Assembly (NCBI RefSeq): GCF_964194155.1
Contig: NC_135899.1
Location: 79,918,001 to 79,982,000, forward strand
Reading direction: 5' to 3'
DNA from: Cetorhinus maximus
Taxonomy: Eukaryota
DNA: 64,000 nt
This document shows positions 1-64,000 of the stretch, one piece after another. The notes beneath the pieces were generated by a model, which saw only the letters and a list, made by a program, of their open reading frames with translations, made no database searches and was not told where the DNA came from. Position numbers and translations under genes: made by a program. Within the stretch, counting starts at the first letter, position 1, and each line of letters starts with the position of its first letter.

Positions 1-969
1 AAGGCTGAGAAGGGAGCCATTCGGCCCATCTTATCTATGCCAACTATTTGTTGGAGCACTGTTAATTGTTGCAACTTTTATACTTCTGTGCTAGAGAGAA
101 ATATTTAAACTGACCTCTTATTTAGTGGTAAAGAGGGAATTCTATATAATTCTGAAAGCTGTTTTTTCTGATCCATAAATTGCTCAGGTACAATTTTACA
201 AGTAATCACTGAAATCTGGCTGATCTCAATCTGAACGTTTATTTGCAGCATAGGTCATCTACTTGTTCACGTACTTAATAACCACACATTTCATAGGCAG
301 GTGTTAACTGTGCAAAGTAAGAAATAGTTTATCAGAAGCTGCTGTGCAGAGATATGTATCAAGCTGTGAGAATCCATTTACTGACCCCATCTGCCATTAA
401 AAAGTACTTATAGAATTAGCTCCTAGTCAGTTTTAGTTGTGTGGGGGCTTTACAAGTAGTTTAATTTATAATCAACTAAAACTACAAGACGCAATATTTA
501 AAAATTCTTAATTACCTAATGCATTCTGATTTTTTTTTAAGTTAGTGAAATTCACAGATACATGAAATGATTTGCCTGAACTTAGAAGAAAACACTTTGG
601 ATACCAGCCATGTAAAGGGGGAAAACAAGTTATCAGGCTGCCAGATGACAAACATTTAAATGCAAAAACACACCTTATTAGAAGTTAATTAAAATTTAGA
701 GACTTTTCAAACAGGATTAGAATATTAAAAATCAGGAGACTTCGGTATTTTGTCAGGAAAGTAATTGGAAAAATAAGTGAAGCTGATCAGACTTGGTAAT
801 GTTTAACAAGAAGAGAGAGAAAAATGTACTCTGCTGTTTCAAAAGATGTCATTATCGTACTTCAGAAATTGTGCCATTAACTATCCCAGACTGGCATAGT
901 GAGGCGTTTGCCATTAGCAAGACAATGCTTACAGTGACAGGGTTAGTTTAAAGTACAGCAAAGTGAAAT

Positions 970-1930
970 TGAGTATACAGCACAGAAACAGGCCATTCAG
1001 ACCAAATGTCTATGATGTTATTTGTGGTTGACAAGTCTCCTCAGACCCAACTTCATATAACCCTATCAACATACCCTTCTATTCCTTCTTTCTCACTCTA
1101 CTATTCCCCTCAACTACTCTTTGTGCTAACACACTCCCCATTTCAATTATTCTCTAGGTAAAGAAGTTTATCCTGAATTTCTTATTGGGATTATTAAAGA
1201 CAATCTTAATGACCAGTAGCTTTGATCTCCCCAAGTGAAAATATTTTCACCACATCTACTCTATGTAAACCTTTCATTATCTTAAAGACCGCTATCAGGT
1301 CAACCCCTCAACCTTCTCGTTTCTTCAGAAAGGAGTCCTCGTTAGTTCAGACTTTTGGGATAGTTATAACATCTCAGTTCTGGTATCATCCATACACCAT
1401 CTTTTGCACCTTCTCCAATGTCTCTATAACCCTTATAATATGGATAGAACTGTGCACAGTACTCCAAGAGTGAAGTGTGGCCTCACCAAGATTCCATACA
1501 AGCTTAACATTAACTTCTCTGTTTTTCAATACTATCCCTTTAGAAATACACCCTAGTGCTTGGTTGCTTCTTTTTGTATAACTTTATTAACATGCATCAT
1601 TAATTTCAATGATTCGTGCATATGTAACCACAGATCCCTCTGTTCAACTATCCTACTTAGATTCTTTTTATTCAGGTCGTCTGTGACCTGCTTATTCTTC
1701 CTACCAAAATGCAGCACCTCATACTTACCAATCATGAAATTCATTTGCCAAGTACACATCCATTCTGCTAATTTATATAGTCTTAGATTTGTTGCAATCT
1801 TCTACTTTATTAACTCCACAAATTTTATTTCCAACTTCCAAGTCCAAACCGTTAAGGTACATTATAAACAACATATAAACAGTATCAATCCCTGTGCACC
1901 ACTACTTCCCATCTTTTGCTGTCTAACTAC
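970..1930 (-). mobile_element. CR1 LINE 3' fragment (degenerate RT C-terminus and 3' UTR)
   Basis: Minus ORF 1553..1759 reads WQMNFMIGKYEVLHFGRKN...EQRDLWLHMHESLK (CR1 RT 'WQMxFNxxKCxVLHFG...ERDLGV'). The reverse complement of the CR1 3' end 'ctgaatggcctgtttctgtgctgtata' is at ~974-1000. Confidence 0.85.
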
Positions 1931-2103
1931 TCATGACCACTACTTACGTTTTCCTGTTTTGTAGCCACTCAGCTATTCATTCTGCCACCTGTGCACTGAA
2001 TTTACAAGTTTTGACCGTAATCATAAATCAATGTGGTTTCCTTATCAAAGGCCTTTTCAAAGTCCAAATACATTACATTTACCTCTTTATCATTGTCTGT
2101 TGC

Positions 2104-3225
2104 TTTATTCTTTCACGGGATGTGGGCATCGCTGGCTAGGCCAGCATTAATTGCCCATTCCTATTTTCCCTTGAGGTGGTGGTGGTGAGCTGCCTCCTTG
2201 AACTGTTGCAGTCCATGTGGTGTAGGTACACGCACAGTGCTGTTAGGAAGGGAGTTCCAGGATTTTGACCCCGCAACTGTGAATGAACAGCGATACAGTT
2301 CCAAGTCAGCATGATGTGTGGCTTGGAGGGGAGCATGCAGGACATGGTGTTCCCATGCATTTGCTGCCCTCGACGTTCTAGGTGGTAGAGTTCACAGGTT
2401 TCGAAGGTGAAGACAATAGGAGCCCTGCTGAGTTGCTTCAGTGCATCAGTAGATGATACACAATGCTGCCACTGTGCATCGGTGGTGGAGGAGTGAATGT
2501 TTGTGGGTGGGGTGCCAATCAAGTGGCCTGCTATGTTCTGGATGGTGTCAAACTTCTTGAATGTTGTTGGAGCTGCACTCATCCAGGCAAGCGGAGAGTA
2601 TTCCATTACACTTCTGACTTGTGCCTTGTAGATGGTGGAAAGGCTTTGGGGAGTTATGCGAGTTACTCGCCGCAGAATTCCCACCCTCTGCCCTGCTCTT
2701 GTAGCCACAGTATTTATATGGCTGGTCCAGTTCAGTTTCTGGTAAATGGTAAACCCAGGATGTTGATAGTGGAGAATTCAGCGATAGTATTGCCATTGAA
2801 TGACAAGGGAGATGGTTGGATTCTCTCTTGCTGGAGATATTCATTGCCTGACACTTGTGTGGTACGAATGTTACTTGCCACTTGTCAGCTCAAGCCTGGA
2901 TATTGTCCAGGTCTTGATGCTTATGGGCACGCACTGAGGAATCGCAAATGGTGCTGAATATTGTGCACTCATCTGTGAACATCCTCACTTCTGACCTTAT
3001 GATGGAAGGAAGGTCATTGATGAAGTAGCTGAAGATGGTTGGGCCAAGGACACTACCCTGAGGTACTCCTGCAGTGATGTCCTGGGGCTGAGATGATTGA
3101 CCTCTAACAATCACAACCATCTTCCTTTGTGCTAGGTACAACTCCAACCAGTGGAGAGTCCCTCCCCACCACCACGATTCCCACTGATTCCAGTTTTGCT
3201 AGGGTTCCTTGATGCCACACTCGGT
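2104..3225 (-). mobile_element. CR1-group LINE (family A), RT 3' half plus 3' tail
   Basis: ORFs 2890..3147 (ITAGVPQGSVLGPTIFSYFINDLP...MFTDECT) and 2136..2708 (LSTIYKAQVRSVMEYSPLAWMSAAPTT). Tail on the minus strand: 'atgctggcctagccagcgatgcccacatcccgtgaaagaataaa'. Confidence 0.85.
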
Positions 3226-3840
3226 GTATCATCTACAAGAAGCACTGCAGGAATTCACCAAGGCTCCTTAGACAGTACCTTCCAAACCCACAACCACTAC
3301 CACCTAGAAGGACAAGGGCAGCAGATAGATGGGAGCACCACCGCCTGGAAGTTCCCCTGCAAGTCACTCACCATCCTGACTTGGAAATATATCGCCGTTC
3401 CTTCAGTGTCGCTGGGTCAAAATCCTAGAACTCCCTTCCTAACAGCACTGTGGGTGTACCTAAACTGCATGGACTGCAGTGGTTCAAGAAGAAGCTAGCT
3501 GCACCCTTAACCAAGCTGTCCCAGTACAGCTACAACAGTGGCTTCTACCCAGCAATGTGGAAAATTGCCCAGGTATTTCCTGTCCACAAAAAGTAGGCCA
3601 AATTCAACCCAGCCAATTACCACCCCCATCAGTCTACTTTTGATCATGATGTAAGGTGACATTGACAGCGCTATCAAGTGGCATTTACTCAGCAACAAAC
3701 TGCTCACTGACGCTTAGTTTGGGTTCCGCCAGAGCCACTCGGCTCCTGACCTCATTATGGCCTTGGTCCAAACATGGACCAAAGAGCTGAACTCTAGAGG
3801 TGAGTTAAGAGTGACTGCCCTTGACATCGAGGCAGCATTT
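3226..3840 (+). mobile_element. Inverted pieces of the same family A LINE (3' segment 3226-3497; RT N-terminal segment 3505-3840)
   Basis: 3226-3497 is the reverse complement of ~2190-2460. 3505-3840 encodes MWKIAQVFPVHKK*AKFNPANYHPISLL...LDIEAAF. Confidence 0.8.
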
Positions 3841-3984
3841 TTTTTATTCATTCATGGGATGTGGGCTTCGCTGGCTGGGCCAGCATTTATTGCCCATCCC
3901 TAGCTGCCTCTATTTGGAGCAAGTCATAACACAAATCAGGGAAACACTAGAGTAATACTTTCCAGTGATCAAAACACCATAATA

Positions 3985-4220
3985 TGCACTAACATAGCAT
4001 CTTTAATGTTAAAAAAAATAGTCCCAAGACATTTCACAGATTAATCAAGACAAAAATGGACCCGCAAAGGAGGAGATATTGCGAGGGGTAGGCCAATAGA
4101 TTGGATAAAAGGTCAATTTTAAGGACGGCATGAAGGATAAGATGGGCGAAGAAGGGTTGTTCGGAAGTATGTTTCAGCAAGCATGGCTAGAAAGCTGAAG
4201 GTTCAGCCTTCCAATGGAAG
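3985..4220 (-). mobile_element. Old L2 LINE 3' fragment
   Basis: Degenerate match to the L2 3' end seen at 11545-11800 and 49020-49280. Confidence 0.45.
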
Positions 4221-5941
4221 GTAAAGATAGTTAGATTATTTGGGCTCACTTGTCTTTTCCTAAAACTTGTTTACTCTTCATATTCTTAGCTCAATCATTC
4301 AGCTGTTAGATTTTGCAATGCCCTGGTGCTTTGCGCTACCACTTCTCCTGGATGCTCACAACTACAAAAAAGCTTGACAATCACAAAGAATGAAGCCCCA
4401 CCATTTCTGCAAAAGTGAAGGCATCATGTTTCCAAATTCACTGCCCAGCTCTTGGCTAACACAAATAAAAGGCAGCAATAGTCCTCATACAGGCTAATTT
4501 AGTGTTTCAACATGAGGGGGAAAATTATTACATTTGTACTTTTGTATTTTAGTGTTGTGCAATGGATTTAAGTGTGAAACCACCCGAATTTAACCGAAAT
4601 AACTCAATATGTTATCTCCAGACAACTCAAACTTGTGAGGACATCAATTCACAATTGCACTGCCAGTGTTTTTCACTGTTCCAAGTCAGCAGTACTAACA
4701 CTGCATGCGCCCGCCATCACATTTTACTGAAATCCTAGCAACACTACATACATTCAAACATCCTGTGTCTGCCGTTGTATAGTGGATAAAGAGCTTCCAC
4801 AGGTCGATTATCTAGTCTACAAATTAACACTGCTTCCTTTCTGTGACACTGCTCATCTCCTAAAGATACCAGTAACTTTGACAAGCTGCAACTAGATAAG
4901 CATCAGCAAATCTACAGGAAATTCATTTCTTTGTGGAGTTTTAAATCAGCTTTCTTAGACCAACAAGGGGAGTCACCTTTGCCCTCCAGTGGATTAAGCC
5001 ATTGCCTTTTCTCCTAAGAGAGGATTATATAGACACCATTACATCAGATACAATGTGCATTGAAAGTTCACATCCACTTCTATAGATCAAACAGATTTTC
5101 AGGAACTTAGTCAAAAAACTCAGTATACCATGAAGTGTTCTTGTGAAGCTCGTACATCCCATTTGCTGTACCTTATGCCGAGCCGGGTCCAACTGTGGGA
5201 AGGAAGGTTCCAACACACTATTTATAAATCATTTTAAATTGAGGGCACACTGCCTAAAAACTAAAACCTCACAGCTGTGCACTGCTTGAATTGTTGCCAA
5301 GTAAATTTTTCATCAGTCTTGGCAATGAATGAATGACACTCAGTAAAAGACAGGAGGGTTTGTGATGGTGTGACGTCAAGGCGGGGGTGGGGAAGCACAT
5401 TGCACGCTGGCTCCAAGTGGAGCCTCTGGTTCACTCACACCCTTACGCTGCCTGCCTCTCATGAATGCAAGGAAGAAATCCCTTTCTCTTTCTTGTGGCA
5501 TTTTCCATTTAATAGCACATGGCTAATCTACATACACCAAGGCCACACCACTTCTTGTCTGAAGGGTTAGTATCAGGGGCTGCCTGCCTAGGAGGATTTG
5601 GATTCCTGCCTGATGACTGATAATGACGAGTCAACAGATGGCTTGGGGTTGCTAATAAACAACGGCAGTCATGTGATTTGCCACATGGCAAAGGAAGCCA
5701 AGCCGATTGTTAAGACACCAGCTTCTGTTAAATCAGCACTGCCTGCTATCCATGGCTGCTAACCAGGCTGTCTGTACAGACAGACCATAAAGCTGTACAT
5801 GAAGCAGACTGGCGTCCGCTTGAGATCAGCCCAGCTTGACACACACATTGGTCCACAATTTTAAACCAGATATGCGTGCAACATGTATGACAACACACCA
5901 AAGACCAAGACCTCATGGTCCTAAACCAGGCAGATTACATA

Positions 5942-7950
5942 CTGCAGATTATGGCGTATAAGTTGACCCAGCACATAAGACGACCCCATTTGTTTAGTGC
6001 CAAAAATCATGTATTGCATATACTTAGCATATAAGTCGACCCTCTCTTTCCAGATATTCGCATTGTAGTCGGCTTCAATTTTTCACCCAAGAAATGCATG
6101 TTTTAATTACCTTATACTGTTTGGAGGCGCATGGAATCAAGCAGGTGTTGCGAAGATGATGCACGGGAGTTTAAGGCACGTCCACACAAAGCAGAAGGCA
6201 CATGGCATGGTGAATGATGAACAGAAAGAGTCCTCCAGCAAAGCAAATGAAGTACAAAGCTGCTTTCAAGCTAAAAGTCATAACATTTGCTAACTCATCA
6301 AATAACTGCTGCAGGAAGGGAATTAGGTGTTAGTGGAAAAACTGGTGAGAGAACGGAAGAAGGAACCCACTCTAAAGAAGATGCCAGAGACTTAGTGCAC
6401 CTTCAGAACTGGGGCCAGTCACTGGTCTGATCTTAAGAAGCATGCATTAGAAGGTGTCTTCAAAAATCATCAAAAGGTTACGCCATCACCAGGAATGCAA
6501 TACATATATGTGCACCTAAGTGGGCTAAATTGAACCAAGTCCAGCAATGATTTCACACCAATAAGTAGCTGGCATAGCTGTTTTATGGAACAAAATAGTT
6601 GTGTTGCGGCAGAAGACCAAGATTGCTCAGATACTAACAAAATACTTCGATGTCAAAATGACCAGTTTCCAACGACTCATCATCGGACAGTCACAAAACC
6701 AAGTGTACCTATTAAGTCACATCAGAAACACAGATGAAAAATCCATGAATTTTGATATGCCCAGCTGCCACTATGTGGAGTGGCAAGGTTCAAAAACAGT
6801 AGGACATGAAAAGACAAGATCTATATAGGTGATACCAACCTGCCGGCAGAACAAAATTAAAGCCTATGGTAATTTTCAAACATAAAACCATGTTTAACAT
6901 CAAGTTCCCTGCCGTGTTTTTGTGCAAATCCACGAAAACGGATGGATAAGGATAGATTGAAGTTATGGATCGATAATGTGTTGAATAGGCAAGCCCAGTG
7001 GCCTACATACCAGCTTATTGGTGTGGGACATGTTCAGATCTCATACAACCGATGAGATCAAGAGGTGTCCGCAAACAAATAACATTCGCACTGCAGTTAT
7101 ACCAGGGGGTCTTACGTCATTTGGTTGCGTGCCTCAACAAGCCACCAAGGATCATGCTCGCACTGAATGGCATAGATGGCTGACAGAGAAAAAGCCTTCG
7201 CAAAGATTGAAAATAAGCATAAAAGCAAAATATTGCAGATGGGGGAAATCAAACATAAACAGAAAATGCTGGAAAAACTCAGCAGGTCTAACCGCATCTG
7301 TGGAGAGAAAAACAGAGTTAACATTTCGAGTCCATATGACTACTTCTTCAGAGCCATACAGACTCGAAACATTAACTCTGTTTTTCTCTCCACAGATGCT
7401 GTTTGACCTACTGAGTTTTTCCAGCATTTTCTGTTTTTGTGATGGAAATAAGCATGCTGCCCCGCTTGATGTTTTGTGTGGTTTCATTATCAAATTGTAG
7501 GATGCTATTGTGCACCAAGTGTCATTAGATTGTTCAAAAAAGCGTAAAATATCCAATTCAATGGATGGAGAGGAGGGTGATTTGTTGTAGAGGGATGATT
7601 CTGAAAGCAAAAGCACCAATCTGATCCAGAGTGGGATCCTTACAATGATGCCATAGTTGAGGTAACTCAAAATAAACTTGATAAAGTCTTTGCATTAGAT
7701 GCCAAACAGAATGAATTTTACAGTATTAGAACACTTTGATTGTGATTAGTGGTATTTTTGCACAATTAATTCACCCAATAAACCACGCCACATTGATATG
7801 AATTGCCAGTGTTGTGTTTTTTCTCCGCATTTCAAAACAACACCCAACCACACTGGCAGTTCACATTTTATACTCACCATAAAAATCAAACTCCATTTTT
7901 GGAAGGATTTTTAAAGGCTCCAATGGTCAACTTATATACCCTGATCTAAT
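5942..7950 (+). mobile_element. pogo-superfamily (POGK-like) DNA transposon fossil with disrupted transposase
   Basis: The left TIR 'cagattatggcgtataagttgacc' (5945-5968) follows TA+ctg. The right end 'ggtcaacttatataccctgatcta' (7925-7948) is its imperfect reverse complement. Peptides: KYKAAFKLKVITFANSSNN (Brinker-type DBD), LRQKTKIAQ..NTDEKSMNFDMP..GHEKTR, VWDMFRSHTTDEIK..AVIPGGLTS (DDE_1), ISNSMDGEEGDLL. Confidence 0.85.
7221..7440. mobile_element. Palindromic Penelope-like terminal element inserted in the pogo transposase
   Basis: Inverted arms of ~80 bp (7257-7340 and 7353-7436). Flanked by the near-direct repeat gattgaaaataagcat (7205-7220) / gatggaaataagcat (7441-7455). Same sequence family as 12814-12912 and 14313-14510. 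Confidence 0.75.
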
Positions 7951-8269
7951 AATCTACAATCCAAATTATCTACCCAAAATATTAATAAAGTTTGCTCATG
8001 CCAGATAAACTGGATGTACTCTTCAAGCCTGGTCTCAGTATTCCTCCATCAGCTCATACCAAGGCCATGGGGCAAATCCCAAAGCTGCACCCTTACTTAC
8101 CCAAAATCCTTCCACACAATAGAATACCTGTCCCCGTCGTGCAACCCACCCTCATTAAACACTGTGGCCAAATTTCACACCTCAACAAAATTACTGCACC
8201 CATCAACCCCCACAACACCCCAGAAGATTATTACAGCCCTCCCCTACATACAATCCCGAAAGAAATGAC

Positions 8270-9230
8270 TACCGGTGTCCCACAGGATCCGCGCTTAGGG
8301 CTGTTCACTATATTTAATAATGACTTAGATAACATAATAGAGTGTCACATATTCAATTTTGTCAATGACACAAAGATCGGTGACATTGTAAACAGTGTCA
8401 ATGGGAGCATAAAATTAGAGACACACTGATAGGTTGAGTGAGTGAGCAATAAGATTCAGATGGATTTCAATGCAGCCAAGTGAGAGTTCATCTATTTTGG
8501 ACCAAAAAATGATAGATCAGAGCATTCTTTAAATGGCAAAAAGCTAGAGACAGTGGCGCTCTAAAGAGATTCAGGGGTCCACGTACATGGATCACTAAAA
8601 TAACACGGACCGGCACAAAAAATAAAACAGCTAAAAGGAATATTAGTTTTATATCTGGGGCCAAAATATAAAAGGGGAGGGAGGTTTTGCTACAGCTGTA
8701 CAAAGTCTTTAGGCCAGTGTTGTGTACCGTTGATTCCCACACCATTCAAAATTATATTGGCCTTGGAGCACACCACAGTTTCAGAATGTACTAAAGCTCC
8801 AAGGGTAAATCATGAGGAGAGATGACATAAACTAGACTTGTCTGAAATATAGATTATAACGGGTGATTTGATGGAAGGTTTAGGATTTTTGAAAGGAATG
8901 GATAATATAGATAGAGAACCTGTTTCTTCTGGGGGCAGATATAGCATTAGGGCAAACAATTAAAACATCAGAGCCAGGTGATTCAGGAGCAAAGTTAGGA
9001 AACACTTTGCACAAAGGTGGAGAGGAGTGTGGCACTCCGCCCACAAAAACAAGTAGGTGCTTGTTCAATTAATAATCTTAAATCTGAGATTGATTGATTA
9101 TTGTTAGCCAAAGATATAAAGGAATATGGAGCCATGGTGGGCGCCTGAAGCGAGAATGCAGATCAGCTATGGTCACACTGAATGGCAAAACGGGCTTGAG
9201 GGGTTGAATGGTCTACTCACATTCCTATCC
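8270..9230 (+). mobile_element. CR1 LINE 3' fragment
   Basis: TTGVPQDPRLGLFTIFNNDLD...FVNDTKIG (RT core) in ORF 7992..8429. CR1-type 3' end 'gaggggttgaatggtctactcacattcctat' at ~9200-9228. Confidence 0.85.
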
Positions 9231-10854
9231 CAAAGTCACAGCTAGTAAGAGAACTATTGTATCCATATAATATAGGCGCCCCAACAACCATTACAATGGT
9301 TCCCAAACACACCCCCAACAACCATTACATCCATCACACAAATACAACTGCCAGATTACTCTCACCTCCCACCCATACATCACACCCTCCGCCCCGTGTT
9401 ATGACCCCACATCACGTCCCCCCACACTCGTAACCTCCCTCCAATCTGTCAGCTTAGTCCATTTTAAGCACACCATACTGAATGCACTAAATTTCTGCAA
9501 ATCATGATACATTCCATTTTGGCCCCTATCCAGCATCTTCTTGGGATAGTGATGACTCACATTGGGGTTCTTTGTACAGGTATCAGACACCATCCAAGAG
9601 CCTACACAAAAACATATGTAGGCAACAATCATCTACAGACAGTTGTCTATTCAATGGTCAGGGCCCAATTCTGGCATCATCAAAACATTCGATTGACAAA
9701 AACTACTGAAATACATCCCAGCTGAGAGTGCACCACTCATTTATTAGAGAACAGCAGACAGTGGCCAACTCAAATGAATATTACCAACTGGATAATATGC
9801 AGCAGTTGGAACCCTGGCTGATTGTCCTTCTTTAACCCAGGGACACTGGGGAGGAGTAGCAAACCTACTGTCGCTTCGTGGGTGACTAGGATCTGGTGTA
9901 AGATAGGTGAGCATAAGTTCATGGAGGGTGAGGATAGGTTCCCAGGAATAGAAGAATATTTACACGAGCACAGATACAACTTTCTTATTTGATTTCCATT
10001 TTGCAGTTCACTTTTGGAAAGGAAATACAAGTGAAATCCCATAATTAAAAACTGTCATTTTCAGATCATTCAATGGTAAACTCAGTTCAAAAATGTCTCA
10101 AACTAGTGCGCTGAACTCCAACATTTGACAATCACATCACCAAAAAACAAGTCTAGATGCAGAAGTGACAGAGATGGGTAAAAGGAGCAAAAAGAAACAA
10201 AAGCAGACTCTACAGAAGACAGTCTCATTAAACAAAGAGAGTGCTCACAAAAACAAAATTCTATTACTGCAGCTTGCTCAAACTAATAAAATAATTTCAG
10301 ATCGAGTGCACATACTGCCATTGCAGTACTCTGCTATCGTATAGTACATTGTCCAGTCTGAAAGCATTGCACATGTTGCTGTATGTAAATGAGAAGCCCA
10401 AATGAGGAAATGGACAGAGGAGTGTGATACTGAAAGCTGTGCAGCATCACGTTCTGCCAGAAGTACATTCTGTAAATACACAGGGTTCTAGCGATGTAGC
10501 ACACTGATCTCATCGAAGCGTGAATCATTACTGTATTACTTCCTTCTCAATGTCGACTTGTTGAATCAAGAACTAACTCCTTTAAAAAAATGGTCAAGGT
10601 GGACTGGAAGGTTTCCTCACAGAACAGTGAGCTAGTCAAAGGAAAAAGAATTTAATCATGCTTTTACTAGACACCAGGATCCTCCACCTCATTCTTTATT
10701 GACAAAAAGATAGCATCCAAACTAGAGTCAGATATTTGGAGATTTTTAGGGCCGCACAATTTTCTTCCCTTTATAAATCTGCCTTACCCAGCCACGTTCT
10801 TAGTGCCACATGGATTCGGCTCTACGACAATTGTAAAAACTTCTGCATTTAAAC

Positions 10855-11310
10855 AAAAGGACCATGTCATTTTACAGCAGAATCCATTCAGCTCAGTCCT
10901 GTGTCTGATCTCTGAAAGAGCTATCCACTTAGGCTCATACCAGTTTACATTTTTTTCAAATATTCCTTTTGAAAGGAATTATGGATTCTGCTTCTGGTCA
11001 GGAGATCCACATCCCAACAACTTTCTCTGTAAAACAGAAAGTCTTTTAATCTTACATTTCATTCATTTGATGCTGATCTTTAATTTACGGCCCCCAGTTA
11101 CCAATTCACCCAGCAGCGGAAACAATTTTTCCAATTTGCCTCAACCAAACCTTATTTAATTTCACTCTAACAGATTGCTTAACACATTTTTCCACCTAAT
11201 GAAAACAGCCCCATTTTCTCTAGCCTCACCTTGTAACTAAAGCATCTCATCACTGTTATGTTGTTAATGAATCCCTGTCCCCTCTGTGGCCTTCCACCTT
11301 TCATAAAGTC
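10855..11310 (-). mobile_element. Old CR1 3' fragment
   Basis: Degenerate 'cagcagaatccattcagctc...cttttgaaagg' pattern shared with other minus-strand CR1 tails. Confidence 0.5.
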
Positions 11311-11544
11311 AGCCGCCCAACAAAATTATATCAAAAAATTGATGCTCATATAATAATTTAGCTAATTATTCAGAACAGCTTTCAAGCATGTAACATCCAG
11401 GAAACATTTTCAAGATGGCAGCTACTGCTCGAGAAGAAACAAAGCAACACATTACACGCATAGTAATATAATTCACTAATTTTCCCAATTTCCCTAAAAG
11501 TTCTTTAGTCAGAGTATTTGAAGTTTAAATTTGTACAAAAGCAA

Positions 11545-12745
11545 CATACAACAACTGATATTTATACTGCACCTTAAATTTGATAAAAAGTCCTGTGCTT
11601 CACGGGTGCATTATAAAGTAAAATGATTAAACGCTGAGCCACATAAAGCGATCTTAGGCCAGAAGGCCCAAAGTTTGGTCAGTGAGGTAGGTTTTAAGGA
11701 GCATCTTAAAGGAAGAATGAGAGGTTGAGAGTTAAAGCAGTTTAGAGAGGGAATTCCAAAGCTTAGGGCCTAGGCAATTGAAGGCATGGCCGCCAAAGGT
11801 GGACCAATTAAAATCAGGGATACTCAAAAGGCCAGGATTATAGAAGCACAGATATCTCAGGAAGCTGTGGGGCTGGAGAAGATTAGAGGTAGTGAGGGGT
11901 GAGGCCATGGAGGAACTTGAAAATAAGGATGAGAATTTTAAAATCAAGGAGTTACTTGACCAGGAGCCAATGTAAGTTAGCGAGCATAGTGGCAACAGGT
12001 GAATGGGACTTGGCGTGAGTGAGGACACAAGAAGCAGAGTTATGAATGACCTCAAATTTGCAGAAAGTAGAAGATGGGAGGCCAGCTGGGAGTGCACTGG
12101 AATACTCATGTCTGGAGGTAAAAAGCATGAATGAGGGTTTCAGCAGCAGTTGAGCTGAGGCGGGACAAAATCAGGCAGTGTTACAAAGGTGGAAGTAGGC
12201 TGTATTAGTGATGGTATAGATGTATAATCGTAAACTCATCATGGAGTGAAATATAACACCAAGTTTGCGAACAATCTGGTTTAATCTCAGGTAGCTGCGA
12301 AGTACAGGGATAAAGTCAGTAATTAGGGAACAGAGTTTAGAGAAGAGACTGAAGGCAGTGGCTTCAGTCTTCCCAATATTTAACTGGAGGAAATTTCTGT
12401 TCATTAGTACTAGATGTCAGATAAGCAGTCTGATAGTTCAGCAACAGTGAAGCGGTTGAGAGAGAAGGTGATTAGGTAGCTGGGCTTCATCAGCTTGTAT
12501 GTGAAAACTAATGCTATGCTTTTGGATGATTTCACCAAGGGGAAACATGTAGTTGAGCAATGAGAGGGCTCAAGGAGCAGGAAGAGAAGACATTGAAAGT
12601 GGCATTCTGGCTATGATTAGATAGTAAGGATGGAATCAAGTGCGTACAGTCCAACTCAGCTGGACAACATGTGAGAGGTATTGGAGGAGGAAGGCGTGAT
12701 CAATCATGTCAAAGGCAAGGAATGTTAGTTTACCTTTGTCACAAT
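11545..12745 (-). mobile_element. L2 LINE 3' fragment
   Basis: ORF 12171..12404 MNRNFLQLNIGKTE...LGVIF...AYFHL and ORF 11732..12109 ...GGHAFNCLGPKLWNSL, typical of the L2 RT C-terminus. Tail 'gtgcagtataaatatcagttgttgt' on the minus strand. Confidence 0.85.
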
Positions 12746-12813
12746 GTCAGAACCAGCTGTAATGACCAAAGGCTCGTGAATTTATAAATCTGTACAAGAT
12801 CTGATCAGTTCAT

Positions 12814-12912
12814 TCTGAAGTCATACAGACTCAAAACATTAACTCGGTTTCTCTCTCCACAGATGCTGCCAGACCTGCTGAGTTTTTCCAGCATTTTCTG
12901 TTTTCATTTCAG
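12814..12912 (+). mobile_element. Penelope-like terminal repeat fragment
   Basis: 'ctgaagtcatacagactcaaaacattaactcggtttctctctccacagatgctgccagacctgctgagtttttccagcattttctg' matches the arm of the 7221-7440 element. Confidence 0.7.
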
Positions 12913-14312
12913 GCCCTTTTTTTTCTACTGCAGACCTAAAAAGACACTGCAGTTTCAAGGCAAATAACCAACCTGCTCAGAGCTTCCTTAGTCACATTGG
13001 CTTTCAGCCATTCGGGGCCCTTAACAAAATCATTAGGAGCAAAATCTTCCCAGGGACTCTTACTTTTCTTATTTCATTCCTCCGTCCTCCACATCACAGT
13101 TAGTGTGAGCAGAAGACAGCACAAGTTCAATTAACAAGTTGGGTTGATATTCTTCTCAGCAACACAACTACAAACTCACTATTCACCTACACTGGGATAT
13201 AAAGGGTTTATACTGGTCCTGCTAGCTTTGTGAACAGAGCAAGAGAACAGGGGGAACCCTGAAGAGAGAGTGAGAACGAGAATGAGAGCAAGAGGCTATG
13301 AGAGAGAAAAGACAGACAGAAACATGGCCTGGACGAGATTGCCATTTTTTGGCTGCACACAGATGGGACAGGAGCAAGGAGAATTGGACTTGCCAGTCTG
13401 GATTTCTCTGTCTTGTCCTCCCTAATCTTCACTGAATTGCCACCAGCCAACTGAGGACACATCTTTTTCTAGTGGTAGAGTAAGAGACTCAAATGAATCT
13501 CAAGTGAGCATGCAAATTATTCTTGCCCAGATTTTACATGATGCTACTTACCAGCCCCCTCAAAAATAAAATTCCTACCCCATCACTCATGGATTAGAAC
13601 ATTATTCTTATACCAAGATAGGAGGAATTAAATTCTCTCTTGGCACAAAGGTACCAGATGAAATGGCCTAGGAACAATTTCAGCTTAGGCCCTAATGGGC
13701 ACCGCTACATGCTTTGCCTAAGCACCCAAGAGCTGCATGAAAATGAAAAGGCCCCATGGTATGACGGTTCTGAGGAATACCTCAGTTTGTGGACAGTGCA
13801 CTGCTACTAAGATGGATCTGCGTTTAGTAATATTTCTTCTTCTGGTGCTCATCATGTTGAAGGCTGAACTGTGTTGAAAGCTGCAGTAGGCTGCACAAAA
13901 CATGGGGAGCGGAATGGGGCTGATTTGCCATAGTACTGATAAGAACGAAGATATAGGGAATTATACAGCAACAGTAACCAACTTCAAAAAATATCCGTAA
14001 CACAATTATCTAACAAAACAACTTAACTGTTAACAATAAAAGTATTTTCACTGGGGTTTAAGTTGTTCACAGATCTCACCTTTTGTATTGTTAAATGTGT
14101 GAAGTACTGTTGCATGCTGAGTTGTACGCTGAGTGGCAGATTTGTGGTTGCTGACTAGGAAAATACAAGTAGTCCAGAGCTACTTGACTGGTCACTCATC
14201 CAGATACTAAACATTAGATGACCAACTCAGTCCCTAGGAGTGGGCAATCATTGCAGAAAATGATTCACTGGCTACATGTGAAAACAAAGATGGCCAAAAA
14301 TAACACTAAGGT

Positions 14313-14945
14313 GAAAACAAACTCCTGCAGATGCTGGAAATTGGAAATAAAAACAAAAAATACTGGAAAAACTCAGCAGGTCTGACAGCATCTATGGAGA
14401 AAAAAAAGAGTTAACGTTGTGTCCATATGACTCTTCTTTAGAGCTAAAGAAAAGTAGAAATGTGACGGATTTTACACTGTTTAAGAGAAGATGGAGCAGG
14501 CGGAGCCAGATGCTTGCTCTCATGCCCACATGTCCGTCCTTGGCCTGCTGCAATGTTCCAGTGAAGCCCAACGCAAACTGGAGGAATAGCACCTCAGCTT
14601 CTGATTAAGCACTTTACAGCCTTCTGGACTTATCATCGAGTTCAACAACTTCAGACCATGAACTCTCTCCTCAATCTTTGCCCCTTTTTTTAAACCAATT
14701 TTTTTTTAAAATTTTAATTTATTTTTATTTATTCATTCTTTTTTTAATCCTACTCCCCCAACCACCCCCACTATATTGTGCTTTCACAGCTGACCCTTGT
14801 TCTGCTATTAACACATTCTGCTTACTTTCATGCCACTCTCAGCACCTTTAGTCTTTACCACTACCATTAACACTCCCTTTATCTTGTGTCCGTGACATCT
14901 TTGTTAATCTTTCCTTAGCTCCCATCTATCCCTGGCCTTCTATCT
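14313..14945 (+). mobile_element. Penelope-like retroelement remnant: inverted terminal repeat, GIY-YIG endonuclease C-terminus and 3' region
   Basis: 14521-14661 translates HAHMSVLGLLQCSSEAQRKLEE*HLSF*LSTLQPSGLIIEFNNFRP*, the typical PLE endonuclease end 'RKLEEQHLIFRLGTLQPxGLNxEF'. It is preceded by an inverted terminal repeat at 14313-14510. Confidence 0.8.
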
Positions 14946-15319
14946 TGCTAATATTGAGCAAGTGCTCTCACAATAGGAATTTCAAATCTGATTATTCTTC
15001 ATGGGCACCAGCCAGCCATGGCTACAAAAAAGCTACCATTTCTACATTAGAGCCTCCCTCGTCACACCATTTTCAAAGATGCAGGACAGTTCATAATGGC
15101 AAATCAAAGTAATTACAAGAGCACAGAACTCTCAAATCCAATTGGGATGACGCAAAGGGGGCACAAGTAAGGTAGGGTGTGATAGCCCTGTGGTTATGGT
15201 TCTGGACGAGCAACCCAAGAGGTTGAGAGGCCAAATCACACCATTGCAAGTTGTGACACTGAATTCAATAAACCTGGTCCATCTATGGGCTGACATCAAA
15301 AGTGACCATGAAAGGTTCA

Positions 15320-15850
15320 TAGAATCATGCAGCATAGAAGGAGGCCAAATGACCCATCATATCTGTGCAGGCTCTTTTGAAAGATCTGCCAGATAAGTCC
15401 CATTCCTCTGCTCTTTTCACATAGCCCTGAAATTCTACTTTTCAAGTATTTATCCAATTCCCTTTTGAAAGTTACTAATGAATCTGTTTCCAGCTCCCCT
15501 TTAGGTGCTGCATTTCACATTTCGCTACGTGAAAAAAGTTCTCAATTCACTGGATCTTTTCCTCAATATTTTAAACTTGTGTCGTATGGTTATCTCCTGT
15601 TAGTGGAAACAGTTTCTCCTAATCTACTTCATTAAAACCCCTCAATTTTAAATACCTCAATTAAATTTCCCTTTAACCTTCCCTACTCCAAGGAGAACCA
15701 CGCTAGTTTCTTCACTCTCTCCACATAATTGAAGTCCCTCACTCTGGGTACTATTCCACCAACACCTCTGCAATCTCTCCAATGCCTTGACAACCTTCCT
15801 AAAGCGTGCTGCCCTGAACTGGATGCAATACTGTGGGCTGGGGCCTAACC
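15320..15850 (-). mobile_element. CR1 3' fragment
   Basis: 'catagaatcatgcagcatagaaggaggcca' tail, followed by RT C-terminal sequence '...cctaaagcgtgctgccctgaactggatgcaatac'. Confidence 0.75.
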
Positions 15851-16119
15851 TTTGTTGAATTGAAAAAACACAACTGGTTCACTAATATCCTTCAGACCCC
15901 TCACTGGTCTGGCCAACACACAATTCCAATCCTACGCTACTCTTAAGATAACTGAGGAAGGATAAACACTGCCCCACTAGTCTCATCCACATCTCAAGAC
16001 CAATTAATAACAAATTACACAATTTTGCATCAACTTTTGGGAGTTGGGGGGGTCTTCTTTGTTGGCTACTTCAAGCACCTGGGGCACCAATAGTCACTCC
16101 AATATAAACATATTAGTTA

Positions 16120-16910
16120 GTAAGGCATAAAATATCCTGGGCTTTGTAAATTAAGACATAAAGTGCAAAAGCAAGGAGATTATGATGGACCTGTATAAAA
16201 CACTGGTGCAGCCTCAAGTAGAACAATACATCCAATTCTAGGCACTGCATTTTAGGAAGGACGTGAAGATATTGGGGAGGATACAGAAAAATTTACATTA
16301 ATTATTTTTTATTCTTTCATGGGATGTCGGCATCGCTGGCTGTACCAACATTTATTGCCCATCCCTAATTGCCTTTGAGAACTGAGTGGCTTGCTAGGCC
16401 ATTTCAGAGGGCATTTTAAGAGTCAACCACATTGATGTGGGTCAGGAGTCACATGTAGGCCAGACTGGGTAAGAATGGCAGATTTCCTTCCCTAAAGGAC
16501 ATTAGTGAACCAGATGGGTTTTTACGACAATCAGCAATGGTTTCATGGTCATTAGACTTTTAATTCCAGGTTTTTTTATTGAATTCAAAGTTCACCATCT
16601 GCGGTGGTAGAATTGGTGGAAGAATCAAGAGCCAGGGTTATGCTGAATAGCAAAAGAACCAAAAGTGACATGAGGAAAAACGTTTTTACTCAGTGAGTCA
16701 CTAGGATCTGGAATGCACCCGCCTGAGATTGATGGAGCCAAATTCAATCATGGTTTTCTAAAGGGAACTGGATAATTATCTGAATGGAAAAAATTTGCAA
16801 GATTACAGGGAAAGGGAGTCAGTGGGACTAGCTGAGTTGCTCTTGCTGAGAGCCAGCACAGACATAGCAGGCTAAATGGCCTTCTGTGCTGTGACCATTC
16901 TATGATTCTT
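16120..16910 (+). mobile_element. CR1 3' fragment interrupted by a SINE
   Basis: '...aaaagcaaggagattatgatggacctgtataaaacactggtgcagcctcaagtagaa' (LYKTLVRPQLE) and a CR1 3' end 'aatggccttctgtgctgtgaccattctatgattct'. Confidence 0.75.
16303..16615 (-). mobile_element. SINE (family A tail), 5'-truncated
   Basis: Reverse complement of the core and tail seen at 48587-48931. Confidence 0.8.
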
Positions 16911-17014
16911 TTATGAGCACAAGCCTAATAAAAATTTAAACCCATGAAGTGGAAATCAATCTCTGGGGGGGTGGGGTAAAAAATCTAAGTTGAGCACTAA
17001 ACACAGCAGATAAC

Positions 17015-17275
17015 TTACTCAATGACTCAGTGGATAAAAGCACCACTCAGTGTAGAACAACACATACAGACCAGGAAGATCAAGGTTAAATCCACAGCCT
17101 ATGCTCAATCAGCAGGTCGCAGTCAGTCAGGGCAGCACAATTATCAGGTGCATTTTGGCTCAAAAAGGCATTGAGTAGTAGTCAGCAAGGCCTCCTATGC
17201 CAGATCACTGTCCAGTGACACCTGTCCACAAGTGCTTGTGTTAATGAACAGGACTACAGGATACAGTTCAGCTAT
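17015..17275 (+). mobile_element. Old tRNA-derived SINE-like element
   Basis: A-box-like 'tgactcagtgg' and B-box-like 'ggttaaatcc'. A similar head is at ~29340-29430. Confidence 0.35.
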
Positions 17276-17789
17276 GAAAACACACCAAATTAAATAAAGA
17301 ACCAAAGTTAAAGCAGAATTGGAATCCAAGAATTTCAATTGGGACCCAGTGGTCCATGCAGCCCATAAAAAAGCTAGGTCTTAAGGAGAAACTTAAAGGA
17401 AAAAAGACGAAAAGGCAGGGCTTAAGATATGAAATTCCAGAACATAGGGCCTAAGTGGCTGAAGACATAGCCTCCAATGATGGGGTGAAAAGAATGAGAA
17501 TGTGGTCCATGGGGAGTTTGAATAAACTATGATCAGCCCTCTAAAACATTCAAACATTGACACAGATAAGCTCAGAATACATTCAACCCTCTCGAGACCA
17601 GAATCGGCCACTCAGCTCATCAAATCTTCCAGTGTTTCTATACATATGATCTACCCTGTTCACTCATCATACTTATTCACATCCCTCTTTATCAAGGAAC
17701 ATTTTAATTCTTCCAAAGGAATTTATCGACTTTATTCCAACAACAACCCAGTGTGTATGTTTATTCTCCTGCCTGGAGACACATTATTA

Positions 17790-18612
17790 ATGACCTGGAC
17801 TTGGGTATACAGGGCATACTTTCAAATTTATAGATGTCAAGAAATTCAGAAACGCAGTGAACAGTGAGGAAGAAACTTTATGAAAACAGACAGACTGGTG
17901 AAATAGGCAGACTCCATGGCAAATGAAATTTAATGTAGAGATGTATGAAGCGATGCACTTTGGAAGGTAGAATAATGATGCATTATAAACTAGTACAATT
18001 TTAAAGGGGGTGCAGGAACAGAGAAACCTGACAATGCATGGTCAGAAATCTTTCAAAGTGACAGGACAAGTTGAGATGGCTGTTAATAAAGTATGGCTTT
18101 ATAAAGAAAGAGAGTATAAAAGCAAGGAAGTTATGCTAAACCTTTATAAATCAATGGTTAGCCCTCAACTGGAGTACTGCGTCCAATTCTGAGCACTAAA
18201 CTTTAGTGTGGATGTCAAGGCCTTGGACAGGGTGCAGAGATGTATTGGAATGGTACCAAAGGATGGGCGATTTCAGTTATGTGGAGAGACCGGTGAAAAT
18301 GAGATAGCTCGAGCAAAAATACTGAAGAGAAGATTCAATCGAGTTAATCGCAATTTAGAAGGGCCCATAACCACAGATAAGGGCACAGATGTAAGGTAAT
18401 TGGCAAAAGAGCCAGAGGGGAGGTTAGGAGAATTTTTTCTATGCATCAAGTTATAATGACCAGGAATGCACAGCCTGAAAGGATGGTGGAAGCAGCTTCA
18501 ATAACTTACAAAAGGGAGTTGGATTACATATTTTAAAAGGAAAAGTCTGCAGGGCTGTGGGGGAAGAGCCTTGAGTGGGAATAATTAGATAGTTCTTTCA
18601 AAGAGCCAGAAC
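17790..18612 (+). mobile_element. CR1 3' fragment
   Basis: ORF 18010..18192 EYKSKEVMLNLYKSMVSPQLEYCVQF and ORF 18208..18399 DVKALDRVQR. Confidence 0.85.
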
Positions 18613-20464
18613 AATTTGTAATCTAAGATCAAATCAAACATTGCTTCTTTGTTTTTCTGTTGTGCACCCAAATACAAAACCCAAGGATCCCAATTGCCTT
18701 ATTTATGACTTCATCTACTTTTGCTTCTCCCTTTAATGGCCTGCATAACTGCACATCCAGCAACCCATGTACATCATCACAGCTAAAATCTTGCCGTTTA
18801 AGGTATATTCTCTTTCCCCATTACTTCAAAAAGTGTTACTTCAGTTTTCCACGTTGCAATGCAGATGACAACACTGGTGGCCACAAATTTAGCAAAACAA
18901 ATGATTTTTACACGAGGTGCAGGAGCAGTTTAATATGTGAAGGGTGGCAACAGCAAAACTTCCATTTACAAAGAGTTGTCTATACACTAAGATATCCAGA
19001 TCTGGATGGACTGGCAGAGACTAGTGAAGTCACAAGATGGAGCCCTGTACACAAGCTCACTCACCACACTGCTTCACGCAGTGATGTCCAGTCAGCACTG
19101 CCCTCAAGTTCACATCAACCTGCAGCTGTGTAACACATTCGCTGATCCCAAATTTACACCTAAGCCAACCTTTGAGTGCTGTCAATGGCACCCTGCTTTT
19201 CACAATCCTTTTTTTGATGTAACTGCTAACAGAGCAGCTGTAAAACAGAGCTAACGTAAAAGCTGCAGAACGGTTCCAAAAACTAATTGAGTTTATACAT
19301 GTACACTAGCATATAATGAGTGCCAGTTTTCTTCAAGAACTTTCATTCATCACTTATTACTGGTTATGAACGGACTGCCTCAGCAAACAACTGACCTTCC
19401 AAAAGCAGAATAAAATTGCCACAATTTTTTTTTAAATCAAGCTGTGCCTGCAAAGCTGCAATCCCACCTAGCTTCACATATAGACAGAAAATCTTTCCAA
19501 TGTGTTTATGTCATCCAAACCCTTCAATTAGATTCCAGTCTGTAACTCGCTCTCAAGTATTCATTTACCTATAAACCACCCAACCCCATCAAGTAGATTC
19601 TGGCCTATACCTCATTCCTGTGTATTTTATGAGAGAAACTCTGAGACACCTTTGCAAAGCCAAAACATGACACCAACCAAACAATTTTGAAATGCAACAG
19701 GATGTAGCAAATATTTTTTGAAAATTATTAGGATGACTGAACTCTGCAACATCATTACACTTATTGCAAATGAGGTCTGGATGAAAATGGATTTAGCTAA
19801 TGGGTTCAAATCTAGTCAGCAGGGTGAGAATCTGTACTGTTTGCTGGCGAAACAGGTCCTGCATGAAATGAGTTTGCAGTTTCAACTTGTAGCTTGGTAG
19901 ACACGTTCCAAAAATGCATGCATTCTGACAATCTCACTCAGCAGTCAGAGAATGGCTATGTGCAAAATGGAGAAGTATTACACCAGTGCAGTTGGGGTGA
20001 GTCACATTGTTGGGGCACTGTTGAGGGAGTTCTATTCTCAACAGAGCATAAGGAGTACTTTAAAGCGTTTCACTGCCCAAATCCCAGACTCCGATAAACA
20101 AGAATTCACCATGTCAATAACATCCACCCTCCATCCTCAGTCCAGGGACTCATCCCAAGTGACAAAAATCTAGTGCCACTGGTGAAACAAACCAGATGCT
20201 CCGAATCTACAATATATATTTTGGGGGTGGGGGGGGCGTTAAATCACTCCTCACAACTGCTGGTAAAACTTGTAAACTCTTGCATTTGAAACACGTAGGG
20301 GAGAAATTACTAATTCCTGCCTGAATTAAACAGTGAGATGGTGGCATAGCGGTTTTGTTACCCATAACACATGAAAGAATTTTTAAAATTCACAGTGTGA
20401 ATCACTGCATCGATGGAGGGGTTAATTAAAGTCCGTCTTCTCCAAGATTAACAAAAATAATCGC

Positions 20465-21020
20465 AGAATAGAATACAGAGGGGTAGAAGTCATGCTTCAG
20501 CTATAAAGAGGCCTGGTTGGTCCACACCTGGAGTGCTATGAGCAGTTCTGGGCAACATAGGAAGGATATATTGGTCTTGGAGGCACTGCAGCATAGGTTA
20601 CTAGATACCTGACCTCCAAGGGTTAAATAAGGAGGAGAGATTATCCAAACTAAGGGCTTTATTCCCAGAAGTTTAGGAGGTTAGGGTTATTTGATCAAAG
20701 TTTTTAAGGTATTCAGGTAGGGTAGATAGAGAAACTATTTCTGCTAGTTAGGAGGTCTAGAACTAAGGGACATAAATCTAAAAATCAGAGCCAGACCTTT
20801 TAGGAGTGAAAGTAGGAAGCACGTTCTAAAAAGGATGGTAAACTTTGGAACTCTCTTTGCAAATGGCAATTAATGCCAAATCAATTGTAAATTTTGCATA
20901 TGAGATTGATAGGCTTTTGTTATCCAAAGGTATTAACTTAATATGGGGCTTTGCCCCAAATCTCTTAAATCGCAAATGGCTCAAGTGGCTAAACAGCCTA
21001 CTCCTCTTTCTATGTTCCTA
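20465..21020 (+). mobile_element. CR1 3' fragment
   Basis: 'gtcatgcttcagctataaagaggcctggttggtccacacctggagtg' (LY..LV.PHLE) and a 3' end 'ggctaaacagcctactcctctttctatgttcct'. Confidence 0.75.
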
Positions 21021-21149
21021 ATTTCATAACATAGTAGCCCATTTACCAGCTCTCTGAAAGAGCTTCCCACTTGATCCTGTTCCCCGCAAACCTTCCCCCG
21101 ACCCCAATCTCTACTCCACCCCCACCCCCCCCACCCCAACCCCAACAAC

Positions 21150-21450
21150 CCTTTCCCAAAACCCTTCTAATTCTACTTTTTCAAACATTCAATCATTTCA
21201 TTCAATCTATTCTGCTTCCAGTAGTTTTTGGTATACTGTACAATTCCATATTCCCAATTCCTCAGAAAAAAAAGTTCCTTCCCTCATTCTTCTGGTGATA
21301 TTAAATTTACGCCCTCTAGTTGCCAACTCACTAACTAACGGAAGGGTTTTTCCCCAATTTATTTTTATCAAATCATTGTGAACCCCTTTATTGGATCTCC
21401 TCTTAACCCTCTTTGTTCCATTAAAACAAGACCCAGTTTCTCTATCTCTC
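21150..21450 (-). mobile_element. CR1 3' fragment
   Basis: ORF 21207..21674 tail ...LPLVSELATRGRKFNI..., the CR1 C-terminal 'TRGHxxKL' region. Confidence 0.55.
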
Positions 21451-21589
21451 CTCTTAACTAAAACATAAACTGGTCTAAAATAAGGTGTAAAAACTGAAAG
21501 CAAGATTTGAAGTAGCTTTAAAATTAGGACCAACAGTTTGACTTTAATAATCCTAGTCCAATAATTCAGAAGGGTTACATCAAGTGTGA

Positions 21590-22320
21590 AGTGATAAATT
21601 TTGATCAGAGAAATGAGGAGACACAGTAGAATTGTACCCTTTAGTTTACAAAGGGAATGCAGGAACAGAGACACCCGGGGTTCACATGCACAAATCGTTG
21701 AACGTGGAAGAACACGTTGAGAAAGTGGTTAAAAAGCATAAGGGTTTCTGGGCTTTATAAACAGAGGCAGAGGGCAAAAGCAAGAAGTTATGGTGAACCT
21801 TCATAAAACACTGGTTCAGCCTCAACTGGACATTTGCCAAATTCTGGGGAAGGATGTGAAAGCTTTAGAGATTTAAGAGAATGGTTTCCAGAGTTGAGGA
21901 ACTTCAGTTACATGGATAGCTTGGAGAAGCTGCGGTTTTCCTCCTTAGAAAGAGGAGGCTAAAAGGAGATTTGATAGATATTCAACCCCCAGACTTTGTC
22001 TGACTTTGTCGGGAAGAAGTTGTTCCCACTGGTGGGTCAAGAACCAGAGGACACGGGTTTAAGGCGATTGGCAACACAAGGAAAAACTTTAAAGCAGCAA
22101 AAGTGATTATAATCTGGAATGCAGTGCCTGAAAGGTGGGTGGGAGCAGATTCAATCATGGCTTTCAAAAAGGAATTGGAAAAACACCTGAAGAATCTACA
22201 GTGCTACGAGGAAAGGACAGGCAAGTGGGACTAGCTAAATTATTCTTGCAGGGAGCCAGCACAAACTCTACATGTCAAATGGTCTCCTTCTCTGTTGTAA
22301 CCATTCTATGCGTCTATGAC
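21590..22320 (+). mobile_element. CR1 3' fragment
   Basis: 'ggaacagagacacccggggttcacatgcacaaatcgttga' (EQRDLGV), 'aaaacactggttcagcctcaactgga' and a 3' end 'ctgttgtaaccattctatg'. Confidence 0.8.
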
Positions 22321-22669
22321 TTGCAGTGTAATAGCCAACACCTCATTGCATTCCTAAGGAAACCAGCAAGGAAGCTTATCTAATTTTCTGGGTATTTACA
22401 AGTACTGGAAGTGTCAAATGGAACCAGGCTTGGCTCAAGGCTTTGTGCTGTATTCTTGCATAGCTCTGGAGTTTTGAATCACTGTACAGGGATAATCGAT
22501 GAAATAAACAAACATTGATGGAAATCATTGCAAAGTCCCATTTCTGTCAGTTGCTGCTGGAAGTTCTTAGCCGCACACAGTACTCTGGTTTGTGGATTTG
22601 CATAGAAAAATGGATGGAATGAGATGATGAACTCCAAAACACCAGCAAAACCTTTCAAGTCCTTAATAA

Positions 22670-23235
22670 TTTGCATTTATATACATCTTTAACACGGTAA
22701 AACACCCAAGGTGCTCTATAGGGGCGTTATCAGGCATAAACTTGTCACCAAGCCATATATTTGGGCAGAGAAAGATTGGTTTTAAGGAAATCTTTAAGAA
22801 GAGGGTTGGGTAGGGGAGCAGGGAGGAATTTCAGGAGGGTATTCCAGAGCTTGGGGCCCAGGCAACTGAAGGCAGAGTGATTAACAACAGGCAATAGGCT
22901 GGAATTGGAGGAGTATAGAAATCTTAAGAGGGGTGTAGGGCTGAACGTGGTTTGAGATAGGGAAGGACGAGGCCATGGTGAGATTTGAAAACCAGGCAGA
23001 GAATTTTAAAATTGAGGAATTGCCAGGCTGGGAGCCAATGTATGTCAACAAGAAAAGCATGATGGGACGAACAGGTTGCAAGTCAGGATAGGGACAGCAG
23101 AACTTTGGATGAGCAAGCTCATAGAGGGTGTAAGGGTTGATCAATTAAGAGAGAATTGAAGTAATTGAGTCTGAAGATAACAAAGGCACTGGCAAGGGTT
23201 TCAGCAGGAGATGAGCGGAGACAGAGGCAGGGTAG
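22670..23235 (-). mobile_element. L2 3' fragment
   Basis: ORF 22881..23144 ...LLTYIGSQ...SILKFS, homologous to 11732..12109. L2 tail at ~22670-22720. Confidence 0.75.
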
Positions 23236-23819
23236 GGCTATAGCCCAAGCAATAATATTGCAATTTGATTTTATACAGCTTCCACAAAGCAGTGACCCTA
23301 TGATGTAACATTTAGTTTAAGCTGCAAACCTTGTCCAGCACTTCCATCAGCACTAGAGAGCAGGGGTAAGAACTCTCAACATTTGACTTATGCAGCCATA
23401 AAATTATTTTCCCCATTTTGAAGTCAGCAAAGTGAGGGGGATATGAGCTCTGGTAACTGGCGATTACAGAAGGAAGAGTTTGAAACTCCTCAAAGCAAGC
23501 AATTTCGCTGACAGGAGCAGCGTTGTTTCTCAGGACCCAAGTTTCTCATCAATATTCAGTCTTCAGTGCAAACTGCAGAAGAACATTAAGCTGCTCAGTG
23601 TCAAAACTGAGAACAAACTTTACAGCTTCAGACACTTACTGGTGAGAAGGGGCTTTGATGCAAATTCAGGAACTCTCAGAATTAACAACTACAGGCTGAC
23701 AGAACACGCAATTCATTTTCTAACCAAGCCTGTGCAAATCTTATCCTCCAGCCACATAGAGAACAGTTGACAATCCACTGATCCATGGCCATACAGATTA
23801 TAGCGAAGTTTACATCTGT

Positions 23820-24146
23820 ACTACACTGTCGAATATGCTATCTTTCGGATGAGACGTTAGACCAAAGCCCCGTCTGCATTCTCTGGTGGATGCACAGCAA
23901 CCTATGGTGCTATTTTGAAGAAAAGAGGAGTTATCCCTGGCTAATATTTATTCTTCAATCAACATCTCAAAAACAGATTATCTGGTTATCGCATTGCTGT
24001 TTGAGAGAGCTTGCCAAGTGCAAATTGGCTGCTGCGTTTCCTATAATACAACAATGGCTACCATTCAAAAGTCTCCTATTGTCTGTGAAATGCTTTGGGG
24101 CATTGAGGTTGTGAAAGTAGCTATATAAATCCAAGTCTTTCTTCCA
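23820..24146 (+). mobile_element. Deu-domain SINE (SacSINE1/AmnSINE1-like)
   Basis: 'tttcggatgagacgttagaccaaagccccgtctgc...aaacagattatctggttatcgcattgctgtttg...gcaaattggctgctgcgtttcct' is the Deu core. It ends in an L2-like tail 'gctatataaatccaagtctttc'. Confidence 0.8.
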
Positions 24147-24542
24147 AGAATTTATGGGTTCTTTTTCGGGCAGCCTACAATCCCCAGCAACTTCCTCACC
24201 CCACCATCCTGTGTGTCACTGGAATAAGATATGGAGGGATGGGAGTAGTGATTTCCTCCAGCAGCTAGGGGCAGTCAGGAGTCAAACCTGGTTCTGTCCT
24301 CATCCAACATACATATGCATTTATCTTATTAATTCAAGTCAATATCATGCAAAACCAGATTAATTTCAACTATAGGATAATATTTTTCATTCAAGTAAAA
24401 ATGCTGAACTGAGTCGATTATAGATACACTTTCCAGCAACAGGAACTTGGTTGACTTATCCTGGGCAGCTGCACTTCAAACAAAACAATAATGGCAAACC
24501 ACCTTGCTCTATGACTAGGGGATGGGTGGGGCTAACAGCAGT

Positions 24543-25130
24543 AGAGTCATAGAGTCATACAGGTCTACAGCACAGAAAAAGGCCCTTCCGCCCATCGAGT
24601 CTGTGCCGGTCAAACAAGTACCTAACTATTCTAATCCCATTTTCCAGCACTAGGCCCTTGGCTTGTATGCTATGCATCGCAAGTGCACATCCAAATACTT
24701 CTTAAATGTTATGAGGGTTTCTGCCTCAACCGCCCTTTCAGGCAGAGTTCCAGATTCCCACCACCCTCTGGGTGAAAAAATTCTTCCTCACATCCCCTCT
24801 AAACCTCATGCCCTTTACTTAAAATCTATGCTCCCCAGTTATTGATCCCTCTATCAAGGGGAAAAATTCCTTCCTGTCCACCATATCTATGCCCCTCAAT
24901 TTTATACACCTCAATCATGTACCCCCTCAATCTCCTCTGCTCCAGGGAAAATAACCCTAATCTATCCAATCTCTCCTCATAACTAAAACTCTCCAGCCCA
25001 GGCAACATCCTGGTAAATCTCCTCTGCACTCTCTCTAAGTACAATCACATCCTTCCGAGAATGCGGATTCCAGAACTGCACGCAATACTCTAGCTGTGGC
25101 CTATCCAGTTTTTATACCGTTCCAGCATAA
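24543..25130 (-). mobile_element. Relatively young CR1 3' fragment
   Basis: ORF 24826..25044 [39 protein letters not shown]. The 8-bp tail repeat 'agagtcat' occurs twice at 24543-24558. Confidence 0.9.
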
Positions 25131-25329
25131 ATAGTAGCCAGTAGATAGTAGCCAATCACTCCTACCAAAGGTGAGCAGCCCACTGACACACACCGGCCAG
25201 GTTTCAACATTAATGGCCACTTAGATGAGGTACCCAAGAAATGGGAGTGCCCACACCCTTGTGTTCTGTGTCTTCATGAAAGAACTCCTAGGTAACAATA
25301 CCAAAGATTGTTCCCCTCCTCTAAAGGAG

Positions 25330-26634
25330 TGTTAGGAAATAGAGATAGCTTAAATAAGTTATACTGGCATCTGCAGGTGTTAGGAATGAGTTTTAGCTTT
25401 AAAGTTTCAGTTTGATTTGTGTTCCTGTATCTGTGTTAAGAAAGCTTAAATGGAGTTTTAGTTTCACTTTAAAAGTGCTTGCATTTCTAATGAGGAGCTT
25501 TATGACTCCTAAAGAGAAGGTAAACGTACAAGGGTAGAAGAGTTGGGCTGTTGCCTAGCAATAGGGAGGCCAGTCCCTCCCATAGGCATGCAAGAAGAGA
25601 AACAGCAGTTTTGTTTTGGAGTTCAGCTGGTTTTGAAGTTGCTGCCAGGAGAGGCTGGAGCAATGGGGCCAAAAAGCCAGTCCCAAGCTAAGGAAAATCC
25701 CAAGATCCAGGGGATTGGAAGAGGGGAAAATCTAAAGTAGACCTTCTAGTCAAAGGAAGAACAGGAACCTGGAAAAGGTCCTGTGAAGTGAAGTTAAGAA
25801 TGAGGGGCAGAGCGAAAGGCTCCAAGTTTCAGATTTAAAAAGACAAAAGCTGCAGAAAGCAAATTTAAAGAGACAAAAGCTGCGGAAAGCATATTTAAAA
25901 TGAGAATAGCAAGAGGCAAGAAATTCCAAAGAGACAACTGCAGGTCTGTAACACTTTGCTATGGGCATGTGAAGCACTAGTGGTACTGTTGACAGCTGAG
26001 TTGTTGAGTGCATGTGCGTAGAAAACAGATTGAATGCATGTGGTGTCCCAGGGAAGAGGAACATCAGGAAAGTTCGAAACCCTGGAGGTGAACCCTTGCA
26101 GAAGGCACCTGAAAGAAAACGTCGGTTTGGGAAAAGATTCCAAGGTGAAGTCTTGGAGATTGGAAACCCTCGTGTGAAAGGCAGAGTGCAGAGACCAGTT
26201 GGCTCACAGTGTGACAAGTGCCTGGGCGGAGTTGAGGAGAGATTCATAGCATCTGGTTAAGGTGGCATCTGTCACTTGGTTTCAAAGTGTGGTGTGTCTG
26301 ACCACAGGGTGCCTATTGTTTTACATGGACTGTGTTCTTACTGTGGACATTAAAGTATAAGATAGCTTTTGTAACTTGTGTTATCCTTACAAATCTGTAT
26401 ATATCTGTAAAGATATAGTTGTGATTATGGGTGGAGTATTGTAATATGGTTCATTTTTTCTTGTTGAATAAGCATTTAATTCTTTTGTTAAAAGTTCATC
26501 AGCTGACTCCTGTGACTCTGCTCTGTAGCTACTCTCCATGTATCGAAACAAACAAATAAAAGTCAGGATCTATCAAGCTGAGTTCCACTCTAGGATCAGG
26601 CTTGTCCAGCGGTAACCTCAGCTGGATCAGAACA
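25330..26634 (+). mobile_element. Solo LTR (Gypsy- or ERV1-type)
   Basis: Begins TGTT and ends AACA. Flanked by the 4-bp direct repeat GGAG (25326-25329 and 26635-26638). AATAAA at 26555-26560. No gag/pol sequence adjacent. Confidence 0.75.
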
Positions 26635-28192
26635 GGAGATAGAGGAAAACATAAAGACCACGAGTGACAGAACCACATATGTCATCCATCATGCTCATTC
26701 CTTCACTTCCATTCTCCTTCAATAGTCTCTCTTCACATAATGTATCCACGAACCTCACATACCTAAATTGTTCTCACTGCTGGATCCATAAGAAACACCA
26801 AAAACATGAAAAATGTTTCTTTGTGAAGTGCCCTGCACCAACTGAGCCAAACACCTGAGTAGGCCCCAAATGTAAACTTCAGTCAGCACTGTGATATGAA
26901 CTTGCGATTGGATTGCAGAATATGAAACAATAAGTCCACGTCCACTCTGCCAAACTTTACCTGGCACTGAGGTGAATATTTGCAGCAGTGAAATGGTCTC
27001 AGTTTAAAAGTTTAAAGGCAAACTTCCAAATTTTTATTTCTGTGGGCTCTGTTAAGTGCTTGACATGGACACTTGCAAGCCGTAAATGTTAAAACCAACT
27101 TTCCTATTACATTGCATACAGCTCATATTGCCAACACTAAAAAATCCTGACATTCCCACTGTGGATTTATCCAATGAGGCAACAAGCCCTTTCTGAACAT
27201 TTAACATAGAAGTGAAATAGACAAGCCAGCAAGTGGAAGCACATAGGAACACCTCGGTCTGTGAGCCATGGTGCCAGAGTTTGTTGACTGCACAGGGCCA
27301 GGGGCTGCAGTTAAATGGACCATCAAGGCCAGGACACCCACTCAACAACCAAAGTGCTGCAATAACCAACATCAACATGAAGAAAAGGAAATCAAAATAA
27401 ACAGGACAAAATATGACCCATCGCCAAGGACCAAGTCACCAGATCTATAAAATGCTGAAGTTTTCACCTCAGTACCTATGCTATGATAAATACCTCTGCA
27501 ACTTAAACCTCAAGGGAGTAGGTCAGTTCAACATCACATCAACTGTGGTCACAATACCAAGACCGGTTTCAGAGGGTTCCAGTACAGCCCTCTAACTGAA
27601 TTCAATTTCAAAATCCTGGCCCCAAGCTTATAACAGAAAATTATCTCGAGTAGAGTGCAACATCGCAAATCTAAATACTGAAATCCTTCCCAAATCATTA
27701 ATTTCAAAATGCTTAGCTTAAGACTCAGGATTAATGCAGACTCCAAAACACCTCGCTCTCCAATATCACAACAGCTTCTAAAGCACCCCCTGGTAGAACC
27801 TTATCAAGGCTCTTGTGTGATATTTGCCCACCAATGATAATTAGATTTGTGGGTGAGGAAGCTTTTCCTGTTTCAGTCCCAGCAAAAATGGTGGGCTAGA
27901 AACGCACTCAAAAAGTATAAGAAGCCTGGGTGCAAGTCAATGGCAATATTCAAATCTCGGGACATTCTGGATGAAAGCTCCGACTGCACAAGTTATAATT
28001 GCATGCTAGTACAGTGGTGAAATCCAGAGTTTAAACCCCCCTCCCCAACTGGTTAACTGTGCTAAAATGATCAAATTGTTGCACAAAGTCAACATGGTCA
28101 CAAATGTGCTTCAGTGAAGGGTAACTACTATCCCTTGCCAGCCTGGCCAACACTTAAATGGTCTCAGGAATGACCTAGAAAGCTACTCAGTT

Positions 28193-29200
28193 ACATAGAA
28201 ATTACAACAGGGAAACGGGCCATTCAGCCCAGCCAGTATGTGATGGTGTTTATCCTCATGGTCAGCATCCTGATCCCATGTGTGCATCCTGTTCCCATAT
28301 CCCTTCATTCCCCTTTCCTTCAACCAGCAATCAAACCTACTCTTAAATGTTGACATGGTGCTGCAAACACCAACTCTGTACATGTCACAACCTCACAATC
28401 CTCATCGTAAAGAATTCGCTCCAGCACTATGTTCTAAATCTCTCCTATTCAACGTTCTAGAATCCTAGCCTCTGGAATCTGTTTGCTTCCATCTACTCCA
28501 CTCCATCATTCATAATTTTAAACATCTCCTTCAAATCTCCCTTCAACTTCTCTTCTAACAAAAAACAACTCCAATTTTTCAATCTTTCTTCATATTTGTA
28601 TCTCCTCGTACCAGGCAGCATCCTGGTGAATCAGTGCTAAATTCACTAACATCTCAGCATTCTTCCTGGAGTGTAGAATCTAAAGCTGCACACTGTGCTC
28701 CAAGTGTGGTCTTACAAAGGTTTTATAAAGATTGTTCGTCACATTTCATTTTTCATATTCCATGCCTGTTGCCATAAAACCCAGTGCGTCATTGGCTTGT
28801 TTAATGACCTTATGTGCTTGAGATGCTACCATTATTGCTTTGTGGAACAGGGAACCACAAATTCATCTACTCTTCCACATCATCTGACTTTCTCCTATAC
28901 AAACTACCTTTTAACAAAATTTACCAACTCAATGTTGAATTCTATCTGCCATTTTCACCCATTCCACCATCTTATTAATACACCCTTAATTTTGCTTGCT
29001 CCTCAAAACTATTTCCTGTGCTTCCAATATTGCCTGCAAATTTGAAAATTATTCCCTCCAAATCCAAATATACCAGTGCATACAGTGAACAGAAGCAGTC
29101 CCAGAAAGAACTCTGTGGGACACTGCCACCAATTTCAAACCACTTTGAGAAGCTGTCCTCAACTCTAACTGTTCACTCCCTCACCTCAAACCAGTTTTAG
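28193..29200 (-). mobile_element. Old CR1 3' fragment
   Basis: ORF 28183..28383 STFKSRFDCWLKERGMKGYG...GLNGPFP. Tail 'catagaaattacaacagggaaacgggccattcagccc'. Confidence 0.75.
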
Positions 29201-29844
29201 TACAAATTTTTCTAGACCCCCTACAACACCACTCCACCCCCTACAGTCTCAGATAGTCATTTTTTGTACAATCACTTCCAGAGGACCATCCTTCCCATAA
29301 ATTGGCCTTGCCAGTCTGACCTCATCATAGAAATAATAAAGGTGGTCCAGGTTGGTACATTACGTCGACCAAGTGTCCTGTGCAGGCAGGAACCCAGAAA
29401 GTCCTAGGTTCCGTCCCAGTTCTGCACTGATTAAGAATTTTTGGGGAAAAAAGATTCCTTATTCCAACCTCATGATAATCCCAAACAATATTCTCTTTAA
29501 AATACCAATATTTCCCACTGCGGGTATAATATTTGTGTCAGGTACAAAAAAATATAATAGAATTTCAAAATGTTACTCAGCAACACTTTGCAATGAGTTC
29601 TCAGCATTGACAATAGGACCAGCATTTTATCAAAATTACTTTCAATTCCCTAATGAAGCAGCCTTCCTCTTCATTAAATTGAAATAACAAAATTCACCCT
29701 TAGCTGCCATTCAATGGGAGACAAAAACTTTCATAACTTTCTGATGGTCCCCAATAACCCAATCAGTAATTCAAAGAAATATTGGAATGGGTCGCCTTAC
29801 TCCACCTGGAAGCACTGGTTCTGACTGGTGTCACAATTTACTTT

Positions 29845-30078
29845 TCATAGATATACCAGGTCTGGCACTGTATGACTCTGGTTCTAATTTCAGGTCTGGC
29901 CCGGAATGTGACCCCTGTTCCAAAATACCAGCTCTAGCACTAAATGTGTTTCTGATACAGAGTCCGATGCTGGACGTGACCCCAGTTCTAATATACCAGA
30001 TACCGAACATGGCTGCGTTTCTGACAGACTGGGTCTGACACCAGTTCTGATATACCATGTCTAGTACAGGACGTAACT
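29845..30078. repeat. Degenerate ~35-40 bp tandem repeat
   Basis: Recurring 'ttctaatataccaggtctggcactggatgtgacccc'-like units, about six copies. Confidence 0.4.
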
Positions 30079-31689
30079 GTGATGCAAGGCCTAGCAAAAC
30101 TCACCAACTGTGTCTTTACTTGAACCTTCAAATCTTACACCAACTAAAAGATTGATTTCTGTGCATCAGCCCCAGCACTCAGCACAACCAAACTTTATAA
30201 GCTAATACGTGGCCAACTCCACTGCAACCACAGCTCCTGCATGTTAGAAAGAGCAACTGAATTTGTGCATGGGATCACATACAAGAGAGGGCTGAATGTA
30301 ATTGACTGCCTGCACCTTAAACAATAGTTCCAAATCTTTCAAATTAAACAGCAAGCCCCCTCCCTCCACTGCCAGCAACAGGTGCCAAATCCTGACCCAG
30401 GATTCCACATAGAGAGTTCTACAACAAAGGCTTCTACAATTCTTTTTAAATCAGAATCTAATTTACAGAAAAATCGGCAGCATCATTAAAAGCAAGGGTT
30501 GAAAGCAAAGCTCTAAATTTAAAGAAGCCACTTTAACTTTAAAAACGGATTCTGAAGATGCAACTTGTCACCTGGAATGCAAGATTGTTACCATGGCCTA
30601 CCCTAACAAAGAGTAGTTTCATTTGGCAGAACTCTGGCATCAAATTGTACATCTACAATCCCTTATTTATAATACACACATGGCACTTGGAGGAATAGAT
30701 AACCAGGTAGAATGCTTTACTACAGATCATCCTTTTTCGAGCAATCAGCTAAATTATTTGAAACAGTGCTTTGGGATCTAATGTGTTCAACCCGCCTTTA
30801 AAAAGGGACCAGGTTTTGTTCTGTTCTGTGGGATATATTTTATGAAATTGCAGCCCAAGGTCAGTGCTAAGAGTGTAGGACCCCCATAAGCTCCCTGCCA
30901 TCACACAATGGAGCTGTGCACACTAACACGGCCTGTATTGTTTGTGGTGCTGTCCCTGTGCAGTCAGCTGCTCAGCATTTCAAGGTCAGGAGCTGTTTCC
31001 ACAGCATCTTTTGCCCTCCCCAAGCTAAGCCTATGAAACAATGGCCATTACCTGTATTTATTTTTCCCCCTCCCTTGCACACACTGGAGTAACATGAACC
31101 ATATTCCAGTTTATGAGCTAATCAGGTTGTTTTGCCATTACATCAGAGGCAATTATAAATGGCCAGAAGCAGCAGCTGAGGAGCCAATCAGATTACAGAT
31201 AGCATGTCACCCTAAGACCAACTGTCTTCTGGCTTTGACAGAAGGATTTTACCTCCATAATTCAAATCCCAAACCCATGCAATCTGCACTTACTCAAATC
31301 ACCAGCTTTACTACCGGCTAGTACTGGCAAAGAGAGCCAGCTCAAGGTTGCACACAAGGCAGTGAAGAGGAGATAAACAACATGGGGTGTGGATTGGGGG
31401 TGTGTGTGGGCGGGGCGGGGTGGGGGGGGAACCAAGGAAACAAACAGTGAGGTGGGAAAGACAGCAGAGGTGCATCACACAGCGTTAAAACAATCAAACA
31501 AAAGCAGCAAGTAGTTACTGAGCACATACGTAAAAAAGGGGGAAACTAACTGGGATCGGACTTCTAAAACAAAGAGCAGTCAATCCCACCACTCGGACTG
31601 CCAGTTTTGCACCACTGAACTCACTCAATCCTTTATAGATATACCTTTGTTTGCAAGCAGATAGTTTTCAATGAAAAGCGTGCAATGCT

Positions 31690-34600
31690 GGAGGAGGAAC
31701 GGGAGCAGGAGGATGAAAGGGAGGGAGAGGGGAAAGAGGAGCTATGGGGGGGGAGGAGTTGGGTCAACGGAGTGAGGGGGGAGGAGGGGGGTCAACGGAG
31801 GGAGGAGGAGCAAGGGGGCCATGAAGCGGGGGGGGAGGAGGGGTGTCAATGGAGCGAGGGGAGCAATGGAGGGAGGACGAGGAAGGGGGCAATGGAGCGA
31901 GGTGGGGGAGGAGGATGGGAGCCACGGAGCGAGGGGGGGGGGAGGAAGGGGGCCACAGAGCGGGGGGGGGGGGACCACAGGGTGAGGGGGGGGGAAGGGG
32001 GCCACTAAGCGAGGGGGAGGAGGATGGGGCCATGAAATGAGGGGGAGCAAGGGAGCAAAGGGGGACCGAGGGGGAGCAAGGGAGGACCGAGGGGGAGAAA
32101 GGGAGCAAAGGGGGAATGAAGGGGAGCAAGGGGGGGCCGAGGGGGGGACCAGGAGGAAACGAGGGGGGACCGGGGGGGGGGAGAAGCGAGGGGGAACCCG
32201 GGGGGAGCGAGGGGGGACCAAGGTTGGGGGGGGGAGCGAGGGGGGACCGAGGGGTTGCGAGGGGGGACCGAGGGGTTGCGAGGGGGGACCGAGGGGTTGC
32301 GAGGGGGGACCGAGGGGTTGCGAGGGGGGACCGAGGGGTTGCGAGGGGGGACCGAGGGGTTGCGAGGGGGGACCGAGGGGGGACCGGGGGGAAGCGAGGG
32401 GGGAAACGAGGGAGCAAGGGGGGACCGAGGGGGAGCGAGGGAGCGAAGGGGGACCGAGGGGGAGCGAGGGACCGAGGGGGCGAGGGACCGAGGGGCGAGG
32501 GACCGAGGGGGCAACGGGGCGAGGGGGCGAGGGGGGCAATGGGGCGAGGGGGGCAACGGGGCGAGGGGGCAACGGGGCGAGGGGGCAACGGGGCGAGGGG
32601 GGCAACGGGGCGAGGGGGCAACGGGGCGAGGGGGGCAACGGGGCGAGGGGGCAACGGGGCGAGGGGGCAACGGGGCGAGGGGGCAACGGGGCGAGGGGGG
32701 AAACGGGGCGAGGGGGGAAACGGGGCGAGGGGGGAAACGGGGCGAGGGGGGCAACGGGGCGAGGGGGGCAACGGGGCGAGGGGGGCAACGGGGCGAGGGG
32801 GCAACGGGGCGAGGGGGGAGCGAGGGGGCAATGGGGCGAGGGGGACCACGGGGTGAGGGGGAGCGAGGGGGGCAAGGGGGCGATGGGGAGCGAGGGGGCA
32901 ACAGGGCGAGTGGGAGGGAGGGGGCAACGGGGCGAGTGGGAGCGAGGGGGGCAACGGGGCGAGGGGAGCGAGGGGGCAACGGGGCGAGGGGGAGCGAGGG
33001 GGGCAACGGGGCGAGGGGGAGCGAGGGGGGCAACGGGGCGAGGGGGAGCGAGGGGGGCAACGGGGCGAGGGGGAGCGAGGGGGGCAACGGGGCGAGGGGG
33101 AGCGAGGGGGGCAACGGGGCGAGGGGGAGCGAGGGGGCAACGGGGCGAGGGGGAGCGAGGGGGGCAACGGGGCGAGGGGGAGCGAGGGGGGCAACGGGGC
33201 GAGGGGGGCAACGGGGCGAGGGGGAGCGAGGGGGCAACGGGGCGAGTGGGAGCGAGGGGGGCAACGGGGCGAGTGGGAGCGAGGGGGGCAACGGGGCGAG
33301 TGGGAGCGAGGGGGGCAACGGGGCGAGTGGGAGCGAGGGGGGCAACGGGGCGAGTGGGAGCGAGGGGGGGCAACGGGGCGAGTGGGAGCGAGGGGGGCAA
33401 CGGGGCGAGTGGGAGCGAGGGGGCAACGGGGCGAGTGGGAGCGAGGGGGGCAACGGGGCGAGTGGGAGCGAGGGGGGCAACGGGGCGAGTGGGAGCGAGG
33501 GGGGCAACGGGGCGAGTGGGAGCGAGGGGGGCAACGGGGCGAGTGGGAGCGAGGGGGGCAACGGGGCGAGTGGGAGCGAGGGGGGCAACGGGGCGAGTGG
33601 GAGCGAGGGGGGCAACGGGACGAGTGGGAGCGAGGGGGGCAACGGGGCGAGTGGGAGCGAGGGGGGCAACGGGGCGAGTGGGAGCGAGGGGGGCAACGGG
33701 GCGAGTGGGAGCGAGGGGGGCAACGGGGCGAGTGGGAGCGAGGGGGGCAACGGGGCGAGTGGGAGTGAGGGGGGCAACGGGGCGAGTGGGAGCGAGGGGG
33801 GGGCAACGAGGCGAGGGGGCAACGGGGCGAGGAGGGCAACGGAGCGAGGGGGCAACGGAGCGAGGGGGCAACGGAGCGAGGGGGCAACGGAGCGAGGGGA
33901 GCAACGGGGCGAGGGGAGCAACGGGGCGAGGGGAGCAACGGGGCGAGGGGAGCAACAGGGCGAGGTGGGCATTGGGGCGAGGGGACATCAGGGCGAGGGG
34001 GCATCGGGGCGAGGGGGCATCGGGGTGAGGGGGAGCAAGGGGGCAACAGCGCGAGGGGGGCAATGGGGCTAGGGGGAGCGGTGGGCAACGGAGCGAGAAG
34101 GAGCGGGGGCAATGGATTGAGGGACAGCCACGGAGCGGAGGGGGGCAACGGAGCGAGGAGGAGCGGGGGCAATGGATCAAGGGACAGCCACGGAGCAGAG
34201 GGGGGCAACGGAGCGAGGAGCGGGGGCAACGAAGCGAGGGAGGAGAGGCGGGGCAAAGAATTAAGGGACGGCCACGGAGCGGAGGGACGGCCACGGAGCG
34301 GAGGGACGGCGAGGGGGGCAACGGAGTGAGGGAAAGCGAGGGGGGCAACAGAACGAGGGGGGCAATATAGGGAGGGGATTGAGGGGGAGCAACGGAGCGA
34401 GGGGGAGCAGCGTAGCAAAGGGGAGCGAGAGGGGCCGACGGAGTGAGGGTGAGCGGAGCGAGGGGGGGGCCGACCGACGGAGCGAGGGAGGGCCGACCGA
34501 CGGAGCGAGGGGGGGGCCGACCGACGCTGCGAGGGGGGGCCGACCGACGCTGCGAGGGGGGGGCCGACCGACGGAGCGAGGGGGGGGGCCGACCGACGGA

Positions 34601-37600
34601 GCGAGGGGGGGGCCGACCGACGGAGCCTGGGGGGGGCAACGCAGCCTGGGGGGGGCAACGCAGCCTGGGGGGGGCAACGCAGCCTGGGGGGGGGCAACGC
34701 AGCCTGGGGGGGGCAACGCAGCCTGGGGGGGGGCAACGCAGCCTGGGGGGGGCAACGCAGCCTGGGGGGGGGCAACGCAGCCTGGGGGGGGCAACGCAGC
34801 CTGGGGGGGGAGCGGGGGGGGGGGGGGTCAACGGAGAGAGGGGGTCAACGGAGAGAGGGGGTCAACGGAGAGAGGGGGGCAACGGAGAGAGGGGGGCAAC
34901 GGAGAGAGGGGGGCAACGGAGAGAGGTGGGGCAACGGAGGAGGGAGCAATGTAGGGGGGGGAAGCGGAGAGAGCAGGGCAACCGAGAGAGAACCGAGGGA
35001 GGGGCGAGACGGGGGGGAGGGGCGAGACGGGGGGGAGGGGCGAGACGGGGGGGAGGGGCGAGACGGGGGGGAGGGGCGAGACGGGGGGGAGGGGCGAGAC
35101 GGGGGGGAGGGGCGAGGCGGGGGGAGGGGCGAGGCGGGGGGAGGGGCGAGGCGGGGGGAGGGGCGAGGCGGGGGGAGGGGCGAGGCGGGGGGAGGGGCGA
35201 GACGAGGGGAGGGGCGAGACGGGGGGAGGGGCGAGACGGGGGGGAGGGGCGAGACGGGGGGGAGGGGCGAGACGGGGGAGGGGCGAGACGGGGGGAGGGG
35301 CGAGACGGGGGGAGGGGCGAGACGGGGGGAGGGGCGAGACGGGGGGAGGGGCGAGACGGGGGGAGGGGCGAGACGGGGGGAGGGGCGAGACGGGGGAGGG
35401 GCGAGACGGGGGGAGGGGCGAGACGGGGGGAGGGGCGAGACGGGGGGAGGGGCGAGACGGGGGGAGGGGCGAGACGGGGGGAGGGGCGAGACGGGGGGGA
35501 GGGGCGAGACGGGGGAGGGCGAGACGGGGGGAGGGGCGAGACGGGGGGAGGGGCGAGACGGGGGGAGGGGCGAGACGGGGGGAGGGGCGAGACGGGGGAG
35601 GGGCGAGACGGGGGGAGGGGCGAGACGGGGGGAGGGGCGAGACGGGGGAGGGGCGAGACGGGGGAGGGGCGAGACGGGGGGAGGGGCGAGACGGGGGGAG
35701 GGGCGAGACGGGGGGAGGGGCGAGACGGGGGGAGGGGCGAGACGGGGGAGGGGCGAGACGGGGGGAGGGGCGAGACGGGGGGAGGGGCGAGACGTGGGGG
35801 AGGGGCGAGACGTGGGGAGGGGCGAGACGTGGGGAGGGGCGAGACGGGGGGAGGGGCGAGACGGGGGGAGGGGCGAGACGGGGGGAGGGGCGAGACGGGG
35901 GAGGGGCGAGACGGGGGAGGGGCGAGACGGGGGGAGGAGACAGGCGTCGGGCAACGGAGCGACGGGAGCGAGGGGGCAACGGGGTGACGGGAGCTAGGGG
36001 GGGCAACGGAGCGACGGGGGGAAACGGAGCGACGGGAGCAAGGGGGACAACGGAGCGACAGGAGCAAGGGGGCAACGAAGCGACAGGAGCAAGGGGGCAA
36101 CGAAGCGACAGAGCAAGGGGCGAGACGGGGTTATGGGGTGGGGCGTAGGAAAGGGGCTGGGAGGGGCAAGGGGGAGGGCTGGGACTAGTGGGGGCAGATG
36201 GGAAGAGGGGCGTGTTGGCAGGGATTGGGAGAGGGTGGGGTGGTAGGTGTGTAGAGGGTTCAGGAGGGGGATGGGGGTAGGTGGGAGAGAGCAGGGGCTA
36301 GGGGGATGGGGGAAGGGGAGCAGGGGGTTGGGAGCAGGGGGGACGGGGGGCACTGGGTAGGGGCAAGGGGGGCTGGGGGTAGGGGGGCAGGGCGTAGGAG
36401 GAGTAGGGGGCAGGGGGAAGGAGGAGTAGGGGGCAGGGGGAAGGAGGAGTAGGGGGCAGGGGGAAGGAGGAGTAGGTCGTAGGGGGAAGGAGGAGTAGGG
36501 GGAAGGAGGAGTAGGGGGGCAGTGGGAAGGAGGATTAGGGGGCAGGGAGAAGGAGGATTAGGGGGCAGGGAGAAGGAGGAGTAGGGGAGCAGGGGGAAGG
36601 AGGAGTAGGGGGGCAGGGGGTAGGAGGAGTAGGGGGGCAGGGGGAAGGAGGAGTAGGGGGGCAGGGGGAAGGAGAAGTAGGGGACAGGGGGAAGGAGGAG
36701 TAGGGGGGCAGGGGGAAGGAGGAGTAGGGGGGCAGGGGGAAGGAGGAGTAGGGGGGCAGGGGGAAGGAGGAGTAGGGGGGCAGGGGGAAGGAGGAGTAGG
36801 GGGGCAGGGGGAAGGAGGAGTAGGGGGGCAGGGGGAAGGAGGAGTAGGGGGGCAGGGGGAAGGAGGAGTAGGGGGGCAGGGGGAAGGAGGAGTAGGGGGG
36901 CAGGGGGAAGGAGGAGTAGGGGGGCAGGGGGAAGGAGGAGTAGGGGGGCAGGGGGAAGGAGGAGTAGGGGGGCAGGGGGAAGGAGGAGTAGGGGGGCAGG
37001 GGAAGGAGGAGTAGGGGGGCAGGGGGAAGGAGAAGTAGGGGGGCAGGGGGAGGAGGAGTAGTGGGGCAGGGGAAAGGAGGAGTAGGGGGCAGGGGGAAGG
37101 AGGAGTAGGGAGCAGGGGGAAGGAGTAGGGAGCAGGGGGAAGGAGGAGTAGGGGGCAGGGGGAAGGAGGAGTGGGGGGCAGGGGGAAGGAGGAGTGGGGG
37201 GCAGGGGGAAGGAGGAGTGGGGGGCAGGGGGAAGGAGGAGTAGGGGGGAAGGAGGAGTAGGGGGGCAGTGGGAAGGAGGAGTAGGGGGGCAGGGGGAAGG
37301 AGGAGTAGGGGGGCAGGGGGAAGGAGGAGTAGGGGGGCAGGGGGAAGGAGAAGTAGGGGGGCAGGGGGGAGGAGGAGTAGTGGGGCAGGGGAAAGGAGGA
37401 GTAGGGGGCAGGGGAAAGGAGGAGTAGGGGGCAGGGGGAAGGAGGAGTAGGGAGCAGGGGGAAGGAGTAGGGAGCAGGGGGAAGGAGGAGTGGGGGGCAG
37501 GGGGAAGGAGGAGTAGGGGGGAAGGAGGAGTAGGGGGGAAGGAGGAGTAGGGGGGAAGGAGGAGTAGGGGGGAAGGAGGAGTAGGGGGGCAGGGGGAAGG

Positions 37601-37755
37601 AGGAGTAGGGGGGCAGGGGGAAGGAGGAGTAGGGGGGCAGGGGGAAGGAGGAGTAGGGGGGCAGGGGGAAGGAGGAGTAGGGGGGCAGGGGGAAGGAGGA
37701 GTAGGGGGGCAGGGGGAAGGAGGAGTAGGGGGGCAGGGGGAAGGAGGAGTAGGGC
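31690..37755. repeat. ~6 kb G-rich composite minisatellite at the start of intron 1
   Basis: Successive arrays: 21-bp gcgaggggggaccgaggggtt (~32240-32375); 16-17-bp ggcaacggggcgagggg (~32510-32820); 27-bp ggcaacggggcgag(g/t)gggagcgagggg (~32960-33790); ggccgaccgacggagcgagggg (~34470-34620); 20-21-bp gcaacgcagcctggggggg (~34625-34810); 17-19-bp gaggggcgagacggggg (~34997-35935); 24-bp ggaggagtaggggggcagggggaa (~36395-37755). Confidence 0.97.
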
Positions 37756-38033
37756 TAAGTGCTAGGCGGTGGAGGGAATGTGGGGGTGGCGGGGTGGGAG
37801 GGGGGTTCCTCGGGGTTGGGCCTCACTTTACATAATTTATACCTAGAGTTGCTGCTCCGCTCGCACAAAGCCGGCCATTTTAGAGCTGATTCTTTGTACT
37901 GAGAGAGAAGCACAAGCACGGCCGGGTCTCCCCCCTCCGCGCCACACATATAAATACACAAGACCAAACATTAACTAACACTGCCACTCTCCGTCCCTGG
38001 TTACTCTAGTTTACTACTAGTTAGTATTTTTAC

Positions 38034-39027
38034 CTGAGTCCTGGGCACTGCCAGGGCTGATGGGCGGATGGTGGCTCCTTTGTTGCGCTGCTGCCCAGCC
38101 CGGGCTGGGGTACTGTGCTCCCAGCTCGCCTCCCTTGGCCAGCTCCTGGCTGCTATTGTAGTCCTGGTGGGCCTGGTTATAGTTAGTGAAGGCCCGGGCC
38201 CCGCTCGGGGAGGTGAGCAGCTGGTTCAGGGTTGGGGTGCTGGAGGCCGTCTGGGGCTGTTGATGCTGCTGGAGACCAGGGCCCGGCGTCGACTGCTGCT
38301 GCTGCCCACCGAAGCGCTGGAAAGTAGCGACCATACCCGAGGCCGAGGCTTTAGGCCCAACCGCCCCGGCCCGCGGCGAGTTGAGGCCGTAGCCTTGGTT
38401 GATGTAGCCGCTGCGGGCCGCCGGATAAGCCGTGGTGTAGTTGTTGTAGTGGCCGGCGAAGGCCTCGTGAGAGTTGGGCTGGAAGGAGTCGAGGCCGCCG
38501 GGTTGTAGCGCTGCCCCCATGCCGGGGCTTTGTTGTCCGCCATGTTGGTGGAACGGGCCCCGGTAATGGTTATAACCGTAGCCGGTAGGCGGCACGGCGC
38601 CTGGGCCGGGGCTGGGCCCCGGGTTCGCGTTGGCCATGGGCCCGGCGCCGCCTCCGCCGCTGTTGTTGGAATGATCGAATCTCTGGTCACCGCTCAGGAG
38701 GGCCAGGCTAGCTGCGGTGGCCCGGCCGGTTTCGGGCTCCCCGGACCCCGCTCCGCCGTTACTCTGCTCCGAGGAGGAGGCCCCGTCCGGCTCGCCGTGC
38801 GGCGGGTGGCCGCTGTCCTCGTCGCTGTGTTCCGCCGGCCCCGCGCTCAGCCGGTGGTTGCTGAAGGTCTCCCTGGCAGCGGCACCGGGCTCCGAACCAT
38901 TGCCCGGCAAATGGTGCTCCTGCTCGGCGGTGGGACCAGGCCCAGTCCCCGGCTTCAGCGCCGCCAGCTCGCCCGCCTTGGCCTGGCTCATATCGGTGTC
39001 TCTGAGGGCGCTGACCGGAGCGGCCAT
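38034..39027 (-). CDS. ARID1A: First coding exon of an AT-rich interactive domain protein 1 (SWI/SNF BAF250 subunit), most likely ARID1A; partial gene
   Basis: ATG at 39027 in strong Kozak context (gcgATGG). The peptide MAAPV...FHQHGGQQSPGMG...NSHE...YGLNSPR...FQRFGG...TPTLNQLLTSPSGARAF...WAAAQQRSHHPPISPGS carries the conserved ARID1 exon-1 blocks. Splice donor CAG|GTAAAA at 38034/38033. Family assignment is firm; paralogue A versus B is less certain. Confidence 0.85.
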
Positions 39028-39460
39028 CGCTGCCCGCCGCCCCGCGCGATCCCCCCGCCTCGCTCGCTTTCGGTGGGTCGTTCCCTTCCGTGCCCGGCTC
39101 AGCTCGGCCCGGCCCGGCGGCCCCGACCCCCGCTCCCACTCTCGGCCGCTAGGCTTGCTCGCTGTCCCCACCCGGCCGCTCGGCTCGCTGACTCTCGGCT
39201 CCCCTGGCTTGCTTTGGGCGGTGGCGCTCAGACGGCCGCACTGCCGGTGCCGTTGTCGGTGGCGCTGCCGCTCCGCATGGCTGGGTGTGGGTGAGCACGG
39301 CAGCCCGAGCCCGTCTAACGGAGCCTCGGGCCCAGCGCAACACGCGGTCTGACAGAACTACTAGCCATGTTGTGTGGGGGGCGGCGGCAAAACCCGGAGC
39401 GGAGCGGGAGGGGGAGGGGAGCGGAGCCCGGCCTGGGGGGAGGGGCCAGGATGGGGTTTC
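38040..39460 (-). promoter_or_regulatory. CpG island spanning the promoter, 5' UTR and exon 1
   Basis: Non-repetitive, very GC- and CpG-rich sequence against a CpG-depleted background. GC/GA boxes at ~39375-39450. TSS not determinable from sequence. Confidence 0.8.
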
Positions 39461-39499
39461 ATCTCCCTTCAATCAGACGGTGGGGGGGGGTTTCTCTAC

Positions 39500-40330
39500 C
39501 CCCAACACCAAGACCCACTCCCCTGACATTGAGCTCCAACACTGAGCCCCACTCCACCAACAGACCGCCTCCAGGACCGAAACCTTCTCCAACACTGAGA
39601 TCCCAACACCAAGCCCCACTCTACCAATACTGACCCCCTCTCCCGCACCAAGCCCTTCTCGCCCAATACTGAGTCCTATTCTACCAGCACCGACCCCCCC
39701 CCCACTTCCTCAATGCCAAATCCCACTATCCTCCACTGAGAACCACTCCTCTCGCCCAACATAGAACCCCACTATCCTCTCCCACACTGAGCCCTAAAAC
39801 CTACCACCCCAAGACAGATCCCAGTCCCCTTCTCCTGAAACCAAGATCTCCTCCAACACCGAGACCAACTCTCCCCTCCCCAACACCCCACGTGGAGCTC
39901 CACTCCCCCTCACTCTGAGAACCCCTCGCCCAACAAAGAGCCCCACTACCCTGACTGAGATTTCCTCTCTCGATGTGGAGCCTCATTTCCTCCTCCTGAT
40001 AGCAAGAACCATCTCCCCAACATGGATCCTACTCTCCCATTCCACAGACACCAAGACCCACGGAGAGCCCCACTCTCCCCCTCCCTGACACTGAAAACCC
40101 CTTCCTTCCCCAAGATAGAGCCCCTCTCCCCTGATGCCAAGACCCCTTCCCAACATTAATCCCTGCTCTCCAAAAGCAGGCCTTGCTCTTCCCTGCCCTG
40201 ACACTGAGCCCTGCTCTCCCCTCGCCCAACTCTGAGCCCCATTCACCCCAACCCCTCCCCACAAAATCAAGCTCTCCCTTCCCCAAATGTTGAGCCTCAC
40301 TCCTGCTCTCCAACAGCGAGCTTTGCTTTC
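39500..40330. repeat. Degenerate C-rich ~24 bp tandem repeat upstream of the promoter
   Basis: Recurrent 'ccaacactgagccccactctc'-like units (e.g. 39536, 39589, 39783, 40201). Confidence 0.65.
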
Positions 40331-40689
40331 CTCCCTCTCCTGAAAAGACCTTGCATGCTCACTGCAGGCAAGAATCCTGGGTGAAGGGGACATGCCTCAA
40401 GACTCATGTTCTGTGTGCTAGCCCAAAGTTCCACAAGTAGTGGGTACTTCTGGAGTTTTAACAGCTAAAACAACATCTCTACTAGGAGAATCCAGAACAA
40501 GGTTAAAATTAGAGCTAGATTATAGATGATTTCAGGAAGCAAAAGTCAGTGGAATTCTGGGACTCTCGCGTTCAACCCCCAAACTGAATGGCCCATTCCT
40601 GTTCCTATGTCAGCAACTGTACAGTGAGCAGTAAATGCTTTGGGTGTGAACCCTTCTTCTGAACTGAAAATTAAGGCATTCAGATGTAT

Positions 40690-41330
40690 TGCAAAGTATT
40701 TACAGCACAGAAACACCAATCAGCACAACCTAATCACTCTCTAAGTAAGAAGGCTTTTTCTGAATTCCCTATTGGATTTATTAGCAACAATCTTATATTT
40801 ATGGCCCCTAGTGTTGGCCTGCCCAACAAGTTGAAACATCTTCTCTACATGTGCCCTATCAAACCCTGTAGTAGTCTTAAAGATTCCTATCAGATCATTC
40901 CTCAGTTTTCTCTTTTAGAGAAAAGAGCCCCAATGTGTTTGACCTTTCCTGATTGGTATAACCTCTCAGTTCTAGTATTGTTCTCGTCTATCTTTTGAGT
41001 GCCTTCTCCGGTGCTTCAATATCCTTTACATAATATTGCAACCAGAACTGTTCACAGTGCTCCAAGTATGGACTAAGGTTCTATTCAAGTTTCACGTAAC
41101 TCCTCTGCTTTTCAATTCTATCTCCCCAAGAAATGAACCCTAGTGCTTGATTTACTTTAATTTAATTGTCTTATCAAAAGACAACCTGCATCTTTAATGA
41201 TTTGTTTATCTTAATCCCTAAAGTCCCTTTGTTCATCATCCCCATTCAAACCCTTATCTTCCAAGGAGTATGTGGCCTCCTTATTCTTTATCTATATTGA
41301 AATTAATTTGCTATTTACCTGCACATTCTA
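40690..41330 (-). mobile_element. CR1 3' fragment
   Basis: Same subfamily as 970-1930: 'ccagaactgttcacagtgctccaagtatggactaagg...ctctgcttttcaattctat'. Confidence 0.75.
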
Positions 41331-41519
41331 CAATCAGAAAAGAGAAGAATGTATCAAAAGTGTAGATAAACTCAAAGGAACCATGAGTGGAATGTTGTAG
41401 TAGATCCCCTAAAGTCAATTAATTGTCAGACACATTAAGGCATTGAATAAAAACTTCCCATCGCTAGCTGATCCAGAACAACCCTACTTAATAAAGTATT
41501 AGCTTGTAATATCATCTGA

Positions 41520-42310
41520 AGGTTTAGAGGAGAAAAAAACAAAAGGTGAGGGGGGGAGAGAAGGGATGAGATAGGAGGATGAGGGAAGGACAGACGATAA
41601 GGAATTGAAGAGGAGAGGAAAGTGAGGAGGGAGGGGACATGATTGGAAAAAGAGAAAAGAAGGTAGAGTTAGGAGGAAGAGAGATAAGGAGGAGACACCA
41701 GAGAAAAGCGACAGGAGAGAAAAGTGGATAGGGCAAGGACAAAGGGGAGGGAATTTAGGTGAGAGAAGAAAGGATTGATGAGATAGAAAAAGAGAGGTGT
41801 TGGAAAAAAGAGGGATTGGGGAAAAGTAGAAGAGCATAAATGAAATGGAGGAGAGAAAAGGGGAAGCAGGGAAAAAAGTGGGAAGGGAGACAAAATAATG
41901 GGATAGGGAAAATGGAGAGACAGAGAAAAAAGAGTGAGGAAAGGGATTGGAAAAAATAGAGGGAGATAAAAGGTAGAGAGTGAAGAATGAGGGGAGAAAA
42001 GTGAGGAACATAATGTGAGAGAGAGAAAGTGAGCAAGAAAACAAGAGAAGAAATGTGAGAAAAAACAAGGGAAGAGGAAAGAGAGAAAATAAGACAAGGA
42101 AAGAAAATGACAAAGGAAAGAGTGGAAAAAATGAAGGAAGAGAGAAGGCAAAGGAAAAGGTGAATGAGAAAATAAGAGATTGATAGAGAAAAGAGTGAGA
42201 ATGTGGGAGAGAAAATAAAGGGAGTAGACAGAAAATATAGGGAGAGGGAGCTATAAAAACAAGTTGAAAGAGAATATGAACAAGAAGAAAACATGAAAGA
42301 AGGAAGGCTG
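41520..42310. repeat. Purine-rich (GA) low-complexity tract
   Basis: Almost only G/A on the plus strand. Similar tracts at ~48330-48545, 49430-49630 and 50060-50400. Confidence 0.85.
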
Positions 42311-42499
42311 CTGTCCTCTTTCATCAGAAACATCTCAAAGTGCTTCACATACAATTGGCACTATGTCATTTTTCCAGGCTTAAAACAGGTGCCTAAGCAC
42401 CTAATATGGCAAGCGGCATGTTCCGCACTGGAAGCATGCCATCCGCCATATTGGTAAAGGATCTCTTGCTGATGTCTAGTGGCTATGCTTTAAAAATTC

Positions 42500-43597
42500 C
42501 TACAATCAAAAATTGGGGAGACTGAAGCCATTATATTCAGAATCTGACAACAACTTTTTCCCTAGACACCAAATCCATCAAACCCCTGGTCACTGTCTGA
42601 GGCTGAACCAAACCTTTTGCAACCTTATCATCCTATTAAATTGGAAAGTAAGGAAGTTATGCTAAAATTGTATCGAAACTCACTAGACCACACTTAGAGT
42701 ACTGTGTACTACCTAGAGTAATACCTTTATGAAAACCGGTATAGAACCACTGGAGAAGGTGCAGAGAAGATTTACAAAGATGATACCAGAAATGCATTGG
42801 TGTACATATCAGGAAAGGATTGATAGTCTGGATCTCTTCTCTCTTAAAAAAAGAAGGCTGAGAGGTGACCTAACAGAGGTCATTAAAATTATGAAAGGTT
42901 TTGATAGAGTAGATACAAAGAGAATGTTTCCTCTTGTGGGGAAGAACATAACTAGAGGCCATGAATATATGATAGTCACCAAGAAATCTAACAGAATACA
43001 GAAAAAACTTCTTCACTTAAAGAGTGGTAAGAATGTGGAACTCGCTATCACAGGGAGTGGTTGAAGAGAATAGTATAGATGCACTCAAGGGGAAATTAGA
43101 CAAGCATATGAGGGTGAAGGGAATAGATAGTTATGATGACAGATTTGGATGAGAGAAGACGGGAGTTGTTGAGTGGATCATAAACAATGACATGGACTGA
43201 TGGACTGAATGGCCTGTTTCTGTGCCGTCCATAAATCCTGTGTAATCCTTTTTAATCCTATTTGATCTTGACTTGAGTTTTACCTCCTATCGTAGTAAGT
43301 CCCATTCACCCATCAACCCCGTGCTTGCTGACCTACATTGGCTCCCAGATTTCCATCACTGGCAGCCTTTGTTGTCTAGGTCCTAAGCTCTGGACTTCCC
43401 TCCCTAAATCTCTCTGCCCCTCTCCCTCTTTCCTCCATTAAGACACTCCTTAAAATCCACCTCTTTGACCAAGCTTTTCATCATATATCCTAATATATCC
43501 TGATATATCCTTATGTGACTTGGTGTCAAATTTGTCTGATAGTATTGCAGTGAAACATCTTGGAATGTTTTACTACTGTATAAATGTAAGTTGTTAT
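42500..43597 (+). mobile_element. L2 fragment split by the CR1 insertion
   Basis: 'ctgtctgaggctgaaccaaacc...atcctatt|tgatcttgacttgag' is continuous across the insert, followed by 'cccgtgcttgctgacctacattggctccc' and the tail 'ctgtataaatgtaagttgtt'. Confidence 0.65.
42638..43254 (+). mobile_element. CR1 3' fragment nested in an L2 fragment
   Basis: ORF 42729..43064 LEKVQRRFTKMIPEM...RRLRGDLTEVIKIMKGFDRV...TRGH. Flanked by atcctatt at 42630-42637 and 43255-43262. Confidence 0.85.
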
Positions 43598-45059
43598 AGA
43601 TCATTTACATATTCAAATAGTGAGCCTAATACCTGTCTGAAAGCCCCCAAATGAAATTGTGTACCTAATCTGTGGTTAATATTCTCGTATGCTTGGCAAT
43701 CAAAGCAACATTGTCCAGAAGGGCCACTGAAGGCTATCTCCTGAAACATGTTTGAACTGTTTTACTTCCTTTAATATGAAACTGAGATGGAGAGGAGCCC
43801 TCCCATCTCCACATTAAATCCAAGGGCTGCTGCAGGCCACCGCTCAACCCTCTCCCTCCCCAAGTCTGCTCAGCCTCCTCGGCTAGTGTCTGAGTGACCA
43901 AACTTGCTTTTCACCCACTCCTCCCACCACCAATGGGACCAGTGAGCTGCCTCTCAGTCTCACTGCTAATGAACAAGTGTAGCCAGTGAATCAATTTCCA
44001 TTGTTCTAGCACCAGTTTCATGGGCACATGTAGCGAGCGCTGCATTGGGTTTGCGGCTCAATTCCAGCACCATGCAACTTCCAGGATTTTGAAATTCAGT
44101 GAAATCGAAGCCACAAAAAGCAATTAGATGATGACCAGTTAATCTATATCTCATGGCATTAAGCATTATTCCAGGAGAAAACCCTGCACACTTTCTTACA
44201 TTCACCTGAACAGGCAGGTTCTTGGTTTAATGCCCCATTCAAGAGATGTGTTCTCCCAAAATGCAACACTCACTCAGTACTGCACTGAGTTGTCAGCCTG
44301 GATCATATGCTTAGGTCCTTCAGGGGGACTTGAACTGGCCACTGTCCAACCCAGATGTAAGACCATTATGAAGCTAAGCTGAAATTTGGCGTGGGTGCCT
44401 GGACATTACACTCACATGGGAGTTTGCCCACCACAGGAGTGTGCCCCTGAATCCTGCATATACTTTGAACTGAGGGTCCCTGTGATTTTCCAGCAAAGCT
44501 CCCTTGTTGATTTTTGTTATTAATCTTTTAACAGGCCGCCCCAGTTCCCATGGTGACCGTACACCATAGATAAATAGGCATCCCCTGCAACCAAGGTTAT
44601 CTTGACACAAATGTTGGACTACATGGATATGTTGGATGGTATATTGTCAGTGCTGAAATACCCCAGCCAATATTTGGGCTGACATATTTGACACCTTGTC
44701 ATTTCTAATCAGGGTTCTGGGAAGAGGCAGAAAGCCAGTGAAGCAGCTCACAAGCAACTTCCCCCACACTCAATTGCAGTTGGCCCAAGATCCATTCTGT
44801 TGACCTGAATGATTGCAACAGGTAGATGGGGAGAAAAGGGGTGATGCAGAGGTAGGAAAAAACAGGGAGGTGGTAAGAGAAAGATCATAGAAACTAACAG
44901 CACAGAATGAAGTCACATAGCTCATTGTACATGTGATGGCATTTGAAACAGCTATCCAATGAGTCCCTGTCTCCAGCTGTTTTCCATAACCCTATGATAT
45001 TTTTTCCTTTTCAAGTCCTGGTCCAACTATCTTCAAAGGTACATGATGTGAAATGATAG

Positions 45060-45835
45060 CTAGAGCAATTAGCTGGAGTTGGGGTGCATGTATTAGACAA
45101 TTGACTATAATGCAAGAAATTCTATTTTGTCCCTCTACAAAGTCTTGGTCAGGCCTTATTTGGAATACCGTGTGTTGTTTGGCCTCCCCACATGGTGGGT
45201 GATATTGAGGTTTTGGAAAGGGTGCAGACGCAGGCCACTAGTCTAATTCCTCAGTTTAAAGCATCTTCGTTAGTTATCAAGATAGCAAAAAGAGCCACGA
45301 TTCTACACTTTAGAGAGGCATAGACTTGTGATCTGATAGAGGTTTATAAGATGATTGTGTTCGAGTTGATGGTTTGATCCAATTAAATAGATTATGGGGA
45401 CCAGGAGTCACAATTTTATGTTGTATAAGGCCAGATCTGCATTTGATTCCAGGAGATGGTTCTATTGCCAGAGAACTGTAGGCCTCTGGAACAGGCTGAG
45501 TCTTTGTGCGGTGAATGCCCATCACTGAAATTCTACAAGTCAGAACTGGACCTGTTTCTGGTTGCAGCAAATATCACCTTGTACTAAACAGTAGGTATTG
45601 CATAGAATTATCAGGGCCAAAGTGTTCTGCTGAACTAGTTTTGATCACCAAGAGCAGGTCAGAGTGGAACTCTCTGAATTTTTTTCCTCATATTGCTGTT
45701 TTTTCACCTGTCCCAGGAGATCACATGGTTTTGAGTGGGGTGCAGAGTGTATATATTGTGATACATGAAGTATCACAACTATGTGGATCAGGCTGGATGG
45801 ACCATTGGGGTCTTTTTCAGTCTATCGTTGTGTGT
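45060..45835 (+). mobile_element. CR1 3' fragment of a distinct subfamily with a longer 3' UTR
   Basis: 'ccctctacaaagtcttggtcaggccttatttggaatac' (LYKVLVRPYLEY), 'ttggaaagggtgcagacgcaggccact' (LERVQxxAT) and a 3' end 'ggctggatggaccattgggg'. Confidence 0.7.
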
Positions 45836-45844
45836 TTGTATGTA

Positions 45845-46290
45845 ATTATCTAATTCTCTTTTGAAAGTTATTATTGAATCTGCTTCCATCAGCCTTTCAG
45901 GTAGTGCATTCCAGATCATATGCCCTCTGTTTTTTTGTTGTCAATTATCTTAAATTTGAGACCAATGGTTACCAACACTATTGCCAAAGGAAACAGTTTC
46001 TCCATCAAGTTTCTCTATCAAGACCTTCAAGATTTTGAACACATCTATCAAATTTCCTCTTAACCTCCTCTGTTCTAAGGAGCATAATCCCAGTTTCTCT
46101 AGTCTCTCCATGTAACTGTAATTCCTCATCACTGTTACAATTCAGGTAACTCTCCTCTGCACCCTCTCTAAGGTCTTGATATCCTTCCTGAAGTGCGCTG
46201 CCCAGGACTGGATACAAATTCCAGCTGAGGCCTTACCAATGATTTATAAAGGCTTTGCATAACTTCCTTGCTTTTGTACTCTATGGGGTC
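45845..46290 (-). mobile_element. CR1 3' fragment
   Basis: ORFs 45950..46132 ([26 protein letters not shown]) and 46168..46359 (EYKSKEVMQSLYKSLVRPQLE). Confidence 0.85.
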
Positions 46291-46507
46291 AATATTTACA
46301 GGCTGCAGGGAGATGCTGGATATGCTAAAATCAGCCAAAGAACCCAGCAACATCAGCAAGGTCCTCTTGAACTTAACCTAATCTGGAGCTAGATAGAAAG
46401 CAAGGAGGAGTAGGAGAATGGGAGAGATAGAAACATGGGAAAAAATAATGTAGGAACAACAGTATGCCATTCAGTCCCTTGAAATTGCTTTTACTTTTAG
46501 TAGATCA

Positions 46508-47485
46508 TTTTTTTTATTCTTTCACAGGATGCGGGCATTGCTGGCTAGGCCAGCATTTATTGCCCATCCCTAATTGTCCTTGAGAAGGTGGTGGTGATCC
46601 GCCTTCTTGAACTACTGCAGCCCATGTGGTGTAGGTGCACCTGCAGTGCTGTTAGGAAAGGAGTTCCAAGATTTTGACCCAGCGACAGTGAAGGAACAGC
46701 AACATAGTTCCAAGTCAAGATGATGTGAAGCTTGGAAGGAACTTGCAGGTGGTGGTGTTCCCATGCATTTGTTGCCCTTTTCCTTCTAGGTGGTAGAAGT
46801 TGCAGGTTTGGAAAGTGCTGTCCAAGGGGCCTTGGTGAGCATTGGTGGTGTACGGAGTAAATGTTGAAGGTGGTGGATGAGGTGGCAATCAAGTAGGCTG
46901 TTTTGTCCTGGATGCTATCAAGATTCTTGAGTGTTGTTAGAGCTGCACTCATCCAGGCAAGTGGAGAGTATTCCATCACACTCCTAACCTGTGCCTTGTA
47001 GATGGTGGAGAGGCTTTGGAGAGTCTGGAGGTGAGTTACCCACCACAGAATTCCCAGCCTCTGACCAGCTCATATAGACACAGTATTTTTATATGGTTGG
47101 TCCAATTCAGTTTCTGGTCAATGGTAACCCCCAGGATATTGATAGTGAGGGATTCAGCAATGGTAATGCCATTGAATGTCAAGGGAAGATGGTTGGATTC
47201 TGTCTTGTTGGAGTTGGTCATTGCCTGGCACTTATGTGGCGCAAGTTTTACTTGCCACTTATCAGCCTAAGTTTGAATGTTGTCCAGGTCTTGCTGTATA
47301 TGAGCATGGACTGCTTCAATATCTGTAGTCACGAGTGGTGCTGAACATTGAGCAATCATCAGCGAACACCCCCACTTCTGACTTATGATGGAGGGAAGAT
47401 CATTGATGAAAAAAGCTTGGACCTAGGACACTACCCTGAGGAACTCCTACCGTGATGTCCTCAGACTGAGACGACTGACTTCCAA
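46508..47485 (-). mobile_element. Family A CR1-group LINE 3' fragment
   Basis: ORF 46557..46979 MEYSPLAWMSAALTTLKNLDSIQDK and ORF 47036..47221 INILGVTIDQKLNWTNHI. Same tail as 2104-2160. Confidence 0.85.
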
Positions 47486-47489
47486 TACA

Positions 47490-47812
47490 TGGCTGATCTG
47501 TACCTCATCAGCATTTACCCACTTTTTTTAACTCCATATCCCTTGATTCCATTACCCAGCAAAAATCTATCGATTTCAGTTTTGAAAACACCAATTGTCC
47601 CCCAGCATTCATAGCGTTTTGGGGAAAGCTTTCCAGATTTCACTACCCAATGTGTTAAAAACTGCTTCCTGGCATCATCCCCAAATAGCTTAGCTCTAAT
47701 TTTAAGACTATGCCCCCTTGTTCTGGATTTCCCAACCAGAGGAAATAACTTCCCTGCCCTAATGAATCCTTTTATTATTTTAAACACAATTAGATTACCT
47801 CTGAATCGTTCC
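47490..47812 (-). mobile_element. CR1 3' fragment
   Basis: ORF 47515..47814 LFPLVGKSRTRGHSLKIR...FKTEIDRFLLGNGIKGYG. Confidence 0.85.
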
Positions 47813-47819
47813 AACTAAA

Positions 47820-48325
47820 ATAAAAGACTTGCATTTATACATCTCCTTTCAACACTTCAGGACATTCAAAGTGCTTTACAGCCAATGAGGTACTTTTGAA
47901 GTGCAGTCACTGTTGTAATGTAGGAAACACAGCTGCCAATTTGCACACAGTAAGATCCCACAAACAGTAATGTGATAATGACTAGATGATCTGTCTTTAG
48001 TTGTTGGTTGAAGGATAAGTATTGGCCAGGACACCAAGGATAACTCCCCAGTTGTTCTTCAAATTAGTGCAATGGGATCTTTTATATCAGGGCAGACGGG
48101 GGCCTGGGTTTAACAATGCATGTGAAAGATGGCACCTCCTGGACTGCAGAATTCCCTCAGTACTGCCCCTCCAGCAGTGCCGCACAACCTCAGTACTACC
48201 CCTTAATGCAGCATTCCCTCAATACTGCCCCTCTGACACTTCAACGCTCCCTCAGTACTGCATTAGAAGTGTCTGCCTGATTATGTGAGGTGAGAGACTG
48301 CTACCCACTGAGCCACAGCTGAAGG
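47820..48325 (-). mobile_element. Deu-domain SINE with tRNA-derived head and internal tandem expansion
   Basis: Minus-strand head 'tcagctgtggctcagtgggtagc', with Deu core and tail as at 23820-24146. Confidence 0.8.
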
Positions 48326-48586
48326 GCTAAATAAACAACAAGTGAAAGAAGTAAGGGAAAGAAAGAAAGCAAAGGATTGAACGGGAAAAGAAGGGAGAGA
48401 GTTGGAGTGCAACTCATGGACAGAAAGAAGGGAAGTTGGTAAGTGAGGAAAGAAACAGCTAGAATGACTGGAGTGAGGAAGAGAGACAGAGAGGAAAGAG
48501 CAAAAAAAAAGAACAAGAGGCAGAGATAGAGAAAAAAATAACAACTTGTAGGAGAAGCCAGGTGAGCCTCCCCTTCAGCAGGAGTC

Positions 48587-48931
48587 GGTGGCATCATGGC
48601 ATTGTCTCTGGACTGGTAATCTAGACACCCAGGGTAATGCTCTGAGGACCTGGATTCAAAACCCACCACAGAAGATGGTGAAATTTGAATTCAATAAAAA
48701 TCTGGAATTTCAAGTCTTATGATGGCCACATAGCCATTGTCAATTGTCATAAAAACAAATCTGGTTTACTAATCTCCTTTAGGGAAGGAAACCTGCCGTA
48801 CTTACCTGGTCTGGCCTACATGTGACTCCAGATCCACAGCAATGTGGTTGACTCTTAAATGCCCTCTGAGCAAGGGCTAAAAATGCTGGCCTAGCCAGTG
48901 ATGCCCACATCCCATGAACGAATAAGAAAAA
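48587..48931 (+). mobile_element. Full-length tRNA-derived SINE sharing the family A LINE tail
   Basis: A-box 'tggcatcatgg' (48589), B-box 'ggattcaaaaccc' (48652), core 'tttagggaaggaaacctgccgtacttacctggtctggcctacatgtgactccag', tail 'atgctggcctagccagtgatgcccacatcccatgaacgaataa'. Confidence 0.85.
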
Positions 48932-49024
48932 TAGAGAAGGTCTGAAAAAGTAAAACAAGAGGAAGGACATGAAGGAAAAAGCGAAGACTCGAGTAGAGGA
49001 GAAAAACAAAGATGAACACAACAT

Positions 49025-49425
49025 CTTGAATTGAATTTTTACAGCACCCTTAGTGTAAATAACATCCAAAGGCAGTTCACAGGAGTGTTATAAAACAAAA
49101 TTGACACTGAACCGCATAAGGAGATGTAGAGAAGATGGACAAAAGCTTGGTCATAAAGGTAGGATTTAAAGAGTATCTTAAAGGAGAAAAAAGAATTAGA
49201 GAGGCAGAGAGGTTTAGGGAGAGAATTACAGAGCTTAGGGCCTAGGCAAATGAAGGCACAGCCCCCAACAGTGGAGCGATTAAATTCATGGATGCTGAAC
49301 AGGCCAGAATTGGAGGTGGGCAGATATTTTGGTGGGTTGTGGGACTGGGGAGATTAAAGAGTTAGGCAGGGGCAAAACCATGGAGGGATTTGAAAACAGG
49401 AATGAGAATTCTAAAATTGAGGCAG
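49025..49425 (-). mobile_element. L2 3' fragment
   Basis: Collinear with 11560-11950 ('cagagcttagggcctaggcaaatgaaggcac...gatttgaaaacaggaatgagaatt'). Confidence 0.8.
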
Positions 49426-49632
49426 AAAGGGAACAAAGAAGAAAGGACAGGAACAAAAGATAAAAGAAAGGAATAAGAAAGAAAGGAAAGGAACATGGGA
49501 GAAAGGAATTAGGGACTGAGGGAGAAAAGTAGTGAATGACACTGTGGAGTGATAGAGTTGGCAGAGATCAAAGCAGAGGAAAACAATAAAGGAGGCATAG
49601 AGGTAAGACTGGGAAGGGGACAGGAAAACATT

Positions 49633-49915
49633 GAATCATAGAATGGTAAAGCACAGACGACTATTGGTCCACTGGTTTATTTTGCTGCACTGAGTTTCCA
49701 CTAGCTTTAAAGGATAATTCAGTTGGTTGCAGTCCCCTGCTCTTTCTCCTTTTCTCTGCAATTGTTTCTTCTTCAGATATTTATCTAATTCCCTTTTGAA
49801 GGCTATCATTGAATCTGTATCTACCATCCTATCAGTTAGTGTGCTCCAAATCTTAACCACCTGTTGCGTAAAAAAGTTTTTCCTCATGTCGTCTCTGGTT
49901 CTTTTAATTGCCAAT
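49633..49915 (-). mobile_element. CR1 3' end
   Basis: TRDDMRKNFFTQQVVKIWSTL...AFKRELDKYL within ORF 49636..50259. Confidence 0.8.
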
Positions 49916-50554
49916 CGTCTTAAATTAGGAACAAGAAAAACATTGGGGTGGGAAGGGAGTTGGAAACAATGGTATGGGAAAATGTTACAGGAGAAATTTT
50001 TAAAATCGGGAAAACTGAGTGAGGGAGCACTAGGCCAGCAGAAAATCCAATGGTGCCAGGAACAGCACAAGAGAGTCAGACAGACAGCGAGAGGGGGAGA
50101 GAGTAAGAGACAAATAAAGAAAGACAGAGAGAGAGAATGAAAGACACAAAGATACAGAATGAATGATACAGAGATACAGAGAGAGGGAGAAACAGAGTGT
50201 GAGATGTGTGAAAGAGAAGAACAAAACAGAAACACAAATAAATAAATAGCCAGAAACAAATTGCAACAAAGAGAAAACTAACACAAGATGTGAGACAGGA
50301 GGTAGAGAATTTGTAGGATACATGGGAAGCAAAACATATTTTAGGAAGAAAATTGAAAGAAAAATTAGAGTTAAATAGGTAGAACAAAAAGGTAGATAAC
50401 AAGGACACCACCAAAAATTCCCATTTTATACTCATATGTTTCAAAGACTGTGCTGCCCCTCTGAGTATGGATTTTATTGATTATGTTCACATTTCTTGAT
50501 GACGAGTGATGTTCCACAGACTCTGCATTAGACTTCTGTTGTTTACTGTATACA

Positions 50555-51325
50555 TAAATGATCAGTGCAGAAACTGAGGGAACAACATTAAAGTTTGTTG
50601 ATAACACCAAATGGCAAATTGCAATGATGACTGTGAAGCCTCAGGAGGGTTTAGATTGGATGAGCAGGATGGGCAGCTGGACAGGATGGACAGATTGGAT
50701 GATGGAGATAGGCAGTTCAGAGAGAGTTGCAGTTCAATGTAGAAAAACGTGAAGTGGTACATTTTAGAAATAAGAATAGGGAAAGAAAAATGCTCAGATT
50801 TTAAATGGAGTAGAGGACAGAACACAAAGTGATGAGATAATGTTGAAATTGTGCAAGGCTTTATTTTAGCCACAAGTGGAGTATCATGAATTTTGGGCAC
50901 CCCATTATAATACGTATGTAAAAGCAATGGGACAGGTGTAGATTTACTGGAATGTTACCAGGAATGAGAGGTCCAAGTTACAAAGAGAGAAGAGGAAGCT
51001 AGGGGCCTTTTTTCCATTGGAGCTGATAAAATTAAAGGGTGACTTGAAGGTCGTTTTCAAGATTATGATAAAATGAATAGTGGCAGATTGTTTCTACTAG
51101 TCAGTGAGATGATAACAAGATGGCAAAATTTAATGACAGAAAGAATTAAAGCAGAGGTTAGAAAAAAATATTTACACAGAGGGTGGTTAGAGTGTGGAAT
51201 TCTCTGCCACAAACCTTTGTTGGAACAGAGCCAATCAATTCTTTCAAAAGAAAATTAGATATAGCTGCTTGAAAAACAGGAATCTTAAAGAGTATGGGGA
51301 AAAGGAGATGGGATTAGACTAGATA
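50555..51325 (+). mobile_element. Old CR1 RT fragment
   Basis: KFVDNTK (KFADDTK), 'gcagttcaatgtagaaaaacgtgaagtggtacatttt' (QFNVEKCEVVHF) and 'gtgtggaattctctgcc'. Confidence 0.7.
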
Positions 51326-51334
51326 GAAAGAAAA

Positions 51335-51642
51335 GGAAGGCTTGCATTTATACAGCACCTTTCATGACCACCAGACATCTCAAAGCACTTTACAATCAAT
51401 GAAATACTTACTGAAATATAGTCACTGTTGTAGGAAACACAGCAGCCAAATTGCACACAGTAAGCTCTTACAAACAGCAATGTGATAGGTAACCTATTTT
51501 TGTGATGATGTTTGAGAGATAAATATTGGCCAGGACACTAGGGATAATTCCTTTACTCTTCTTCAAAATAGTACCATGAGATCTTTTACAAGACCTGAAA
51601 GGCAGATGGGGCCTCGATTTTAATGTCTCATCTGAAAGACAG
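51335..51642 (-). mobile_element. Deu-domain SINE, 5'-truncated
   Basis: Reverse complement of the Deu core and tail ('gcttgcatttatacagcacc...taggaaacacagcagccaaattgcacacag...gggcctcgattttaatgtctcatctgaaag'). Confidence 0.8.
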
Positions 51643-53330
51643 GGAGAAACACTAGTGTACTGATGGGCTGAATGGCCTGTTTCTGTGCTGAAAATTTCTG
51701 CGCTGACAGTGTGATGATATCTTCAACGTGTCTTTAACCATGAGAAGAGACATGCAGAATCTTGGTAAAAACACAAGAGAGAGGGGATTGAACAAGAGAA
51801 AGGAAGCAAGGGAGAGAATGAGAAAGAAGGGAGGAGCAGGAAGAGAGAAACAAGGCAGAAAATTGTACACAATACACAGAAAAGATCCTGATCTAATTCA
51901 GTTTACACAGATTTCCTGGGATCCAAATATGAAGACAGTTTTCTTCTGTCTTGACCCAAAAACTAGTAATTGTCACCACTTCTGTTTTCTGTTTAAGGCC
52001 ATTTTACCCGAGTGGAATTTTCAATTTCTGACTGAATCTATTAGATTTACCATAATTAAATATTTTAAAAGAAATTTATAACATTCACAGGCTTCACATC
52101 GATGTAAAATGTGAATATAAATACAATCATCCACCATTCGCCTGGAATATGTACACAAACCACCCACTTTGAATCCCTTCGAATCGTCCCAATTTTTTTG
52201 CATTTTTTAAAAGTAGGTCACTTAAAAACAATAATAACATTCAATATTTTATTCCTCGAGAATGAATACACTTGGCATTGGGGCCGGAGTGTTGTGTGTT
52301 GCTGTTTCTCTCCCAGCTGTCAGCATGATCACATTGCCAGCAGTGAGTGAGACTCACCACAACTCCATTGCAATCCTGGGACTGTGTTGCAGGCAAGGCT
52401 CTATTTTTAAACACTGCTGCTCATGGAGGCTGCTTATTTTGTGTGACTGAGTATCAGGCTGGGCTCTCGTTTTCATTTCGTTCTCTACATCCTCCTTCTG
52501 TTGCATTTAAAACAAACCCAACTTTCTGCTAATGGATCCCATTGCACAAGAAGAAGTCCATTAAATGTTTTATTGATTAAAATGCTGGTTTGCTGCGCAG
52601 TTTCTTTTGTTTCAGTGGGTGAGCTGTGAGTTGTGTGAAATGCTCCTGTTTTAATGCAGGCTGTGTGCAGGTCAGAGAGAGCAGGCTGCACCTCCCCAGG
52701 GACATGGATTCCACTCACTCTAAACCCTTCAAAACCCCAATTCCTGCACAAACACCCACTGCTGATGGGGGGGACAGGGAGGCAGGACACCCCAGGAAGG
52801 AACCTGCAGCAGTTTCTGGCCCAAACATTGTGTTATTAGCTTGTTTTTTTCAGCTTTTTAATGTGCAACTTCTCAGAATCCAGTCCGGGTTTTAAACTGG
52901 TTTCCCCTCTTCAATGTACTGTGTGCTCAAAGCTGCAGCACTCACTGGCAGCCGCTGCTCCTTCCACCCTCCCCTGGCTCCCATGCCCCTCACAAACACC
53001 TTCCCGGCCCAGGCCGGGCTGCACCCTGCTTCCGGCACCTCCTGCCCCGCCCGGCCTCACTGCTCCCAGTGGCTGCTCGCCGGCCTCATCCTCTGAGACA
53101 GCGGCGCACTCTTTTGTCAAGCTGTCCTTTTGGCACATTCCTGTGTTATTGCGCAGCGCTCTGTCTCTCGCTCTTCCTGGAAACTCCCGCCCAAAGCAGA
53201 GAAACCAGAGAAACAACAAGAACAGCAAAGAGAACTAACTCACAGCACACTGTCAGCACAGAAAACTGCACAGAGGGCACAGAACAAGCCAGAGCTGAGA
53301 AAACAAGATCTGTAGGGGGGGGGGGGGGGA

Positions 53331-53790
53331 ACAGAGCAGAGAAACAACAAGATCTGTAGAGGGGAAACAGAGCAGAGAAACAACAAGATCTGTAGAGAGG
53401 AAACAGAGCAGAGAAACAACAAGATCTGTAGAGGGGAAACAGAGCAGAGAAACAACAAGATCTGTAGAGAGGAAACAGAGCAGAGAAACAACAAGATCTG
53501 TAGAGGGGAAACAGAGCAGAGAAACAACAAGATCTGTAGAGGGGAAACAGAGCAGAGAAACAACAAGATCTGTAGAGAGGAAACAGAGCAGAGAAACAAC
53601 AAGATCTGTAGAGGGGAAACAGAGCAGAGAAACAACAAGATCTGTAGAGAGGAAACAGAGCAGAGAAACAACAAGATCTGTAGAGGGGAAACAGAGCAGA
53701 GAAACAACAAGATCTGTAGAGGGGAAACAGAGCAGAGAAACAACAAGATCTGTAGAGGGGAAACAGAGCAGAGAAACAACAAGATCTGTG
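53331..53790. repeat. Homogeneous 36-bp tandem repeat, ~12.7 copies
   Basis: Unit acagagcagagaaacaacaagatctgtagag(g/a)ggaa, contiguous, no spacers. Confidence 0.97.
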
Positions 53791-56335
53791 GAGAGGATAA
53801 AAAGCAAACCAGAGCAGGAAAACAACAAGACCTGTAGTGAGGACACAGAGTAGACTAGAGCAGGGAAAGAACAAGAGCCGTGGGGAGAACACAGCAAATT
53901 AGAGCAGAAAAAAGAACACATCATCATAGAAATCGCAGAACAAACCAGAGCAGAGAAAGAACATAACTAGAGAGGACAGTAAAGTGGAGAAGAAACAATA
54001 CATGTAGAGAGCAGACTAGAGAGGACAAACATGATTGGTAGAGAGAAATCGGAGCAAACTAGAGAAGAGAAACAACAAGATCTGTAGAGGACACAGACCA
54101 AGGGAGCCACAACACCATCTATAGAGAGAAAACAGAACAAACTACTGTGGAGAAAACAAAATCCGTAGAGGATACACAGAGCAATTAGAGCAGAGAAGCA
54201 ACAAAAACTAGTCAGGACACATCTAGAGAAGAGAAAGAACGAGATCTGCAGAGAGGACCCACAACAGTCTACAGCAGAGAAAGATAAAGTACAATAGAGA
54301 GGACACAGCAAACTACAACAAGAACTGTATAGAGGACACAGTGCATTGGAGCAGCAAAGGGACACAAAATGTAGCGAGGACATGGAAAACTAAAGCAGAG
54401 AAATAACAAAAACTGGGAGTAGGCCACAGACCAAATTAGAGAAGATAAACAACAAGACCTGAAGAAGAACATAGTGCAAACTAGAGCAGGGATACAACAA
54501 GAAACTAGAGAGGAGGCAGCAAACCTCCTCTGAGGAGTGAAATATCAAAATGTGTCAAAAGGACAAACAGTAAACTAAAAAAGGGAAAGAACAAGGTCTG
54601 CATGAAGGACCCACATTAATCTACAGCAGGGAAAGACGAAGTACTGTAGAGAGGACAGAATGCACTAGAGCATTGAAGGAACACAAACTGTAGAGAGGAC
54701 ACAGAAAGTTAAGCCTAGAAAGAATACAAGAGAATACAGACCTAATTAGGGCAAAGAAACAAGACCTGTAAAGAGAATGCAGAGCAAACTAAAGCAGAGC
54801 AACAAGATGTGTTCAGAGGACACAGAGAACTGGAACATAAAAATAACAAGATCTATAGAGGACACAGCAAACTAGAGCAGAGATGACATCCAGAAATGTC
54901 GAGAGGACAGAGTAAATTAGAGCAGCAAAGGATACAGAAAACTAAAGCAGAGAAAGAACACAAACTGCAGAGAGAACACAGTCCAAATTGGAGTAGAATA
55001 ACAACAAGATCAGTAGAGGTGACAGCAAATTAGAGCAGTGAAAGAACTCAAACTGTAGTGAGAGAAAATTAAAGCAGAGAACAAGAAAAACTATAGATGG
55101 CACATTAACCAGAGCAGAAAAACAACATATTAGTTTGCTGTAGTCCTTTACACCAAATGTGGAAAAAGAACATAATCTAAGAAAGGACACAGCAAACAAG
55201 AGCAGAGAAAGAACAAGATTTGGAATGACACCACAGCAAACTAGAGCAGAGAAACGAGATCTATAGAGTTAACAGAGCAAACTGCAGCAGAGAAAGAACA
55301 AGGTATGCATTGATGACGAGAAAACTAGAGCAGAGAAACAAAATATATAGAGAGAAAAGAGCAAATTAGAGCAGAGAAGAAAACAAGACCTGTAGCAAGG
55401 ACAAGAGCAGAGGAATAACGACAAGTGTAACAGAACAAAGTGGAATAGAGAAACAAGATGTGTAGAGAGGTCACACAGAAAACAAATGGTGAAAGAATAA
55501 GATCTATATAGAAGGCACAAATTTAGAGCAGAGAAACAAGAAGAGCTGTAGAGAGGACACAGAGCAAACTATAGCAGTGAATAAAAATGCAAAGAAGATA
55601 TCAACCATTAAAGCAAAAACATAAACTACACTTTGTCATATTAGAGCAGAGGAACAAGAAAACCTGTGGAGAGAACACAGAGCAAACTGGACCAGAAAAA
55701 GAACATAAAGAGAAGAGACAGCAAACTACAGCAGAAAAACAGTACAAACTGTAGAGAGGATACAGAATCACAGAATTGTTAAGGTGTACAAGGAGGCCAT
55801 TCGGCCCATCGTGTCTGCACTGGCTCTCTGAGCATTTTAACTTAGTGCCAATCTCCTGCCTTTTCCCCATAAGCCTGCACATTGTTTCTATTTAAATAAT
55901 CATCCAATGCCCTCTTGAATGCCTCAATTGAATTTGCCTCCAGCACACTTCTAGGCAGTGCATTCCAAACCCTAACCACTCGCTGTGTGAGGATGCAGGA
56001 AATTAGAGCAGAGAAAGAACAAGATCTATAGAGGGGGTACAGAGCAAACTACTACGGAGAAAGAACAAGATCTGTAGACAGGACAGAGAGCAAACTAGAG
56101 CAGAAAAAATAGACATGCTGTAGAGAGGACACAGAAAACTAGAGCAATAAAGCCACACAAGCTCCATAGAGGACCCAGAAAACTAAAGCAGAGAAAGAAT
56201 GCTAACTGCAGAGAGAACACACAACAGACTAAAGTGGAGAAAGAACCAGAACTGTAGAGAGGACCCAGAGCAAACTAGAGCAGAGAAACCAGTTTGATAG
56301 AGAGGGCAAAAAACAAATTACAGCAGAGAAGGAAA
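53790..56335. repeat. Degenerate ~46-bp satellite related to the 36-bp array
   Basis: Unit acacagagcaaactagagcagagaaagaacaagatctgtagagagg; period 46 between 56041 and 56087. Confidence 0.85.
55763..55990 (-). mobile_element. CR1 3' end inserted in the satellite
   Basis: 'cagaatcacagaattgttaaggtgtacaaggaggccattcggcccatcgtgtctgcactggctct...gcattccaaaccctaaccactcgctgtgtga'. Confidence 0.8.
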
Positions 56336-56439
56336 CACAAACAGTGGGAGGCTTATGCTAATGTACAAAGTAAGAAGCATGAACTCCAGCTTGACAGAAT
56401 ACTGCTTCTACAGAGTACTTAACTTGGGAAATTCGGTGA

Positions 56440-57935
56440 ATGAGGGAATTTGGTGCAGTGAGGGAAGAGGTGCTGACATGGTTTTTACAAATCAAGGAGG
56501 GGTCTGAGAGATGTAGGGAGAGACAGTGAGACCTGAAGTCTAGACGCATTAATTAGGTGAGTTGGTTGGTGAGTTTTAAGGTTTTTCTTTCTTCAAAACT
56601 ACAGCAGTAGTTTAAACTAGGACTGAGAAAATATAAATACTGTATTAAATTTATAACAACTAGTTAAAGTAATTGTTGAATAAATTCTTTAACTAATAAA
56701 TAAATAAAATAAGGTTAGTTTAAGAAGTGACAGAGCAGGTTGTGTGTCTGGACTGCAGGATCTGAGAGTTTGTGAACGATGAGACTTTCCTGAGCAAACA
56801 TGTCTACAGGAGATGTCTCTGTTTTGAATCTCTCTGGCTGGAGTGCGAGTTTGCGAGACTCCAACATATAAAGGAGGAGTAAGAATTTCTGGACAGTGTT
56901 ATCCAGAATATAGTCACACCCCAGGGGAAAACACAGGTTCAGGAAAGGGAGGGTGTCAGGGAGTCAGGCAGCAGCAATTTAAGAGAGGCTGAGAAGGACG
57001 TGCTATAGACACTGGTCCTGTCCAACAGGTCTGATGCACTCACTACCTGTGAAGACAAGGAGTAAGTTTGCAGAAAGGACAGCCACAATGCAGGCCAAGG
57101 CAATGTAGCACAGAAGGCTGTTGAAGGTGTGGTGGGAGGGGGGCGTGGTGGAGTTGGTGGGAGAAGAGTAGAATATAAATGTGGTAGTAATAGGGGCCTC
57201 TATAAACAGGGGGATGGATAGCATTCTCTGCAGCCAAGAACAAGAATTCAAAAGAGTGTGTTGCCTACTCAGTGTCAGGATGAGGAATATGTCATGAGCT
57301 TGGAAAGGGGTAAATCCAATTGTCTTGGAATAAACAATACAGGTAGCGACAGGGAATGGGGCCTGCTGAAAGAGTATCAAGAGTTAGGCTTGAAATTAAA
57401 GAGCATGCAGTTCTGGTTGCCATATTATAAAAAGGATACAGATGCAATGGAGAGGGCGCAGAGAAGACTTACAAGTATAATACCAGAACTGGATGGGTAT
57501 ACATATCAGGAAAGGATTGATAGGCTGGGTCTCTTTTCTTTGAAAAAAGAAGGCTGGGGGTGACCTAATAGAGGTTTTTTAAATTATTAAAGATTTTGAT
57601 AGAGTGGATATAGAGAGAATGTTTCCACTTGTGAGGAAGAGCTTAATTAAAAATCATCAATATAAGATAATCACCAATAAATCCAATAGGGAATTCAGAA
57701 GAAACTTCTTTACCCAAAGAACAGTGAGAATGTGGAACTTGCTATCACAGAGAGTGGTTAGAGCGAATAGTGTAGGTGTATTTAAGGGGAAGCTAGACAA
57801 ACATATGTGGGAGAAACAAATAGGGAGTTACAATGATAGATTTAGATGAGGAAAGATCGGAGGAAGCTTGGATAGAGCACAAACTCCAGGTTGGGCCAAA
57901 TGGCTTGTTTCTGTGCTGTATATACTATGTAATCA
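56440..57935 (+). mobile_element. CR1 5' UTR and ORF1 remnant joined to a CR1 3' end
   Basis: Zinc-finger remnant VVCLDCRI*EF..HVYRRCL (~56740-56820) and esterase remnant VVIGASINRGMDSILC (~57183-57231). At ~57405 it jumps to QFWLPYYKKDTDAMERAQRRLT and ORF 57604..57849. Confidence 0.75.
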
Positions 57936-58489
57936 TATCTAAGCAAAGTAGGGCAGAGAATAACAAGGGCCTTGAAATTTGGCTCCTTGGTGCCCGGTCA
58001 CTTGGCACTACGAGTGCTGCTTTGCCTTCAAAATGGTGCCTGTAGTACAAGTGCTCACTTAGTTGCTAGACATTTTGGTGAGGGTGTTAGTGCATGTGCA
58101 GGGAGCATCCACTGGAAGTATGTGGGTTAGGCAGATCGTGAGGTCAATCATCATGGAACACAGATTTGATGCCAGCGCTTCCATTATGGAGCCCAACGCT
58201 CCAGATAATGCCCTTTCTTAACATCACACAGCTGAATACGTGTCCAGTGGCAGGAAGGACCCACACCTGCACTATTTAAAGGGGTCATCAACCAATTTCA
58301 GCTTAGTTGCTGTTTGAGTTCTCATGACTTTTGGTGTGATTGTAAAAGTGTTTGGTGGTTTTCAGAGCTGCTTAAAAGTTGCTGGTGTCTACCGGTGGTG
58401 GTTTGTCACACGCTGTAGGACTTTGTCCTGACTTCAAGGATTCTTTACCAACCACTTGATGCCAGGCATGGGTGCAGTAGTGTGTCTGT

Positions 58490-59185
58490 TTCATCAGTTG
58501 AGGGAGAGAAGTAGGCAGTGATCAGCAGGAGGTTTCCTAGCCCATGTTTGACCTGATGCCATGAGACATCATGGGGATGTCTTAACGGGGACCGGAGTCA
58601 ATATTGAAGACTCCGATTGCCACTCCTTCCTAAATGTATACCAAAGTGGAACATCCTCCAATAGGGCAAGACATACCCAGGGATGGTGGTGGAGGAGATT
58701 GGGACATTAACTGTAAGGTATGATTATGTGACTGTGTCAGGCTGTTGCTTGACTAGCCTGTGGAACAGCTCTCCCAATTTTGGCACAAGTCTCCAGGTGT
58801 TAGTGAAGAGGCTCGAGTGGGCAGGGTGTGCCTTTGTCATTTCCGGTGCCTAGGTTGGTGCTAGATGGTCCATCTGGTTTTATTCTTCTTTGACTTTTCT
58901 GTAGTGGTTTGGTACAACTGATGGCGGTTAAGAGTCAACCACAGTGCTGTGGGTTTGAAGTCACATGTAGGCCAGACTGGCTAAGGACAGCAGATTTATT
59001 CCTCTGTGGACATTAGTGAATCAAATGGATTTTTGTGATAATCAGGTAGGTGGTAGGTTCACAATTATTTTTAATGAGACTAGCATTTTATGCCAGACTT
59101 TATTAATTAATGCCTTTGAAACATTAGTCTGCGACTTTAACATTAGTCCAGTAACATTACCGACATTACCACTTTGCTACTACGC
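58490..59185 (-). mobile_element. 5' end of the family A LINE: tRNA-SINE-like head and core followed by an APE endonuclease N-terminus
   Basis: The minus strand from 58810 reads LFTNTWRLVPKLGELFHRLVKQQPDTVT*SYLTVNVP..TIPGYVL..., then HDVSWHQVKHGLGNLLLITAYFSPSTDE. 58925-59185 matches the SINE at 48587-48860. Confidence 0.75.
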
Positions 59186-59524
59186 TGTTCCTCCCCCACC
59201 CAATCCTCATGCCTGGTGCAGGATCAAAGCCTTATGACATCTGCCAGGATAGTGGGAATTCAGCAACATGATGTTCCGTGTATGGTTATGCACCAACTCA
59301 AAACACAGCATCCAACATTAGATGTGATTCCGCAATTGGACAATTGCTAAATAATCCTCAATGTGCTAAGAATTACGCTGACAAAAATTTAAGATTGTCA
59401 GTCGGACTCGCAGTGGGTGCATGTGCGTGTACTTGAAGCTACATAGATTAATACACAGGGCCCTGTTCTTTGCAGACAGAAAGAACATATACACACATTG
59501 TGCCTGTTTCAGCTAAGCAAAATA

Positions 59525-59845
59525 AATGACAGACATTTGCCGGTTCATTCCTCAGGGCAATGCCTTGACCAATCAGAGTCAAGCTGCCTGGTTTAAGTTT
59601 CAAACAATGCTTGCAGTTAACTTGCAGTGACCATCAACCAGTGCATTCTCCATGGCAATGCCACTACCAATCAGAAAGTCCATTTGCCAATCAATCAGCA
59701 CTCTCTTCTCATACAGTATAAATTGTTGTTACCTTTATATTTGGTATTCCTGTGAATTGTCCTGATGAGTCCAAGATGAAAAGCTTCAACAAAAAAGTCT
59801 CTTTTTTCAGAAATACTCAAGTTCTGTACTACCAAATGACTAATT
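59525..59845 (+). mobile_element. Probable Penelope-like pseudo-LTR (CCAAT x3, TATA, hammerhead motif)
   Basis: CCAAT at 59569, 59667 and 59687; TATAAA at 59717; hammerhead core at 59757-59792. Confidence 0.6.
59757..59792 (+). ncRNA. Minimal type I hammerhead ribozyme motif (slightly decayed)
   Basis: ttgtc-CTGATGA-GTC caa GAT-GAAA-agct-TC-aacaa. Both core boxes are intact, with stem II, a palindromic AAGCTT stem III and stem I ttgtc/aacaa (one mismatch). Confidence 0.65.
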
Positions 59846-59869
59846 TTAGAATAGGAGTCCAAAAAGATG

Positions 59870-60810
59870 GTTAAACATAAAGTAAGAGGAAATCCTATTA
59901 AATATTATTTAAAATATCTCTTCAACAATACAGTGTCCGTAATAAAATAGAGGACCTGGAGGAATCAGACATAGTAGGGATTACTGAGACATGACTATAA
60001 AAATATAAGAACTGGAAATTAAACATTTGCAGGGTATAATGTTTAGAAAAGATATAGAGAGAGAAAAACGGGAGGTGGAGTAGCTGTACCTGTTAGGAAT
60101 AAGATAATGGCAGTGGAAAAAGGAACACAGCTATCAGCAAGACAGAAATAGAATCCGTATGGGTAGAGCTAAAAGATTATAAAGGGCCCATCACATTAAA
60201 GGTGTAAACTACAGGCCACCTAATAGTGGAAGGAAGGTGGAGGAATAAATATAGACTAGGAAGAATAGACAAATGAACAAATTCAGAGAATACAGAGTCA
60301 GGGGCAAGTGTCAGAATGGTTTGCTCGCTGGCTTCAAGACAGAAAGCAGAAAGTGGCATTAAAGGTTTGTTATTCAGAGCGGCAATAGGTGGGAAGTGGT
60401 GTTCCACAAACGCCTGTGCTGGGACAACTGATGTTCACAATTTGCACTGACGGTTAGGATTTGGAATCAAAACCACAATTTCTAAATTTGCAGATGACAC
60501 CAAATCAGAGGGATAGTCAATACTGAAGAGGACTGCAGAAAGTTAAAGGAGGACATTCACAAATTGGCAAAATGGGCAAATAATTGGCAAATAAAGTTCA
60601 ACAAAGATAAACGAAGAAGCACATTTTGATAGGAAGAATGGGGAATCACTTAATACTTGGAAGGTGTGTGCCTAGTTGGTGGAGTGGAACAAAGGGATCT
60701 CAAGCTACAAATACAAAATCACTAAAAGTTGCGCCATAGGTTAGCAAAGCCGCCAAAAAAGCAGATTAAGCACTAGGTTTTATTTATAGAGGGATAGAAT
60801 TGAAAGGAAG
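59870..60810 (+). mobile_element. Degenerate, internally deleted CR1 ORF2
   Basis: APE remnants (NKIEDLEE..DIVGITET*L, RKRGGGVAV, ESVWVEL, YRPPN), then RT (SGVPQTPVLG, SKFADDTK, WANNWQIKFN). Confidence 0.75.
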
Positions 60811-60839
60811 AGTGTCCTGCAGTCAGTTTTTATTGAAAA

Positions 60840-63800
60840 TAACAAGAGTGACATCACAAGACAGTGCAAGAGAGCGGCGGAGAGATCAGAATCAGTGTGA
60901 GTGCGGGGAAGTTTCAAAAAGTGACGTCAGCACAAAGGTGAGAGCTGATTGGTGAGTAGTGGGTAAGTGTTTTTCTCCAGTTATTTTCTCAAATTTAAAA
61001 TAGATTAAGCTAAGGAAAGGTAAGGGTTCTAGTTTTTATTTAAAGTACATAAATAATTTAATGTTTTTTTACTGTATTTAACTTAAAGTAAGGGTTTTTT
61101 TTCAACTAGAGACATGGCAGGGCAGCTCAGTCCCATGTTATGTACTGCCTGCAACATGTGGGAAGTCCTAGTCCTTGCACTCTGACCGACCACGTGTGCA
61201 GGAAATGCCACCAGCTGCAGCTACTTGAGCTCCGAGTTTCGGAGCTTGAGCGACAGCTGGAGGCACTGTGGTGCATCTGCGAGGCTGAGATTTTCGTGGA
61301 TAGCATGTTTTTAGACGTGGTCACCCTACAGCTTACAGAAGTGCAGACAGAGAGGGAATAGGTGACCATCAGTCAGAAGAAAGGTGTCAAGCAGGTAGTC
61401 AGGAAATCCCCAGGGTGCATCTCGCTCAAGAACCGGTTTTCTGTGTTGGAAAACGGTGAGAGTGACGGTTCCTCTGGGGAGTGCAGCCACGCTCATGGCA
61501 CTGTGAGTGGCTCAGCTGCACAGGGGGGGAGGAAAAAGAGGGTCGAGCAATAGTGGTAGGAGACTCGATAGTAAGGGGAACAGACAGACGTTTCTGCGGC
61601 CATAGATGTGACTCCAGGATGGTGTGTTGCCTCCCTGGTGCCAGGGCCAAGGATGTCACTGAACGGCTGCAGGGCATTCTAAAAGGGGAGGGCAAACAGA
61701 CAGAGATCATGGCACATATTGGTATCAACGACATAGGTAGAAAGAGGGATGAGGTCCTGCAAGCACAATTTAGGGAGCTAGGAAACAGATTAAAAAACAG
61801 GACCTCAAAAGTAGTAATCTCTGGATTACTTCCACGCGCTAGTGAGTATGGAAATAGGAGGTTAGTCCAGGTGAATGTCTGGCTGGAGAGATGGCGCAGG
61901 AGGGAGGGGTTTAGATTTCTGGGACATTGGGACTGTTTCTGGGGGTGGTGGGACATGTACAAGGCAGATGGGTTGCACCTGAATCGTAATGGGACCAACA
62001 TCCTTGTGAGAAGGTTTGCTAGTGCTGTTGGGAAGGGTTTAAACTAACTTGGCAGGGGGAATGGGATCCTGAGAGGAAGTTCAGCAGGGGGAGATGCACA
62101 GCCAAAATTAGAAAAGAGAGCAAATGAGTCTGGAAGGCATAGAAATTATAGGCCAGTTAAGGCACAAGGGAGTTTGGCAAGGTTGGATGGTATTTATTTT
62201 AATGCAATTTATTTAATGACGAATAAGGCAGATGAGTTGAGGGCACAAATTAACACATGGAAGTATGATGTCATTGCCGTCACAGAGACATGGTTGAGAG
62301 GAGGGCAGGATTGGCAGCTCAATATGCCAGGATATAGGGTCTTCAGGCGAGACAGGGAAGGAGGTAAAAGAGGAGGGGGTATCGCAATATTGATCAAGGA
62401 ATCAAATACAGCAGTAAGGAAGGATGACATGTTAGAAGGCTCTTCAAATGAAGCCATATGGGTAGAACTTAAAAACAAAAAAGGAGCAATCACATTTCTG
62501 GGAGTGTACTGTAGGCCCCCAAACAGTCAGAGAGAAATAGAAGAGCATATATGTCGGCAAATTTCAGAGAAGTGTAAAAATAATAGTGGGGGATTTCAAC
62601 TTCCCCAACATTAACTGGGTTAGTCATAGTGTGATAGGTTTAGAGGGAGCAGAATTCTTAAAATGCATCCAGGAGAGCTTTTTAAGCCAGTACATAGAAG
62701 GTCCTGCAAGGTTCTGGACTTAATTTTAGGGAATGAAGCCGGGGAAGTGGTAGAGGTATCAGTGGGGGAGCATTTTGCAGGTAGCGATCATAACTCCGTG
62801 AGATTCAAGGTTGTTATAGAAAATGACAAGGCTGGGCCAGAAATCAGAGTTCTAAATTGGGGGAAGGCCAATTTTAATAAAATCAGATAAGATTTGGCCA
62901 GAGTGGACTAGGAGCAGCTACTTTTAGGTAAATCTGCATCAGAGCAGTGGAACTCATTCAAGAAGGAAATAGGGAGTGTACAGGACCAACATATTCCAGT
63001 AAAGATAAAGGGTGGGGCCAACAAATCCAGGGAATCCTGGATGTTGAGGGATATACAGGATTTGATAAAGAGAAAAAGGGAGGCTTATGGCAGATACTGA
63101 GGGCTCAAAACAGCGGAAGCCCTAGAGGAGTATAGAATGTGTAGGGGGGAACTTAAAAAGGAAATTAGGAGAGCAAAAAGGGGGCATGAAAAAACATTGG
63201 CAGGTAAAATAAAGGAAAATCCAAAGTTATTGTACAAGTACATTGAGACCAAGGGGATAACTAGGGAAAGAATAGGGCCCATTAAGGACCATAGTGGTAA
63301 TTTGTGTGTGGAACCGGAAGACGTAAGTAGGGTTTTAAATGAATACTTTGTGTCGGTGTTCACTAGTGAGAGGGACGACGTGGGTAAGGAAATCAGGCAG
63401 AAGGACTGTGATATAATTAAAGAAATTAGCTTAGAAAGGAAGGAGGTTCTAAGTGGTCTGGCAGGCTTAACAGTAGATAAATCTCCAGGCTGGGATGAAC
63501 TGTATCCCAGGCTGTTGAGTGAGGCAAGGGAGGAGATAGCAGAGGTGCTGGTAATAATTTTCAATACCTCTCTGGCCACAGGAGAGGTGCCAGAGGACTG
63601 GAGGACAGCCAATGTGGTACCGTTATTCAAGAAGGAAGGAAGTGATAAACCAGGGAACTACATACCAGTTAGTCTAACCTCAGTGGTGGGGAAACTATTG
63701 GAAGCAATTCTGAGTTAATCAGAATTAATCTACACTTGGAGAGGCAGGTTAATCAAGGACAGTCAGCATGGTTTTGTTAAGGGGAGGTCATGTCTGACTA

Positions 63801-64000
63801 ATTTGATTGAATTTTTCGAAGAGGTGACCTGGTGTGTAGATAAGGGCAGTGCATTTGATGTAGTCTACTCGGACTTCAGCAAGGCTTTTGATAAGGTCCC
63901 GCATGGGAGACTGATAATGAAGGTAAGAGCCCATGGGATCCAAGGCAATTTGGCAAATTGGATCCAGATTTGTCTGAGTGGCAGGAAGCAGAGGGTGATT
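60840..64000 (+). mobile_element. 5'-complete CR1 LINE running off the window; ORF1 and ORF2 disrupted
   Basis: 5' UTR with gtgacgtca (60921). ORF1 from ATG 61114: MAGQLSPMLCTACNMWE, CRKC.QLQLLELRVSELERQLEAL (zinc finger/leucine zipper), VVGDSIVRG...HIGIND...DGLHLN (SGNH esterase), stop at 62047. ORF2: YFNA, DVIAVTETW, GDFN, SDH (APE); KSPGWDELYPRLL, VPEDWRTANVVPLFKK, DFSKAFDKVPH (RT). Multiple stops and frameshifts. Confidence 0.95.

Follow-up and report, generated by a model that had tools for sequence, protein, structure and literature searches.

The 64-kb window (the whole stretch of DNA analysed) contains, on its minus strand at 58486-59197, a broken, old copy of a LINE. The copy begins with a decayed tRNA-Ser-derived head and an AT-rich linker of the old-lineage type (59035-59197); the head's A box is damaged, and no B box is left. 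A conserved body common to the LINE and to short elements follows (58916-59034; the old and young lineages are 98% identical here), and then a leader found only in the LINE (58811-58915), composed of an A-rich spacer and a stretch in the ORF2 frame that is rich in Arg and, in the family consensus, contains no in-frame AUG. The N-terminal part of an APE endonuclease occupies 58486-58810 and is interrupted by stops and frameshifts; the domain was recognized as PF03372 on a sister copy, and the family match ends at 58486, where the window copy is broken off.

The initial annotation had described a decayed tRNA-like head and a SINE core that run on the minus strand into an APE endonuclease across about 115 bp. 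This description was accurate: the head starts at about 59197, the core extends to 58916, and APE can be read from 58810 onwards. The spacing is 105 bp in the window copy, which has a 10-bp deletion, and about 115 bp is the family distance. The copy belongs to the older of two lineages (457 bits against the old consensus versus 388 against the young one), and its core can be aligned at 77-82% with the 16-kb and 48-kb SINE copies. Neither ARAGORN nor Rfam called a tRNA in the decayed window copies. The stretch 57405-59298, comprising the broken LINE copy and roughly 1 kb of its flank, is duplicated about 7.7 kb away (L069, 3117-4974; 87% identity over 1.9 kb), and a CR1 element sits between the two duplicates.

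Further members of the same family, Zenon, are scattered over the window. The short derivative at 48581-48931 (plus strand) is of junction class A and has the full head, body, and tail. The one at 16302-16607 (minus strand) is of class B. The 16-kb copy had been presented as a SINE whose core end jumps to the LINE tail; the jump is there, but the copy is 5'-truncated, has no tRNA head, and spans family positions 97-312 only. The 48-kb copy does have the same tail, as well as a full head, but its junction differs, its 5' part being about 25 nt shorter. The tail attributed to the family A LINE was found at 46593-46563, in a 5'-truncated Zenon copy (46508-47485, minus strand) with the C-terminal RT half, the 3' UTR, and the A tail. 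Four more pieces lie between 2104 and 3908: the 3' part of a LINE copy (2104-3225, minus; family positions 2151-3282), a fragment (3224-3491, minus; family positions 2925-3192), an inverted piece (3490-3840, plus; family positions 1792-2149) that is continuous in family coordinates with the 2104-3225 piece, and a tail-only fragment (3834-3908, minus). The 5' piece is thus inverted relative to the 3' part in a twin-priming-like manner, with further family fragments between and beside them.

The junction between the SINE core and APE proved to be recurrent rather than unique. A search of the 4.0-Gb genome with positions 58600-58990 as the query gave 8,205 first-look candidates, and 39 non-self matches were scored. 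Thirty-six of these span the core to APE, and 30 of the 39 extended loci continue in the same orientation into RT-region pieces (1 was ambiguous and 8 did not), which joins this APE to the family A RT, as had been supposed. A search with the RT protein gave 138 copies, and 60 of these served as a sample independent of the junction. Sixteen reach the head, 4 stop in the body, 2 stop at the APE start, 35 are shorter, and 3 (L169, L175, and L176) are unjudgeable since the elements extend past the sequence examined; L129 was counted as a SINE beside a truncated LINE and not as a head-reaching copy. None of the 60 has an ordinary 5' UTR or ORF1, in line with the initial annotation, and no alternative shared 5' extension in register was present upstream of the 41 truncated copies compared. 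The common 5' start is sharp, with 13 of the 16 head-reaching copies beginning within the first 11 nt.

The LINE is about 3.27 kb long and has a fixed layout: head, body, leader, a single APE-RT frame of about 975 codons, a short 3' UTR, and an A tail. Pfam Exo_endo_phos and RVT_1 match stop-free pieces of real LINE copies. The head-body-leader-APE-RT architecture is, with near certainty, real and family-wide. The longest open frame among the 138 RT matches is 496 aa, and none is intact; thus, the family looks inactive in this genome. A search for target site duplications (TSD) in 60 copies yielded no systematic duplication. Several 5' truncation or deletion points of the RT-selected copies (L120-L179) fall at family positions of about 1720-1800.

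Judged by the match of its 5' end, the element is an elasmobranch Zenon LINE of the CR1 group, and the family is very abundant. Zenon elements of sharks and rays are described in passages of PMC13343379 (Genome Biol Evol 2026) as having no ORF1 and a poly-A tail, and A-rich ends are likewise found among the 81 tail matches listed here. The consensuses given there (CarCar_, HypSab_, RhiTyp_, ScyCan_, and SquAca_Zenon) number seven from five species, one of them a ray, and in the portions available all seven open with the same head and body. Their first 400 nt match head, body, and leader by eye, and their lengths are 2,886-3,314 nt; three hagfish and coelacanth Zenon consensuses from the same source have, by eye, no head and contain T4+ runs in their first 400 nt. 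Both the family and the ORF2-only layout were thus already known, and the absence of ORF1 is, on the passages concerned, a trait of all Zenon rather than a consequence of head capture (PMC13343379). The terms "tRNA" and "polymerase III" occur zero times in the main text of that paper, as does "tRNA" in its supplement, and the head, terminator avoidance, the missing AUG, and SINE derivatives are not treated in its passages. A whale shark preprint merely counts Zenon-like repeats in the excerpts at hand (10.1101/443036). Among the openly available papers listed by the literature searches, none describes a tRNA-headed autonomous LINE, and a metagenome scan found no Zenon DNA. The RT is 26-28% identical to that of the co-resident canonical CR1 and 35-42% identical to those of invertebrate or unnamed relatives. 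Canonical CR1 has an esterase ORF1 upstream of ORF2 that the LINE lacks; an upstream ORF of this kind, which we take to be GDSL-esterase-like, is present in the CR1 family used as a control below.

Judged from the family consensuses, the head is derived from tRNA-Ser, whether directly or by way of an earlier SINE, with A and B boxes retained at +11 and +75. The consensus heads of the LINE and the SINE both fold into an ARAGORN cloverleaf with a long variable arm (-ps95), which the program names Thr from the present anticodon. When compared with the genome's own tRNA-Ser(AGA), the head scored 66.5, whereas shuffled sequences (n=1000) scored 22.6 +/- 5.9 with a maximum of 45.5; the real tRNA-Ser genes were located by pattern search. 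Five tRNA-Ser(AGA) pattern matches lie within 100 kb at G000:C22:29872721-29966573, including one confirmed tRNA gene (L260). LINE and SINE copies share their start base, in the same G run. The tRNA nature is visible on the family consensuses only: Rfam at E<=5 on 10 decayed loci returned four chance-level matches, no tRNA, and no ribozyme.

A LINE read by Pol III along its whole length must be free of terminators on its sense strand. The shortest Pol III terminators are TTTT and TVTTT according to excerpts of PMC8466645, and we therefore counted T4+ or TVTTT. The young LINE consensus (32 copies) has 0 terminators in the sense strand of 3,273 nt and 25 in the antisense strand. The old-lineage consensus, built from 37 diverged alignments with 2,719 of the 2,795 ORF bases called, likewise has 0 and 25; the two lineages differ at 108 ORF positions, 64 of them third codon positions. 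The control, a CR1 family from the same window that was built in the same way from 24 copies, has 23 sense terminators at a T content of 22.6% versus 20.2% in the LINE, a comparison that involves this single control family.

Permutation of the ORF codons with protein and codon usage fixed gave 4.98 expected terminators against 0 observed (P = 0.0055), and the TTT count was 4 against 14.6 expected, with 0 of 2000 permutations as low. At codon junctions, synonymous third-position T is used at 0 of 38 sites where it would make TTT across codons and at 190 of 662 sites elsewhere (P = 1e-5). Analogous tests for A, C, and G, and for CR1, showed no effect, and isolated TT, AAA, CCC, GGG, and pyrimidine tracts were not depleted in the LINE ORF. 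T4+ alone was not significantly depleted with protein and codon usage fixed (0 versus 2.0, P = 0.13) or under order-1 and order-2 Markov models (P = 0.20 and 0.66), models that absorb the TT/TTT depletion itself. A mild depletion also affects TA (98 versus 114, P = 0.003), so that U is to some extent avoided in general. The Phe content of 1.94% is below that of all 69 full-length relatives (mean, 4.0%), and 10 of 19 conserved Phe columns have been lost, just somewhat above the loss for other residues.

Decayed copies gain T at TTT-making sites at an ordinary rate, 0.0267 (365/13,663) versus 0.0274 (3,833/139,787), which places the origin of the bias in the active lineage. The avoidance of terminators is not explained by host mutation bias. 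Together with the tRNA-type head, its extension over the whole LINE suggests a protein-coding element made by Pol III. A T4+ run, not counted as a terminator, occurs near the start of the A tail in 20 of 81 tail ends (L031-L099 and the window); it may have arisen through decay after insertion or mark a terminator present in certain source copies.

In the consensus frame the first Met is at residue 291, and APE is preceded by no in-frame AUG; of the 45 best-scoring relatives listed, nearly all start with Met, mostly within about 30 residues of APE. In P0002, the closest relative, it is the N terminus that aligns with the Arg-rich leader. The sole nearby ATG is out of frame; in 27 of 58 copies it sits 89 nt upstream of the Asn codon of APE. 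As the start of an essential mini-ORF1 or of a frameshift it was rejected: the triplet is ATG in 43 of 58 copies and ATA in 12 and in the old consensus, and the changes between the lineages keep Arg in the ORF2 frame. Conservation is highest in the body, which is 98% identical between lineages versus 96% for the ORF and has an unexceptional folding energy (z = -0.7). From these features we infer AUG-independent initiation, aided by the conserved body. In excerpts of PMC3383444, a tRNA-like structure at the 5' end of the uncapped RNA of the LINE L1Tc is proposed to act as an IRES; the likeness to the shark LINE lies in this proposed cap-independent translation from a structured 5' end.

We propose an autonomous Zenon-type LINE whose 5' end would be a tRNA-Ser-derived internal Pol III promoter. 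TFIIIC would bind the A and B boxes of the head, and Pol III, with terminators purged from the sequence, could transcribe all 3.3 kb. Translation of the uncapped RNA would proceed without an AUG, probably aided by the highly conserved body, and ORF2p would bind the 3' hairpin tail and copy the RNA by target-primed reverse transcription. With promoter and tail placed at opposite ends of the LINE, any internal deletion would produce a ready-made SINE, and this would have occurred more than once. Sequence evidence makes it fairly probable that the full-length LINE is transcribed by Pol III. With somewhat greater reserve, we also lean towards the complete scheme, that of an autonomous coding retrotransposon with end-to-end Pol III transcription, cap- and AUG-free translation, a frame recoded by selection against terminators since before the shark-ray split, and repeated birth of SINEs by deletion. 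Against this, a translated 3.3-kb Pol III RNA would lie far beyond the usual size range. Contigs from RNA runs (1 of 24 runs is on record as RNA) cover head/body and APE; no listed piece bridges the junction, and the contigs are silent on start, strand, and polymerase.

The strongest rival, which we hold to be unlikely though far from negligible, assigns the LINE transcript to Pol II, through host read-through or an unrecognised internal promoter, and leaves Pol III to the short derivatives only. The head would then be an RNA element acting in 5'-end processing, stability, or ribosome recruitment, and T runs would be avoided for a different reason, for instance nuclease sites or destabilisation by U-rich signals. 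The mild TA depletion and the rarity of U-rich codons (TTA in 0 of 87 Leu codons and TAT in 2 of 17 Tyr codons) fit this explanation, as does the L1Tc precedent, in which passages of PMC3383444 propose an IRES for an uncapped RNA with a tRNA-like 5' structure. However, the depletion concerns T specifically, in runs of three or near-runs and on the sense strand, with isolated TT and pyrimidine tracts at normal levels. It spans the ORF, a part missing from the short elements, and the co-resident CR1 is without such a bias. That LINE and SINE share their start base also speaks against this rival.

The short elements are about 350 nt long and dispersed, carry the tRNA-derived head with A and B boxes, and have a tail in common with the partner LINE; both of their parts are homologous to the ends of one LINE. 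They fall into at least four junction classes. Queries of classes A and B gave 67 short elements, 37 and 30 by pattern, a few being mislabelled or singletons. With an old head as the query, 20 of 40 matches were fetched, a choice that favoured short ones, and these comprised 6 LINEs, 12 short elements, 1 interrupted element, and 1 running into Ns. At least 6 of the 12 short elements belong to class E, in which about 20-25 nt of leader and the last 27 or so codons of ORF2 (about 80 nt) are retained, and 2 belong to class B'. Short elements that keep the LINE-only leader and the last ORF2 codons are most readily understood as internal-deletion derivatives, which bears out the initial annotation's view of the SINE; that the short elements are deletion products of the LINE is very likely on these sequences. 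Such births probably happened several times, a single shortening lineage with head exchange being a conceivable alternative.

The reverse direction, in which an independent tail-sharing SINE gave head and body to the LINE and the present SINEs descend from that SINE, appears improbable. Head and body could well have first originated as a SINE, the nesting of junction classes E, B, and A could reflect a single lineage of progressive shortening, and the tree of 5' parts is star-like and leaves young LINE and SINE copies unordered. This direction is difficult to reconcile, however, with the LINE leader and the ORF2 coding sequence held by the class E elements. Old heads accompany old LINEs, and the heads of young SINEs and young LINEs are intermingled, a pairing that would require repeated derivation or exchange, and the most diverged LINE copies are basal in the midpoint-rooted tree. 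An accidental nested insertion or isolated U6/L1-type chimeras from template switching, to which the broken state of the window copy and its distance from the RT pieces might have pointed, can be dismissed, since the same junction and 5' end recur in dozens of loci and, in the portions available, in the seven published consensuses from five species and since the 41 truncated copies compared offer no alternative 5' end.

The body of the shark short elements presumably differs from the V and Deu domains. The shark SINEs HE1 (V-SINE), SacSINE1 (DeuSINE), and SINE2-1_CM likewise combine a tRNA head with a LINE-shared tail, but with their listed partners HER1, CR1-4_DR-like, and CR1-2_CM they share the tail only, according to excerpts of PMC3747384. 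A closer parallel is Persaeus, a SIDE of lepidopteran Zenon, which in passages of PMC6740152 is likewise made of the 5' and 3' ends of a Zenon LINE via internal deletion. Persaeus has no tRNA homology or Pol III promoter, and SIDEs are defined in the same passages by the lack of a small-RNA head or Pol III promoter; in contrast, the shark derivative, although it arises in a SIDE-like manner, is formally a SINE because the LINE itself carries the tRNA-Ser head. Bipartite SINEs from RTE and Vingi LINEs, such as Bov-tA, also take body and tail from the 5' and 3' parts of a LINE (PMC5786205, excerpts). There, however, the tRNA head was added to a head-less LINE derivative, and in those excerpts this is confined to RTE and Vingi, whereas in the shark the autonomous LINE is itself headed. 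New here are the absence of sense-strand terminators and the avoidance of junction TTT; the Zenon family and its ORF1-less layout were known.

R2, for which cap-independent translation from a structured 5' end is likewise proposed, is not known to have a conserved AUG. R2, L1Tc, and similar LINEs whose uncapped RNAs carry 5' ribozymes are made by Pol I or Pol II and undergo self-cleavage, whereas the shark LINE copies keep their head and match no ribozyme family. By definition, LINEs are coding elements transcribed by Pol II (or through Pol I read-through), and SINEs are non-coding Pol III parasites. If Pol III transcription is confirmed, the shark element would be a new kind of LINE. Such a natural Pol III LINE would erase the divide between LINEs and SINEs, would be a natural instance of a long Pol III mRNA undergoing translation, and would offer an approximately 130-nt candidate element for cap- and AUG-independent initiation. 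SINEs would be born directly when a headed LINE undergoes deletion, which would also account for the origin of a conserved SINE body. The junction-TTT test can be used to screen other LINE libraries for Pol III-driven families.

The window holds several other kinds of repeats. A nearly full-length canonical CR1 (60907-63999, plus strand) runs on into L069, has an esterase-like ORF1, and is 94% identical to its family consensus; its family served as the control. Long tandem arrays that are GC-rich or of low complexity occupy 31700-37750 and 53280-56340, and the stop-free frames there are by-products of the repeats. A short palindromic, MITE-like family is present at 7222-7438, 12819-12910, and 14314-14444, and a similar sequence interrupts the element in L241. 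Another interspersed family of about 300 bp, found at 23838-24143, 47823-48084, and 51333-51642, resembles, we presume, a Deu-domain SINE.
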